Origin: a virus
Lineage: Duplodnaviria; Caudoviricetes
Direction: 5' to 3' (one strand)
DNA: 53,840 bases
Virus record (IMG/VR): IMGVR_UViG_3300047309_000142
Span: 1-53,840 of that record
The notes under the pieces are model-generated. The model saw nothing but the letters and a program-made list of their open reading frames with translations, had not been told where the DNA came from and made no database searches. Position numbers and translations under genes: made by a program. Shown here one piece after another: positions 1 to 53,840 of this stretch; position 1 is the stretch's first letter, and each line of letters starts with the position of its first letter.

Positions 1-652
1 CTGTTAACGTACGCTCTGCATGCCATTCTTCTGCTTGGTTAGCATCTGCAAAGTCCGTAAAGCAGGGTGTGCCTAGTGTCCAATGCAAAAGTTTAGCTTC
101 TTTGTTAGCCCCAAACTCATCAGGCAACCAATTCCATTCTACTGGAAGTGATCCTATTAAATCATCTGCTAGCCAACTAAATCTATGTAATTGGGCACCC
201 GTGGCTAGTTGTACAAACTCTGGAGTAAGAATTTGATTACGTGGATGTTCGCAGTTCCAAAGTATGACACTACTCCAGTTTTTGCGAGGATAATCTTCAT
301 TTTTGGCACCTAAGTATTTTACCTGCATTCGTGTTTTGTAATTATGTTGTACAACCTGTACAGCCTTACTTTCGTCACGTAAATCCCAGAGTTTTTTGAT
401 ATCATCGCGCACTATCATATCACCATCAATAAAAATAGCCCAGCCTTTATAGTCCTGAAGATATGGCACCAAAAATCTACTATAGATAAATTGATTGCTA
501 CCATCTGTATGTACTTCTTCATAGCTGCGTAAAAGATTTAGGGCTAGCGGATTAATACTGATGCCAGTTGAACCATGTCTTATAATACTGTTACTGCAAA
601 CATGAAAAGCAATGCTTTCTCGTGGGTCATAGCCAATATAAATTGAAATCAT
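1..652 (-). CDS. Glycosyltransferase (GT-A/GT8-like), 3' end truncated by window edge
   Basis: Not in the ORF track; translated by hand from ATG at 652: MISIYIGYDPRESIAFHVC...YSRFLVPYL...WAIFIDGDMIV (DxD)...YPRKNWSSVILWNC...EWNWL...LLHWTLGTP. Open to base 1. Confidence 0.85.
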   Translation of the reverse strand, partial: MISIYIGYDPRESIAFHVCSNSIIRHGSTGISINPLALNLLRSYEEVHTDGSNQFIYSRFLVPYLQDYKGWAIFIDGDMIVRDDIKKLWDLRDESKAVQVVQHNYKTRMQVKYLGAKNEDYPRKNWSSVILWNCEHPRNQILTPEFVQLATGAQLHRFSWLADDLIGSLPVEWNWLPDEFGANKEAKLLHWTLGTPCFTDFADANQAEEWHAERTLT

Positions 653-664
653 AAAAGTTCCTGC

Positions 665-683
665 TTAAATATACAGTATTTAA
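665..683. promoter_or_regulatory. Face-to-face pair of TAAATA late-promoter motifs serving the two divergent glycosyltransferases
   Basis: TTAAATA-TACAG-TATTTAA inverted repeat (TAAATA + at 666-671, - at 677-682). Confidence 0.55.
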
Positions 684-695
684 TTGCTGAACAAA

Positions 696-1367
696 ATGAA
701 CAAAATTAATGTTGTATGCTTATATCATGGATCCGCGTATGATATAGAATACGTAATCAATTTAAAATCGGCGGTTTTGCGATGGCTTAAAACTCCACAT
801 GAGTTTCATATCATGACAGATCGCGAAGATCAGTATGTCGCATTGTCAGCTCTTGGTAATGTCATTCCGTTGCCCAAAGCTACATATAATAAAGCATGGT
901 GGCATAAGCTTTATATGTTCAGTTTGGAGTCTGGACTAAGTGGTACCTGTTTATACTTTGATTTGGATGTTATTGCACTAGGTGAGTTAGACTGTTTTAT
1001 AGCACAAACGGATTGTCTACATATCATACATGATTTTAACAGGGTGCATCATAACAATATTAACCTAAGCAATAGCAGTATAGTGAGTTGGCCACACGAA
1101 CGATACCGTTACTTATGGCAACAGTTCAGTGTGGATCCTGCTAGATACCACAATACTATGCCTGGCGATCAGGACTATATCCACAAATACGTGACGGATA
1201 AACAGTGGTATGCACAGGATCTTGCGGTCAGCTATCGCTGGGAATATTTGACCAACAAGTTATACGGTCCTAATACTAGGATGTTGGTATTGCATGGCAA
1301 GCCCAAACCGCATGAGCTTGCCGATCCCAAACTACTTGCTCAGTGGCGTGTTAGCAGTCCAGTATGA
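696..1367 (+). CDS. Glycosyltransferase (GT-A, DxD motif)
   Basis: WWHKLYMF, LYFDLDV (DxD), NSSIV, GDQDYI and VLHGKPKP motifs. ATG at 696 preferred over the TTG at 684. Confidence 0.8.
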   Translation: MNKINVVCLYHGSAYDIEYVINLKSAVLRWLKTPHEFHIMTDREDQYVALSALGNVIPLPKATYNKAWWHKLYMFSLESGLSGTCLYFDLDVIALGELDCFIAQTDCLHIIHDFNRVHHNNINLSNSSIVSWPHERYRYLWQQFSVDPARYHNTMPGDQDYIHKYVTDKQWYAQDLAVSYRWEYLTNKLYGPNTRMLVLHGKPKPHELADPKLLAQWRVSSPV

Positions 1368-1476
1368 TCTTTTTGGCTTTTGCTACATCGCGCTGGCTAC
1401 GAGCAACCCATGCTGCGTGAGCGATTGTGTTTAGTGATACAAGTAACTTTTTGATTGTTTCGATAAATGCGTTCAT
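1351..1476 (-). CDS. 41-aa small protein MNAFIETIKKLLVSLNTIAHAAWVARSQRDVAKAKKIILDC
   Basis: GGAGG Shine-Dalgarno just upstream of the ATG, and a minus-strand TAAATA at 1513-1518. Too short for the ORF track. Confidence 0.65.
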   Translation of the reverse strand: MNAFIETIKKLLVSLNTIAHAAWVARSQRDVAKAKKIILDC

Positions 1477-1584
1477 TTGTTGCCTCCAATTTTAGTAAGT
1501 GCGTTCCGATAGTATTTATTGCTGCGTTGCCACAATTTTAACTTATTTTAATGAAAACAATAAATAAAATATTGGAGACAATAT

Positions 1585-2853
1585 ATGCGTGATCTTATTA
1601 CCCTATTGGACAACCTGTTAATTGAAACTCAGATCTTTGAAAACGATGCTGAGTTAAAAAGCATGAAAGCAGTCATTGCAAATAAGATTAAGAGTCTGCC
1701 AGATGACGACGCCACGGTAAAAGCACTAAGGGAAATTGAAGATCTATTAGCACACGTTCACGCGGGTGGCAAAATGGGAATTATCAACGGTGAACTAAAC
1801 AAAATTGATGATCCTACGGTCCGCGCCGCACACAAGATGCTAGCGCGATATATTTTAAGCTTGGACATGACTCCGCAACAACGAGAAGAATTCTTCAAAC
1901 TTTGGCGTAATGATAAACTAGTTAATAGGCAAAAATTGCTTACAATTGGCAAAACAGATTTCACGCAAATTATCAACAAGTACAATAATAATCCAGTTAT
2001 TAAAGAATTTGTAGATGACATGATGAAGGTATCCGAATTGGGCCAAGGCAAAGGCGAATTTGGACTAAGTGTATTGAGCAAAAATATCAACAAACAAGTT
2101 GGCAAAGGTGACTTGAGTATCGATGGCCGACCAATCGAAGTTAAGACCACTTTTGGTGGTGCTGGGCGTTTCACAGATCAGGAAGTTCGTCCCGCTGCAG
2201 GGTTTGAAGAAGCTGCAAGAAAATTAGCGGCATTTGTTTCCAGCTATCCTACTAATCCACTGGATCTGCCCAAGAGCGGATTGAGTTTGAACAACGCAGT
2301 ACAGTTTGGAAAAAGTTTAACAAAAGACAAACAGAAATATTACAGCCTAGTTGAAAATGTCATTTCACTAATATTTGGTGGCAGTAAAGGAAATAAAAAA
2401 GACTTAAATTCTATAATGACCGCGATCAAATCTGGTGACCCACTTGCTGCTCTTCAGGAATATAGTAAGGCTAGCTTTAACTATTACATGAGTTCTAAAA
2501 AGGACGAGGGTGTATTGTACATCAACTTAACTACTGATCCAATCAGCACTATCTTTTTTAAAGAAGCTAATGACTTGGCAAAGAGCGGGTTACGTTTCCA
2601 TGCTGGCTCTGCTTATATAACAAATTATGCGGACCATCGAGCCCCTTATCCACAAATTAAGATCGTTGATACTAGTCAACCTGCGGGCAAAGAAGATATA
2701 GAATCAGATGAGGCACAAGTAGACCCCAAAGTAGCACAGGATGAAAAATTGCCCCAACCCGGAGCAGCGCCTAAAGGTATTAAGCCCAAAGGCGTAGCGG
2801 CACCAAAGGCAAGTGCAGCACCTAAGAAAGATTTGGGACGAGCAAGACGATAG
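1585..2853 (+). CDS. Late protein with PD-(D/E)XK nuclease-like motif and basic low-complexity tail
   Basis: GKGEF...KGDLSIDGRPIEVKT (E..D..ExK). GGAG RBS, TAAATA at 1561-1566. Confidence 0.6.
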   Translation: MRDLITLLDNLLIETQIFENDAELKSMKAVIANKIKSLPDDDATVKALREIEDLLAHVHAGGKMGIINGELNKIDDPTVRAAHKMLARYILSLDMTPQQREEFFKLWRNDKLVNRQKLLTIGKTDFTQIINKYNNNPVIKEFVDDMMKVSELGQGKGEFGLSVLSKNINKQVGKGDLSIDGRPIEVKTTFGGAGRFTDQEVRPAAGFEEAARKLAAFVSSYPTNPLDLPKSGLSLNNAVQFGKSLTKDKQKYYSLVENVISLIFGGSKGNKKDLNSIMTAIKSGDPLAALQEYSKASFNYYMSSKKDEGVLYINLTTDPISTIFFKEANDLAKSGLRFHAGSAYITNYADHRAPYPQIKIVDTSQPAGKEDIESDEAQVDPKVAQDEKLPQPGAAPKGIKPKGVAAPKASAAPKKDLGRARR

Positions 2854-2882
2854 TTGACAACGATAAGGTATTTTTATATCAT
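2854..2882 (+). promoter_or_regulatory. sigma70-type promoter
   Basis: TTGACA (2854-2859), 17 nt, TATCAT (2877-2882); ATG at 2890. Confidence 0.7.
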
Positions 2883-2889
2883 GGCATAT

Positions 2890-3093
2890 ATGAAAACTTT
2901 CACTGTGCAAAAAGGCGTTGATAACACAGAGCTTTATTTCAAAAATGGCAAGTTGGTGGCCATAGCAGAACCCACAATGCGAGGCTGGAAATTACTGAGT
3001 TTTCCGTCTTTGCGATTGCTAGGGCTTTTCCAAAATCTTTATAACGTAATACCTAGTATTGAAAATCAAGAACATACAACAATTTCTAATTGA
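2890..3093 (+). CDS. Small hypothetical early protein (probably leaderless start at 2890)
   Basis: The ORF-track start (2854) is the -35 hexamer itself; the ATG lies 7 nt after the -10. Confidence 0.6.
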   Translation: MKTFTVQKGVDNTELYFKNGKLVAIAEPTMRGWKLLSFPSLRLLGLFQNLYNVIPSIENQEHTTISN

Positions 3094-3395
3094 TCAAATA
3101 TGAACTTGCGACAAAAATGAAATTTTACTATAATGTAGGGAAATTAATAGTAATCACTATTATTATCCTTTCATTACAGGCATGTGGAATTTTAGCAGGT
3201 TTTTTAGGAGCAAGTCCCAGTTTGATACAGTTAGCACAAACCGCAGATGCAGCAAAGTTAGCAACAGATATTATTTCTGCGTCCCAAACCGGTGCAACTT
3301 CAACTGATCATTTAGTAAGTATTGTAATGAAAATGGAATGTAGAAGCTCGCGCTTTTTGCGTGGTGATCGTTACTGTCAAAGGATTTGTAGTTAA
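3090..3395 (+). CDS. Putative lipoprotein/membrane protein
   Basis: Hydrophobic stretch followed by a lipobox-like LQAC. Confidence 0.5.
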   Translation: MIKYELATKMKFYYNVGKLIVITIIILSLQACGILAGFLGASPSLIQLAQTADAAKLATDIISASQTGATSTDHLVSIVMKMECRSSRFLRGDRYCQRICS

Positions 3396-3396
3396 T

Positions 3397-3699
3397 ATGG
3401 CACAGCACACTCTAGATCCAATTAAACAGGCGCAACGTGTTGAGCCGCCACCTATGTATAGTGTTGTATTGCATAACGATGATTACACAACGTTTGATTT
3501 TGTCGTAAGTATTTTGACTGAAATTTGCGGTTTAACACAGGATGCGGCATTTGCAGTAACCAAAGAAGTGCATACAATGGGAAAAGGTTATGCAGGACTT
3601 TATACCAGAGATGTAGCAGAAACTAAGCAAATATTAATGATGGATGCAGCAAAACAGGAGCAGTATCCACTTTTAGTAACAATTGAACCACGTAGTTAA
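3397..3699 (+). CDS. clpS: ATP-dependent Clp protease adaptor ClpS
   Basis: PPPMYSVVLHNDDYTTFDFVV...VHTMGKGYAGLYTRDVAETK...YPL is the ClpS signature. ATG at 3397. Confidence 0.93.
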   Translation: MAQHTLDPIKQAQRVEPPPMYSVVLHNDDYTTFDFVVSILTEICGLTQDAAFAVTKEVHTMGKGYAGLYTRDVAETKQILMMDAAKQEQYPLLVTIEPRS

Positions 3700-3713
3700 C
3701 TCAAGGAGTATTT

Positions 3714-3869
3714 ATGGTAAATTTTGCCTATTTGTTGGTGGGAATTAACACTTTTACTGCTCTTCATTGCTTTTACACAAATGATTTTCAGCTGGGATTT
3801 TTAATGGGATGTATTTCGCTTATGCTATTTGCATTTGCGAGATTCTTACAGGTAGAAAACAAAAAATAG
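3714..3869 (+). CDS. 51-aa membrane protein
   Basis: AAGGAG RBS; MVNFAYLLVGINTFTALHCF...LGFLMGCISLMLFAFARF has two hydrophobic segments. Confidence 0.65.
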   Translation: MVNFAYLLVGINTFTALHCFYTNDFQLGFLMGCISLMLFAFARFLQVENKK

Positions 3870-3870
3870 T

Positions 3871-4686
3871 ATGAATCGCAATTATAGCGATTGGCCGCTG
3901 TTTGTTTGGCTGCGCAAAAGTGTATTCAAAATTAACAAACCATTCGCTCTGCCCTGGGGCGAATGGGATACCTGGCGCGACCAAACACGTAAGGAACATC
4001 CGTTTGGCTGGTTTATGACCGAAACATTGCCAGATATACTGGAGTTACCGGCCAAATATACGGTGGATCCTATCAACGACCTACGCTATTATGTTCGCAT
4101 GCGTTGGGGGCTTAAGTCGCATTTAATGCGAACAGAACTTAAGCCGGGAATATACCATGACAGCGGTGAAAAACTTTTACATGGCTGTTTTACCGAACTG
4201 GTAGAGTTCGTTGAAATGGATTGCGCTAGCCATAATATCAGATGTGGTCCCGACTCAAATAAGTCCAAATATAATGTACCCTGGTATGAGCGTTTTTGGT
4301 TATTTCGTTGGGGAGCATGGCGCAATGCATCTGCTGGTATTGACTATTTGCGTTGGGAAAGTACATTAGATCATCCGGATCTAGATCCACATGAAGCCAG
4401 CCCAGAGCAAGCGGAATTCGCCAGAGAAAAATTAGCCCTATATTTTTGGTGGACTCAAACTAGGCCCCATCGCACAGATCCGCATGACGCTAGTGGTTGG
4501 AATAAACTAGACGAAGAAGCTAGGCACAATGGTTGGGATATTTTTGGTGATGATTTACCCAAAGATTACAAAAAACGTATGAGCGCGGCCATGGACCTAG
4601 CGCATGATATTGAACTTGACTACGAGAATGAAGATCAAGATATGTTGATAAGATTGATCAAAATTCGCAAAAGTTTATGGACCTAA
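3871..4686 (+). CDS. Hypothetical Trp-rich phage protein
   Basis: 271-aa ORF tightly packed in the operon. Confidence 0.75.
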   Translation: MNRNYSDWPLFVWLRKSVFKINKPFALPWGEWDTWRDQTRKEHPFGWFMTETLPDILELPAKYTVDPINDLRYYVRMRWGLKSHLMRTELKPGIYHDSGEKLLHGCFTELVEFVEMDCASHNIRCGPDSNKSKYNVPWYERFWLFRWGAWRNASAGIDYLRWESTLDHPDLDPHEASPEQAEFAREKLALYFWWTQTRPHRTDPHDASGWNKLDEEARHNGWDIFGDDLPKDYKKRMSAAMDLAHDIELDYENEDQDMLIRLIKIRKSLWT

Positions 4687-4698
4687 AGGAGATAGATA

Positions 4699-4947
4699 AT
4701 GCCCACTGTATGTGTAGAAAAATATGTTGATATTGAAGTAGACGTAGAACTAGATGATTTTGACGACGACGATCTGCGCGAAGAATGTCTGAAGCGTGGT
4801 ATAATTGATGATATTCAATTAGAAGGAAATAACAATAAATTACTAGCAGTGGTGCAAGAGCTGACACTAAACCGGCAGGATCAAGCCATGCGATTGCTGG
4901 AGGAGTTGGTATATGACTGTACAGGACGTATCGTAGTTTTGCGATAA
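4699..4947 (+). CDS. Small acidic hypothetical protein
   Basis: AAGGAG RBS; Asp-rich N-terminus. Confidence 0.75.
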   Translation: MPTVCVEKYVDIEVDVELDDFDDDDLREECLKRGIIDDIQLEGNNNKLLAVVQELTLNRQDQAMRLLEELVYDCTGRIVVLR

Positions 4948-4964
4948 TTTTGGTTATATGTAAT

Positions 4965-4993
4965 TTGACTAATCCGATACAATAGCGTATATT
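4965..4993 (+). promoter_or_regulatory. sigma70-type promoter
   Basis: TTGACT (4965-4970), 17 nt, TATATT (4988-4993). Confidence 0.65.
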
Positions 4994-5023
4994 AATAGTA
5001 TTGAAGTTACCTTTGGAGAGTTC

Positions 5024-5194
5024 ATGTTTACTAGTTTGGAAATGCGTAAAGTATCTAACGGCTTTGTGGTCACGGTCAACAGTGATGATGAAGCATCAGA
5101 ATATGTGTTTGATAGTCTTCGCAAAGCCATTAAATTTGTAAAGGATCTAGCCAATGCCGAATCCGGTAATTCAGGTAAAAAAGTCTCTGAATGA
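5024..5194 (+). CDS. 56-aa hypothetical protein MFTSLEMRKVSNGFVVTV...
   Basis: GGAG RBS, downstream of the promoter. Not in the ORF track. Confidence 0.7.
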   Translation: MFTSLEMRKVSNGFVVTVNSDDEASEYVFDSLRKAIKFVKDLANAESGNSGKKVSE

Positions 5195-5417
5195 TTTAGA
5201 AGTTTTAGGACGCAGACTAGATTCTGTGCGGTCAAGATTGGCCCAAGCTGATTCGGTTTGGAAACAGCAGTTCTACGGCAATCTTTTAGGGCAATTACTG
5301 CGTGAATGGCGCCATAGTATTAACGACTATGACAACAAGGGCTATCGTTATACCTATCCCTGCGAAATTAATTCTGTCCGTAGTATAACCTCAGCTAACG
5401 CTAACTCTTTAAACTAG
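5154..5417 (+). CDS. Hypothetical protein
   Basis: 87-aa ORF with an AAGGA RBS, overlapping the previous gene. Confidence 0.6.
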   Translation: MPNPVIQVKKSLNDLEVLGRRLDSVRSRLAQADSVWKQQFYGNLLGQLLREWRHSINDYDNKGYRYTYPCEINSVRSITSANANSLN

Positions 5418-5423
5418 GAAATT

Positions 5424-5837
5424 ATGAAAATCGGATTCAGTTTAGGCATGTGTGTGGCAGATATTGTGCAGAACCGAGTAGCTTATAATGATGTCTTGTT
5501 CATTATCTCTGGTACAGCTATTAAAACACGTCCAGAACTATCGCAGATAAAAGAGTCCTATGCGGGCAGACCTAACTATTGGCTGGGGCTTGATGCTGAC
5601 AAATGTTTGGATATTTGTTACCAACTCTGGGACGGTCACAAGTTATTGCAGCCAAGACTGCAGGATATCTATCGCTATGGTGTGCCTAAGGATTGTATAT
5701 GGGCAGACATGATGCCTAGCCCTGTAAAAAACAATTCTGCATTACAATCTGCGTGGGATAATTATCGCTTGTTGGTGGACCTGACAGGCGATGTTCCCTC
5801 TGAGGTACAAGAGTATTGGAAACGTGATCAACTTTAA
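5424..5837 (+). CDS. Hypothetical protein
   Basis: 137-aa ORF with an AGGA RBS. Confidence 0.75.
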   Translation: MKIGFSLGMCVADIVQNRVAYNDVLFIISGTAIKTRPELSQIKESYAGRPNYWLGLDADKCLDICYQLWDGHKLLQPRLQDIYRYGVPKDCIWADMMPSPVKNNSALQSAWDNYRLLVDLTGDVPSEVQEYWKRDQL

Positions 5838-5949
5838 TTTGTTGATTTTATTGAAGAAATCTTTTTTGTGTTGAATTTGCTGAATCCATATAAATCAAGC
5901 ACTTACGTTAGATAAAAACGGTTGACTTTTGGTCGTAGATCCGTATAAT
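5835..5949 (+). promoter_or_regulatory. Strong sigma70 promoter preceded by two oppositely oriented IHF-consensus sites
   Basis: TTGACT (5922-5927), 16 nt, TATAAT (5944-5949). WATCAANNNNTTR matches at 5893-5905 (+) and 5835-5847 (-). Confidence 0.7.
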
Positions 5950-5982
5950 AGCGGCATAAGTTAACAACACAGGAGCTAACAA

Positions 5983-7017
5983 ATGACGCAAGCTTTTATT
6001 CGCATTAAACAAGGTAACTATCGTGGCATGGACGCTTCGGGTAAGGTTTTTGCCCTGGTGAAACAATTTGCGCCCAGCGCGAATGGCGGTACGGTTACTG
6101 TGCTTAATGGTAACGTGTTCCCCAACTATCCCGAAACCATCAAAATCAAAGTCGCTAGCTTCACTGACTATGAGTTTGTCAGCGGTGGCGAGTTTGCACA
6201 AGAAGGCGGCACTATGCCTGCTGAAGTCGTTGCGTCCACTGAGACTGATGAGCAAGTCATGGAGCGTATCGCTGGTCGCTTTGACATGCTGGACAAAATG
6301 GCGGCTGCGGCCTGCAATGGTAACATTCGTGCAATGATTGTTTCGGGCCCGCCCGGTGTTGGTAAGAGCTATGGCGTTGAGCGCGAGCTTGAGAAGGCTT
6401 CGCTGTTTGACAAGATTGCTGGGCGTCGTATTAAGTGCGAAGTTATCAAGGGTTCTACGACTGCGCTGGGCCTGTATTGCCAACTTTACAAGTATAGCGA
6501 CGAAGGCAGCGTCCTGGTGTTTGACGATTGCGATTCCATCCTGCTGGACGATGTTAGCTTAAACCTGCTCAAGGGTGCTTTGGACTCAGGCAAGAAGCGT
6601 CGTATTAGCTGGCTTGCTGACAGCTCGATGCTGCGTCGTGAGGGTGTGCCCGACCAGTTTGATTTCAAGGGCTCGGTGATCTTTATTACCAACCTCAAGT
6701 TTGACAAGATGAAGTCGCAGAAGCTGCGCGACCACTTGGATGCATTGCAGTCGCGTTGCCACTATCTGGATCTGACTCTGGATACCATGCGTGACAAGAT
6801 TTGCCGAATTAAGCAAATCGCTCGCTCAGGCGAACTGTTTAGCGACTACGACATTGAAGAAGCTGGCCAAGCTGAGATCATTGACTTTATGGAGTCGAAC
6901 CAAAATCGCTTGCGTGAAATGAGCCTGCGTATGGCTGTGAAGATTGCTGAGCTCTACGCTAGCTTCAAGCAAGACTGGAAAAAGATGTGCGAAGTTACTT
7001 GCATGCGCTCAGCGTAA
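5983..7017 (+). CDS. AAA+ family ATPase
   Basis: Walker A GPPGVGKS, Walker B VLVFDDCD, arginine-finger-like ALQSR; AGGAG RBS. Confidence 0.85.
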   Translation: MTQAFIRIKQGNYRGMDASGKVFALVKQFAPSANGGTVTVLNGNVFPNYPETIKIKVASFTDYEFVSGGEFAQEGGTMPAEVVASTETDEQVMERIAGRFDMLDKMAAAACNGNIRAMIVSGPPGVGKSYGVERELEKASLFDKIAGRRIKCEVIKGSTTALGLYCQLYKYSDEGSVLVFDDCDSILLDDVSLNLLKGALDSGKKRRISWLADSSMLRREGVPDQFDFKGSVIFITNLKFDKMKSQKLRDHLDALQSRCHYLDLTLDTMRDKICRIKQIARSGELFSDYDIEEAGQAEIIDFMESNQNRLREMSLRMAVKIAELYASFKQDWKKMCEVTCMRSA

Positions 7018-7032
7018 TGCAGGTTGTAAGGC

Positions 7033-7100
7033 CCCACTGTTAATCTAGCTCCTAGCAGTGGGTTTTTTGGGACTCGGGCATTCCGAGTCCCTTTTCTTTT
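7033..7100 (+). terminator. Tandem rho-independent terminators
   Basis: CCCACTG...CAGTGGG plus T6 (7033-7068), then GGGACTCGG-GCATT-CCGAGTCCC plus TTTTCTTTT (7069-7100). Confidence 0.85.
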
Positions 7101-7127
7101 GAGTTCACGATCGCAGTCTGCTATACT
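7099..7127 (+). promoter_or_regulatory. sigma70 promoter with extended -10, likely leaderless
   Basis: TTGAGT, 17 nt ending in TGc, TATACT (7122-7127); ATG 6 nt later with no SD. Confidence 0.65.
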
Positions 7128-7133
7128 ACTGGC

Positions 7134-7427
7134 ATGACTGACTATTTGCCAGAACTTAACTTGCGTGACACTGAGCTTAAAACTGCCACTGACGTGTTCC
7201 AACGAGCTAAACAACAGTGGATAACCCGACAGTACGAAACGGGGCGTCATGAGCATCTCAGCGCACGATTTGAACTATGGTTACTAGCACAAGGTGCTCA
7301 ACTAGACCGTGGTTATAGGCCCGGTACACCCTTTTTTAGGGATACATTAGACGTGGCTGCGGGTTGGGATATATTGAGGTTCGAATCTACTGAGCAATTA
7401 TCCTGGTTTGTTTTAAAGTACAGCTGA
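7134..7427 (+). CDS. Hypothetical protein
   Basis: 97-aa ORF, stop/start coupled to the next gene. Confidence 0.7.
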   Translation: MTDYLPELNLRDTELKTATDVFQRAKQQWITRQYETGRHEHLSARFELWLLAQGAQLDRGYRPGTPFFRDTLDVAAGWDILRFESTEQLSWFVLKYS

Positions 7428-8524
7428 TGCAGCATCCCATATATTTAGAAGACTACATTGTCGCTCTTTGTGACCTCAGCGACTTTGCCACACCCGGCGT
7501 TGATGCGGAAACAATGATACGTTTGGGCAAGCGTGATCGCTTACCGGTGCGCAATTTAGCTAACCAAGTTAAACACAAACGGCTAGGACTAACTGATGCA
7601 CAAGTGATCTTGGTGCGATTGCTGGTGGACAAATATCGTAAGCAATTGGCTAAATGGAAAATTGACGCAGCACAAGCTCAGTCTGCGTCACTATTTTTGC
7701 CCATGCGTATTGCTGACAGATATAGGACATTAGAGTGTAGGGACAATATGTTGCAGCTAAGGTTCAATTATGATAAAAAACTTATCGATACACTACACGA
7801 CCTATCGGTTTACAGACAAGGTAAGTTTAATTGGACTAAATCTGAAGGCTATTGGGCTATATATCCCAGCGAAGGCAATGTAGAACAAGTAGTGGAGTTT
7901 GCCATAAAGCATGATTTCACTATAGATCCTCCGGTGCGGGAACTCTATGATCGTGTGAAGAAGTTTAAAGCGGAACACAGAATACAGGAATTTATGCCTA
8001 TGTTATGTGAGGATGTATCAGTCATTAATGCATCGCCTGCACTAAAGGAATTTGTGGAGAACAGTGGGCAAAACTTTTACAGGCTATATGCAGACTCTTG
8101 GTTAAATTCTTATGAAATCTGCGATCATGCAAGACAACGCATGCGAGATCTACTTAAACAACATCACGATCACAGTATACTATACAAACTATTGGGGTCA
8201 CGATATGTTGAATGTTCTTCGCCTAATTATTTGCGTATAGCTGAAACATTCTGTAAAATAACTGGTTATGGGCCAGTTATTTTAGTATTAAATAATACCG
8301 ATCCTGGTCTTAAACCACAGTCCAACGAAACTATGTGTGATGACCCCAGTCGTGTATATTACTTCAATAATGTAGAAAACTTTGATCTAAAACTAACGGT
8401 CATGCCCAACAACAACGCATTGGTAGTGACTGACACTGAGATGTTAAATTGGTTTTGGTTTGATCAAACATTAAATAAAATTTGGTATATAAAGGATCAG
8501 GATGCAGGCACGAATAGTAATTAA
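7427..8524 (+). CDS. Hypothetical protein upstream of the helicase
   Basis: 365-aa ORF; no confident motif. Confidence 0.75.
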   Translation: MQHPIYLEDYIVALCDLSDFATPGVDAETMIRLGKRDRLPVRNLANQVKHKRLGLTDAQVILVRLLVDKYRKQLAKWKIDAAQAQSASLFLPMRIADRYRTLECRDNMLQLRFNYDKKLIDTLHDLSVYRQGKFNWTKSEGYWAIYPSEGNVEQVVEFAIKHDFTIDPPVRELYDRVKKFKAEHRIQEFMPMLCEDVSVINASPALKEFVENSGQNFYRLYADSWLNSYEICDHARQRMRDLLKQHHDHSILYKLLGSRYVECSSPNYLRIAETFCKITGYGPVILVLNNTDPGLKPQSNETMCDDPSRVYYFNNVENFDLKLTVMPNNNALVVTDTEMLNWFWFDQTLNKIWYIKDQDAGTNSN

Positions 8525-9956
8525 AGACGAATGTAACGTAAAGATAGAAGGACTAGATTTAACAACAAGAAGGAATCTAGTTAAAAAGTTTAGCTTTGAA
8601 CTGCCCTATGCAAGACATTTACCAGCAGTAAGACTGGGCCGCTGGGACGGCAAAGTTTCCTTTTTTACCTTAGGTGGTAGTAGCTTTATTTCCCTCTTGC
8701 CGGAAATACTGCCCTACTTGGATCAACAGGGATATGAACTAGACCTAGTTGATCAACGCAGCTATACAAGAACTTTTGACTTTGATGAAGTTAAAGCTGA
8801 TGATTACAGCCATAACGTATGGCCCAAAGGGCACCCAGCAGAAGGCCAGCCTATTATACTGCGTGACTACCAACTGGAAGTAATCAATAACTTCCTAGCT
8901 GATCCGCAATGTTTACAGGAAGTGGCCACTGGTGCGGGCAAAACAATCATTACCGCAGTATTAAGTCATCGCTGTGAGCCCTATGGCAGAACCATAGTAA
9001 TCGTGCCCAATAAAAGCTTAGTCACACAAACCGAAGCTGACTATAAGAATCTGGGACTCGATGTTGGTGTATATTTTGGCGACCGCAAGGAATACAATAA
9101 GACGCATACCATATGCACGTGGCAAAGCCTAAACAACATGCTGAAAAATACCAAAAATGACACGGCAGAAGTGCCCATCCAGGACTTTTTAGATGGTGTA
9201 GTGACCATTATGGTGGACGAATGTCATCAAGCAAAGGCCGAAATTCTGAAGACTCTATTAACTGGGGTAATGGGCCACATACCCATACGCTGGGGATTAA
9301 CTGGCACCATACCCAAGGAAGATTTTGATTTCTTTGCACTGCGAGTAAGCTTGGGCGAGGTTATTGGCAGGCTTAGTGCTAGTGAACTACAGGCCAAAGG
9401 TGTATTAGCTCGCTGTGAAGTAAACGTAATGCAGTTGCAGGACTTTGGTGAGTATAAACAGTACCAACAGGAACTAAAGTATCTCACCACCAACGAAGAC
9501 CGCATGCGATATGTAGCCAAGTTAATTGATCAAATAGCCAGCGATGGCAACACACTTGTATTGGTGGATAGGATTGTTGCAGGTGAGCTTATTGCGCAGC
9601 ATTTGCCCAATAGTGTGTTTATACATGGCAGCACAGACGATAGTGAGCGCAAAGAGCATTATGCAGAAGTTGCGATAAGTGACGACAAGCGTATTATTGC
9701 TACCTATGGCATAGCGGCCGTGGGTATAAACGTGCCTAAACTGCATAATATCGTGCTAATTGAGCCCGGAAAGAGCTTTGTGCGAGTTATACAGAGTATT
9801 GGGCGTGTATTACGTTTAGCACCTGGCAAAGACTTTGCTAATGTATGGGACATCACCAGTAGTCTTAAATACAGCAAGCGGCATCTCACTAAACGCAAGA
9901 AATTTTACGCTGAGGCTCAATACCCATATTCAGTCACAAAGGTTGACTGGCAGTAA
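8502..9956 (+). CDS. uvsW: SF2 DNA helicase, T4 UvsW-like
   Basis: LRDYQ, ATGAGKT, DECH, GLTGT and QSIGRVLR motifs, plus the UvsW-type N-terminal WDGK. Confidence 0.88.
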   Translation: MQARIVIKDECNVKIEGLDLTTRRNLVKKFSFELPYARHLPAVRLGRWDGKVSFFTLGGSSFISLLPEILPYLDQQGYELDLVDQRSYTRTFDFDEVKADDYSHNVWPKGHPAEGQPIILRDYQLEVINNFLADPQCLQEVATGAGKTIITAVLSHRCEPYGRTIVIVPNKSLVTQTEADYKNLGLDVGVYFGDRKEYNKTHTICTWQSLNNMLKNTKNDTAEVPIQDFLDGVVTIMVDECHQAKAEILKTLLTGVMGHIPIRWGLTGTIPKEDFDFFALRVSLGEVIGRLSASELQAKGVLARCEVNVMQLQDFGEYKQYQQELKYLTTNEDRMRYVAKLIDQIASDGNTLVLVDRIVAGELIAQHLPNSVFIHGSTDDSERKEHYAEVAISDDKRIIATYGIAAVGINVPKLHNIVLIEPGKSFVRVIQSIGRVLRLAPGKDFANVWDITSSLKYSKRHLTKRKKFYAEAQYPYSVTKVDWQ

Positions 9957-9971
9957 ATTACCAGCTAGTAT
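9943..9971 (+). promoter_or_regulatory. sigma70-type promoter inside the uvsW 3' end
   Basis: TTGACT (9943-9948), 17 nt, TAGTAT (9966-9971). Confidence 0.5.
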
Positions 9972-9993
9972 TATCTTAGCCAGGAGAAATAAA

Positions 9994-10494
9994 ATTAAGA
10001 TACTAACAAACGAAAACGCAGCATATGAATTAGATTCAATACCGGAAGAAGTAGAAGATTTAAGGTTTTGTGTTTTGGATAATAGTAATACTAAAACACC
10101 AGATTATTTTTTCATGCCCCTAATCTTTTTAGAAAGTTTTAATGCACCTGCTCTAGTACTGAAAATAGGAGAACAAGTATTAAAAATGCCGGTTGATTGG
10201 CAAATACTGATAGGAGAACCAGATCTGGGCGATTTAGAAATTGTACCTCTAACCAGTGTAAATGATCGTGGATTTAAAGCATTTACATTAAACCCATTAT
10301 CCAGTTATAGGCCCAAGTTTGAGACCATAGAAATCTTGGAAATATATCAGGATGTGAAATGGTATTTCCCCAAATTAAAAAATAACCAATTACTCACGGT
10401 GCCACTAAGTGATGATGAAAAACCTATGTGTGCATTTTTCATCAAAGATGTAAGCAGACAATGTGAGATCGTGGACATCAGCAAGGTTTGGTAG
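9994..10494 (+). CDS. Hypothetical protein, probable ATT start, possibly a degenerate Hint fold
   Basis: AGGAG at 9982-9986 lies 7 nt before an in-frame ATT; no in-frame ATG/GTG/TTG near the SD. Confidence 0.65.
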   Translation: MKILTNENAAYELDSIPEEVEDLRFCVLDNSNTKTPDYFFMPLIFLESFNAPALVLKIGEQVLKMPVDWQILIGEPDLGDLEIVPLTSVNDRGFKAFTLNPLSSYRPKFETIEILEIYQDVKWYFPKLKNNQLLTVPLSDDEKPMCAFFIKDVSRQCEIVDISKVW

Positions 10495-10679
10495 TGGGAA
10501 ATACGTGGTTGGACACCCAAAGGAATGCAATGCAAACTATGCGTAGCAAGTTGCAGGAAGATCAGCTTTGGTATAAGATACGAGTGGCTGCTCAGACCAA
10601 TACTGCTTTACAGGCTGAGCTGGATCGTGTTATAATGTTTTATTATTTGAGTAAGAAAAATGGCACAAAAGACGACTAA
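10488..10679 (+). CDS. Small hypothetical protein carrying an embedded sigma70 promoter
   Basis: 63-aa ORF; TTTACA (10607-10612) and TGtTATAAT (10628-10636) lie within it. Confidence 0.55.
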   Translation: MVVGNTWLDTQRNAMQTMRSKLQEDQLWYKIRVAAQTNTALQAELDRVIMFYYLSKKNGTKDD

Positions 10680-11148
10680 AACGCAAAAGAAATACAAACT
10701 AAATCTTTGGAGTTTATTGTCTGCGGCAGATACAAAAAAGCGCAAATTTTTCCAAACTTTGGATGATGAACAAGCCAAGGAGTTTAATCCTTATATGCCA
10801 CAGCGTTGGTTAACTAACTTAACCTACGAACAGGAAGGTCTATCTGAATATATTGTTCGCAATGCGGCATTACATGCCAATAAAGGACTAAAGGATCTTG
10901 GTTCGGAGCATAAAGAATTGCAATATTTGTTGCTGACTACTATTACCCCAGATCCCATAAGTGGGTTACGTCATTCTTTGATAAAACCCTTGCGTCGTGT
11001 AAATGGTTCAGAGAATCGCATAAACATACTGAGTCAAATTTATCCATCGGCAAAGATATCTGATCTTGATGTTATGTTAGGGTTAATGACTGAAGCGGAA
11101 TTTAAGGAACTGTTGGAAGACCATGGAATCAATAGCAAAGACTTCTGA
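10660..11148 (+). CDS. Clamp-loader small subunit-like protein (T4 gp62-like)
   Basis: KEFNPYMPQRWLT...AN...KELQYLLL resembles the gp62 pattern; located in the replication block. Confidence 0.55.
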   Translation: MAQKTTKTQKKYKLNLWSLLSAADTKKRKFFQTLDDEQAKEFNPYMPQRWLTNLTYEQEGLSEYIVRNAALHANKGLKDLGSEHKELQYLLLTTITPDPISGLRHSLIKPLRRVNGSENRINILSQIYPSAKISDLDVMLGLMTEAEFKELLEDHGINSKDF

Positions 11149-11818
11149 ATTTGTCTGTCGCTATTGTGAACGATCTTTTAGGCGCGAAAGTACACTATCA
11201 GTTCACTTATGCGAAGCAAAACGACGATCTCAACAGGAACATGATCCCGAAGTAAAACTGGGATTTCAAACTTATCTGCGTTTTTATGAACTAACGCAGG
11301 GATCGGCCAAGTTAAAAACTTATGCAGATTTTGCTAGTAGCCCATACTACCTAGCATTTGTAAAGTTTGGCAGGCATATTCGTGCTATCAATGTATTAGT
11401 GCCCAGTAAATTCATTGATTTTGTAATTAAACAGAATAAAAAACTAGATCACTGGTGCCATGACAGTGTTTATGAGGAGTATCTTTTACAACACACTAGG
11501 CATGAGGCAGTTCAGGATGCACTGGCGAGAACTATAGAACTAGCACAGACCTGGGCAGAAGAAAATAACAGCGCATTTAATCACGTTTTTTTGTATGGTA
11601 ACAGCAATCGTATCTGTTATCAAATCACACAGGGCAGAATTACAGCGTGGGCATTGTTCAACTGTAAGTCTGGGCAGGCATTTTTAGACAAACTAAATGA
11701 AGAACAGACCAGTATTGTTTACAAATGGATTGACCCTACTTATTGGCAAAAACGCTTTGTAGATTACCCAGCTGATACAGCTTGGGCACAACACATGTTA
11801 GCTGAGGCGGGATTTTAA
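11123..11818 (+). CDS. Zinc-finger protein, hypothetical
   Basis: N-terminal CRYC-x12-H-x-C (FVCRYCERSFRRESTLSVHLC). Confidence 0.7.
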   Translation: MESIAKTSEFVCRYCERSFRRESTLSVHLCEAKRRSQQEHDPEVKLGFQTYLRFYELTQGSAKLKTYADFASSPYYLAFVKFGRHIRAINVLVPSKFIDFVIKQNKKLDHWCHDSVYEEYLLQHTRHEAVQDALARTIELAQTWAEENNSAFNHVFLYGNSNRICYQITQGRITAWALFNCKSGQAFLDKLNEEQTSIVYKWIDPTYWQKRFVDYPADTAWAQHMLAEAGF

Positions 11819-12397
11819 ATGAAGTTTGATGCAGATATTGACATCGATCTTGCTGATCGCAACCAATTGCTAGAGCACATTAAACATATACCAGCAGCGA
11901 TTCTGCGTGATGGCACATGGGTACGTCACAATACAGGTATATATGCAACACCTATACCTTATAACCCTATAACAGGGCTAGCCACAGTGGATTACGCACA
12001 AGCAGAAGAGCGTGGTTATATAAAACTGGATCTGTTAAATCTGCACATTTATAACAGGGTGCAGTCAGAGGAAGAACTTGATATATTGTTACAGCAGGAA
12101 CCGCCCTGGCATAGATTAGTTGAGCGACAGTTCACTGAGCAGCTAATACACTTGGGTAATCAGTATGAGCTATTACAGCGTATGCCGGAACCCATAACAA
12201 ACATGGAGCAACTGGCCATGTTCCTAGCGGTCATACGTCCAGCCAAAAGACATTTGGCAGGATTGCCCTGGCGTCAAGTTGCAGAAACTGTTTGGCAACG
12301 TAGCGAAGATCAATATGTGTTTAGGCGTGCTCATGCTGTGGCCTACGCGCATGTGGTAGCAATTAATATGCTACTATTACACTATGCCACTACCTAA
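11819..12397 (+). CDS. Miniature DNA polymerase III alpha (DnaE)-like protein
   Basis: DADIDIDL, RHNTGIY, GYIKLDLL, AVIRP and FRRAHAVAYA match DnaE motifs, in order, within 192 aa. Confidence 0.8.
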   Translation: MKFDADIDIDLADRNQLLEHIKHIPAAILRDGTWVRHNTGIYATPIPYNPITGLATVDYAQAEERGYIKLDLLNLHIYNRVQSEEELDILLQQEPPWHRLVERQFTEQLIHLGNQYELLQRMPEPITNMEQLAMFLAVIRPAKRHLAGLPWRQVAETVWQRSEDQYVFRRAHAVAYAHVVAINMLLLHYATT

Positions 12398-12788
12398 TTT
12401 TTTTAACCAGCATAATTTGTTTGCGTTTTACTCGTTTTTGAGCTAATTCTCGCAGATTCAGTTGTGGTCCATGAACGATGACCACATCTTTGCTGTTAAA
12501 GGTGCGTAAACAAAAACGAAACTGGGCCCAATCCTGTTTCAAAAACAAGTTAATTGGTATCTTGCGGTTGCTTTCCCACCACCAAATTTCCCCTAGATCT
12601 AAATAAGTTTGGCGTTCCGTGCCGGTAGTAAGGCGGCCAAAATCATAGAAATTAGTAATAAGCTGGTCGCAGTTCTGTATTATCCCCACGTATTCATTAC
12701 CGCCATAGGTGAGGAAACTAATGAAAGGGAATTTATCTAATAAAATTTTTGTACTATCTTCCACTATAACGATTTGGCTAAATATCAA
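12390..12788 (-). CDS. Hypothetical late protein (start possibly GTG at 12764)
   Basis: 132-aa ORF containing WWWESNRKIPI; minus-strand TAAATA at 12809-12814. Confidence 0.7.
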   Translation of the reverse strand: MIFSQIVIVEDSTKILLDKFPFISFLTYGGNEYVGIIQNCDQLITNFYDFGRLTTGTERQTYLDLGEIWWWESNRKIPINLFLKQDWAQFRFCLRTFNSKDVVIVHGPQLNLRELAQKRVKRKQIMLVKKIR

Positions 12789-12790
12789 TT

Positions 12791-13312
12791 ATGCAAACAA
12801 TCACCAGTTATTTAGTGAATCAAATCATACCGGTGGAGATATTTGATGACACAACACCCACTATAAGGAATAGAATCGTGTACGCCAAAATTGTCAAAGC
12901 TTACAAAAATATAGATAATACTTTAGAACTGCGATTCGTTAATCAGGACCAAAAGCCAGTGACCATAGTGGGCAATGCAATAAAGTTTTACCTTGTGGAT
13001 CAGGAATTACAGCAAGTATTATTAACCAAAGTTGGAGTAATGATAGATGATGGCAGCACTCTGCGTCACAAAGGTATAGCTAGAATAATCATATCTGGTT
13101 CGGATTTAATTAATATACCAGCTGGATTTTACAACTACGCTGTGAAATTAATAGACAATAATGTAAGCCCTCCCTATGAACTAATAGGTTACACGGATGA
13201 CAATTATGGTGCCACAGGGCAACTACAAGTTCTACGCGGTGTTTACCCAGATATTGATAGTGTGGCTACGGATGACGTAGACGAATACGATTTGGGCAAT
13301 CTAACAAATTAA
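12791..13312 (+). CDS. Baseplate/tail structural protein (BppU-like Ig fold)
   Basis: TAAATA at 12779; beta-rich LELRFVNQDQKPV...GFYNYAV; heads the tail-fibre block. Confidence 0.5.
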   Translation: MQTITSYLVNQIIPVEIFDDTTPTIRNRIVYAKIVKAYKNIDNTLELRFVNQDQKPVTIVGNAIKFYLVDQELQQVLLTKVGVMIDDGSTLRHKGIARIIISGSDLINIPAGFYNYAVKLIDNNVSPPYELIGYTDDNYGATGQLQVLRGVYPDIDSVATDDVDEYDLGNLTN

Positions 13313-13324
13313 TGGAAATGAATA

Positions 13325-16300
13325 GTGCATAAGATACTAAGGTTAAGACGAGGAAATTCAGCGGTAACCAGCACATTTGTTGGTAAAGCCGGCGAAGTCA
13401 CTATTGATACTACTAACAATGTATTGGTAGTACATGATGGCTTTACTCCGGGCGGTTGGCCTCAGGGCGGCGGTGGCAATGTTTCTATTCCTATAGCCAG
13501 TTCTACAGTTTTGGGTGGAATTAAGATAGGCACTGGCTTAAACATTGATGGCAATGGCGTAGTTACGGTTAACACTGCAAGCATTGGTAACCTAAGTATC
13601 ACGGATCAAACTATAAATGGAACCGTAGTAAACGGTAATATAGTTTTAGCGCCAAATGGTACTGGGCGCGTATTGCTATCAAACCTTGCTTATCCAAATA
13701 CAGATGGTAGTGCAGGTCAAACGTTAATAACAGATGGCAACGGTAATTTGTATTGGAGTACGCCCAGCAGCGTTACGTTTGGTGCTACTGCACCTGCTAC
13801 GCCGCATAACGGTGACATTTGGGTAGACAGTAATACCGGCATTGAATACATTTATTATGTAGATCAAGATAGTGGGCAATGGGTAGAGTTTGGACCAACC
13901 AATACCCAAAATGACAACATTAATTTCCTTGCTCTTAACACGAGTATCATTCCAGCATCAGATAGTTTCTACAACTTAGGCAGTAGCTCTAAGCAGTGGC
14001 ATAGTTTATATGTTTCTGGCAACACAATTTACGTTAATAATGTTCCATTAACAATTGATAATAGCAATAACCTGCTGGTAAACGGCAATGTTATTGGCGG
14101 TGTTTCGACCGGCAATATCAGTTTCATTAACGACACCATTTACGATATATATGGCGTTACAGTAAACAATAGTGATTTGTCACATGGTGCTACAGCTGGA
14201 ATGATAGTGCCACAAAATACCGGTGGCGATATTACGTTACTAAACTATTATGGCAATTTGGTAATTAGTACAAGTACAACAGGCTCTTCTGGTGTAAAAA
14301 CTTGGAAATTTCAAAATTCAACATTAGTGAACCCAGAAAATGTAACTTGGTCTGGTGCAGATATTATAGCTGGCCCAAACACAGGCTATATAGAACTAGG
14401 CAGTTATGATCAAAATAATTGGGTTGGTGCCGATGGAACTGGCGTCTTCTTACAGACAGCATTTACTACCAACAACTATGTTTGGTATGCAGGTATTGAT
14501 GGTAATTTCGCTCCTGGCTTGGATGCCCAGCAAAATCTAGGATCGCCCAGCAAGAGAATAGGTCATATATATGCAAGCGGCAGTTCAGTTTATTTAGACA
14601 ATATTAAACTAAGTGTAGAAAACAATCAATTAAAAGTTGAACAGGTTAACACTATAGGCGGAAACACAGTTATAAGTCAGGTGGCCTTAAAGGCGGTTGA
14701 TGTAAGTGAAACTGTACCTGACTTTATGCAAGGGGGCTTGTGGTATAATTCTACAGATGGTCGTTTATATGTTGGTGATAATAATACATGGGTGGATGCG
14801 GCACCCGTTACTATACCTCCAGTCAGCACTTATTTAGATAAACTAGCAGTGGATGGTGAATTAATTTACAACACTGACACCACAGATAATACTGTTAATT
14901 TAGTATCGCCAGGGCAGCGTGGCGGTTTCAATCCTGGATACACATTTAATGACAATGTAAGTTTGTGCTTGCAATACAGCCATTTGTACTTGGATAAAGT
15001 TGGCACTTGGAATTTAGGTAGCAATCATTGGGGAACAGAAATTTTCAGTTATTCCAATGATTCAATGAGTCCTCCAACCAACATTGCTATTATAACAGCT
15101 GACGGCGACGAACAATGGCATTTTAAAAATGATGGAACACTAAATTTACCCAGTGTTATAAATTTTGGACAAAATAACAGCAGGCTAAATCCTCCTGCAA
15201 ACGATGGTAGTACAGATCTTATAAGGTTATGGGATTTTAATGGATCGAACCCCAGTGGATATAATTACGCCATAGGGGTGGAACCAGATCATGTTTGGTT
15301 TAGCATGGATGTTGTTGATGATCTTGGCGGGTTTAAATTCTACAGTCAAAATAACCAGATACTAAAAATAGGTGGTGCCGGTGCAGTACATTTGACTGGC
15401 AATTTATATTTTGCAGATGGTAGTGTGCAGAGTACGGGTTATCCTGTAAAAACGGCCAACACTGCGCCAAGCAATACACATATTTTATGGTTTAACGAAA
15501 CAGATGGCAGGTTGTATGTACATTACGATAATCAATGGGTAGATGCTAGCCCACAAGTGCCGCAAGTTTTGAGTAGTTTGGATAACAATAATTTCAGTTT
15601 AACCTTAAACTCTGATGGTACCATAACATTTCCGGATGGATCTGTTCAAACAGGTGCGTTCAGTGGTTATGCATGGAAAGGTCCATGGCAAAGTGGACCA
15701 GTTAATTATATTACAGATAAAGACGTAGTGACCTATGCTGGTGGTGCATATCTAAAAATTAGTGGCTCGGGAAATTCCGGAAGTAGTCCGAATGTAGATG
15801 CAATAAGATGGCAACCGGTAGTTATTGGCATTCCATCTGGCGGCTCTACTGGACAAGTACTAGCTAAGATAGATAATAGTGACTACAATGTAGAGTGGGC
15901 AAATCAAACAGGCGGCGGGTCTTTTAGTGGTAACATCGCGGGCAATCAAATTACCTTTGATCAATCTAGAGTACATACACCCGATGCTGGCAGTGCTGGT
16001 ATATATGACCGAATAACGCTTTATCCTTTGGGTAGTAATTCATATGGAGTTGGTATTGAATCTTCGTATTTGTGGCTTAACACCGGCGATGGTGGTCTGG
16101 GCGTTAAGTTTTACAATCAGGGAAATTTAGCTTACGACTTTGAACCGCACGGAGTAATAATTGATGGTGTTGAGGACGATAGTACCGCGGTTATAGATTT
16201 TTTCAAAGCTGCGCAGAATAATCATAAAGTGACATTAGCAAGCGACTGGACTTTAAAGATAAAGGCTCGAGCCGATGGTACTAATCAAGGTCACCTATAT

Positions 16301-18406
16301 CTAGAGGCAGGGCAGAATACAAAGGTTGTTGTTAATGGAAGTGGCAGTACAATTAATCTAGTAGCTAGCGATGGCAACACGAACATTTCTACTTGGACCT
16401 TCAATAAAACAGGTATATTACAACTGCCGGGAAATTCAGAACTTAGACCTAACGGCTCTGGCATAGATTTGCGAGCAGGCTCGGGCGGATATGCTCAGTT
16501 ACAAAATGCTAACGCTAACGTATTAATAGGCGTTGATGATACATCTACTTATATCCAAACATACGACGATGCACATGGTTCCAAAACTTGGACTTTTGCT
16601 AAGTCTGGGTCCTTTAGCTTGCCTAATAATTCCAATATAAACGATATTCCCGATAATGGTAGCACGCCGGGCGGCATCATATTAAATGTAAATTCCAACG
16701 AAACTAAATTTGATACCGGCGGCAGAACACATTTCCCTAACGACCTTATAATCAATTATGGTGGCATAAGTTTCCCAGATTCTACCTACCAATCTACTGC
16801 TTGGCAGGGATCTTTGGCATTGTCAAATCTTACAGATGTTAATATAACCGGTACACCCTCCAACGGTCAAGTATTAAAATATAATGCTGGTCTAGGACAT
16901 TGGGCACCGGCCAGCGATCTAACTGGCGGCGGTGGCGGTGGTGGAATAAACTTAACTGACTTAAGTGTAACAGTAAGCAATACTCCATCAGGCAGTGGTA
17001 ATTTGTCTTATGATTCAGGAACTGGAATCTTTACTTTTACCCAACCAGACCTAAGCTCATTTATCACCGCCGGCGATTTAAGCAGTTATCCAACAACCGC
17101 AAACGTTAACAGTGCAATTAACGCTGCCAGTATAGCAGCTCAGTCTGCTATTGATACTGTAAGTAATGCGGTATCTGCGGTATCGGTCGCAGCAGCTAAT
17201 GCAACAAGTATTGCCAATGCGGCTAGTGCAGCGGTTAATGTAGTGAGCAATGCGGTATCAATCGTATCAGTTGCAGCAGCCAACGCAACAAGTATTGCCA
17301 ATGCGGCTAGCAACGCAGTATCAATCGAAATAATAAATCGTCAGTCAGCCAGTGCGGTATTGGAAAGTCATATCAATACAGTAAGTAATGCAGTTTCAAT
17401 CGTATCGGTCGCAGCAGCCAATGCAACCAGTATTGCAAATGCGGCTAGTGCAGCGGTCAATGTAGTGAGTAATGCTCTTAGTTCTGAGATTTTGAATCGA
17501 ATCAGTGCAGATAATGCATTAAGTGCTAACATTAATACAGTAAGTAATGCGGTATCAATTGTATCGGTCGCAGCAGCCAATGCAACCAGTATTGCAAATG
17601 CGGCTAGTGCAGCGGTCAATGTAGTGAGTAATGCTCTAAGTGCAGAAATTGTGAACCGTGTCAGCGCAGATAATGCGGTTAGTGCTGCGGCATTATCAGC
17701 ATTGAACACATTAAGTGCCGCGGTAGCAGGTCAGGGTTATTTAAAATCCAACAGTCTAAGTGTTACAACTAATGCAGCAAGTGGCGGTGGATCCTTGTCG
17801 TATGCAAGCAACGTATTCACTTTCACGCCGCCCAGTAACTTAACAAATGGCATATACACTGCCAGCTTAGGAAACACTGGTAATTTGACTGTTTCAAATG
17901 ATATAATTACAACTGGTGGCAATTTAAGAACCACCGCAACCACCGCATATCTCTTTAATGCAACACCAACAACTGTTTTCATAGCAGGAAACGCCTCGGT
18001 TGGCACTACAATAGGCCACGCATCTGGTACAGTGACAATTAACGGCAACTTGCAGGCTAGCACGAATGGTTTTACAATAGGCTATAAAGACATTCCGCAG
18101 CTAAGTTATACAGGCAATACCACTTTGGCTGCAACTGACGGTGGCAAGCATTATTATTCTACCGTAGCAACCGCGACTACCTTAACAGTACCTAACAGCT
18201 CAAGTGTCAGCTTTGCAGTAGGTACAGCAGTAAACGTAGTTAATCAGGGTGCCGGCACAATTACTTTAGCGCAGGGTTCGGGGGTGACATTATATCTTGC
18301 AGGAAACTCCACTGCTGGCAACAGATCCCTAAGTAGTTATGGAGTTGCTACTATACAGAAAGTAGCTACAGATACTTGGTTCGTTGTGGGTGTAGGACTG
18401 GCTTAA
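13325..18406 (+). CDS. Long tail fibre with Mtd-N-like N-terminus
   Basis: LRLRRG...GEVTIDT...VVHDG..GGWP N-terminus, repeated 'WxxxxxGrLYvY...WV' modules, an Ala/Ser/Asn coiled-coil insert and a C-terminal fibre domain. Confidence 0.8.
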   Translation: MHKILRLRRGNSAVTSTFVGKAGEVTIDTTNNVLVVHDGFTPGGWPQGGGGNVSIPIASSTVLGGIKIGTGLNIDGNGVVTVNTASIGNLSITDQTINGTVVNGNIVLAPNGTGRVLLSNLAYPNTDGSAGQTLITDGNGNLYWSTPSSVTFGATAPATPHNGDIWVDSNTGIEYIYYVDQDSGQWVEFGPTNTQNDNINFLALNTSIIPASDSFYNLGSSSKQWHSLYVSGNTIYVNNVPLTIDNSNNLLVNGNVIGGVSTGNISFINDTIYDIYGVTVNNSDLSHGATAGMIVPQNTGGDITLLNYYGNLVISTSTTGSSGVKTWKFQNSTLVNPENVTWSGADIIAGPNTGYIELGSYDQNNWVGADGTGVFLQTAFTTNNYVWYAGIDGNFAPGLDAQQNLGSPSKRIGHIYASGSSVYLDNIKLSVENNQLKVEQVNTIGGNTVISQVALKAVDVSETVPDFMQGGLWYNSTDGRLYVGDNNTWVDAAPVTIPPVSTYLDKLAVDGELIYNTDTTDNTVNLVSPGQRGGFNPGYTFNDNVSLCLQYSHLYLDKVGTWNLGSNHWGTEIFSYSNDSMSPPTNIAIITADGDEQWHFKNDGTLNLPSVINFGQNNSRLNPPANDGSTDLIRLWDFNGSNPSGYNYAIGVEPDHVWFSMDVVDDLGGFKFYSQNNQILKIGGAGAVHLTGNLYFADGSVQSTGYPVKTANTAPSNTHILWFNETDGRLYVHYDNQWVDASPQVPQVLSSLDNNNFSLTLNSDGTITFPDGSVQTGAFSGYAWKGPWQSGPVNYITDKDVVTYAGGAYLKISGSGNSGSSPNVDAIRWQPVVIGIPSGGSTGQVLAKIDNSDYNVEWANQTGGGSFSGNIAGNQITFDQSRVHTPDAGSAGIYDRITLYPLGSNSYGVGIESSYLWLNTGDGGLGVKFYNQGNLAYDFEPHGVIIDGVEDDSTAVIDFFKAAQNNHKVTLASDWTLKIKARADGTNQGHLYLEAGQNTKVVVNGSGSTINLVASDGNTNISTWTFNKTGILQLPGNSELRPNGSGIDLRAGSGGYAQLQNANANVLIGVDDTSTYIQTYDDAHGSKTWTFAKSGSFSLPNNSNINDIPDNGSTPGGIILNVNSNETKFDTGGRTHFPNDLIINYGGISFPDSTYQSTAWQGSLALSNLTDVNITGTPSNGQVLKYNAGLGHWAPASDLTGGGGGGGINLTDLSVTVSNTPSGSGNLSYDSGTGIFTFTQPDLSSFITAGDLSSYPTTANVNSAINAASIAAQSAIDTVSNAVSAVSVAAANATSIANAASAAVNVVSNAVSIVSVAAANATSIANAASNAVSIEIINRQSASAVLESHINTVSNAVSIVSVAAANATSIANAASAAVNVVSNALSSEILNRISADNALSANINTVSNAVSIVSVAAANATSIANAASAAVNVVSNALSAEIVNRVSADNAVSAAALSALNTLSAAVAGQGYLKSNSLSVTTNAASGGGSLSYASNVFTFTPPSNLTNGIYTASLGNTGNLTVSNDIITTGGNLRTTATTAYLFNATPTTVFIAGNASVGTTIGHASGTVTINGNLQASTNGFTIGYKDIPQLSYTGNTTLAATDGGKHYYSTVATATTLTVPNSSSVSFAVGTAVNVVNQGAGTITLAQGSGVTLYLAGNSTAGNRSLSSYGVATIQKVATDTWFVVGVGLA

Positions 18407-18407
18407 T

Positions 18408-19220
18408 ATGGGCGGTATAATGATGCCTTACATGAGCGCCTTGGGTCAAATGGGATATATAGCACCGTCTTCTATTCCTAGTTTAAGTTTATGGTACAAC
18501 GCAAGTGAGTCTTCCACGTTAGTTAATAATGTTAGTACAGCCAACTTTGACGTTACCGTAGTAAATAACACAAGAATAGGCAAGTGGGTGGACTTGTCTG
18601 GACTGGGACAACCCGCTAACGTAAATGGTGGCAATAGTTCTAAACCAACTTATATTACTCCTATTCAAAATAGCCTGGGCGCAGTTTCATATACGGGATC
18701 ACCGGTCAATTTGGATATTAATCCGGCAACATGGTCAAACAGTTTATCTGGTTTTACCCTATATGTAATGGCTAGGCCAACCAGTTTACCAGCAACAATT
18801 TTTCCTTTAATGGTCTCAAATTTAAGTTGTGGAATGTGGTGGAATGGCACTAACTGGAGTATTGGGCAAAGTGTAGGAAATCGTGGTACCGTAACTGTTA
18901 CAGATGATACAACTAAATTTCACATGTACGGCATGGTGTTTGATGGTAGCCAAACTGGTAATGCAAATAGATTGCAATTTAGATACGACAGATCTGCTAA
19001 AACTCTTACCTTCACCGGAACAATAGGTACAACTACGGGTAGTAATAGTTATTGGTTTGTGGGAGGAAATAATAGAGGATCAGGATCCGGTGGCGCCACT
19101 TTTTCAACTTATATGGTAGGATATATTGGTGAAGTTTTAATTTGGACTAGAACACTGACAGCTACAGAACTCGCTCAAGTCGAGTTGTATCTAAACACTA
19201 AATGGAATCTAGGATATTAA
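18408..19220 (+). CDS. LamG/concanavalin-like tail-tip protein
   Basis: LSLWYNAS...WVDLSG...GYIGEVLIWTRTLT..E...VE.YL..KW. Confidence 0.7.
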   Translation: MGGIMMPYMSALGQMGYIAPSSIPSLSLWYNASESSTLVNNVSTANFDVTVVNNTRIGKWVDLSGLGQPANVNGGNSSKPTYITPIQNSLGAVSYTGSPVNLDINPATWSNSLSGFTLYVMARPTSLPATIFPLMVSNLSCGMWWNGTNWSIGQSVGNRGTVTVTDDTTKFHMYGMVFDGSQTGNANRLQFRYDRSAKTLTFTGTIGTTTGSNSYWFVGGNNRGSGSGGATFSTYMVGYIGEVLIWTRTLTATELAQVELYLNTKWNLGY

Positions 19221-19229
19221 GGATAAAAT

Positions 19230-19766
19230 ATGTTAAATGCAAAAATAGCTGATAACGGGCACCTACAATTTGTTTTGGCAGATGGGGCAATCGTAGACGC
19301 TGGTAATGTTCGCGGAGCAACTGGACCACAAGGCGACAAGGGTATAGGTGTTAAGGGTGATCCAGGCGAACCTGGCAAACAGGGTCCAGCAGGAGTAGGC
19401 ATATTAGGATTTGCCTCGGGATATGTAGATGCTGGCACATTTCTTACCCTAGACAATATTAAAGTTTCTGTACCTACCACAGGTAATAGAGCCTTGTGTA
19501 TGGCTGCTGTCAGCAGTTCATTCCAAGCCAGCATCAGTGCTACTTCAGGATTTATCAACGGTAATGCCAGTGCGGCCACAGGTTACCCGCCGCCAACATA
19601 TACAACCACACCCAGCGGACCGTTTTTTAACTGGAATTTCCCCAACGCAGGCGACGGTAGTGTATATCTAATACACGATATCACAAACTGGAGAATGTAC
19701 AGAGTAACGCTGATGATTGGGCCGGGCTACATGAGAAACTTTATCAGCATTGAGAGACTATATTAA
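19230..19766 (+). CDS. Collagen-repeat fibre protein
   Basis: GXY run GATGPQGDKGIGVKGDPGEPGKQGPAG. Confidence 0.75.
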   Translation: MLNAKIADNGHLQFVLADGAIVDAGNVRGATGPQGDKGIGVKGDPGEPGKQGPAGVGILGFASGYVDAGTFLTLDNIKVSVPTTGNRALCMAAVSSSFQASISATSGFINGNASAATGYPPPTYTTTPSGPFFNWNFPNAGDGSVYLIHDITNWRMYRVTLMIGPGYMRNFISIERLY

Positions 19767-19810
19767 GTTTTTGGGATTTGGAAATAACAGTAAAGTATAA
19801 ATAATAAATT

Positions 19811-20029
19811 ATGACAGCTATTTACTTGCCCAATAGTCCAACAAATGGACAAATTTATGTTGCTTCAAACGGAGTTACATATTGTTATGTGACTGATCAT
19901 TGGAACACAAGTATTCCGATTCAGAACGGATCAGCTGTTTATTATTACGAGGGTGGAGACTCAACAACTTGGGCTACTGCCAATCAAACAAATCCTGGGG
20001 ATTTAGTCCTAGACGGAGGAACTTCATAA
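19811..20029 (+). CDS. Small tail-fibre adaptor-like protein
   Basis: TATAAATA at 19796-19803. The N-terminus (IYLPNSPTNGQIY...W) resembles that of the 22966 fibre; ends LDGGTS. Confidence 0.65.
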   Translation: MTAIYLPNSPTNGQIYVASNGVTYCYVTDHWNTSIPIQNGSAVYYYEGGDSTTWATANQTNPGDLVLDGGTS

Positions 20030-21748
20030 ATGACAACGAGAATAAAAGTAAGACACGACACATCTTCAAACTGGTCAAGTAATAATCCAGTTTTAGCTCT
20101 GGGAGAACCTGGCTTTGAGACTGATTCAAATCGTGTTAAGTATGGTGATGGCACCACAACTTGGAACAGTTTACCTTATACTGGAGCCGGTGCAAATTTA
20201 ACTGGTGATATCAACATTGGTGCTAATGCTGGACAAAGTAATCAAGCTTCAGAATCCATCGCTATTGGAAATGATGCGGGTAGATATAGCCAAGGATACC
20301 ACTCTATTGCTGTTGGTCAGGGTGCCGCTTATTATTACCAAAGTTGGTTAAGTATTGCGATTGGTAGAGGAGCTGGTGCATGCTGTCAAGATCACAGCGC
20401 AGTAGCTATTGGACACATAGCGGGCGCATGCAGTCAAGGACATGGCTCCATAGCTATAGGTCGAGGTGCAGGTAGATATAGTCAATATGCAGAATCTATC
20501 GCTATTGGTCATTATGGCTGCTCACAGTACTATCAGGGATATCATTCCATTGCTATTGGATCTGGCGCAGGTAATTGCTGCCAAGCTGCGTTAGCTGTAG
20601 CGATTGGACGCGCAGCTGGGGCATACAATCAAAGTAATAGTACAGTTGCAATTGGTCATTTGGCGGGACAATGTTGTCAACATTACGACGCTGTTGCAGT
20701 AGGTACTAGATCAGGTCGCTGGAATCAGGCAGCTGGAGCAGTAGCAGTTGGTCACAGTGCTGGAAATTGCTGTCAGCGTTGTCATGCAGTTGCGATAGGT
20801 GCTGATGCAGGTAATTACAATCAGGGTTGGGTAGCTACTGCTGTGGGCCGCAGTGCTGGCGCATGTAGCCAAAGAGGTGGTGCAACCGCAGTAGGTCACT
20901 TGGCGGGACAATGTTGCCAGGGATACGGTGCAGTTGCATTGGGTTCACATGCGGGACGTTATTATCAATCCTGCGAGTCAGTGGCAGTGGGGCAAAATGC
21001 AGGTAATTGCTGTCAGGGATACCATTCTGTGGCTATGGGATCTTACGCTGCTGCATGCGGTCAAAGAAGTTTAGCAATAGCTATAGGTCGTTCAGCTGGT
21101 GCATGTACTCAGAACATGAGTGCTATTGCAATTGGACACATTGCTGGACAACTGCAACAGGGTCAGGGTTCGGTGGCTATTGGCACAAGAGCAGGTAGAT
21201 ATTACCAGCAAACCTATGCGGTTGCAGTTGGACCACGCAGCGCTCAAAATTGTCAACAGAGTTATGCTGTTGCGGTTGGACCCTATGCTGCAGAAACGCC
21301 GTCAAATTATTACATAATTCAACATGCAGACGAGGATGGTTCTAACTATACCATTACGTTACAAAACAATTATGATATTTCAGTAATTAGACCTGGCATG
21401 TATTTAGATGGCAATGGTTATAGTATGGTATTGATTACTGCTATAAACGGAACACAAATTACTTTGGCAAGTACTCCTAATAATGGCAGCGTGTCGCAAA
21501 ACGGAATATTCTATGCTAGAGCCAAACAGGGTGCATCAAGTATTGCAATAGGTGCTTATGCAGCAAGATATACGCAGCATGCTAACAGTATTGTAATCAA
21601 TGCATCCGGTGCGGAAATAGCAAGTGCAGGACAAAATACCACTGTTATAAGTTCAGTTAGAACTGTAACAGGTGGTTCGGCACCAAGCGGGTTCTCACCA
21701 ACCTATTACAATCCTACAACTGGTGAATTGATAGTAGTAACAGCATAA
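20030..21748 (+). CDS. Tail fibre with Mtd-N-like domain and Cys/His-rich YadA-head-like repeats
   Basis: RIKVRHDT...NPVLALGEPGFETD...KYGDG.T.WNSLPY, then 22 tandem ~16-aa Qxxx(S/A)(I/V)A(I/V)GxxAGxxx repeats. Confidence 0.8.
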   Translation: MTTRIKVRHDTSSNWSSNNPVLALGEPGFETDSNRVKYGDGTTTWNSLPYTGAGANLTGDINIGANAGQSNQASESIAIGNDAGRYSQGYHSIAVGQGAAYYYQSWLSIAIGRGAGACCQDHSAVAIGHIAGACSQGHGSIAIGRGAGRYSQYAESIAIGHYGCSQYYQGYHSIAIGSGAGNCCQAALAVAIGRAAGAYNQSNSTVAIGHLAGQCCQHYDAVAVGTRSGRWNQAAGAVAVGHSAGNCCQRCHAVAIGADAGNYNQGWVATAVGRSAGACSQRGGATAVGHLAGQCCQGYGAVALGSHAGRYYQSCESVAVGQNAGNCCQGYHSVAMGSYAAACGQRSLAIAIGRSAGACTQNMSAIAIGHIAGQLQQGQGSVAIGTRAGRYYQQTYAVAVGPRSAQNCQQSYAVAVGPYAAETPSNYYIIQHADEDGSNYTITLQNNYDISVIRPGMYLDGNGYSMVLITAINGTQITLASTPNNGSVSQNGIFYARAKQGASSIAIGAYAARYTQHANSIVINASGAEIASAGQNTTVISSVRTVTGGSAPSGFSPTYYNPTTGELIVVTA

Positions 21749-21773
21749 ATAACTTAAACAAGGAACAAGCAAC

Positions 21774-21974
21774 ATGGCAAATTACAACATTACAGCAACT
21801 TCTGCAAAGAAGAATCAAACAGTGAGCAATACCGACACTAAAAAATTCCCATCACCTGCTGCGTTCAACACACAGGCTGAAGCAAATGAACAAGCTACTA
21901 AGTATGCTAAAAATCTTAACTACGAAGATCATTTAGAAACTTGGGATTGGGTTGGTCACGCAACCGCAGTTTAA
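21774..21974 (+). CDS. Small late hypothetical protein
   Basis: TAAATA at 21746, AAGGA RBS. Confidence 0.7.
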   Translation: MANYNITATSAKKNQTVSNTDTKKFPSPAAFNTQAEANEQATKYAKNLNYEDHLETWDWVGHATAV

Positions 21975-21979
21975 TTACA

Positions 21980-22225
21980 TCAGGGTTTAGGACCAATATT
22001 GGCCGTGGAAGTTTCACGGTCAATTGTCATATAACCACGGCAAGTAAAATTCCAATCATCGCCAGTTAGACCATTGTTAGTAACTTCGTCCTGTACAGGT
22101 ACAGATATTTTCACATGTTTGAACAGGTACTCCTGATCGTTTTCGAAAACTCTCCATACATGATCTTTGGTACCACGTCCTGGTTGACCTCGGGATTTAT
22201 TAAATCTTATAAGGTATTTGTTCAT
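21980..22225 (-). CDS. Hypothetical protein
   Basis: 81 aa; its ATG overlaps the oxygenase stop codon. Confidence 0.7.
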   Translation of the reverse strand: MNKYLIRFNKSRGQPGRGTKDHVWRVFENDQEYLFKHVKISVPVQDEVTNNGLTGDDWNFTCRGYMTIDRETSTANIGPKP

Positions 22226-22863
22226 ACAATTATGGGTGAATCTGGTTTCTTTTCTACAGGTAATGGGCCCACTGTTAAGTTAAAATGAACTAACTTTGAT
22301 ACCGAAGTACTGGGATTTCGCAATATACTATGCGGTAACCACGAATTTATAAAATACATCTTGCCTGCTGTAGGAGTCAGTATAGCGGACGTGCTAGCTA
22401 ACGTTACAATGGCCGGGTCTTTTTCGGGTAAATTAATTTGTTTTTTGCCGGGTCTTGGATCGTGAATAGCTACTTGACTGGAATTTTCAGGGCATTCCAA
22501 GAAATAAAAACCAGAAATTTGATCTCCATAATGATGTATATGCTCGTCATGGCCCTGATATTGGTTGTGTTCCTGGCACCACATTTCTCTAAAATAAGTG
22601 CCCAAATTAGTCATGTCATGCCCCTGATCACGTAGTATGTTCCACGCAGTTTGAGCAATAAATTGAGTGAAATCAGCAAGAACAGGCTCGTGAAAGAAAC
22701 CATCTGTTTGAACCGGATAAAGTGGGTCCGTGGTGTCTTTAACCGCTTTTACATCGGTTAAATATTTGTCGGCCACTACACTTACTGCGGGCAAGAATTC
22801 CGGTTTATCTACTATGTAAATAGGGCTAGGGAAAAAATCATGCTGTATCAAATTAGTTGTCAT
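22222..22863 (-). CDS. 2OG-Fe(II) oxygenase-like protein
   Basis: FFPSPIY, EHIH...ISGFYFL, HDPRP and SWLPH motifs. Confidence 0.8.
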   Translation of the reverse strand: MTTNLIQHDFFPSPIYIVDKPEFLPAVSVVADKYLTDVKAVKDTTDPLYPVQTDGFFHEPVLADFTQFIAQTAWNILRDQGHDMTNLGTYFREMWCQEHNQYQGHDEHIHHYGDQISGFYFLECPENSSQVAIHDPRPGKKQINLPEKDPAIVTLASTSAILTPTAGKMYFINSWLPHSILRNPSTSVSKLVHFNLTVGPLPVEKKPDSPIIV

Positions 22864-22965
22864 AATAGTTTACTTATAGATGCCAATTAATCGCCAAACA
22901 TTTTATGAGGTCAAACAGTGATTTTCCATAAAGTATAAATACTAAGATTACAGTATGGAACAAAT

Positions 22966-25900
22966 ATGGCTCTAAATTTTCCGATTACTCCGGCACCAGG
23001 CGACCTCTATACCTATGCAGGTAAAACCTGGACCTGGAACGGTACCGGGTGGCAACTAGTAGAATCCACATCTGCATTGGATAACGTCAATGCTAATTTA
23101 AATAATGAAATAAGTCAACGCCAAGCAGCGGATCTTTCCATAAACAACGTAATTGATGCAGTAAGTGCAGCGGTTGCTAATGAAATAAGTGCAAGACAAT
23201 CAGCAAGTGCAGCACTAGAAAGTCATATTAATACTGTAAGCGCAGGACTTGCTGCAATTGATTCGGGCAATATAAGTTTTACAGCAAGTAGTTATCCATT
23301 TACTGGCAATACACAATCCCTTAATACTACAACAGGTACTATTGTTGTGACTGGTGGTGTTGGCATAAGCGGTAATCTAAATGTAGGCGGTCAATTTGCA
23401 GCGAATGGCAATATACTACCGGCACAAAATGCAACATTTAATTTGGGGTCGCCTAGCTTACGTTGGAAATCACTTTATGTGACCGGTAGCACAATTGATA
23501 TTGATGGATTAACAATAGGCGCAGCAAATGGTCAAATAATTATTCCTGCAGCAAATATTGGTGGTGTTGATATTAATAGCGCGATAACCACTATCAGTAA
23601 TACAGTTTCCGCAGAAACATCAAATAGACAAAGCGCCAGCGCAGTTATAGAAAGCCACATTAATACGGTAAGCAATACTGTTTCCATTGTTAATGCACAA
23701 CTGGCTTCAATTGACACTAAATTGAGTAATGCTGTTAGTGCGTTGAGTGCAGATCTACGCAGCGCAATTAATGCGGTAAGCAATCAAGTATCGGTAACAA
23801 GTACGGATTTAACCAGCGCCAAAAATAATTTGCTAAGTGCTATAAATGTTGTTTCAAATGCAGTAAGCGCAGAAACAGCCAATCGCATCAGTGCAGATAA
23901 CGCGCTAAGTGTAGCGGCTCAAGCTGCGATAAACACTATCAGTAATGCAGTTTCTGTTGTATCTGTTGCAGCAGCAAATGCAACTAGTATCGCAAATGCG
24001 GCTAGTGCAGCAGTAAATGTGGTGAGCAATGCAGTAAGTTTAGAAACAGTTAATAGAATTAGCGCGGATAATGTACTAAGTGTCAAAATTGATGCAGTTA
24101 GCAACACAGTATCTGTTGAAACGGTAAATCGACAATCAGCCAGCGCAGTATTAGAAAGCCACATCAATACCGTAAGTAATGCGGTTTCAGTGGTAAGTGC
24201 GGCGGCTGCTTCGGTTGAATCACATGTTAATACAGTAAGCAATGCGGTATCTACAGTTAGTGCAGCTTTGATATCGGTAAGCGCACAGATTGAAAACCAC
24301 GTAAATTTAGTAAGTAACGCGGTATCTCAAGTTAGTGTGGTAGCTGCTAATGCAATAAGTATGGCCAATGTAATTAGCCAAGCGTTGTCAAACGAAATCA
24401 GCAACAGACAATCAGCTAGTGCGGTATTAGAAGGTCATATTAATACAGTAAGTAATGCGGTATCTACAGTTTCGGCCGCAGTTGCCAACGCGGTAAGCAT
24501 GATCAACGTAGTAAGTAATGCCGTTTCTGTAGAAACCGCAGCAAGAACATTAGCAAGCGCAAATTTAGAAACTCATATAAACACTGTTAGCAATGCAGTT
24601 TCGGTGGTTAGTGTTGTGGCAGCAAATGCCATAAGCATGATCAATGTAGTTAGCAATACCTTATCCGCAGAAATTAATGATAGAAAATCGGTTAGCCAAC
24701 TATTAGAAAGCCACATTGATAACGTAAGTGCTGCGGTTAATACAGTAAGCAATGCGCTGAGCGTTGAAACTGCAAATAGAGTATCAGCTGATAATGCATT
24801 AAGTGTACGTGTTGATTCGGTATATGGCGTAATTTCGTCAATAGTTGGTGGTGGTGCAGTTAGCGTAACCAGTGCTGACTTAATATCAGTAAGTGCGGTT
24901 TTAGAAAGCCATATTAATACAGTAAGCAATGCTGTTTCGGTTGAGATAGCAAATAGACAATCAGCTAGTGCGGTATTAGAAACACATATTAACACTGTTA
25001 GTAATGCAGTTTCAGTAGTGTCAGTTGCAGCAGCCAATGCCACAAGTATTGCCAATGCAGCAAGTAATGCTGTTTCAGTTGAAGTAGTAAATCGCCAATC
25101 AGCTAGTGCCGCACTTGAGAGTCACATTAATACAGTAAGCAATGCAGTTTCAGTCGTATCAGCAGCAGCGGCCAATGCTACATCGATCGCTAATGCAGCA
25201 AGCAACGCAGTCTCTGTAGAAATTATAAATCGTCAATCAGCTAGTGCAGTACTAGAAACACATATTAACACAGTTAGTAATGCAGTTTCAGTAGTGTCAG
25301 TTACAGCAGCCAATGCCGCAAGTATTGCCAATGCAGCAAGTAATGCTGTTTCAGTTGAAGTAGTAAATCGCCAATCAGCAAGTGCGGTATTGGAAAGTCA
25401 TATTGACACTGTGAGCAATGCGGTATCGCTAGTAAGTGTGGTGGCTGCTAATGCAATTAGTACAGCAAATGCAGTAAGCAATGCATTAAGTGCAGAGATT
25501 CTAAACAGACAAAGTGCAAGTGCGGCGTTGGAAAGTCACATAAACGCTGTGAGTAATGCAGTTTCAGTTATTAATGCTTCGACTGGCGTAACAGTAGGAC
25601 TTTATAATAATGTAGCCAATGCTAATACATTTAGTAACACTATAAGTGGCGTGACTACTATTGGCTTTGATAGTTATACTGGATTCAAAGTTGATAATAT
25701 GGGCAGCAATACCGTCAAAGTTAGTCTTGGTAGTTCATTCAGAACTTTCAAAGCCAACGGGCAAAGTGATTTAATTGCGTTTGGCGAAGATACGTTAGAA
25801 TTTGTCGCAGGCAACGGAATTTCCATTGCAACTGACCCATTAGCTACGCCTAAACAGTTGAAAATTGCAGTTGATGATGCACAAATTTATTCAGCTATTA

Positions 25901-28900
25901 ATGGTTTAAGCAATGCCATTAGTGCGGTATCAGCAGCGGCTGCTTTAGCCAATACAACCGCTAATAATGCTTCATCTATTGCTAATGCAGTAAGCAACGC
26001 GGTATCTGCAGAAATTGGCGATAGGAAAAGTGCTAGTGCTCAATTAGAAGGACATATAAACACTGTTAGTAATAATGTTTCAGTAGTAAGTGCAGCAGTG
26101 GCAAATGAAGCAAGTATACGTGCCGCAGCTGATATATTAATTAATAATGAAATAAGCATAGTGAGTGCTGCGGTAGTTAGTGTAGACAGTCATGTAAACA
26201 CGGTAAGTGCGCAATTAGCTAGTGTTGATACCAAACTAAGCAACGCCATTAGTTTGGAAACAGCTAATCGTCAAAGTGCTAGCGCAGTATTAGAAAGTCA
26301 CATAAACGCAGTTAGTGCAGCAGTTAATACGGTTAGTAATGCAATTAGTGCAGAAACAGCTAATAGGATTTCGTCTGAAAGCGGCCTAAGCTCACGTGTT
26401 GATTCTGTATATAACGTTTTATCTTCAATTGTTATAGGTGGAGGCGTAAGTGTAACTAGTGCTGATTTAAATTCGGTTAGTACAGCTCTCGAATCTCATA
26501 TAAACACAGTAAGCAACAACGTGTCGGTAGTTAGCGCAGCAATAGCTAATGAAGCAAGTATACGAGCAGCAGCGGATACTAGTATTAACAATGCGGTTAG
26601 CGTAGTGAGTGCGGCAGCGGTTTCTATCGAGACACACGTTAATACGGTAAGTGCACAACTGGCTTCTGTTGATACTAAGTTAAGCGCAGCGATCGTCAAT
26701 GCAATTAGCAATGAAGCAAGTATACGAGCAGCAGCAGATACTAGTATTAACAATGCGGTTAGTGTAGTAAGTGCGGCAGCGGCTTCTATTGAAACACATG
26801 TTAACACAGTAAGTGCACAGTTGGCATCGGTAGACACAAAATTAAGCACAGCGGTTGCTAACTTAGCGTTGGATAATTTGACTGATGTTCAAATCAGTAG
26901 CCCAGTGGCAGGTCAATTACTGACTTATAATGGAATAAATTGGATAAATGGCGCAGGTATAACAGTTTCTGGCGGTGCCGGCATTGGTTATTGGATGCAA
27001 ACACCAGTCATTACAGCGGCTAGTACAGAAAACTATTTCCAAATAGACACACTGGGAGGCACACCAAATACATCTGCACAAGTTTTGATTACCCAAACAG
27101 TTAACAATACTACAGCAGTTGTCGCAGCTTGGCAGTCCAGCGCATTGGGCAGAACAGTATTGGATGCTGGTAATTATGAATTTAGTGTTTGGATGAGCAC
27201 AAGCAACACTGGTGGTACCAATACTGCTCAATTAGATGTATACAGAGTTGATCCATATTCTGGCGGCACAGTTACAATGACTGGTACTGGTACTAGCAGA
27301 ACCGTAACTGCAAGTAATGGTGCGCCCTTCGCCACAATAACTGCCAGCGGTACAATGACCAGCAGCAGTTGGTTGGAAACACCAAAAGGTCTTTATCAAA
27401 TTACGGCAAAGACCAGTGATACGGTAGTGACTATAGCAGTGCCGGCAGCTTACACCAATGAGTCTGCGGTATCTGCTAGCGTGTGGAATCAGTTATTCAC
27501 TAATCCCTCATTTAATCTAACAAGTACCAACTTAATTGAGTACCCGTTCAATACCACACAACCCAGTTTCAGTATTAACAAAACAACTAGTTTAGGTGTA
27601 ATTGTATTTGCAACTACTAGCGCAAGTAGAACCATTACTTTCAGTATGGATGATGGCGTAACCGCGGCACATCTAACAACACCCTGGGCTGTGCTGCATA
27701 ATGAACTGGGCGGATTACAGGGCGGCGCCACAAACGAATATTATCATTTAACTAGTGCAGAATATGCAAATATCAATACAGCTAGTGCAAATCTAGCTAG
27801 TATAGAAAATCATTTGAGCGCGCTTGATGCTGCGGTAAGCAATGAAACAAGTGCACGTCAAGCTGCCAGTGTAGTCTTAGAAAATCAAATCAGCGTAGTA
27901 AGTGCAGCAATAGTAAATGAAGCAAGTATACGTGCAGCACAGGATGCCAGCATCTATAATGCTGTGAGTGCTGTGAGTGCAGCAGTAGCAAATGAAGCTA
28001 GTATACGTGCAGCGCAGGATGCCAGCATCTATAATGCTGTGAGTGCAGTAAGTGCGGCAGTGGTAAATGAAGCTAGTATACGTGCAGCGCAGGATGCCAG
28101 CATCAACAATTCCATTAGTGTTGTCAGTGCTGCGTTAGTGAGTACAAATGACAGAATAAGTGGCATTAGTTCTAACTTAACAAGTATTGACACGAAACTC
28201 AGTAATGCCATAAGTGCAGTTAGTGTGGCAGCACAGTCAGCCATTAATACAGTAAGCTCAAATCTAGATACTGAAATACTCAATCGTCAAAGTGCAAGTG
28301 CGGTATTAGAAGGCCACATTAACACTGTAAGTAACGCTGTATCTATAGTAAGTGCAGCAGCGGCGTCAATCGAAGCACATGTAAACACAGTAAGCAACGC
28401 GATTAGTGCGGTCAGTGCAGCAGTAGCAAACGAAGCAAGTATACGTGCGGCAGCTGATGCATCTATCAATAACAACACAAGCATAGTAAGTGCGGCAGTG
28501 GCAAATGAAGCAAGTATTCGTGCCGCAGCAGACACAAGTATCAACAATTCTATAAGTGTAGTAAGTGCGGCATTGGTGAGTACAAATGACAGAATCAGTG
28601 GCATTAGTTCTAACTTAACAAGTATTGATACTAAACTCAGCAATGCTATCAGTAACGTAACCAGCCAGTTACAGGCCGCAAGTGCTGCGTTAGAGAGTCA
28701 TATTAATACAGTAAGTGCTGCGGTCAATACGGTCAGCAACGCAGTCAGCGTAGAAACTGCTAACCGTATTAGTGCGGATAATGCTTTAAGCGTAAGAATT
28801 GATTCAATAAGCAATCAAGTATCGGTAACAAGTGCAGATTTGGTTAGTGCCAAAAATAACTTGTTAAGCAACATCAATGCGGTAAGCAATGCTGTATCAG

Positions 28901-31900
28901 TTGAAACAGCAAATAGAATAAGTGCAGATAATGTATTAAGTGTTAATATCAATACTGTAAGCAATGCAGTATCTATTGTTTCAGTTGCGGCAGCAAATGC
29001 AACGTCAATAGCCAATGCAGTTAGTAATGCTCTAAGTAACGAAATATCTAATCGACGAAGTGCAGATAACGCATTAAGTGTTAATATCAATACTGTAAGC
29101 AATGCAGTATCTATTGTTTCAGTTGCTGCAGCCAATGCAACAAGTATTGCTAATGCAGCAAGTAATGCGGTGTCGGTAGAAATTGCCAACAGACAATCAG
29201 CTAGTGCGGCATTAGAAACTCATATTAATACGGTTAGTGCGGCAGTTAACACTGTGAGCAATGCTGTATCAGTTGAAACAGCAAATAGAATAAGTGCAGA
29301 TAACGTATTAAGTGTTAATATCAATACTGTAAGCAATGCAGTATCTATTGTTTCAGTTGCAGCAGCCAATGCAACAAGTATTGCTAATGCAGCAAGTGCG
29401 GCGGTGAATGTAGTAAGCAATGCGTTAAGTGCTGAAATAGTAAATCGAATCAGTGCTGATAACGCATTGAGTAATGCAGTTTCGGCTACTTATGCTAAAA
29501 AAGCTGGCGATACATTTACAGGGCCTGTCGTAGTATCTGCATCCTTAAGTGTAATTGGTGACCTTAATGTAAGCGGTATGCTGCAAGTTAATGCGGCTTC
29601 ACTTTTAGAAGGTGGGCAAATTAATCTTGCAGCGGCTCCAAGTGGTACGTTGGCTGGTCCTATTGGTATAGACATATATGGAAACCGAGTTAGGATTTTT
29701 GAAACCACCGGAACTAGTCGTGGTGTTTACATTGATTTGACTAGTGCGGCGGCAGGAGTAGGCACAAACTTAATGGCAGGTGGTGGCGCTGGTAGTGTGG
29801 CTAGTGCTAATTTTGTAAGTGCGGTAAACGCATTAAGCAACGCGATATCAGTGGTTAGTGCAGCAGCGGCCTCAGTTGAATCGCATGTTAATACGGTAAG
29901 CAATGCGCTATCAAATGAAATTAGTAATAGGCAATCAGCTAGTGCAGCATTAGAAACTCATATCAATGCAGCAAGTAATGCAGCTTCAGTGGTGAGTGCG
30001 GCGGTAGTTAGTGTTAGCGCCGTAATCGAAACTCATGTTAACACAGTAAGCAATGCGGTTAGTATTGTGAGTGTGGCAGCAGCTAATGCAATAAGCATGG
30101 CCAACGTTATAAGCAATGCCCTAAGCAATGAAATATCAAATCGTATCAGTGCAGATAATGTTTTAAGTGCAAACATAAACACGGTAAGCAATGCAGTATC
30201 AATTGTGAGTGTAGCAGCAGCCAACGCAACAAGCATAGCCAATGCAGTAAGCAATGCATTGAGTAATGAAATAAGCAATCGTCAAAGCGCCAGTGCTGCA
30301 CTAGAGACTCATATCAATACCGTCAGCAATGCTGTATCAATAGTATCAGTAGCAGCGGCCAACGCAACAAGTATTGCTAATGCAGCAAGTAATGCGGTGT
30401 CAGTAGAAATAATTAATAGACAAGCGGCTAGCCAAGCATTACAGGTCAATATTGATGCTGTAAGTCAAGCAGTTTCGGTAGTAAGTGTAGCAGTAGATCG
30501 CGTAAGCAATGCAGTTTCTAACGAAATCAGCAATAGACAATCAGCTAGTGCAGCATTGGAAACACATATTAACACTGTAAGTGCCGCAGTTAATACGGTA
30601 AGTAATGCATTAAGTGCCGAAATAGTAAACCGCATCAGTGCTGATAACGCACTAAGCGCCAATATAAACACAGTAAGTAATGCAGTATCAATTGTATCGG
30701 TAGCAGCAGCTAATGCAACCAGTATCGCAAATGCGGCCAGTGCTGCGGTAAACGTAGTAAGTAATGCGTTAAGCAATGAAATAAGTAATCGCCAAAGTGC
30801 CAGTGCAGCACTTGAGACTCACATTAATACCGTAAGTAACGCAGTTTCGGTCGTAAGCCAAGCTGTTTCGGTCGTTTCGGTAGCAGCAGCAAATGCCACT
30901 TCAATAGCCAATGCGGCTAGTATTGTTGCGGCAAATGCAACTAGCATTGCAAATGCAGCCAGTGTTGCCGCAGCAAATGCAACCAGTATTGCAAATGCGG
31001 CAAGCAACGCGGTATCAGTAGAGATTGCTAATCGCATCAGCGCAGATAACGCAGTAAGCGCCGCAGCACAATCTGCAATCAATACCGTAAGCAATGCGGT
31101 ATCTATTGTATCAGTGGCGGCAGCAAATGCTACGTCAATAGCCAACGCGGTTAGTGCTGCGGTAAACGTAGTAAGCAACGCAGTGTCAATTGTGAGTGCT
31201 GCGCAGTTAAGTACTTGGAACGCGGTAAGCAATGAGATTTCCGTAAGAGCAGCGGCCAGTGCCGCATTAGAAGCACACATCAATACTGTTAGTGCAGCAG
31301 CGGCAGCTGGCGGCGGCGTGGCATCCAGCAACATCAATAATAAAGTTTATACAGGATTAACAACCGCAACTACGATTATTGATACTACCGCAGTTGCCAA
31401 CTATAGAGCAGTTGAATATCTTGCTACGGCCACAGACAACACCAACAGTCGTTACAAAGCAAGTAGAATAACAATTCTAACTGATAATACAAACGTTTAT
31501 TACAGTGAGTATGATACTCTTTACAGTAATGCTTCTTATGAGGTAGCAACATTCACGGCAAACGTAGCTACGGGCAATATTAACCTTATTGCTCAGGGCG
31601 ACAGCGCGAACGTAACAGTTCAATTACAAAAAGTGTATTTGGGACCAGGAACCACAACTGGCGTAGCGGCGGGCATAACCAGTGTTTCCGGCGGTTCAAA
31701 TACCCAAGTACAATTTAACGATGCTGGAACGCTAAGTGGTAGTGCAAACTTGACCTTTGATAAAGGTACAAATGTATTAACAGTTACAGGCAACGTTGCT
31801 GCTACAAACTTATCAGGCACGATAACTACTGCTTCACAAACCAACATTACTACAGTTGGTACATTAGGTGCATTGACTGTCACTGGTAACGTTGCTGCTG

Positions 31901-32310
31901 GTAACTTAAGTACGGGTGGAACATTAACCGTAACCGGCAACACAACACAAACTGGTATATTGAAGCTGGGTTCGGTAATGGTAGAAGCATATTCCAATGT
32001 ATCTATCAGCACAAATACGCTTACCTTGAACCTAAGCACAGCTGGTATATTCAATGTTACCCTAAACTCAAATATTACAACGGTTTCACTAACCAACTAC
32101 CCCAGCAGTGCGGGTCAAGCAGCTAGCTTTATATTAATGTTAACTGCTGATGGTAATGCTAGATCCATTACGTGGCCTGCTGCATTTAGGTGGCCGGGAG
32201 GAACTGCGCCAACACCTACCAGTACGTTAAATAAAGTTGATGTGTTTGCGTTCTTCACACTGGATGGTGGTACTAACTGGCAAGCATTTATCTCAGGACA
32301 GAATCTATAA
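22966..32310 (+). CDS. Giant (3114 aa) Ala/Ser/Asn/Val-rich coiled-coil tail fibre
   Basis: TATAAATA at 22934. N-terminal FPxxPxxGD.Y....WTW; long tracts of NTVSNAVS / EIxNRQSASAxLExH repeats broken by globular domains; C-terminal 'WP...RWPGGTAP...VDVF.F.TLDGGTNW'. Confidence 0.85.
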   Translation: MALNFPITPAPGDLYTYAGKTWTWNGTGWQLVESTSALDNVNANLNNEISQRQAADLSINNVIDAVSAAVANEISARQSASAALESHINTVSAGLAAIDSGNISFTASSYPFTGNTQSLNTTTGTIVVTGGVGISGNLNVGGQFAANGNILPAQNATFNLGSPSLRWKSLYVTGSTIDIDGLTIGAANGQIIIPAANIGGVDINSAITTISNTVSAETSNRQSASAVIESHINTVSNTVSIVNAQLASIDTKLSNAVSALSADLRSAINAVSNQVSVTSTDLTSAKNNLLSAINVVSNAVSAETANRISADNALSVAAQAAINTISNAVSVVSVAAANATSIANAASAAVNVVSNAVSLETVNRISADNVLSVKIDAVSNTVSVETVNRQSASAVLESHINTVSNAVSVVSAAAASVESHVNTVSNAVSTVSAALISVSAQIENHVNLVSNAVSQVSVVAANAISMANVISQALSNEISNRQSASAVLEGHINTVSNAVSTVSAAVANAVSMINVVSNAVSVETAARTLASANLETHINTVSNAVSVVSVVAANAISMINVVSNTLSAEINDRKSVSQLLESHIDNVSAAVNTVSNALSVETANRVSADNALSVRVDSVYGVISSIVGGGAVSVTSADLISVSAVLESHINTVSNAVSVEIANRQSASAVLETHINTVSNAVSVVSVAAANATSIANAASNAVSVEVVNRQSASAALESHINTVSNAVSVVSAAAANATSIANAASNAVSVEIINRQSASAVLETHINTVSNAVSVVSVTAANAASIANAASNAVSVEVVNRQSASAVLESHIDTVSNAVSLVSVVAANAISTANAVSNALSAEILNRQSASAALESHINAVSNAVSVINASTGVTVGLYNNVANANTFSNTISGVTTIGFDSYTGFKVDNMGSNTVKVSLGSSFRTFKANGQSDLIAFGEDTLEFVAGNGISIATDPLATPKQLKIAVDDAQIYSAINGLSNAISAVSAAAALANTTANNASSIANAVSNAVSAEIGDRKSASAQLEGHINTVSNNVSVVSAAVANEASIRAAADILINNEISIVSAAVVSVDSHVNTVSAQLASVDTKLSNAISLETANRQSASAVLESHINAVSAAVNTVSNAISAETANRISSESGLSSRVDSVYNVLSSIVIGGGVSVTSADLNSVSTALESHINTVSNNVSVVSAAIANEASIRAAADTSINNAVSVVSAAAVSIETHVNTVSAQLASVDTKLSAAIVNAISNEASIRAAADTSINNAVSVVSAAAASIETHVNTVSAQLASVDTKLSTAVANLALDNLTDVQISSPVAGQLLTYNGINWINGAGITVSGGAGIGYWMQTPVITAASTENYFQIDTLGGTPNTSAQVLITQTVNNTTAVVAAWQSSALGRTVLDAGNYEFSVWMSTSNTGGTNTAQLDVYRVDPYSGGTVTMTGTGTSRTVTASNGAPFATITASGTMTSSSWLETPKGLYQITAKTSDTVVTIAVPAAYTNESAVSASVWNQLFTNPSFNLTSTNLIEYPFNTTQPSFSINKTTSLGVIVFATTSASRTITFSMDDGVTAAHLTTPWAVLHNELGGLQGGATNEYYHLTSAEYANINTASANLASIENHLSALDAAVSNETSARQAASVVLENQISVVSAAIVNEASIRAAQDASIYNAVSAVSAAVANEASIRAAQDASIYNAVSAVSAAVVNEASIRAAQDASINNSISVVSAALVSTNDRISGISSNLTSIDTKLSNAISAVSVAAQSAINTVSSNLDTEILNRQSASAVLEGHINTVSNAVSIVSAAAASIEAHVNTVSNAISAVSAAVANEASIRAAADASINNNTSIVSAAVANEASIRAAADTSINNSISVVSAALVSTNDRISGISSNLTSIDTKLSNAISNVTSQLQAASAALESHINTVSAAVNTVSNAVSVETANRISADNALSVRIDSISNQVSVTSADLVSAKNNLLSNINAVSNAVSVETANRISADNVLSVNINTVSNAVSIVSVAAANATSIANAVSNALSNEISNRRSADNALSVNINTVSNAVSIVSVAAANATSIANAASNAVSVEIANRQSASAALETHINTVSAAVNTVSNAVSVETANRISADNVLSVNINTVSNAVSIVSVAAANATSIANAASAAVNVVSNALSAEIVNRISADNALSNAVSATYAKKAGDTFTGPVVVSASLSVIGDLNVSGMLQVNAASLLEGGQINLAAAPSGTLAGPIGIDIYGNRVRIFETTGTSRGVYIDLTSAAAGVGTNLMAGGGAGSVASANFVSAVNALSNAISVVSAAAASVESHVNTVSNALSNEISNRQSASAALETHINAASNAASVVSAAVVSVSAVIETHVNTVSNAVSIVSVAAANAISMANVISNALSNEISNRISADNVLSANINTVSNAVSIVSVAAANATSIANAVSNALSNEISNRQSASAALETHINTVSNAVSIVSVAAANATSIANAASNAVSVEIINRQAASQALQVNIDAVSQAVSVVSVAVDRVSNAVSNEISNRQSASAALETHINTVSAAVNTVSNALSAEIVNRISADNALSANINTVSNAVSIVSVAAANATSIANAASAAVNVVSNALSNEISNRQSASAALETHINTVSNAVSVVSQAVSVVSVAAANATSIANAASIVAANATSIANAASVAAANATSIANAASNAVSVEIANRISADNAVSAAAQSAINTVSNAVSIVSVAAANATSIANAVSAAVNVVSNAVSIVSAAQLSTWNAVSNEISVRAAASAALEAHINTVSAAAAAGGGVASSNINNKVYTGLTTATTIIDTTAVANYRAVEYLATATDNTNSRYKASRITILTDNTNVYYSEYDTLYSNASYEVATFTANVATGNINLIAQGDSANVTVQLQKVYLGPGTTTGVAAGITSVSGGSNTQVQFNDAGTLSGSANLTFDKGTNVLTVTGNVAATNLSGTITTASQTNITTVGTLGALTVTGNVAAGNLSTGGTLTVTGNTTQTGILKLGSVMVEAYSNVSISTNTLTLNLSTAGIFNVTLNSNITTVSLTNYPSSAGQAASFILMLTADGNARSITWPAAFRWPGGTAPTPTSTLNKVDVFAFFTLDGGTNWQAFISGQNL
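24981..25380 (+). repeat. Near-identical intragenic DNA duplication with a 276-bp (2 x 46 aa) offset
   Basis: 24981-25103 and ~25257-25379 differ at only a few bases. Confidence 0.75.
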
Positions 32311-32819
32311 TGGCTAACTTTGCATTAGTTGAGAATGATACCATAACAGGCATTTATGATGATCTCCCTCAAAATTGGGGGCGTGTAAGTAACCTATATC
32401 TGTTATCAAATGAAACAGACCACTTAAAAACACTGGGTTGGTATAAAATCCGTAGACAGGATCCAGAATATGATCCTAATACAAAAATGCCGGGTAAATT
32501 GAGTTATATTTTTACTGGCACTGAGGTAATAGAAACAAATGAAATTTTGGATAGACCGCCCGAACCGCCAGCTAAAACTGCAGAACAATTGGCTGCCGAG
32601 GAACAATTAAGAATAGAAAACCAATGGGGTATTGTGCGTAGACAGCGAGATCAACTAATGCGTGATAATGACTGGAGGTATTTGCGTTATCAAAGACAGC
32701 AGAGAACTGGAACAGCAACCACTGATGACTTAGCAAAGGTAGATGCTTATATGCAGGCCTTGGCTAATATAACTAGTCAAGTTGATCCCTATAACATAAT
32801 TTGGCCCACATTAGAGTAA
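32310..32819 (+). CDS. Tail fibre assembly chaperone-like protein
   Basis: W..VRRQRDQLM...DW...YMQALANIT.Q.DP..I.WP C-terminal motif. Confidence 0.8.
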   Translation: MANFALVENDTITGIYDDLPQNWGRVSNLYLLSNETDHLKTLGWYKIRRQDPEYDPNTKMPGKLSYIFTGTEVIETNEILDRPPEPPAKTAEQLAAEEQLRIENQWGIVRRQRDQLMRDNDWRYLRYQRQQRTGTATTDDLAKVDAYMQALANITSQVDPYNIIWPTLE

Positions 32820-32820
32820 C

Positions 32821-35800
32821 ATGTCTGTACATAAAGCGTTATTAGCAATTCAATCGACGTCAAATATAGGTCCATTATTTCAGTGGGGTCTAAATACATC
32901 TGGTCAACTGGGTGACCGTACAACTACACTGCGTTCTAGTCCTGTGCAAGTTGGCACCAGTTATTGGAGCCAAGTAGCAACTGGTGACAGTGGTACCGTT
33001 GCTGTACGTGCTGATGGCGGATTATATGCGTGGGGGTTGCTGCCGTTTGGTGTAAGCTCATCGTCGCCTGTCGTATTAGCATCGGGCACGTGGTCAAAAG
33101 TTGCAATGGGTAATAACCATGCTTTAGCAATTAAGTCTGATGGGTCATTATGGTCCGTTGGTCTGGGCAGCAGTGGTCAATTAGGTGATACTGGTATATC
33201 GTATACACAAAGTTGGACACAAGTCGCGCATGGAACAAGTCATGCGCTGGCAATAAGAAATGACGGAGCATTATTTGTTTGGGGGTCCGATACCGATGGA
33301 GCATTGGGAGTAAACAGCACAACCGCTAGCTATAGCAGCCCAGTTCAATTGGGTACAGCAAGTTGGATTTATGTATCTGCTGAAAACAATTTTGGTCGTT
33401 CTATGGCAATAAGAAGTGATGGCGCATTATTTGGTTGGGGTTATAACCTTAATGGCGAGCTAGGAGACAACACTATTATAAGCAGGTCCAGTCCGGTGCA
33501 AATAGGTACCAGCAGTTGGACCGCTGTGAGTGCCGGTAGACCTAACACAATGGCTTTGCGAATAGATGGTGGATTATTTGCATGGGGGGCAAACACTAAC
33601 GGCGCAGTGGGCGATGGCACGGCTATCCCCAGATCCAGTCCAGTTCAAATAGGCACAAGCAGCTGGAGTAGTATTAGCGCAGGTTTCAATAATGGCGCAG
33701 CAATACGAATAGATGGTGCGTTGTTTGTTTGGGGGCAAAACACTAACGGGCAGATTGGTGATGGCACGGTTATCACCAAATCCAGTCCAGTTCAAATAGG
33801 CACTAGTAGCTGGACAAAAGTTTCTTCTGGAAGCACATATACAGCCGCTATTAGAAATGATGGTGCATTATTTACATGGGGCAACAATGCGAACGGCTGC
33901 CTTGGTGAATTTACTACTACCGCTGTGGCTGGTAATAGGTCAAGTCCGGTTCAAATAGGGACTAGCAGTTGGTCGCAGGTAAGGGCCGGGGTAAATAACC
34001 AGTCTACTTTTGCAATAAGAAATGATGGTGGTTTGTTTAGTTGGGGCCTGAATACTACTGGGCTATTAGGTCTTAACGACGCCATCAATCGCAGCAGTCC
34101 AGTGCAAATAGGCACCAGTAGTTGGACACAAATATGTACCCTTGCATATAGAACAATGCAGGGTATACTTACAAATGGTGTAATGTATGGTTGGGGGGCG
34201 GCTCCCATTGGAGACGGCACAGCAACCGGGTATTCCAGTCCTGTACTAGTAGCCGCATTGCCCGGAAGAGTTAGCCTTACGCAAATAGGCAGCAGCAGTT
34301 GGAGTCAGATAGCTGCTGGAGGCAATGTAAGTGCGGGCATAACAACGGCTAACACACTTTTTGTCTGGGGCGATAATTCTGTTAATCAACTGGGCGACTA
34401 CACTACTGCAAATAAAGCCTATCCCATACCTGTGGCTCCATTAAGTTGGTCCAGTGTCGCAAAAGGATTTTCACATTCCGCCGCAGTTCGCAGTGATGGC
34501 GCGTTATTTACGTGGGGTACGGCCACAACAGGGTGCTTGGGCGACAATGCCAACGTGTCGCGTAGCAGCCCGGTGCAGATAGGTAATAGCAGTTGGAGCA
34601 CTGTCAGTTGCGGTGTTTGCCACACCATGGCTATACGTTCAGACGGTACAGCTTGGGGCTGGGGCGCTGGCACTAACGGCTGCATTGGTGATGGAACTAC
34701 TACGAACAGATCTAGTCCAGTGCAAATAGGTACCGGTTTATGGAACAAGCTGATTGCATTCAATGCAAGTACATCTTCCATGGGTATACGTAGTGATGGT
34801 ACCTTATATACCTGGGGTATTAATACTTCAGCACAATTGGGGCTCAATGATATAGTTAATCGCAGTAGTCCTTCACAAGTTGGAACTAGCAGTTGGACAC
34901 AAATTGCTGGTTGGACTTTATCGGCAGCGGCAATAAGAACTGATGGCGGGTTATTTACGTGGGGTGTTGGTTCATCTGGACAATTGGGGCTAAATGATGC
35001 ACTACCTAGAAGTAGTCCAACACAAGTAGGTACCAGCAGTTGGACTCAGGTATCTATGGGTCCAAATACAATGCAAGCTATTAGAACAGATGGTGGATTA
35101 TTTACTACGGGCGCAGGCACTGGCGGATTGGGTGGAACTAATAATACTGCGCAATACTCTAGTCCAGTACAAATAGGAACTAGTAGTTGGACTTTAGTGA
35201 AAATTACAGGTAACAATTCTTATGCCATAAGAAGCGATGGAACATTATGGGCGTGGGGTGCATCTACTATATTAGGAAATAACACAGCGTCTAATGCCAG
35301 CAGCCCTGTGCAGATAGGTAGCGCAAGTTGGACACAATTATCCGCCAATACCGGCGGAGTGATAGGTGTCTACAATAATGTAGTTTATCTTTGGGGCAGT
35401 ACGAACGAATCGGGCAACGGACTAACCGATGCCGTAGTAACACCATACCCCTCAATAACGGTTAATACTAATATTAATAACAGTTTCCCCACCAGTTGGA
35501 CCAACGTAGCAGTAGGCCCCAGTCATATTGTAGCAATAGATAAAACCAGTTACAACGTCTATGGCTTTGGTTATAATAATAGTTCACAGCTGGCTCAAAC
35601 CACTGATTCGCAACAAAGCTGGTCGCAAATTGCACTAGGAGGCAACACTGGGTCTGGAAATTTTATTCTAGCTATTAGATCTGACGGTATACTGTATAGT
35701 TGGGGCATTAATGGCATGGGTCAGCTGGGAGACAATAGTTCAACAAACAGATCTAGTCCTGTACAGGTTACTGGCTTCAGCTGGACACAGGTTGCAGCCG

Positions 35801-38163
35801 GATCCAGATTCAGTGCTGGCATAAGATCAGATGGGAAATTGTTTACATGGGGCGGCAACGGTTATGGACAGTTGGGTTTAAATGATGTCACAACCACAAG
35901 ATCAGCACCAACACAGGTTGGCAACAGTAGTTGGACCCAAGTCACGGTGGCGGGCGGAACTAGTACTAATGCTGACCCTGGATTTGGAATGGCTTTACGC
36001 ACAGATGGCGGATTGTTTGTCTGGGGTGGTAATACAGATGGCCAGCTGGCACAGGGAGACACCACACACAGGTCTAGCCCTGTACAGGTAGGTACTAGCA
36101 GTTGGACTCAAATTTCAAATGGCTACAATGCTGCCTGCGCCATTAGAACAGATGGTGGATTATTTGCTTGGGGCACGGGTCTTTTATCTGCTACTAATAG
36201 ATCAAGTCCGGTTCAGGTGGGAACCAGCAGTTGGAGCCAAGTATCTGTTGGATATGATCATGTATTGGCTATTAATACCAGCGGCAGTTTGTATAGTGGA
36301 GGATTCAATGCTGCTGGGCAACTGGGACAAAATAATGTTACCACCAGTCAGGCTATTACGGCACTGGATAGTACAAATAGCTATGCTCAAGTTTCGGCTG
36401 GTGTTAGTATGAGTTTTGCAAGAAGAAACACCGGGGCATTATTTGCTTGGGGACTAAACACAAGTGGTCAACTAGGACTAAATGATTTAAATAACAGGTC
36501 CAGCCCAGTACAAATAGGTACTAGCAGTTGGGTTCAGTTACCTAATTCGGGTAGTGTTGGCACTATTGCCATGGTGGGTATATTACAGAACAATGCTTTA
36601 TATTCCTGGGGATCTAATGCAGATGGTGAATTGGGTATAAACTCAATCATTAATGCTAGATCAAGTCCGGCTCAAGTTGGTACTCAAGCTGGAACACAGA
36701 CAATACAACGATATAGGCCAACTCTAATAACTGGTAGCAGTTGGACACAAGTAGCTGCTGGTCCCAGTCATACAATGGCTATCAAAAACGATAATACACT
36801 ATGGGGCTGGGGCAGCTATGCATCATCTGATACCACTGGTACTTATTTTTGGTGGACCAGTATAAAGCAAAATAATAATACAACATTAGCTCTGCGTAGC
36901 GATGGCGCACTATTTGCTTGGGGGTATAACTTTAATGGGCGTCTAGGTGATGGAACAATAATAGATAGATCAAGTCCTGTACAAATAGGTACTAGTAGTT
37001 GGACGCAAATTTCAATGGGACTGACTCATTCCTTGGCCATAAGAAAGGATGGTGCGTTATTTTCTTGGGGCGCTAACGCACAGGGACAATTGGGACAAAA
37101 TGATGTAGTTCAGAGATCAAGCCCGGTGCAGGTAGGTACTAGTAGTTGGAGTCAAATAAATGCCTCAAACTCATTTTCCTGTGCAATAAGAACTGATGGG
37201 GGTCTATTTACGTGGGGGACAAATAATAACGGTGTATTTGGTGACAATACTGCCTCTGGTGCCTTTAGATCAAGTCCAGTTCAAATCGGCACCAGCAGCT
37301 GGAGTGCGGTCAGTGCAGGCCCCAGTTTTGCGGCCGCAATTAGGACTGACGGCGGTTTATTTACGTGGGGATCTGGCACTAACGGTGTCTTGGGGGGATC
37401 AAATGCAGGTACAGTTAGATCTAGCCCAGTGCAAGTAGGTACCAGTAGTTGGAGTCAAATTTCAGCCGGATTAAATTACTGTATCGCATTAAAAACTGAT
37501 TCTACTATTTGGACTTGGGGAGGTAATGGAAACGGTGAATTAGGGCAAAATAACACAATAGCTCTTTCAAGTCCAGTGCAGGTGGGAACTAGTAGTTGGA
37601 GTCAAATTTCAGCTAACAATGGTTTCATGGCCGCTATACGTACCGATGGGGGTTTATTTACCTGGGGGAATAATACTTCATCGCAGGGATATGGCGCCCT
37701 GATGCAAAATGATCTTGTTGCAAGATCCAGTCCAGTGCAAGTAGGTACTAGCAGTTTTACTCAGTTAAGTAGTGGCTACTCATCAAACGATTTGTCTGTA
37801 ATACGTATTGATGGTGCATTATTTGGTGCAGGTTGGAATACTAATGGTGAGCTGGGGTTAAATGATGTAAATGCAAGATCAAGCCCTGTGCAAGTTGGTT
37901 CATATCCTACTGCTCCATTTACTAGCACAGTGACACAAATGGGCGCGTTGAGTTATAAACAAGTGGCAGCTGGTCTTAATAATACCTACGCCATTAGCAA
38001 TACAAACAAATTATATTCCTGGGGTTCTAATACTTCGGGTATGATAGGCAACAGTCCAATACCTTTTGTTGGGTTAACGGTAAGTCCAGTTCAAATTGGC
38101 ACTAGCAACTGGATTACAGTAAGCGCAGGTCAAAGTCACGTGGGTGCAGTACGTTATCCATAA
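32821..38163 (+). CDS. RCC1/BLIP-II repeat protein, 35 repeats (five 7-blade propellers)
   Basis: ~49-aa repeat WxQVSAGxxHxxAIRxDGxLFxWGxNxxGQLGxxxxxxRSSPVQIGTSS, counted by hand. Confidence 0.9.
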   Translation: MSVHKALLAIQSTSNIGPLFQWGLNTSGQLGDRTTTLRSSPVQVGTSYWSQVATGDSGTVAVRADGGLYAWGLLPFGVSSSSPVVLASGTWSKVAMGNNHALAIKSDGSLWSVGLGSSGQLGDTGISYTQSWTQVAHGTSHALAIRNDGALFVWGSDTDGALGVNSTTASYSSPVQLGTASWIYVSAENNFGRSMAIRSDGALFGWGYNLNGELGDNTIISRSSPVQIGTSSWTAVSAGRPNTMALRIDGGLFAWGANTNGAVGDGTAIPRSSPVQIGTSSWSSISAGFNNGAAIRIDGALFVWGQNTNGQIGDGTVITKSSPVQIGTSSWTKVSSGSTYTAAIRNDGALFTWGNNANGCLGEFTTTAVAGNRSSPVQIGTSSWSQVRAGVNNQSTFAIRNDGGLFSWGLNTTGLLGLNDAINRSSPVQIGTSSWTQICTLAYRTMQGILTNGVMYGWGAAPIGDGTATGYSSPVLVAALPGRVSLTQIGSSSWSQIAAGGNVSAGITTANTLFVWGDNSVNQLGDYTTANKAYPIPVAPLSWSSVAKGFSHSAAVRSDGALFTWGTATTGCLGDNANVSRSSPVQIGNSSWSTVSCGVCHTMAIRSDGTAWGWGAGTNGCIGDGTTTNRSSPVQIGTGLWNKLIAFNASTSSMGIRSDGTLYTWGINTSAQLGLNDIVNRSSPSQVGTSSWTQIAGWTLSAAAIRTDGGLFTWGVGSSGQLGLNDALPRSSPTQVGTSSWTQVSMGPNTMQAIRTDGGLFTTGAGTGGLGGTNNTAQYSSPVQIGTSSWTLVKITGNNSYAIRSDGTLWAWGASTILGNNTASNASSPVQIGSASWTQLSANTGGVIGVYNNVVYLWGSTNESGNGLTDAVVTPYPSITVNTNINNSFPTSWTNVAVGPSHIVAIDKTSYNVYGFGYNNSSQLAQTTDSQQSWSQIALGGNTGSGNFILAIRSDGILYSWGINGMGQLGDNSSTNRSSPVQVTGFSWTQVAAGSRFSAGIRSDGKLFTWGGNGYGQLGLNDVTTTRSAPTQVGNSSWTQVTVAGGTSTNADPGFGMALRTDGGLFVWGGNTDGQLAQGDTTHRSSPVQVGTSSWTQISNGYNAACAIRTDGGLFAWGTGLLSATNRSSPVQVGTSSWSQVSVGYDHVLAINTSGSLYSGGFNAAGQLGQNNVTTSQAITALDSTNSYAQVSAGVSMSFARRNTGALFAWGLNTSGQLGLNDLNNRSSPVQIGTSSWVQLPNSGSVGTIAMVGILQNNALYSWGSNADGELGINSIINARSSPAQVGTQAGTQTIQRYRPTLITGSSWTQVAAGPSHTMAIKNDNTLWGWGSYASSDTTGTYFWWTSIKQNNNTTLALRSDGALFAWGYNFNGRLGDGTIIDRSSPVQIGTSSWTQISMGLTHSLAIRKDGALFSWGANAQGQLGQNDVVQRSSPVQVGTSSWSQINASNSFSCAIRTDGGLFTWGTNNNGVFGDNTASGAFRSSPVQIGTSSWSAVSAGPSFAAAIRTDGGLFTWGSGTNGVLGGSNAGTVRSSPVQVGTSSWSQISAGLNYCIALKTDSTIWTWGGNGNGELGQNNTIALSSPVQVGTSSWSQISANNGFMAAIRTDGGLFTWGNNTSSQGYGALMQNDLVARSSPVQVGTSSFTQLSSGYSSNDLSVIRIDGALFGAGWNTNGELGLNDVNARSSPVQVGSYPTAPFTSTVTQMGALSYKQVAAGLNNTYAISNTNKLYSWGSNTSGMIGNSPIPFVGLTVSPVQIGTSNWITVSAGQSHVGAVRYP

Positions 38164-38167
38164 CTGT

Positions 38168-38196
38168 TTGACAAAACAAGTTTTTTCAATTACATT
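38168..38196 (+). promoter_or_regulatory. sigma70-type promoter for the GT/methyltransferase operon
   Basis: TTGACA (38168-38173), 17 nt, TACATT (38191-38196); AAGGAG RBS follows. Confidence 0.65.
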
Positions 38197-38217
38197 TATA
38201 TTATTCAAGGAGACAAG

Positions 38218-39945
38218 ATGCACGAAATAGATCAAATGTTGCAGTTGCAACTAGAAGGCCGCCATGCCGAAGCACGAGCACTGTCAGATAAATTAGAAGC
38301 TATAGGCCCACAAAAAATACAGGATCCCAAAGGGCAAACAACCCAAGACATTTGGATGCGTCACTGTTTTAATCGCGGTTGGTTCTTAATACAGGACGGT
38401 GACTATCAAAAAGGCAGTCAACTACTGGAAAACGGACGTTTTCTCAATGTTTACGGCAATCAACCCTTGATGACTAACGCGCCAATTTATAATCCACAAC
38501 AACACGACATCAAGGGCAAAGGCATCATTATAAGTTTAGAGGGTGGTTATGGAGATGAGATCATACATGCTAGATTTGCTCAAAGCTTTAAAAAGCAAGG
38601 TGCTGCACGAGTTTATCTAGCCGCAGCACCGGAAATGGTCAGTTTGTTCAGCAGAATTGATGGCGTAGATGGTGTCATATTACGTAACCAAGCCAATACA
38701 GTGGCGCATGATTTCTGGGTACCAGGGTTCAGTGCAGGTTGGGTAGCTGGTCATACGTTTGAAGATTTTCCCGGCGATCCATATTTGACTGCTAGACCAG
38801 AATCCGTTGACGTTTGGAAAAACATTATTAATAGTGACAAAATAAAAGTGGGTATACGCTGGGCAGGTAATCCTAAATTTGAACATCAACAGTTTAGGCG
38901 TTTCCCCACAGACTTTATCACTAACTTAACCAAATATTCAGAATTACAACTGTACAGCCTACAACGCGATCACAATACTATACAGTTGCCAGAAGGTGTG
39001 CAGGATCTGCAACACTTAATGTTAAGCTGGGAAGATACTGCCGCAGCGATTATGAATTTGGATCTTGTAATTACCAGTTGTACCAGTGTCGCGCATTTAA
39101 GTGCAGCATTGGGTAAACAGACTTGGGTCATTGTGCCTTGCTTGCCCTATCATACCTGGACTTGGAAAGCACCTACATCCGATACCAGTCCCTATTATAA
39201 ATGCGTTAAACTATTTAGACAACGCAAGTATGGCAGTTGGAACGATCCCTGGCAGCGCCTTTATACAGAGTTGGAATCTAAGTTCAATTTAGCACACGTA
39301 GACATGCCCAATGCAGATCGTGAAAGCAAAAAACTTAATTTAGGCTGTGGCTTTAAAAAGTTCAAGGGATATCTTAATGTTGATAAGAGCTCGCTAGTAA
39401 AGCCGGATCAAACAGTAGATCTTAATGTTACACCCTGGCCCTGGCGCGACAATGAATTTACACATATAGTAGCCAAGGACATACTGGAACATTTAGGTGA
39501 AACACAAACTGATTTTGTTAACGTGATCAAGGAAATGTATAGGATCAGTGAGAATGGTGCGATATGGGAAATTCAAGTGCCGCATTGGCGTTGTGATACA
39601 GCATTGGATGATCCTGGTCATGTAAGGTTTATTACACTGGGTATGATGCATCTGTTTAATCAACAGCGTGTAATGAACAGGATCAAACAGCGCGAAAGCG
39701 ATAGTATTTTGGCCTTTGAACATGATATCGACATAGAAGTTTGTGATACACAATTTGTTTATACCGAACCCTGGCAGCATAAAATACGTAACAATGAGGT
39801 CACCTCAGATGAACTTAATTACGCATTAAATCATTTTAACAATGTAGCTCTTAGTATGATTATGTTGATACAGGTACATAAGCCCGGCAGATATGACGCA
39901 GCAGAATTGACTCAGGAACTAAACAAGGTAAATAGTGAACTATAA
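38218..39945 (+). CDS. GT9-like (GT-B) glycosyltransferase fused to a class I SAM methyltransferase-like domain
   Basis: EGGYGDEI..ARF, KVGIRWAGNP, DTAAAIMNLDLVITSCTSVAHLSAALGK; then KLNLGCG...GYLNVD...DILEHL. Confidence 0.85.
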   Translation: MHEIDQMLQLQLEGRHAEARALSDKLEAIGPQKIQDPKGQTTQDIWMRHCFNRGWFLIQDGDYQKGSQLLENGRFLNVYGNQPLMTNAPIYNPQQHDIKGKGIIISLEGGYGDEIIHARFAQSFKKQGAARVYLAAAPEMVSLFSRIDGVDGVILRNQANTVAHDFWVPGFSAGWVAGHTFEDFPGDPYLTARPESVDVWKNIINSDKIKVGIRWAGNPKFEHQQFRRFPTDFITNLTKYSELQLYSLQRDHNTIQLPEGVQDLQHLMLSWEDTAAAIMNLDLVITSCTSVAHLSAALGKQTWVIVPCLPYHTWTWKAPTSDTSPYYKCVKLFRQRKYGSWNDPWQRLYTELESKFNLAHVDMPNADRESKKLNLGCGFKKFKGYLNVDKSSLVKPDQTVDLNVTPWPWRDNEFTHIVAKDILEHLGETQTDFVNVIKEMYRISENGAIWEIQVPHWRCDTALDDPGHVRFITLGMMHLFNQQRVMNRIKQRESDSILAFEHDIDIEVCDTQFVYTEPWQHKIRNNEVTSDELNYALNHFNNVALSMIMLIQVHKPGRYDAAELTQELNKVNSEL

Positions 39946-40537
39946 ATTTACCGTAGAGTTTGATCCGGAAAATGTGCAGGCAAACATGATGCACATTTTC
40001 AAACAATTTGGTGTGCCTAATACAGTGATAGAAATCGGCGTATATGAAGGTCGCACTACATGTTGGATGGCAGAAGTACTAACACCACACAACAGCGACC
40101 TTCAAATACATGCAATAGATCCACATGATCAAAGCATTGATATTCACGAGAGCATGGAGGCTGCGCATGATACATTCTTACAAAATATACAGCACAGTCC
40201 CTGCAAAAACATAAACTATATTAGAAAGCGTTCAGAAGATGCATTAGTGGATTTAATTACACAGTCTGTATCTGCAGAATTCATATACGTAGATGGAGAT
40301 CATTTTGCCAGTACTGTATTAACTGACCTAGTGTTAGGATACAAACTTTTAAAAGCGGGCGGCGTCATGTTGTGCGACGATGCTACCGAATGGCGCTTCA
40401 CTGACAAAAACAAAGAAACTAATCCACAATACGCACCACGCATGGCTATAGAAAACTTCATTCAATGCTATTGGCACAAAGTTAAACCTATATACTTGCC
40501 CTGTATGACACAAACTGCATTTATAAAATTATGTTAA
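39935..40537 (+). CDS. Class I SAM methyltransferase (Methyltransf_24-like)
   Basis: VIEIGVYEGRT, FIYVDGDH, LLKAGGVMLCDD. Confidence 0.85.
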   Translation: MNYKFTVEFDPENVQANMMHIFKQFGVPNTVIEIGVYEGRTTCWMAEVLTPHNSDLQIHAIDPHDQSIDIHESMEAAHDTFLQNIQHSPCKNINYIRKRSEDALVDLITQSVSAEFIYVDGDHFASTVLTDLVLGYKLLKAGGVMLCDDATEWRFTDKNKETNPQYAPRMAIENFIQCYWHKVKPIYLPCMTQTAFIKLC

Positions 40538-41235
40538 ACTTATTTCGTAGAGACAGTATAGATGTAGAAAGCGCCTACATTATTACCCTATTAGGCAATG
40601 ACAGCAGTGAGCGATTTTCGCAGCGATGTCAGCAAAGTTGTAGCTCGGTTGACATGCCCTATAAGATTTGGGCTGCATATAACGGCATAGAAAATCCTAT
40701 TAAAGAACCAGAGCATAGCAAAAATGCCAGTATCATGAGCATGATCAAAATAACAGATCATTACTTAACTCGTGGCGAGGTAGCATGTGCATTAAGTCAC
40801 ATAAGTCTATGGGCGCATTGTGCAGCTATAGACCAGCCCATAGTAATATTGGAACATGATGCGGTCATGGTTCAGGCATTTAGACAACATCAAAGTTACA
40901 ACAGCATAGTATATTTGGGCGGCAGCGAATGGGCCGAACAGGGTTGGAAGGTCTATCCCATACCACCGCATGCAAGTGAAGGACCCAATTATCATTTTAT
41001 TTGCAGAGCACACGCTTATAGCATTGATCCTGCAATGGCTAAAAATTTGCTGAGTTACGTATTAAAAATGGGCATCAGTGCACCACTGGACATAATGTTA
41101 CGTGCGGATCTGTTTCATATAACGCATCAGGGTTTATATGCTTATGATATCAGCACGGACAAGTCCACGACTACAATTAAAGCACGACCCAGCGAGGGTA
41201 GAACCACACGCAGGAACGACGCGCTGCGCGAATGA
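40531..41235 (+). CDS. Glycosyltransferase family 25
   Basis: GEVACALSHISLW, VILEHDA, AHAYSI.P..AK.LL. Confidence 0.85.
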   Translation: MLNLFRRDSIDVESAYIITLLGNDSSERFSQRCQQSCSSVDMPYKIWAAYNGIENPIKEPEHSKNASIMSMIKITDHYLTRGEVACALSHISLWAHCAAIDQPIVILEHDAVMVQAFRQHQSYNSIVYLGGSEWAEQGWKVYPIPPHASEGPNYHFICRAHAYSIDPAMAKNLLSYVLKMGISAPLDIMLRADLFHITHQGLYAYDISTDKSTTTIKARPSEGRTTRRNDALRE

Positions 41236-41274
41236 TCTTAGCTAAATACACAATAGCTAGGAAATTAGTAAATT

Positions 41275-41772
41275 ATGGCCAATACAAACTTTGCAGTGAA
41301 AAACGGTTTAACCGTAGGTAATGTTACTATCAGTGCATCTACTGGTAATGTTACAACCACTGGTAACTTTGTAGGAACTGCGACCTCTGCACAATACGCT
41401 GACTTGGCAGAAAAGTACACCAGTGATGCTGACTATTCTGCTGGCACCGTTGTGGTATTTGGCGGTACGGAGGAAATTACAGTGAGTTCTATTAGCCATG
41501 ATACCAAAGTAGCAGGCATTATTTCTACTAATCCCGCCTACTTAATGAATGTGCCCTGCAATGGATTACCAGTAGCTCTAACAGGTCGTGTACCATGTCA
41601 AGTACAGGGCCCAGTAGATAAAGGCGACATGGTGGTTAACAGCAATACAGCTGGTGTAGCTTGCAAACTGGATACTGATCAGTATAAGCCAGGATGCGTA
41701 ATTGGTAAAGCATTAGCATCAATCGCCGACAACTCCGTACAAACGATAGAAGTAGTAGTGGGAAGGCTGTAA
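41275..41772 (+). CDS. Short fibre protein with a peptidase-G2/intramolecular chaperone-like domain
   Basis: YADLAEKY...VAGIISTNPAYLMN...VALTGRVPC.V...VIGKAL; TAAATA at 41243. Confidence 0.65.
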   Translation: MANTNFAVKNGLTVGNVTISASTGNVTTTGNFVGTATSAQYADLAEKYTSDADYSAGTVVVFGGTEEITVSSISHDTKVAGIISTNPAYLMNVPCNGLPVALTGRVPCQVQGPVDKGDMVVNSNTAGVACKLDTDQYKPGCVIGKALASIADNSVQTIEVVVGRL

Positions 41773-41778
41773 AATTAT

Positions 41779-41807
41779 TTGATTTTGCAGCACTGCTCTG
41801 CTAAACT
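41779..41807 (+). promoter_or_regulatory. sigma70 promoter with extended -10, likely leaderless primase mRNA
   Basis: TTGATT, 17 nt ending in TGc, TAAACT (41802-41807); ATG 6 nt later with no SD. Confidence 0.6.
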
Positions 41808-41813
41808 TACTGC

Positions 41814-42851
41814 ATGCAGAACCTTGTTCAACAAACTATTTTGATGCATTTGCCTGGCAAACGTAAACATACGGCCAGTGGTTGGACATCATTCAACGCT
41901 GTATGCTGTACTCATAACGGTGAAACCGTAGATAAACATGGTCGTGGTGGCATCATGGCAACCAGCGAAGGCGGCGTAAACTATCACTGTTTTAATTGCC
42001 AATTTAAAGCTAGTTGGCGTCCTGGCATACCATTATCTCGCAAATTTAAAAATTTATTGTCTTGGCTAGGTATCAGCAGTCAGGATATAGACAAACTGCG
42101 ACTAGAAACACTTAAGCTAAACCAGGATAACAAAACCAGTCATACTAAAATCACAGCTATCCCGCAGTTTGAAACAGTAGAATGGCCGCCTGAAACTAGA
42201 ACACTGGAAGAACTTTCCATGTGGTATCGCATGTTACCGGAAGAATTGCTCACTAAGCAAATCGTGGATGTGGTGGATTATATAGTCAAACGTAAGATTG
42301 ATATTAAGAAATATACTTTTGCTTTAAGTGAAAGTACCGAAGTAAATTTAAACAGACGAGTAATCATACCGTTCCGGTATCAAGATCGCATGGTGGGCTG
42401 GACTGCACGTATTATAGATGATAAACATAAGCTAAAATATTACAGCAGTCAGCCGCCCGGATATGTTTTTAATTTGGATAAACAGAAACAGGATAACAAG
42501 TTTGTTGTGGTCTGCGAAGGACCATTTGATGCCATGAGTATTGATGGTGTGGCTACATTAAGCAATACCATAAGTGAACAACAGGCTAGACAAATTAAGA
42601 TGCTACAGCGCCAAGTTATTGTAGTGCCAGACCACGATAGTAGTGGACTCATGCAAATAGAAGCAGCACTAGCCAATAATTGGAGTGTAAGCTTTCCAGA
42701 CTGGTGGGAAACTTGTAAAGATGTGAATGATTCTGTTGTTAGATACGGCAGATTGTTTACTATCAAAAACATTTTAGATAGAACGGTTACTAGTCCAGTC
42801 AAAATAGAACTAATGAAGAAAAAACATTTTAAAAATGCCAAGGATAATTAA
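41814..42851 (+). CDS. DNA primase (T4 gp61/DnaG-like)
   Basis: Zn ribbon CC..H...YHCFNC; TOPRIM VCEGPFDAM, PDHD, KDVND. Confidence 0.9.
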   Translation: MQNLVQQTILMHLPGKRKHTASGWTSFNAVCCTHNGETVDKHGRGGIMATSEGGVNYHCFNCQFKASWRPGIPLSRKFKNLLSWLGISSQDIDKLRLETLKLNQDNKTSHTKITAIPQFETVEWPPETRTLEELSMWYRMLPEELLTKQIVDVVDYIVKRKIDIKKYTFALSESTEVNLNRRVIIPFRYQDRMVGWTARIIDDKHKLKYYSSQPPGYVFNLDKQKQDNKFVVVCEGPFDAMSIDGVATLSNTISEQQARQIKMLQRQVIVVPDHDSSGLMQIEAALANNWSVSFPDWWETCKDVNDSVVRYGRLFTIKNILDRTVTSPVKIELMKKKHFKNAKDN

Positions 42852-42854
42852 TGT

Positions 42855-44249
42855 ATGACCAGTGATTTTAATGCGGATGTTCAAAAACTGTTTTTGGAAA
42901 TCATGCTCACAGATGCAGAATCCTATGTTCGTGTTCAAAACATCTACAATTCAGAAAATTTTGACAAAACGCTAAAAGCCGCAGCCAAGTTCATAAAAGA
43001 ATACAGTGATGAACACAAAGCCATGCCGGATCTGCGACAGATACATGCAGTAAGCAGAGTGCAATTGGAAATGGTTCCGGACCTAAATGATAGCCATACG
43101 GACTGGTTCTTAAAAGAGTTTGAATCTTTTACCCGTAGACGTGAACTTGAACGCGCAATTTTACAAAGTGCAGATCTCTTAGAAAAGGGCGACTATGATC
43201 CAGTAGAAAAGCTAATCAAAGATGCGGTGCATATCAGCTTAACCAAGGACATGGGCACCGACTATTTTGCAGATCCGCGTTCACGTTTGATGGCACTAAA
43301 AGATAACAACGGGCAAGTAAGCACAGGCTGGGTGGCACTGGATCGCAAATTGTTTGGCGGCATGAATCGCGGTGAACTAAACATTTTTGCTGGCGGATCT
43401 GGTTCAGGCAAGAGTCTTTTCATGCAAAACTTAGCCATAAACTGGGTTACGCAGGGTCTAAGCGGCGCATATATTACACTGGAGTTGAGTGAAGGACTAA
43501 GTGCAATGCGACTGGACAGTATGCTAACCAATATGCCCAGCAAGGAAATCTTCCGCAATATTGATGATGTAGAAATGAAGGTTCGTATTATGGGCAAGAA
43601 GTCTGGAGTGCTGCGAATCAAATATATGCCGGCCCAAAGTAACGTAAACCACATTCGTGCATATTTAAAAGAACTACAGATCCAAACAGGGGTAAAAGTT
43701 GACTTTGTGCTGGTGGATTATTTGGATTTGATTATGCCAGTTAGTGCCAAAGTTAGCCCCAACGACTTGTTTGTCAAAGACAAATATGTCAGTGAAGAAT
43801 TACGCAACTTAGCCAAAGAATTAAACGTATTGTTTGTTACAGCTTCACAGTTGAATAGAAGCGCAGTGGAAGAAATTGAATTTGATCACAGTCACATTGC
43901 CGGTGGACTTAGTAAGATCAATACAGCGGATAACGTATTTGGTATCTTTACCAGCAGAGCAATGCGTGAGCGCGGCCGTTATCAATTACAGCTAATGAAA
44001 ACTCGTAGCAGTAGCGGTGTTGGGCAAAAGATTGACTTGGAGTTCGATCTAAATAGCCTTAGAATACGAGATGTTGAGGGCGGCGAGGAATCGGCACAGT
44101 CAGAAGCGCCTAGCAGTGCAATTATGAGTCAAATTAAAGCACGATCACAGGTATCTGCTAGCAATTCTGACGCTGAACCAGAAGCCACGGCTAGCATACA
44201 GACCAACAAGATCAAAGACATGTTAAAGAATCTACGTACAGTAAAATGA
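42855..44249 (+). CDS. Replicative DnaB-like helicase (T4 gp41-like)
   Basis: GGSGSGKS, TLELSE, VDYLDL, TASQLNR, KTR motifs. Confidence 0.92.
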   Translation: MTSDFNADVQKLFLEIMLTDAESYVRVQNIYNSENFDKTLKAAAKFIKEYSDEHKAMPDLRQIHAVSRVQLEMVPDLNDSHTDWFLKEFESFTRRRELERAILQSADLLEKGDYDPVEKLIKDAVHISLTKDMGTDYFADPRSRLMALKDNNGQVSTGWVALDRKLFGGMNRGELNIFAGGSGSGKSLFMQNLAINWVTQGLSGAYITLELSEGLSAMRLDSMLTNMPSKEIFRNIDDVEMKVRIMGKKSGVLRIKYMPAQSNVNHIRAYLKELQIQTGVKVDFVLVDYLDLIMPVSAKVSPNDLFVKDKYVSEELRNLAKELNVLFVTASQLNRSAVEEIEFDHSHIAGGLSKINTADNVFGIFTSRAMRERGRYQLQLMKTRSSSGVGQKIDLEFDLNSLRIRDVEGGEESAQSEAPSSAIMSQIKARSQVSASNSDAEPEATASIQTNKIKDMLKNLRTVK

Positions 44250-44296
44250 TTCTCCAACAGTGCATTTTTGGCTAAATACTGTACTGGAGAACGATT

Positions 44297-44551
44297 TTGC
44301 AAAAACGTACCAAAAGTATTTTGGCCGAGTTAGACTCACATTTTGCGTCACGTGATACACATAATTTTGTGGAATCGCGGGCCAACAATATTATTCAGGG
44401 TGCCATAAATCTCATACAATATATACATGAGAATTTTGATCAACCAGCTGCGGAAGATTTAGAACGGCGCATTCTAAACAGTATACGTGCTAGAGATCCG
44501 CGTAAGTTCAGCAAAGCAGTACAGCGACTAAAAGAATCAAAAAAACAATGA
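44297..44551 (+). CDS. Late hypothetical protein (TTG start)
   Basis: TAAATA at 44273, GGAG RBS. Confidence 0.7.
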   Translation: MQKRTKSILAELDSHFASRDTHNFVESRANNIIQGAINLIQYIHENFDQPAAEDLERRILNSIRARDPRKFSKAVQRLKESKKQ

Positions 44552-45120
44552 TGCAGTTTATACAGGATCTACATGAAGCTAGGCTGTTTAGATATCAGGA
44601 CAGCTTTGACGGCAAACGCATAAGTGATATGAGTACTGCGCTATATCTCATGTTACTAATGATAGAAGTTCTACGTAGATACGACGACAAATACGCGGTG
44701 CATTATTGCCAACAAACCTATACGTTGGGTGATTTTGACGGAATTCGCAGCTATGCTACCGACACCCATAACCTCATTGCAGTATTAAACAACGAACGAT
44801 ATCAGAAGAAAATGCTGCAGGATAAGCGTATATTCGTGCCGGAATTCGCATTACGACGCTATTTTAGGGATGTAATGTGGGGATCACGGGAGTATTTTTT
44901 CAATAGAAGTTTTTTCATACAGTTAAGCACAGACCTAGCAGTAAGCGACAGCGGTGTAAAAACTGCAAGACGCAACATTATTGACTATAGCGACGTAACT
45001 CAACAAGTATATTGGGATACGGCAGAGCGTATAAATCGCAAACTTAACGATTTGGCCTTTAATACCGACATTCAGTGGTACTATAAAACTGAGGTCAGAC
45101 AGCATATTCCACACAGTTAG
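44548..45120 (+). CDS. Hypothetical, possibly a head-internal protein
   Basis: 190-aa ORF beginning MQFIQDLHE. Confidence 0.7.
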   Translation: MMQFIQDLHEARLFRYQDSFDGKRISDMSTALYLMLLMIEVLRRYDDKYAVHYCQQTYTLGDFDGIRSYATDTHNLIAVLNNERYQKKMLQDKRIFVPEFALRRYFRDVMWGSREYFFNRSFFIQLSTDLAVSDSGVKTARRNIIDYSDVTQQVYWDTAERINRKLNDLAFNTDIQWYYKTEVRQHIPHS

Positions 45121-45197
45121 AAGCTGTTTTTGATTGCCAGACATAAATAAAATTAAGAGCAATCTACGGATTAGCTCACAATTTAAGGAGAAATATT

Positions 45198-45695
45198 ATG
45201 GCAATCGGAGTCGTTAAACAAAATGGTAACAGTCTAGGCGTAGTTGCAGTTGATGAAAGTGCATTGGCCAATAGCTTTGGCACACGTGGTGGCGCACAAA
45301 CCGCCAGTGTTCAGCATTTTACAATTAGCCGCAACCCAACTTTCGTTAATATCGCAGTTAAAAACGGTAGCAGCGAAGCAATCGATCTAACAAATGAATT
45401 TGACACCAACACAACTTCTGGTCTTCCAGAGTCTGTTGAAGCAATTCTGAAGGTTGTTGCTGACAATGCAAGCATCCTGGGTTATGCTGTTAGCTACACT
45501 GGCAGCTACAACAACCTAAGCGTTATGGTTGAAGGTCCACACACCCAAAGCACCTATGGTGCAAGTGCTAACCTAAGCTATGCAGCTGACCTACAAGCTC
45601 GTATTCAAGCTTTAGGCACTGCCGTCGGCGCAAACAGCATTGACGTCAGCGGTTCAACCGTTACCAACATTGGTTTCAAATTGGCAACGTCCTAA
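45198..45695 (+). CDS. Abundant virion structural protein (putative)
   Basis: TAAATA at 45144, strong TAAGGAG RBS, own terminator, Ala/Ser/Gly/Asn-rich. Confidence 0.65.
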   Translation: MAIGVVKQNGNSLGVVAVDESALANSFGTRGGAQTASVQHFTISRNPTFVNIAVKNGSSEAIDLTNEFDTNTTSGLPESVEAILKVVADNASILGYAVSYTGSYNNLSVMVEGPHTQSTYGASANLSYAADLQARIQALGTAVGANSIDVSGSTVTNIGFKLATS

Positions 45696-45712
45696 GCTTT
45701 AATTAGCTAAAT

Positions 45713-45739
45713 AAAAGGCAGCATTCGTGCTGCCTTTTT
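45713..45739 (+). terminator. Rho-independent terminator (UUCG loop, potentially bidirectional)
   Basis: AAAAGGCAGCA-TTCG-TGCTGCCTTTTT. Confidence 0.9.
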
Positions 45740-45746
45740 CAGCCTT

Positions 45747-46193
45747 ATGCATCTCAAAAGTCTTTGGCGCGATAACCGAATAATAGAAGTACCCATAGCC
45801 AAGTTGAGTCCAACAACGGTACACGCCAACGACCGACACCGAACAAAAACCACACCAACTATAACAACACAAGGTCTATACTATCCAATTTGTTGTGTGA
45901 GATTTACTGCAATGGAATGGGTGCGACGTGTTGTGTATGGCACAAACAAAGAATCGTCATCAAGGCTATATCCACCAGTGATAAATGAAGACAATTTTAT
46001 CTGGGCCATTAAAATGGGCTGTAATCGCTGGCATAGTGCGAGAGAACTGGGCTATACCAGTATAGATTGCATATTTTTCAACCACACAGATGGTGCAGTA
46101 AAACTGGCACGTTGGTATGAACAGTGTGATCCATTACACACGCAGGGCACTGACAAGTTTCGTCCGTATGCAGATACTTTTAGCTATATATAG
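45747..46193 (+). CDS. ParB/sulfiredoxin-like domain protein
   Basis: I...GLYYPI.....IKMGCNRWHSARELGYTSIDC resembles the ParB-N GxxR motif. Confidence 0.55.
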   Translation: MHLKSLWRDNRIIEVPIAKLSPTTVHANDRHRTKTTPTITTQGLYYPICCVRFTAMEWVRRVVYGTNKESSSRLYPPVINEDNFIWAIKMGCNRWHSARELGYTSIDCIFFNHTDGAVKLARWYEQCDPLHTQGTDKFRPYADTFSYI

Positions 46194-46214
46194 ATATACT
46201 GAAAGAACTGCAGG

Positions 46215-46685
46215 GTGTCACAAAATATTATTGCTTGTTTTACGTTAATAGATATCAGTCAAACTAATACCATACGACCATTTAAACACACAGTTTCTTC
46301 CTGTGTTGATGCCCTGGGCCAACCTATAAACAACACAGCCAGCTGGACTATTAGTAGGAATAAACAACGTAACTGGGAAACACTATTACAGACCATTAGT
46401 TTACGAACACAGATAGACAATATACAGATACTGCCAGCTAATAAATGCGATATTGCCCAATATAAGTTTGGCAAAGGCTATACTGGATTACAAACGGTTT
46501 GGGCATTTAGATTTAGCGTAGAGTATGCAGAAGTATTTGATAAAAATGGTTTGAGATTGGCTGCATTAACAGCAGATGTAAATAACGTACCCTGCATATT
46601 AGATCTCACAGAAACAGTAAAGATTCCCCAAGCCATGTTTATGACGCAGGGCAAATATTTAAACACATACTTTGAATTTGTCTGA
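46215..46685 (+). CDS. Hypothetical protein
   Basis: 156-aa ORF with a GTG start. Confidence 0.7.
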   Translation: MSQNIIACFTLIDISQTNTIRPFKHTVSSCVDALGQPINNTASWTISRNKQRNWETLLQTISLRTQIDNIQILPANKCDIAQYKFGKGYTGLQTVWAFRFSVEYAEVFDKNGLRLAALTADVNNVPCILDLTETVKIPQAMFMTQGKYLNTYFEFV

Positions 46686-46701
46686 AAACATAAATACTAA
46701 A

Positions 46702-46750
46702 CATTGGCTCACACATTGGCTCTTTAGGCTCATTTTGGCACATTAGGCTC
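46702..46750 (+). repeat. Five short direct repeats, core T(T/A)GGC(T/A)C
   Basis: CATTGGCTC, CATTGGCTC, TTTAGGCTC, TTTTGGCAC, ATTAGGCTC between TAAATA (46691) and the next ATG. Confidence 0.85.
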
Positions 46751-46768
46751 AGCAGTACTTTCACTGGG

Positions 46769-47095
46769 ATGGACTTTATGTCTACGGAAATAGAGCGTAA
46801 AAGCCTCGAAGCACACGTTGAATTGTGTGCGGAAAGGTACAAACAGATGCACGACAAATTAGACTCGCTAGAACAAAGAACTAGCACCATAGAGACTATT
46901 CTCAATGACATCAAGTCCAAAGTATTCAGCGCGGAAAACAAAAACACTGAACGCTTGCTGAAGTGGAGCACTGCCATTATTGCCTTTTTAATCACATTAA
47001 TTATTGGCTTTGGTGGCCATTATGTAAATAGACTGGAACGCAGTTTAGAACATATAGACATTAAATCCGATCAAACTCATGACGCTAAAAAGTGA
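46769..47095 (+). CDS. Coiled-coil plus single-TM protein (holin/XhlA-like architecture)
   Basis: Coiled coil ...LDSLEQRTSTIETIL, then TM WSTAIIAFLITLIIGFGG. Start may be 46778. Confidence 0.55.
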   Translation: MDFMSTEIERKSLEAHVELCAERYKQMHDKLDSLEQRTSTIETILNDIKSKVFSAENKNTERLLKWSTAIIAFLITLIIGFGGHYVNRLERSLEHIDIKSDQTHDAKK

Positions 47096-47570
47096 AATTG
47101 CAGCCAGTGTAGATAAGGTAACACGATTTGCACTTGACGAATTGAATCGTTGGCAAAGCAGTCAATCAGAACTTTTGAGTTTCAATGCGGCTAATGGTAA
47201 GGCCTTATATATTAAAGATTGGCAAATAAAAACTCATTCACCAGATACAGTAACCTGTATAAAACGACAACTAGACCCAATAATTTTCCACAGCAAAACT
47301 TGTGCAATTATATACGTAGTTAATGATCTACGTGGTCACATTATGAACACTATAAAAATACAGGAATTAGACGAACAAATCTACAGGTTCAGAATAAAGT
47401 TAGATATTTTACGCATGAAAATGCACCGACAGCGTAAAAATGGGTACACTGACAAGTTTATGATGCTACAGGATCGTTACAGTGATACAGCGGTCAAGCT
47501 CAACAATACTATTGCTAAAATCAAAAAATATTGTAACTTAACTAAATATAATAAAGGAATTTTGTTATGA
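47079..47570 (+). CDS. Hypothetical protein
   Basis: 163-aa ORF. Confidence 0.65.
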   Translation: MTLKSEIAASVDKVTRFALDELNRWQSSQSELLSFNAANGKALYIKDWQIKTHSPDTVTCIKRQLDPIIFHSKTCAIIYVVNDLRGHIMNTIKIQELDEQIYRFRIKLDILRMKMHRQRKNGYTDKFMMLQDRYSDTAVKLNNTIAKIKKYCNLTKYNKGILL

Positions 47571-48256
47571 AATTAGCGGACTTAAAATCATATAGTACTG
47601 GCCACTTAAATCGTAGGCTACAACAAAAATACGGATTTGGTATCAAAACTACCAATCTCAGCGAAAGCCGTGCACGTCAGCTTTTAACCAAAGTTGAAGA
47701 AAGCATCGTAGCTTATAAAAAATCACATGGTCATCTAAATAGTGAAAAGAACAGTCACTATACAGAACTATTGTTGATGCGTGACGGTTTAACCAATTGG
47801 TTACGTGAGAACGGCGTCAAAGTTGGACGTGTTTTGCGCGAGGGCGAATTAGAACAAGCTCAGACCAAATTAGCTGCTAAGGATCTAGTTGATCGTATAC
47901 AGAAAATGGTAGAGGAAGTCAGCAGTATGCTGAACGAAGATTTACCACCGCTAACTGACAGTATGCGCGACCAGTTGGGCGGAGATCAAGCTGCTACGTT
48001 TAACAGCACGGTAAACCAAACACTATCTACTTTATTGGATGCCGCTAAACAAACACGTCAAGCAATTGATGATGCTGCACGTATGGCAGCAGGCGAGCAA
48101 GCTGCTCCTATGGCAATGCCTGGTGGCGCAGCTGGTGCTGAAATGCCTGCCGCTCCTGGTGCAGACTTGGGTGCAGAAGAACCTGCAGGTGATGAACAAG
48201 CCGCCGCAGATGCAGCCGCAGGCGGCGCCGCAGAGCTAGGTCGCGAAGCACGTTAA
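47567..48256 (+). CDS. Putative prohead core/scaffold-like protein
   Basis: TAAATA at 47543; helical, with L-x-E sites and an acidic Ala/Pro tail ending LGREAR. Confidence 0.55.
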   Translation: MKLADLKSYSTGHLNRRLQQKYGFGIKTTNLSESRARQLLTKVEESIVAYKKSHGHLNSEKNSHYTELLLMRDGLTNWLRENGVKVGRVLREGELEQAQTKLAAKDLVDRIQKMVEEVSSMLNEDLPPLTDSMRDQLGGDQAATFNSTVNQTLSTLLDAAKQTRQAIDDAARMAAGEQAAPMAMPGGAAGAEMPAAPGADLGAEEPAGDEQAAADAAAGGAAELGREAR

Positions 48257-48257
48257 T

Positions 48258-48638
48258 ATGCGATTTAGAGAGTTCGCAGTCCCACTGTTTGAAGACGACG
48301 CTTCAGATGTTGCAGCGGGACTGGCCAACTTTATTCAACATAGGTGGAATGACTTTGCAGAAAAAGGTAGTATGCCCACAAGTCAGTTTATACACATGGT
48401 ACAAAACTGGGATATACCTATTACCTTTGACGTATTGCAAACCATGCGCGATGATCCAGAAAGCCCACTTAATAAACTTATAGCAAACTTGACAAAAGAT
48501 ACCATAACTTTTGGTGCAAAAGGCGATGAAACCGAATCAGCACCAGAGGATACTGCTCAGGCACCAGCTGGCGATGCGGTTGCCCCGGAAATCAAAGTTG
48601 CTCAAATGGCTAATAGGGCCTTGAATAATAGACAATAA
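48258..48638 (+). CDS. Putative head-internal protein
   Basis: N-terminus MRFREFAVPLFE. Confidence 0.6.
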   Translation: MRFREFAVPLFEDDASDVAAGLANFIQHRWNDFAEKGSMPTSQFIHMVQNWDIPITFDVLQTMRDDPESPLNKLIANLTKDTITFGAKGDETESAPEDTAQAPAGDAVAPEIKVAQMANRALNNRQ

Positions 48639-48649
48639 TCCTATATAAT
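48621..48649 (+). promoter_or_regulatory. sigma70-type promoter
   Basis: TTGAAT (48621-48626), 17 nt, TATAAT (48644-48649). Confidence 0.65.
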
Positions 48650-48669
48650 AACTTTTTAAGGTTATTATT

Positions 48670-49353
48670 TTGTTAATACAACGCTACGATTACAAAGCAA
48701 TTTCACGCAAGACAGAGGATGGTAAACGTCATTATTGTTTGCCGGATGGCAGCAAAGTGCCGTCAGTTACTACCATACTTGAAGCCACTAAGCCAGAATC
48801 AAGCAAAAAAGCTTTGTTTGAATGGCGTAGGCGAGTAGGCGAAAAACAAGCGCAGGAAATAACTACAGAAGCGGCTAGTCGTGGTACACGTATGCATACC
48901 TACTTGGAACATTACGTGAAAGACGGACAATTACGAGCTGCTGGAAGCAATCCCTACGCTCAGCAAAGCCACAAAATGGCTGAAATAGTGATTAAAGAAG
49001 GACTAGCTAATGCCACAGAAATTTGGGGTATGGAAGTACCGCTATATTGCTCTGGTCTTTATGCTGGTACTTCAGACTGCGTGGGACTATGGAAAACAAA
49101 ACCTGCTATTTTGGATTTTAAACAAACGAATAAACCAAAAAAACGCGAATGGATTGAGGATTATTTCTTGCAACTAGCGGCCTATGCCCTGGCACACAAC
49201 GAAACGCACGGTACCGATATAAAGAATGGCGTGATACTAATGTGCAGCAAGGATTTTCAGTTTCAGCAGTTTGAAATAACTGATACCGAATTCCAAAAAT
49301 ATATTGATGCTTGGCTAAACCGAGTAGAGCAATATTACCGCATAAATACATAG
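48670..49353 (+). CDS. PD-(D/E)XK exonuclease (Cas4/MGME1-like phage exonuclease)
   Basis: PSVTTIL, RGTRMH, E...YAGTSD...ILDFKQ, QLAAYA. Confidence 0.88.
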   Translation: MLIQRYDYKAISRKTEDGKRHYCLPDGSKVPSVTTILEATKPESSKKALFEWRRRVGEKQAQEITTEAASRGTRMHTYLEHYVKDGQLRAAGSNPYAQQSHKMAEIVIKEGLANATEIWGMEVPLYCSGLYAGTSDCVGLWKTKPAILDFKQTNKPKKREWIEDYFLQLAAYALAHNETHGTDIKNGVILMCSKDFQFQQFEITDTEFQKYIDAWLNRVEQYYRINT

Positions 49354-49372
49354 ATAACAGAGGATATTATCT

Positions 49373-51001
49373 ATGGCCATAGTAAGTATTAGCCAAATCA
49401 AACATAGACGAGGCAGTTTAGACGATCTACCGCAATTAGCCAGCGGTGAATTAGGTTGGGCCATAGATGCTCGAAGATTGTTTATAGGCAATGGTGCAAC
49501 TACAGAAGGTGCGCCCGAGATAGGCAATACGGAAATCCTAACTGAATACAGCGATGTTCTAGCCTTATTGTATACCTATACCTACAAGGGAACAAGCGCA
49601 GGTTACACAGCTAGTACTGGTATAGACGCAAATGATCCCACAGTTCGTAGTATACAACAAAAGCTGGACGACTTTGTCAGCGTAAAAGACTTTGGTGCTA
49701 CTGGTGATGGTACTACAGATGATACTGCCGCTATAAACAGAGCACTGTATGATCTTTATTGCAGAAGCGGTAACCTAATTAGTCCAACCCAAGTAAGACG
49801 TGCTTTGTATTTTCCAGCCGGTACTTATATTGTATCAGCTGAGGTTAAAATTCCTCCCTATGCGACTTTGCGTGGTGACGGTTTAGACTGCACAGTAATA
49901 AAACAAAGTACAGCATCCACAGTTGTAGCTAAAGTCAGTGACAGTTTACAGCAGGTTGACACTAATCAGGGCAATAACAGTGCAACAAAAAGTCGATATA
50001 TTGAAATTAGTGGCATCACATTTAAACAAACAGATGCACAAGCTGGTGATCCTGCGTCTTACACAAACATTGAAGATGTATTTTTAATTAGTACAGGATC
50101 ACAAATATCATTCACTGATTGTAAGTTTGAAGGTCCTTTTGTTAATCATTCAACAACAAGTTATATTAACTTGCCCAATCCACAAGGTACTAGTAACAAA
50201 GCCTGCTTTAGTTTGAATTCTCCTACTGCCGCTAATGGCACAACCTATAATGTTTCATTTAAGCGTTGTGAATTTAGCAGCCATACCTACGGAGCTAGAA
50301 TCAACAATACAGTCTACAACGTAGTATTTGATCAATGTTACTTTGCTTACCTGTACAGCGGTGTGCAGGTTGGAACCGATCCACGCGGAGTAAAAGTATG
50401 TGGTAGTTTGTTTGACAGCATTTATGGTCAAGCAGTTTACAGTTCGGCACCAGGTACTGCTTGTGTATACAACACATATCTTGACGTGGGAACAAACTTT
50501 TTAGGTATTAATTCGGTCACTGCGGTCACTGCCGTAGTTGAATTCAATGCGAATGATTGTTCAAGTTTAGGTGACTATTTTGCACGAGTCGATGCAGCCA
50601 CCAGTACTTACCCACGCATTCAATATAACAGTTATGTGGATTATTCCGTAATTGCAGGAAAGTTTATTCAATACGGTAACCACTACGAAGAATCTGGAAA
50701 ACAGGCGGTCATTGGTGACAATGCCAGTGGTACTTTGGTCAGTTTTGATTCAACCAAAGTAAGTGGTGCTTTCATTGAGTATGTATTAACCAGAGGTACG
50801 ACCGCAGCAAGAACTGGCACCATATATCTAAGCGTATTTAACGGAAATTCGGCAGTCAACGATGTTTCGCGAAATAATGGTACTAATCCAGATGTTACTT
50901 TTTCAACTAGCATGGTTAGCACTACCTGTAATCTTACATATTCTTCCGGGAGTAGTCTCGGTGCAACAACAATAAAATACAGAATTAAATATTTCCTATA
51001 G
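49373..51001 (+). CDS. Tailspike-like protein: Mtd-N-like domain plus pectate-lyase-type beta-helix
   Basis: QIKHRRG...LASGELGWAID.RRLFIG; VSVKDFGATGDGTTDDTAAINRA...LYFPAGTY; TAAATA at 49343. Confidence 0.85.
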   Translation: MAIVSISQIKHRRGSLDDLPQLASGELGWAIDARRLFIGNGATTEGAPEIGNTEILTEYSDVLALLYTYTYKGTSAGYTASTGIDANDPTVRSIQQKLDDFVSVKDFGATGDGTTDDTAAINRALYDLYCRSGNLISPTQVRRALYFPAGTYIVSAEVKIPPYATLRGDGLDCTVIKQSTASTVVAKVSDSLQQVDTNQGNNSATKSRYIEISGITFKQTDAQAGDPASYTNIEDVFLISTGSQISFTDCKFEGPFVNHSTTSYINLPNPQGTSNKACFSLNSPTAANGTTYNVSFKRCEFSSHTYGARINNTVYNVVFDQCYFAYLYSGVQVGTDPRGVKVCGSLFDSIYGQAVYSSAPGTACVYNTYLDVGTNFLGINSVTAVTAVVEFNANDCSSLGDYFARVDAATSTYPRIQYNSYVDYSVIAGKFIQYGNHYEESGKQAVIGDNASGTLVSFDSTKVSGAFIEYVLTRGTTAARTGTIYLSVFNGNSAVNDVSRNNGTNPDVTFSTSMVSTTCNLTYSSGSSLGATTIKYRIKYFL

Positions 51002-51009
51002 AGGCGTAG

Positions 51010-51468
51010 TTGAAGGATCTTATTTGGTATCAAAAGTCAGATCAACGACTTGCTGCGTGGCGTGAACTACGTCAGGAACTCAATACTATGCAACTGGATG
51101 CTGCACTGTGCCGCGTCAGTGAGTTTTGGAGTTTTGCCCCCTATGTTACATACTATCTTGATCCTGCGCGACCGCAGGATTGGCCAGACCCGTGGCTATT
51201 ATTGAGCGAAAATTACTACTGCGATCTAGCAAAAACACTGGGAATATTTTATACTATTGCCTTAACAGATCATGGCGTTAATGACTTAAAACTGCGTATT
51301 TTATATGATATAAATCGTAAAGAACAGATCAATATAGTTATTGTTAATAATAAACAGGTTATAAATTATCACTTTGCTGAGGTTGTAAATACAGATGTCA
51401 TTGCGCAGGACGCAAGTGTAAAATACAGCTACGATGCAGCGGTTTTAAAAATTTCAGATTACAAGTAA
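51010..51468 (+). CDS. Hypothetical protein, weak transglutaminase-like (BTLCP) resemblance
   Basis: GAGG RBS, TTG start; WPDPW.LL...YCDLAK.LG..YT. Confidence 0.6.
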   Translation: MKDLIWYQKSDQRLAAWRELRQELNTMQLDAALCRVSEFWSFAPYVTYYLDPARPQDWPDPWLLLSENYYCDLAKTLGIFYTIALTDHGVNDLKLRILYDINRKEQINIVIVNNKQVINYHFAEVVNTDVIAQDASVKYSYDAAVLKISDYK

Positions 51469-51480
51469 TGGAGTAAATCA

Positions 51481-53118
51481 ATGAGTCAACAAATACAAGT
51501 CACAAAAAGAAATGGCAGTAAGGAATCACTAGAGCTAGAAAAACTTCACAAAGTAGTTTTTTGGGCAACGGAAAACCTAAATAATGTAAGCGCAAGTGAA
51601 GTTGAAATTAAAAGTCATATACAGTTTTACAACGGAATAAAAACAAGAGATATTCAGGAAACACTGATCAAAAGTGCAGCAGACTTAATTGATGAAGATC
51701 ATCCTAATTACCAATATGTAGCCGGTAGATTAATTAACTATAATTTGCGTAAGGAAGTATACGGTGATATTACTCCATGGCCACTAGTTAAACTAATAAA
51801 ACGCAATGTAGAGATAGGTTACTATGACAGCGAAATATTAGACAGTTATAGCACGGACGAACTATCAGAATTAGGCGAATACATTGATCATGAGCGTGAT
51901 ATGAAGTTTACGTATGCTGCAATGGAACAATGGCGTGGCAAATACTTGGTAAAAAATCGTGTTACCAGTGAGATGTATGAAACACCACAAGTGGCATATA
52001 TGCTGATCGCAGCCACACTTTTTGCAAAATACCCCAAAGAAACCAGACTGCGTTGGGTAAAAGATTATTACGATGCGGTTAGCCAACACTTCATTAGTTT
52101 GCCTACCCCCATGATGGCAGGTCTACGTACACCGCAACGACAGTTCAGTAGTTGTGTACTAATTGAAACCGACGACAGTTTGGATAGCATCAGTGCTACT
52201 AGCGCCAGCATCGTTCGATACGTAAGCCAAAAAGCAGGGATTGGCATTGGTGGTGGTCGTATTCGAGCATTAGGATCACCAATACGCAAGGGCGATGCTT
52301 TTCACACAGGGGTAATACCATTTTACAAAGTTTTCCAAGCAGCTACTCGCAGTTGCAGTCAGGGTGGTGTACGCAATGGTGCAGCTACATTGTACTATCC
52401 AATTTGGCACTTGGAAGTTGAGGATTTGTTGGTATTGAAAAACAATAAAGGTACCGAAGACAATCGCATTCGCCACATGGATTATGGTGTTCAATTTAAT
52501 AAATTGATGTATGAGCGTTTGCTTACTGGTGGCGATATTACGTTATTCAGTCCACATGATGTACCTGAAATGTATGATGCTTTCTTTGCAGATCAGGAGC
52601 GATTTAAAGAACTATATGAACGTGCCGAACGCAATACAAAACTAAAAAAGAAAACAGTTCGTGCACTAGATTTATTTTCGGCATTCATGAACGAGCGCAA
52701 GGATACAGGGCGCATTTATTTGATGAACGTAGATCATGCCAATACTCACAGCAGCTTCCTATCCGAACATGCACCAGTTAGGATGTCCAATCTTTGCTGT
52801 GTAGATGGTGACACTCAAGTAACGTTTATGCACGAGGACGGAAAAATAGAGCAGATGTCAGTATCAAGTGCTGTTGAAAGATTCGAATTGGGAAATTTGA
52901 CAAATTCAAAGATTAAGAGTTTTGTGGCTGGAAAAGTCTCTTGGGAAGATATTTCAGCAGCGATTAAAACGAAAACGGTTACCGAACTTTACGAGATTGC
53001 GGATGAGTGCGGAAACATTTTGAGATGCACCGGTGATCATTTAGTTTTTACCAAAAATCGAGGGTATGTTCGTGCTGATGAATTAAGAGAAACCGACGAG
53101 CTATGCGTTGAAATTTGA
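51481..53118 (+). CDS. nrdA: Ribonucleotide reductase class Ia alpha, N-terminal fragment (aa 1-439) fused to a split N-intein
   Basis: ATP cone VTKRNG, ETPQ, PTP.MAG.RT..RQFSSC, SCSQGGVRNG, then SNLC, intein sequence and a stop. Confidence 0.95.
   Translation: MSQQIQVTKRNGSKESLELEKLHKVVFWATENLNNVSASEVEIKSHIQFYNGIKTRDIQETLIKSAADLIDEDHPNYQYVAGRLINYNLRKEVYGDITPWPLVKLIKRNVEIGYYDSEILDSYSTDELSELGEYIDHERDMKFTYAAMEQWRGKYLVKNRVTSEMYETPQVAYMLIAATLFAKYPKETRLRWVKDYYDAVSQHFISLPTPMMAGLRTPQRQFSSCVLIETDDSLDSISATSASIVRYVSQKAGIGIGGGRIRALGSPIRKGDAFHTGVIPFYKVFQAATRSCSQGGVRNGAATLYYPIWHLEVEDLLVLKNNKGTEDNRIRHMDYGVQFNKLMYERLLTGGDITLFSPHDVPEMYDAFFADQERFKELYERAERNTKLKKKTVRALDLFSAFMNERKDTGRIYLMNVDHANTHSSFLSEHAPVRMSNLCCVDGDTQVTFMHEDGKIEQMSVSSAVERFELGNLTNSKIKSFVAGKVSWEDISAAIKTKTVTELYEIADECGNILRCTGDHLVFTKNRGYVRADELRETDELCVEI
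52798..53115 (+). mobile_element. N-terminal half (106 aa) of a naturally split intein
   Basis: Block A CVDGDTQV, block B LRCTGDHLVFTKNRGYVRADEL, then a stop with no C-terminal HN motif. Confidence 0.9.
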
Positions 53119-53126
53119 TTACCAAG

Positions 53127-53159
53127 TATAAATATACATGTGGAGGAACCATATGTATA
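53127..53159 (+). promoter_or_regulatory. T4-type late promoter overlapping an RBS/start-sequestering hairpin
   Basis: TATAAATA at 53127-53134; 11-bp stem TATACATGTGG-AGGAA-CCATATGTATA (one G:U) covering GGAGG and the ATG at 53153. Confidence 0.8.
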
Positions 53160-53840
53160 AACAACTTTACAAAACGATCATTGATACTGCGAAGAAAGAA
53201 AACAGAGTGAAATATCAGGGGATATATTACGAAAACCATCATGTTGTTCCGGAGTTTATGTTTAAGAATAGGAAACGTTCGGGGCCAAAAGGACTTTTGG
53301 AATTTAGTTTTACTTACATTTTCGGAACATCTTTTAGCTCATTATTATCTATTTGAAATATACAAAAATACTCGTTATGCTTATTCTGCTGGGTCTGCTT
53401 TGCAGTTTTTCTTTGTTAAGGCAACTGGGAAACATAAAAGACAATTAAATTTATCAGAAGTTGATCAAAAACTCCTAAAGGAGATGGAACATTTACGATT
53501 AATTGGGATAGAAAGTATAAGTAAAGCAAGGCGTGGGAAAATGCCAGCAATTGACGCCATTACTAGGGAAAAGAAAGGTTCGGTACCGGTAGATCATCCT
53601 AAAGTATTATCTGGAGAATGGGTACATCATAGCAAAGGTGTTCCGGGAAAATCCGGAAGAGACATGAATGGCTCAAAAAATAACAACTTCAAAGAAATGA
53701 GCAAAGAACGTAAGGAGCGGTTGTGGAGATGTGTTGTTAATTCGTGCCAAGATAATTATTTGAAGAAAAAATTACTTTTGGAAAAGATTAAGGAAGAATT
53801 CACCGAATTTAAAAAAATTTCATTAGTTTGGGTATTGAAT
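53153..53840 (+). pseudogene. Free-standing HNH homing endonuclease (MobE-like), frameshifted and truncated by the window edge
   Basis: Frame 0 gives YYENHHVVP...SGPKG. The +1 frame from 53301 gives NLVLLTFSEHLLAHYYL and is open to the window end. Confidence 0.8.

Follow-up and report, generated by a model that had tools for sequence, protein, structure and literature searches.

The window analysed here, a stretch of 53,840 nucleotides, comes from the record of an uncultured virus fragment with a CheckV completeness of 15%. One reading frame within it, at 32821..38163 on the plus strand, is open throughout and codes for a product of 1780 amino acids (aa). The Pfam families RCC1, RCC1_2 and WD40_RLD were matched in 25, 21 and 9 stretches of this protein respectively, with scores of 631.9 bits for RCC1 (PF00415; cut-off 21.7), 479.6 bits for RCC1_2 (PF13540; cut-off 22) and 935.6 bits for WD40_RLD (PF25390; cut-off 150). 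All of these exceed the curated Pfam cut-offs, and by sequence the protein belongs to the RCC1-like domain family. No Pfam family other than RCC1-type ones was found in it, and the sole part that is not made of blades is an N-terminal segment of 17 residues. Directly upstream are a giant ORF, for which no Pfam family was found, and a chaperone-like ORF whose stop abuts the RCC1 start codon. The first-pass annotation had placed the gene right after a giant fibre and its chaperone, and both neighbours (22966..32310 and 32310..32819) match families of that kind. By this position the gene is a member of a tail-fibre cluster.

By hand parse and blade HMM, the protein amounts to 35 blades: 34 are full, and two halves, one at the N-terminus (aa 18-48) and one at the C-terminus (aa 1763-1780), count as one. 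Four runs of seven account for 28 of these, exactly seven are left over, and the chain ends are complementary half blades. The runs begin at aa 132, 543, 934 and 1345 (nt 33214, 34447, 35620 and 36853), and each is followed by a linker and one divergent blade, the latter beginning at aa 494, 893, 1308 and 1712 (nt 34300, 35497, 36742 and 37954). The starts of the runs agree exactly with those in the first-pass annotation, as do those of the divergent blades, and the linkers it named are confirmed; its count of seven for the left-over blades, with the terminal halves taken as one, was likewise reproduced. Its description of the runs as seven regular repeats holds for the number but not for the regularity. 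The seventh blade of every run is as divergent as the left-over blades (mean similarity 0.14 at position 7), and the runs are therefore not made of seven equally regular repeats.

The left-over blades are called hub blades below, and the runs satellite rings. Blade similarity was 0.23 among hub blades, 0.24 between hub and satellite blades and 0.39 among satellite blades. Hub blades had been expected to group apart in a repeat comparison, which they failed to do; they are mutually dissimilar and form no common group, each being divergent on its own. At only 37-41 aa, the blades that precede satellites 1, 3 and 4 (aa 91, 893 and 1308) have no outer 'SSPVQ' strand, and the linkers look like the very strand that these truncated blades are missing. 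By analogy with relatives that have such inserts, linker 1 is proposed to be the missing outer strand of the blade at aa 91. The splice at ring 2 is unlike the other three, because linker 2 is hardly strand-like and the blade at aa 494 has an outer-strand-like segment of its own. The features are collected in Table 1.

Table 1. Features of the locus by position in the window. Hub and satellite are designations under the proposed reading; aa numbers refer to the 1780-aa protein.
Feature	Position	Strand	Remarks
Giant ORF, 3114 aa	22966..32310	+	C-terminal ~110 residues match tail-fibre family phrog_9017 (E 5.8e-18)
Tail-fibre assembly chaperone-like ORF, 169 aa	32310..32819	+	PF16778, 25.7 bits (just under the cut-off of 26.6); phrog_4912, E 9.6e-9
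RCC1-blade ORF, 1780 aa	32821..38163	+	Blades only, plus 17-residue N-terminal segment (helix at aa 2-9 in AF2 model)
N-terminal half blade, aa 18-48 (strands C, D)	32872..32964	+	From the parse; proposed to pair with the C-terminal half blade in closing the hub
Hub blades 1 and 2, aa 49-90 and 91-131	32965..33213	+	From the parse; blade 91 truncated (41 aa, without outer strand)
Satellite ring 1, seven blades, aa 132-480	33214..34260	+	pLDDT high at 130-435, low at 439-492
Linker 1, aa 481-493	34261..34299	+	Outer-strand-like, with the usual joint to the next blade
Hub blade, aa 494-542	34300..34446	+	From the parse; ring membership least certain; placed in a ring with aa 543-851 in AF2 fragment model
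Satellite ring 2, seven blades, aa 543-880	34447..35460	+	From the parse; seventh blade (aa 837) very divergent
Linker 2 (aa 881-892) and truncated hub blade, aa 893-933	35461..35619	+	Blade 98% identical to relative
Satellite ring 3, aa 934-1295	35620..36705	+	Exchange cassette; aa ~941-1279 with 64% aa and 57-69% nt identity to relative
Linker 3 (aa 1296-1307) and truncated hub blade, aa 1308-1344	36706..36852	+	Conserved island; blade 95% aa, 150-nt window 89% nt
Satellite ring 4, aa 1345-1699	36853..37917	+	Exchange cassette; aa ~1352-1683 with 64% aa and 63-71% nt identity to relative
Linker 4 (aa 1700-1711), hub blade, aa 1712-1762, and C-terminal half blade, aa 1763-1780 (strands A, B)	37918..38160	+	100% identical to relative

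The best explanation of the 35 blades is a seven-bladed hub into which four complete seven-bladed propellers are spliced, in a protein with a receptor-binding or adhesin role; we give this reading a probability of about 0.65. Each chain would contain five seven-bladed RCC1-type propellers that do not follow one another in a row. The hub ring would be assembled from seven far-apart pieces, namely the joined N- and C-terminal half blades and the blades at aa 49, 91, 494, 893, 1308 and 1712, and the four satellite rings, each of consecutive blades, would be spliced into it. For rings 1, 3 and 4 the splice would separate the third strand of a hub blade from its outermost one, which would explain why a truncated hub blade stands before the insert and a strand-like linker after it. 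The blade sequence points to one contiguous stretch for each of the four inserted rings and to a fifth ring that apparently consists of seven separated pieces. The hub would be the conserved scaffold and the inserted rings exchangeable modules.

Exchange was seen in a comparison with a close relative, protein P0002 of phage L001, in which nucleotide identity was followed in 150-nt windows and amino acid identity blade by blade. Over the flanking DNA and the greater part of the gene, identity is 91-99%. Two stretches stand out by lower nucleotide identity, aa ~943-1290 at 57-69% and aa ~1345-1690 at 63-71%, and a window between them is at 89%. Blade by blade, identity is 98% for the hub blade at aa 893 and 53-74% for the seven members of ring 3, then 95% for the hub blade at aa 1308 and 60-72% for the seven members of ring 4. 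Linker 4 and the last 1.5 blades show 100% identity. The two low-identity cassettes coincide with satellites 3 and 4, the lone hub blade between them is kept, and hub blades are the most conserved parts between both phages. To judge from these identities, rings 3 and 4 have been exchanged as units between two phages that are nearly identical elsewhere. Such module exchange among close relatives is seen in this one phage pair; a search for other close relatives returned L001 alone at 81% identity, the remaining matches being at <=46%. A third divergent patch, at aa ~238-318, covers two blades within ring 1 and ignores ring boundaries.

A role as a virion-borne adhesin or receptor-binding protein is suggested because the gene follows fibre and chaperone genes and diversifies by cassette. 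On gene order and cassette exchange the protein is a putative multivalent receptor-binding head, whose outer rings would touch the host surface. It is doubtful, although the case has some substance, that the protein is no receptor-binding part of the virion, whatever its fold, and works intracellularly or on DNA, in keeping with its database name, 'regulator of chromosome condensation'. PHROGs places the matching families in DNA, RNA and nucleotide metabolism, but such names are transferred from eukaryotic RCC1. For the RCC1-like proteins of the jumbo phage phAPEC6 a DNA-ordering role is speculated on in the paper on that phage, where it is also stated that there is no information on function in prokaryotes. 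Neither a virion-attachment domain nor a fibre family was found for the RCC1 protein among the Pfam and PHROGs matches listed, whereas three other proteins of the window have an Mtd_N fibre N-terminus. Against an intracellular role stand the place of the gene right behind the fibre and fibre chaperone genes and the existence of cellular relatives with secretion and adhesion domains; bacterial relatives bear secretion-sorting, FN3 and LamG domains. The RCC1 gene is also the most mosaic stretch of the 12-kb region in common with L001, and mosaicism is usual for host-range determinants.

Relatives of the protein differ in length by whole rings. Between P0020 and P0094 (75-88% identical) the differences are 362 aa and 705 aa, and between P0041 and P0061 (85-93% identical) the difference is ~379 aa; in both close pairs this comes to 7 or 14 blades, in agreement with the expectation that homologues would differ by multiples of seven. 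In the 705-aa case and in that of P0041, the shorter protein has an intact blade of 51 and 57 aa respectively; in the longer protein the same blade is cut to 45 and 42 aa and is followed by 14 and 7 blades respectively and then by the orthologous next blade. The insert site is the C-D loop of the blade that is intact in the shorter protein, and the blades that flank an insert are neighbours within one ring in the protein without it. Family lengths cluster near 730, 1090, 1450 and 1790 aa in lists that were picked by length window and are hence biased; the step in lengths and indels alike is ~355 aa, which corresponds to seven blades. Many of the relatives are linker-free regular arrays; P0220 (727 aa, 14 blades), for example, has 13 blades framed by two half blades.

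In 317 proteins, which were also compared all against all by shared 9-mers, 104 of the 377 matched pairs of a truncated blade and an extra strand enclose exactly seven blades. Multiples of seven make up 29% of the bracketed stretches, against a shuffle mean of 7% (maximum 10.8% in 200 shuffles), a statistic taken from a noisy parse in which 539 extra strands and 152 truncated blades had no partner. The number of left-over blades is seven in the protein described here, seven in the homologue P0170 and fourteen in P0135, and relatives such as P0135 appear to nest recursively. When the protein was aligned by BLAST to relatives with 21-28 blades, numerous registers scored almost equally, and no orthologous blades or indel borders were resolved. 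Among representatives, a search with P0170 brought up chiefly giant proteins, the largest of 7235 aa, and no colinear alignment rows.

Two AF2 models bear on the fold, one of aa 1-933 and one of P0170, a full-length homologue of 21 blades and 1085 aa. The first has a mean pLDDT of 76 and a pTM of 0.49; pLDDT drops below 50 precisely at the joints, aa 439-492 and 849-933. All of the 50 structural matches listed for it fall on one ring at ~489..851, some reaching 878. UVR8 (4dnv_A) covers 489..851 with Z 40.1 and rmsd 3.3 Å over 340/370 residues; RCC1 (1a12_A) and BLIP-II (3qi0_A) score Z 32.5 and Z 21.8 respectively. In the P0170 model, UVR8 lies on residues 232..601 (355/369 residues, Z 29.5, rmsd 2.4 Å), a ring formed by the seven blades that follow a truncated blade, with the truncated blade itself excluded. 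The N-terminal 4.5 blades of P0170 form a partial ring (7q41_C, 21..228, 208 residues, rmsd 1.5 Å), and UBR5 (8p82_A) matches the hub part of this model at 25..626 (Z 9.7, 155 residues, rmsd 3.4 Å). The second inserted ring is aligned at rmsd 7.5-7.8 Å only. The pTM is 0.44, and the strand-like linkers (591-600 and 995-1011) have pLDDT <50 and are not built as strands.

In these predicted models single modules do close as seven-bladed rings, and the parse, the relatives with and without the insert and the ring at 232..601 of P0170 favour a probable insertion of a propeller between the third and fourth strand of a host blade, although the linker strands have pLDDT <50 in the models. The nested hub put forward in the first-pass annotation, with the boundaries given there, draws support from the blade arithmetic, the L001 cassettes, the indels of 7 and 14 blades and the inserted ring of P0170; the aa 1-933 model, whose ring takes in the hub blade at aa 494, goes against it. 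The AlphaFold-type prediction named there as a check gave a similarly divided answer, with one inserted ring in P0170, no confident hub closure, and blade 494 ringed with the blades after it. The ring with blade 494 would fit either ring boundaries displaced by one blade or a ring of eight blades compressed within a truncated construct. Complex prediction for the hub pieces (aa 1-131, 481-542 and 881-1344, with aa 1696-1780 as partner) gave 0.33, 0.39 and 0.30, with 0.16 for the control, and weighs neither way; the best BFVD match, a phage RCC1 protein of 1077 aa at TM 0.33-0.34, is uninformative on architecture. No solved multi-propeller chain matched a model over two rings at low rmsd, such rows being at 18-27 Å.

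The inserted rings may be real while the seven left-over blades form an open arc or flexible single-blade spacers with unjoined termini, which we consider unlikely. Neither model closes the hub with confidence, the left-over blades and linkers have the lowest pLDDT in both, and single-ring structures laid across the insert of P0170 add <=~18 residues, about one strand, beyond the N-terminal part; the dissimilarity of the hub blades points the same way. An unclosed hub would, however, leave the complementary terminal half blades unpaired, and it accords poorly with left-over counts of exactly seven here and in P0170 and of fourteen in P0135. It also has to contend with hub blades being the parts best conserved between the two phages and with the blades at the edges of inserts being one-ring neighbours in insert-free relatives.

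Less probable still are contiguous rings in a row, either four of eight blades (aa 91-480, 494-880, 893-1295 and 1308-1699) separated by true linkers or seven-blade rings shifted by one blade and opened by the truncated blades, with the terminal blades as small caps. The 489..851/878 ring with blade 494 favours such an arrangement, and so do Rsa4 and ODA16, which are eight-bladed propellers and the best non-RCC1 matches to the aa 1-933 model. Rings of eight would leave 3 blades over here and 5 in P0170, neither of which can close, and the family steps correspond to seven blades and not to eight. Neither version fits the conserved single blade between the exchange cassettes or the orthology of the truncated blade to an intact host-ring blade in relatives, and the ring at 232..601 of P0170 leaves the truncated blade out. 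Five ordinary sequential seven-blade rings counted from the N-terminus, each closed by two start and two end strands, would suit 35 = 5 x 7 and the linker-free relatives but are very improbable, since such borders would cut through tight hairpins of perfect regularity, the positions of the four linkers and the three truncated blades within rings would be arbitrary, both models set ring borders at linkers, the P0170 alignments that imply a sequential ring (19/20..387) have rmsd 14-15 Å, and the exchange cassettes would be out of phase.

The nested reading, with a hub and four spliced rings, may extend beyond this protein. At roughly even odds, phage RCC1 proteins form a plug-in system with a conserved hub, rings spliced into blade loops as host-range cassettes, and further rings nested in these to give a branched propeller tree of a sort undescribed for any fold. 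If nesting is true, large, rigid and branched binding proteins can be built from a single type of repeat, which would go well past the single insertion of WD40 triple propellers. It would also account for the seven-blade steps among thousands of large phage and bacterial RCC1-repeat proteins, and ring-sized exchange units would offer a natural scaffold for swapping binding modules. Together with the proposed function, it would define a new class of host-recognition proteins in large uncultured phages, now annotated 'regulator of chromosome condensation'.

Among known systems, UVR8, human RCC1, the RLDs of HERC2 and RPGR share their repeat family and the seven-blade ring with the phage protein. 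Each of their domains is one contiguous ring, whereas the protein described here has 35 blades, no other domain and rings that are seemingly spliced; the likeness to UVR8 and RCC1 implies no nucleotide-exchange or photoreceptor function. BLIP-II is an RCC1-family ring with short blades, of three strands and ~40 aa each, which recall the hub blades at aa 91, 893 and 1308 with their 37-41 aa. BLIP-II, however, is a single small secreted ring that inhibits beta-lactamase, and the short blades here are better read as split, with the fourth strand after the insert. In UBR5 (PDB 8p82; PMC10830417), an RCC1-like ring is interrupted, its blades host large inserted domains, and its first blade is completed by two C-terminal strands. 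The closure of the UBR5 ring resembles the pairing of terminal half blades proposed here. Its inserts are unrelated domains (UBA, dSBB), whereas the inserts here would be further RCC1 rings.

A parallel in chain topology exists among WD40 proteins. DDB1, CPSF160 and SF3B3 are triple WD40 propellers of the Trm734 topology. Trm734 itself (PMC6847430) has a complete propeller, BPB, between strands c7 and d7 of BPA, and its N-terminal strand lies in the last propeller. In the phage protein, a truncated blade followed by an insert and then by an extra outer strand would obey the same logic. The first-pass annotation had regarded the nested architecture as unfamiliar, and a literature search found no paper that describes nested or inserted RCC1 propellers in phage; the topology is nevertheless not unprecedented in principle, by analogy with solved WD40 triple propellers in which one propeller is inserted between strands c and d. 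The likeness is one of topology and not of membership, as proteins of the DDB1 and Trm734 type have no sequence relationship to the protein described here, and their family trait of three WD40 propellers is absent from its 35 blades and five proposed rings, which are RCC1-type only. Trm734-type proteins have WD40 blades, three propellers and a single insertion, whereas here RCC1 blades would build one ring that hosts four.

Both its sequence and the predicted fold of its modules place the 1780-residue product of the gene beside the tail-fibre genes (hereafter the RCC1 protein) in the RCC1-like repeat family. In Pfam it matched RCC1-type families only (WD40_RLD, 935.6 bits; RCC1, 25 stretches; RCC1_2, 21 stretches), and the three PHROGs families matched are named 'regulator of chromosome condensation'. 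Hand parsing and a blade HMM divided the protein into 35 blades, counted as 34 full blades plus two terminal half blades (table). Each blade has four strands, lettered A to D from the ring inside outward; this order is inferred from loop lengths and from BLIP-II, whose blades lack the outer strand. The linkers described in the first-pass annotation were confirmed, as were the runs of seven blades and the divergent blades, with exactly the same coordinates. Runs 1, 3 and 4 are each preceded by a short blade of 37-41 aa (at aa 91, 893 and 1308) that has no strand D, and linkers 1, 3 and 4 resemble strand D with a normal joint into the next strand A. The N-terminus has a short helix whose 'L-L-A-I-Q' motif (aa 2-17; window 32824-32871) is present also in the homologue P0170 and more loosely in P0135; this helix may be a handle for virion attachment.

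Features of the RCC1 protein and of neighbouring genes (aa, residues of the RCC1 protein; other positions, nucleotides of the window)
Feature	Position	Amino acid identity to P0002	Remark
RCC1 protein ORF	32821..38163		+ strand; 1780 residues
N-terminal half blade	aa 18-48		hand parse and blade HMM
C-terminal half blade	aa 1763-1780		hand parse and blade HMM
Strand A			innermost; 'W-x-Q-V-S-A-G'
Strand B			'x-x-A-I-R-x-D-G'
Strand C			'L-F-x-W-G'
Strand D			outer; 'S-S-P-V-Q-I-G'
Run 1	from aa 132		seven blades
Linker 1	aa 481-493
Divergent blade 494	from aa 494
Run 2	from aa 543		seven blades
Linker 2	aa ~881-892
Divergent blade 893	from aa 893	98%
Run 3	from aa 934	53-74%	seven blades
Linker 3	aa 1296-1307	75%
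Divergent blade 1308	from aa 1308	95%
Run 4	from aa 1345	60-72%	seven blades
Linker 4	aa 1700-1711	100%	with final 1.5 blades
Divergent blade 1712	from aa 1712
3114-aa ORF	22966-32310		upstream of RCC1 gene; tail-fibre C-terminus, no Pfam family
Fibre-chaperone-like ORF, 169 aa			directly upstream of RCC1 gene
Three Mtd_N proteins	13325-18406, 20030-21748, 49373-51001		N-terminal Mtd_N (major tropism determinant N-terminal)
575-aa ORF with methyltransferase-like stretch, 200-aa methyltransferase, family 25 glycosyltransferase	38218-41235		directly downstream of RCC1 gene

The blades recur with a period of eight, and three groupings into rings follow. The best explanation, to which we give a probability of roughly 0.65, is a nested architecture in which the joined termini and blades 49, 91, 494, 893, 1308 and 1712 would form a discontinuous hub carrying the four runs as inserted seven-blade rings; its basis is mainly exchanged cassettes and indels, not a 3D model.

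One close relative, P0002 (1783 aa, 81% identical), is encoded in the viral contig locus L001, to which the window phage is 90% identical over 12.3 kb. Measured in 150-nt windows, nucleotide identity to L001 is 91-99% in the flanks and most of the RCC1 gene, falling to 57-69% at aa ~943-1290 and to 63-71% at aa ~1345-1690, with one 89% window between these stretches. The borders of each cassette in the P0002 alignment lie just within the first strand A and just ahead of the last strand D of the run. From these borders and the per-blade identities, two ring-sized cassettes delimited as the nested architecture predicts have been exchanged or have diverged, the single blade between them being kept. 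A third divergent patch, aa ~238-318 (window 33532-33774; 67-71% amino acid and 70-83% nucleotide identity), covers two blades inside ring 1 and ignores ring borders. Not every mosaic patch follows them, so this one may be a short gene-conversion tract.

Two such cassettes with a conserved single blade between them fit poorly with both other groupings: a hub moved by one blade (joined termini and blades 49, 435, 837, 1237, 1646 and 1712), and four rings of eight blades with three blades unused. By eye, blades 435, 837 and 1237, each seventh in its run, have an 'N-[GN]-x-x-Y-x-W-G' turn in common, and the motifs 'Q-[IV]-A-A-G' and 'N-[TK]-L' recur in blades 494, 1308 and 1712. On these motifs, blade 837 would correspond to blade 1237, within an exchanged cassette, and blade 494 to the conserved blade 1308, which weakly supports blade 494 as a hub blade. 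The prediction that hub blades would group apart failed, since mean similarity is 0.23 between hub blades and 0.24 between hub and satellite blades, against 0.39 among satellites, and the seventh blade of every run diverges as much as the hub blades (mean 0.14 at position 7).

Each of two homologue searches returned >5000 matches at E <= 0.001; among the matches listed, lengths peak near 730, 1090, 1450 and 1790 aa, a distribution biased by selection on length window and score. Close pairs of unequal length were picked by shared 9-mers. P0020 and P0094 show length differences of 362 aa and 705 aa, and P0041 and P0061 of ~379 aa. At the 705-aa indel, P0094 has a complete blade of 51 aa, whose counterpart in P0020 stops after strand C at 45 aa; 14 blades and then the orthologous next blade follow there. 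A blade that is whole in P0061 (57 aa) has a truncated orthologue of 42 aa in P0041, after which come seven blades and one additional D-like strand. From these two cases, rings probably enter a host blade between its strands C and D, and the truncated blade would be part of the host ring, as the nested architecture requires. The expected steps of seven blades were found in both pairs. The 362-aa indel, lying between two similar blades, is ambiguous. Across 317 proteins, 104 of 377 matched truncated-blade/extra-strand pairs enclose exactly seven blades; multiples of seven make up 29% of matched pairs, against a shuffle mean of 7% and maximum of 10.8% (200 shuffles), in a crude count that left 539 extra strands and 152 truncated blades without a partner. 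In the parse of P0135 (1093 aa), an N-terminal strand C alone precedes three blades and a truncated one; next come seven blades with an extra strand, then three blades with another extra strand, and finally six blades and a half blade. This order reads as three rings nested one within the next, not side by side. Many relatives, P0220, P0219, P0200 and P0141 among them, are perfectly regular arrays in which two half blades flank 13 or 20 full ones, with neither truncated blade nor linker.

Residues 1-933 were modelled from an alignment of 50 rows (mean pLDDT 76, pTM 0.49), with high confidence at 130-435 and 494-840 and pLDDT <50 at 439-492 and 849-933. All 50 structure matches listed sit on one ring, ~489..851, some reaching 878; for example, UVR8 (4dnv_A) aligned over 340 of its 370 residues at rmsd 3.3 A (Z 40.1), and RCC1 (1a12_A) scored Z 32.5. 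Five rings following one another from the N-terminus are excluded because the model has a ring border at linker 1, and such an order would also place borders within regular hairpins and would not account for the linkers. The same ring takes in blade 494, however, which counts against the proposed hub for that unit. Its best non-RCC1 matches, Rsa4 and ODA16, are eight-bladed, so eight blades may have been forced into one ring in the truncated construct.

The parse of the full-length homologue P0170 (1085 aa) begins with a half blade and three blades. A truncated blade, seven blades and a linker follow, in that order and twice over, before one blade and a half blade end the chain. In its model (mean pLDDT 75.9, pTM 0.44; linkers <50), UVR8 matched 232..601, exactly the seven blades following the first truncated blade, with 355 of its 369 residues aligned at rmsd 2.4 A (Z 29.5), and HERC2 RLD2 matched 21..228 (208 residues, rmsd 1.5 A), a partial ring not continued by the following blades. 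Alignments over 19/20..387 had an rmsd of 14-15 A. Where alignments of single-ring structures spanned the insert (from 17-22 to 533-1057; 183-226 residues, rmsd 2.3-4.6 A), they gained at most ~18 residues past the N-terminal part, and the second inserted ring aligned at rmsd 7.5-7.8 A only. The models therefore support one inserted ring with the predicted borders, in P0170; neither shows the closed hub anticipated in the first-pass annotation.

The window comprises an entire virus record, with an estimated completeness of 15%. The match of the 3114-aa ORF is limited to a C-terminal tail-fibre family; many internally repeated BLASTN matches to L001 at ~27.8-31.2 kb lie within it, so this ORF holds long internal repeats. 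Three separate Mtd_N proteins are encoded, one of which also has a pectate-lyase-like domain, so the phage seems to be equipped with several kinds of fibre or spike. The genes at 38218-41235 could be a glycan-modifying set adjoining the fibre genes. The ribonucleotide reductase large subunit (51481-53118) ends early relative to the barrel profile and has a weak C-terminal intein-splicing match (PF14890, 31.2 bits, below the 35.8 cut-off). Cellular relatives of the RCC1 protein carry type IX secretion sorting, FN3 and LamG domains. From gene neighbours, relatives' domains and cassette exchange we infer its function, and these favour a putative surface-binding virion protein.

No paper describing RCC1 rings spliced into other RCC1 rings came up in the literature searches. 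The RCC1-like fold itself is known already, as is a one-propeller splice. Unrelated domains interrupt the RCC1-like ring of UBR5, which is closed by two strands from the C-terminus (PMC10830417). In Trm734, one propeller accommodates a second, complete one between its strands c7 and d7, a splice whose topology matches the ring insertion proposed here; Trm734 differs in that its blades are WD40 and the insertion is single (PMC6847430).
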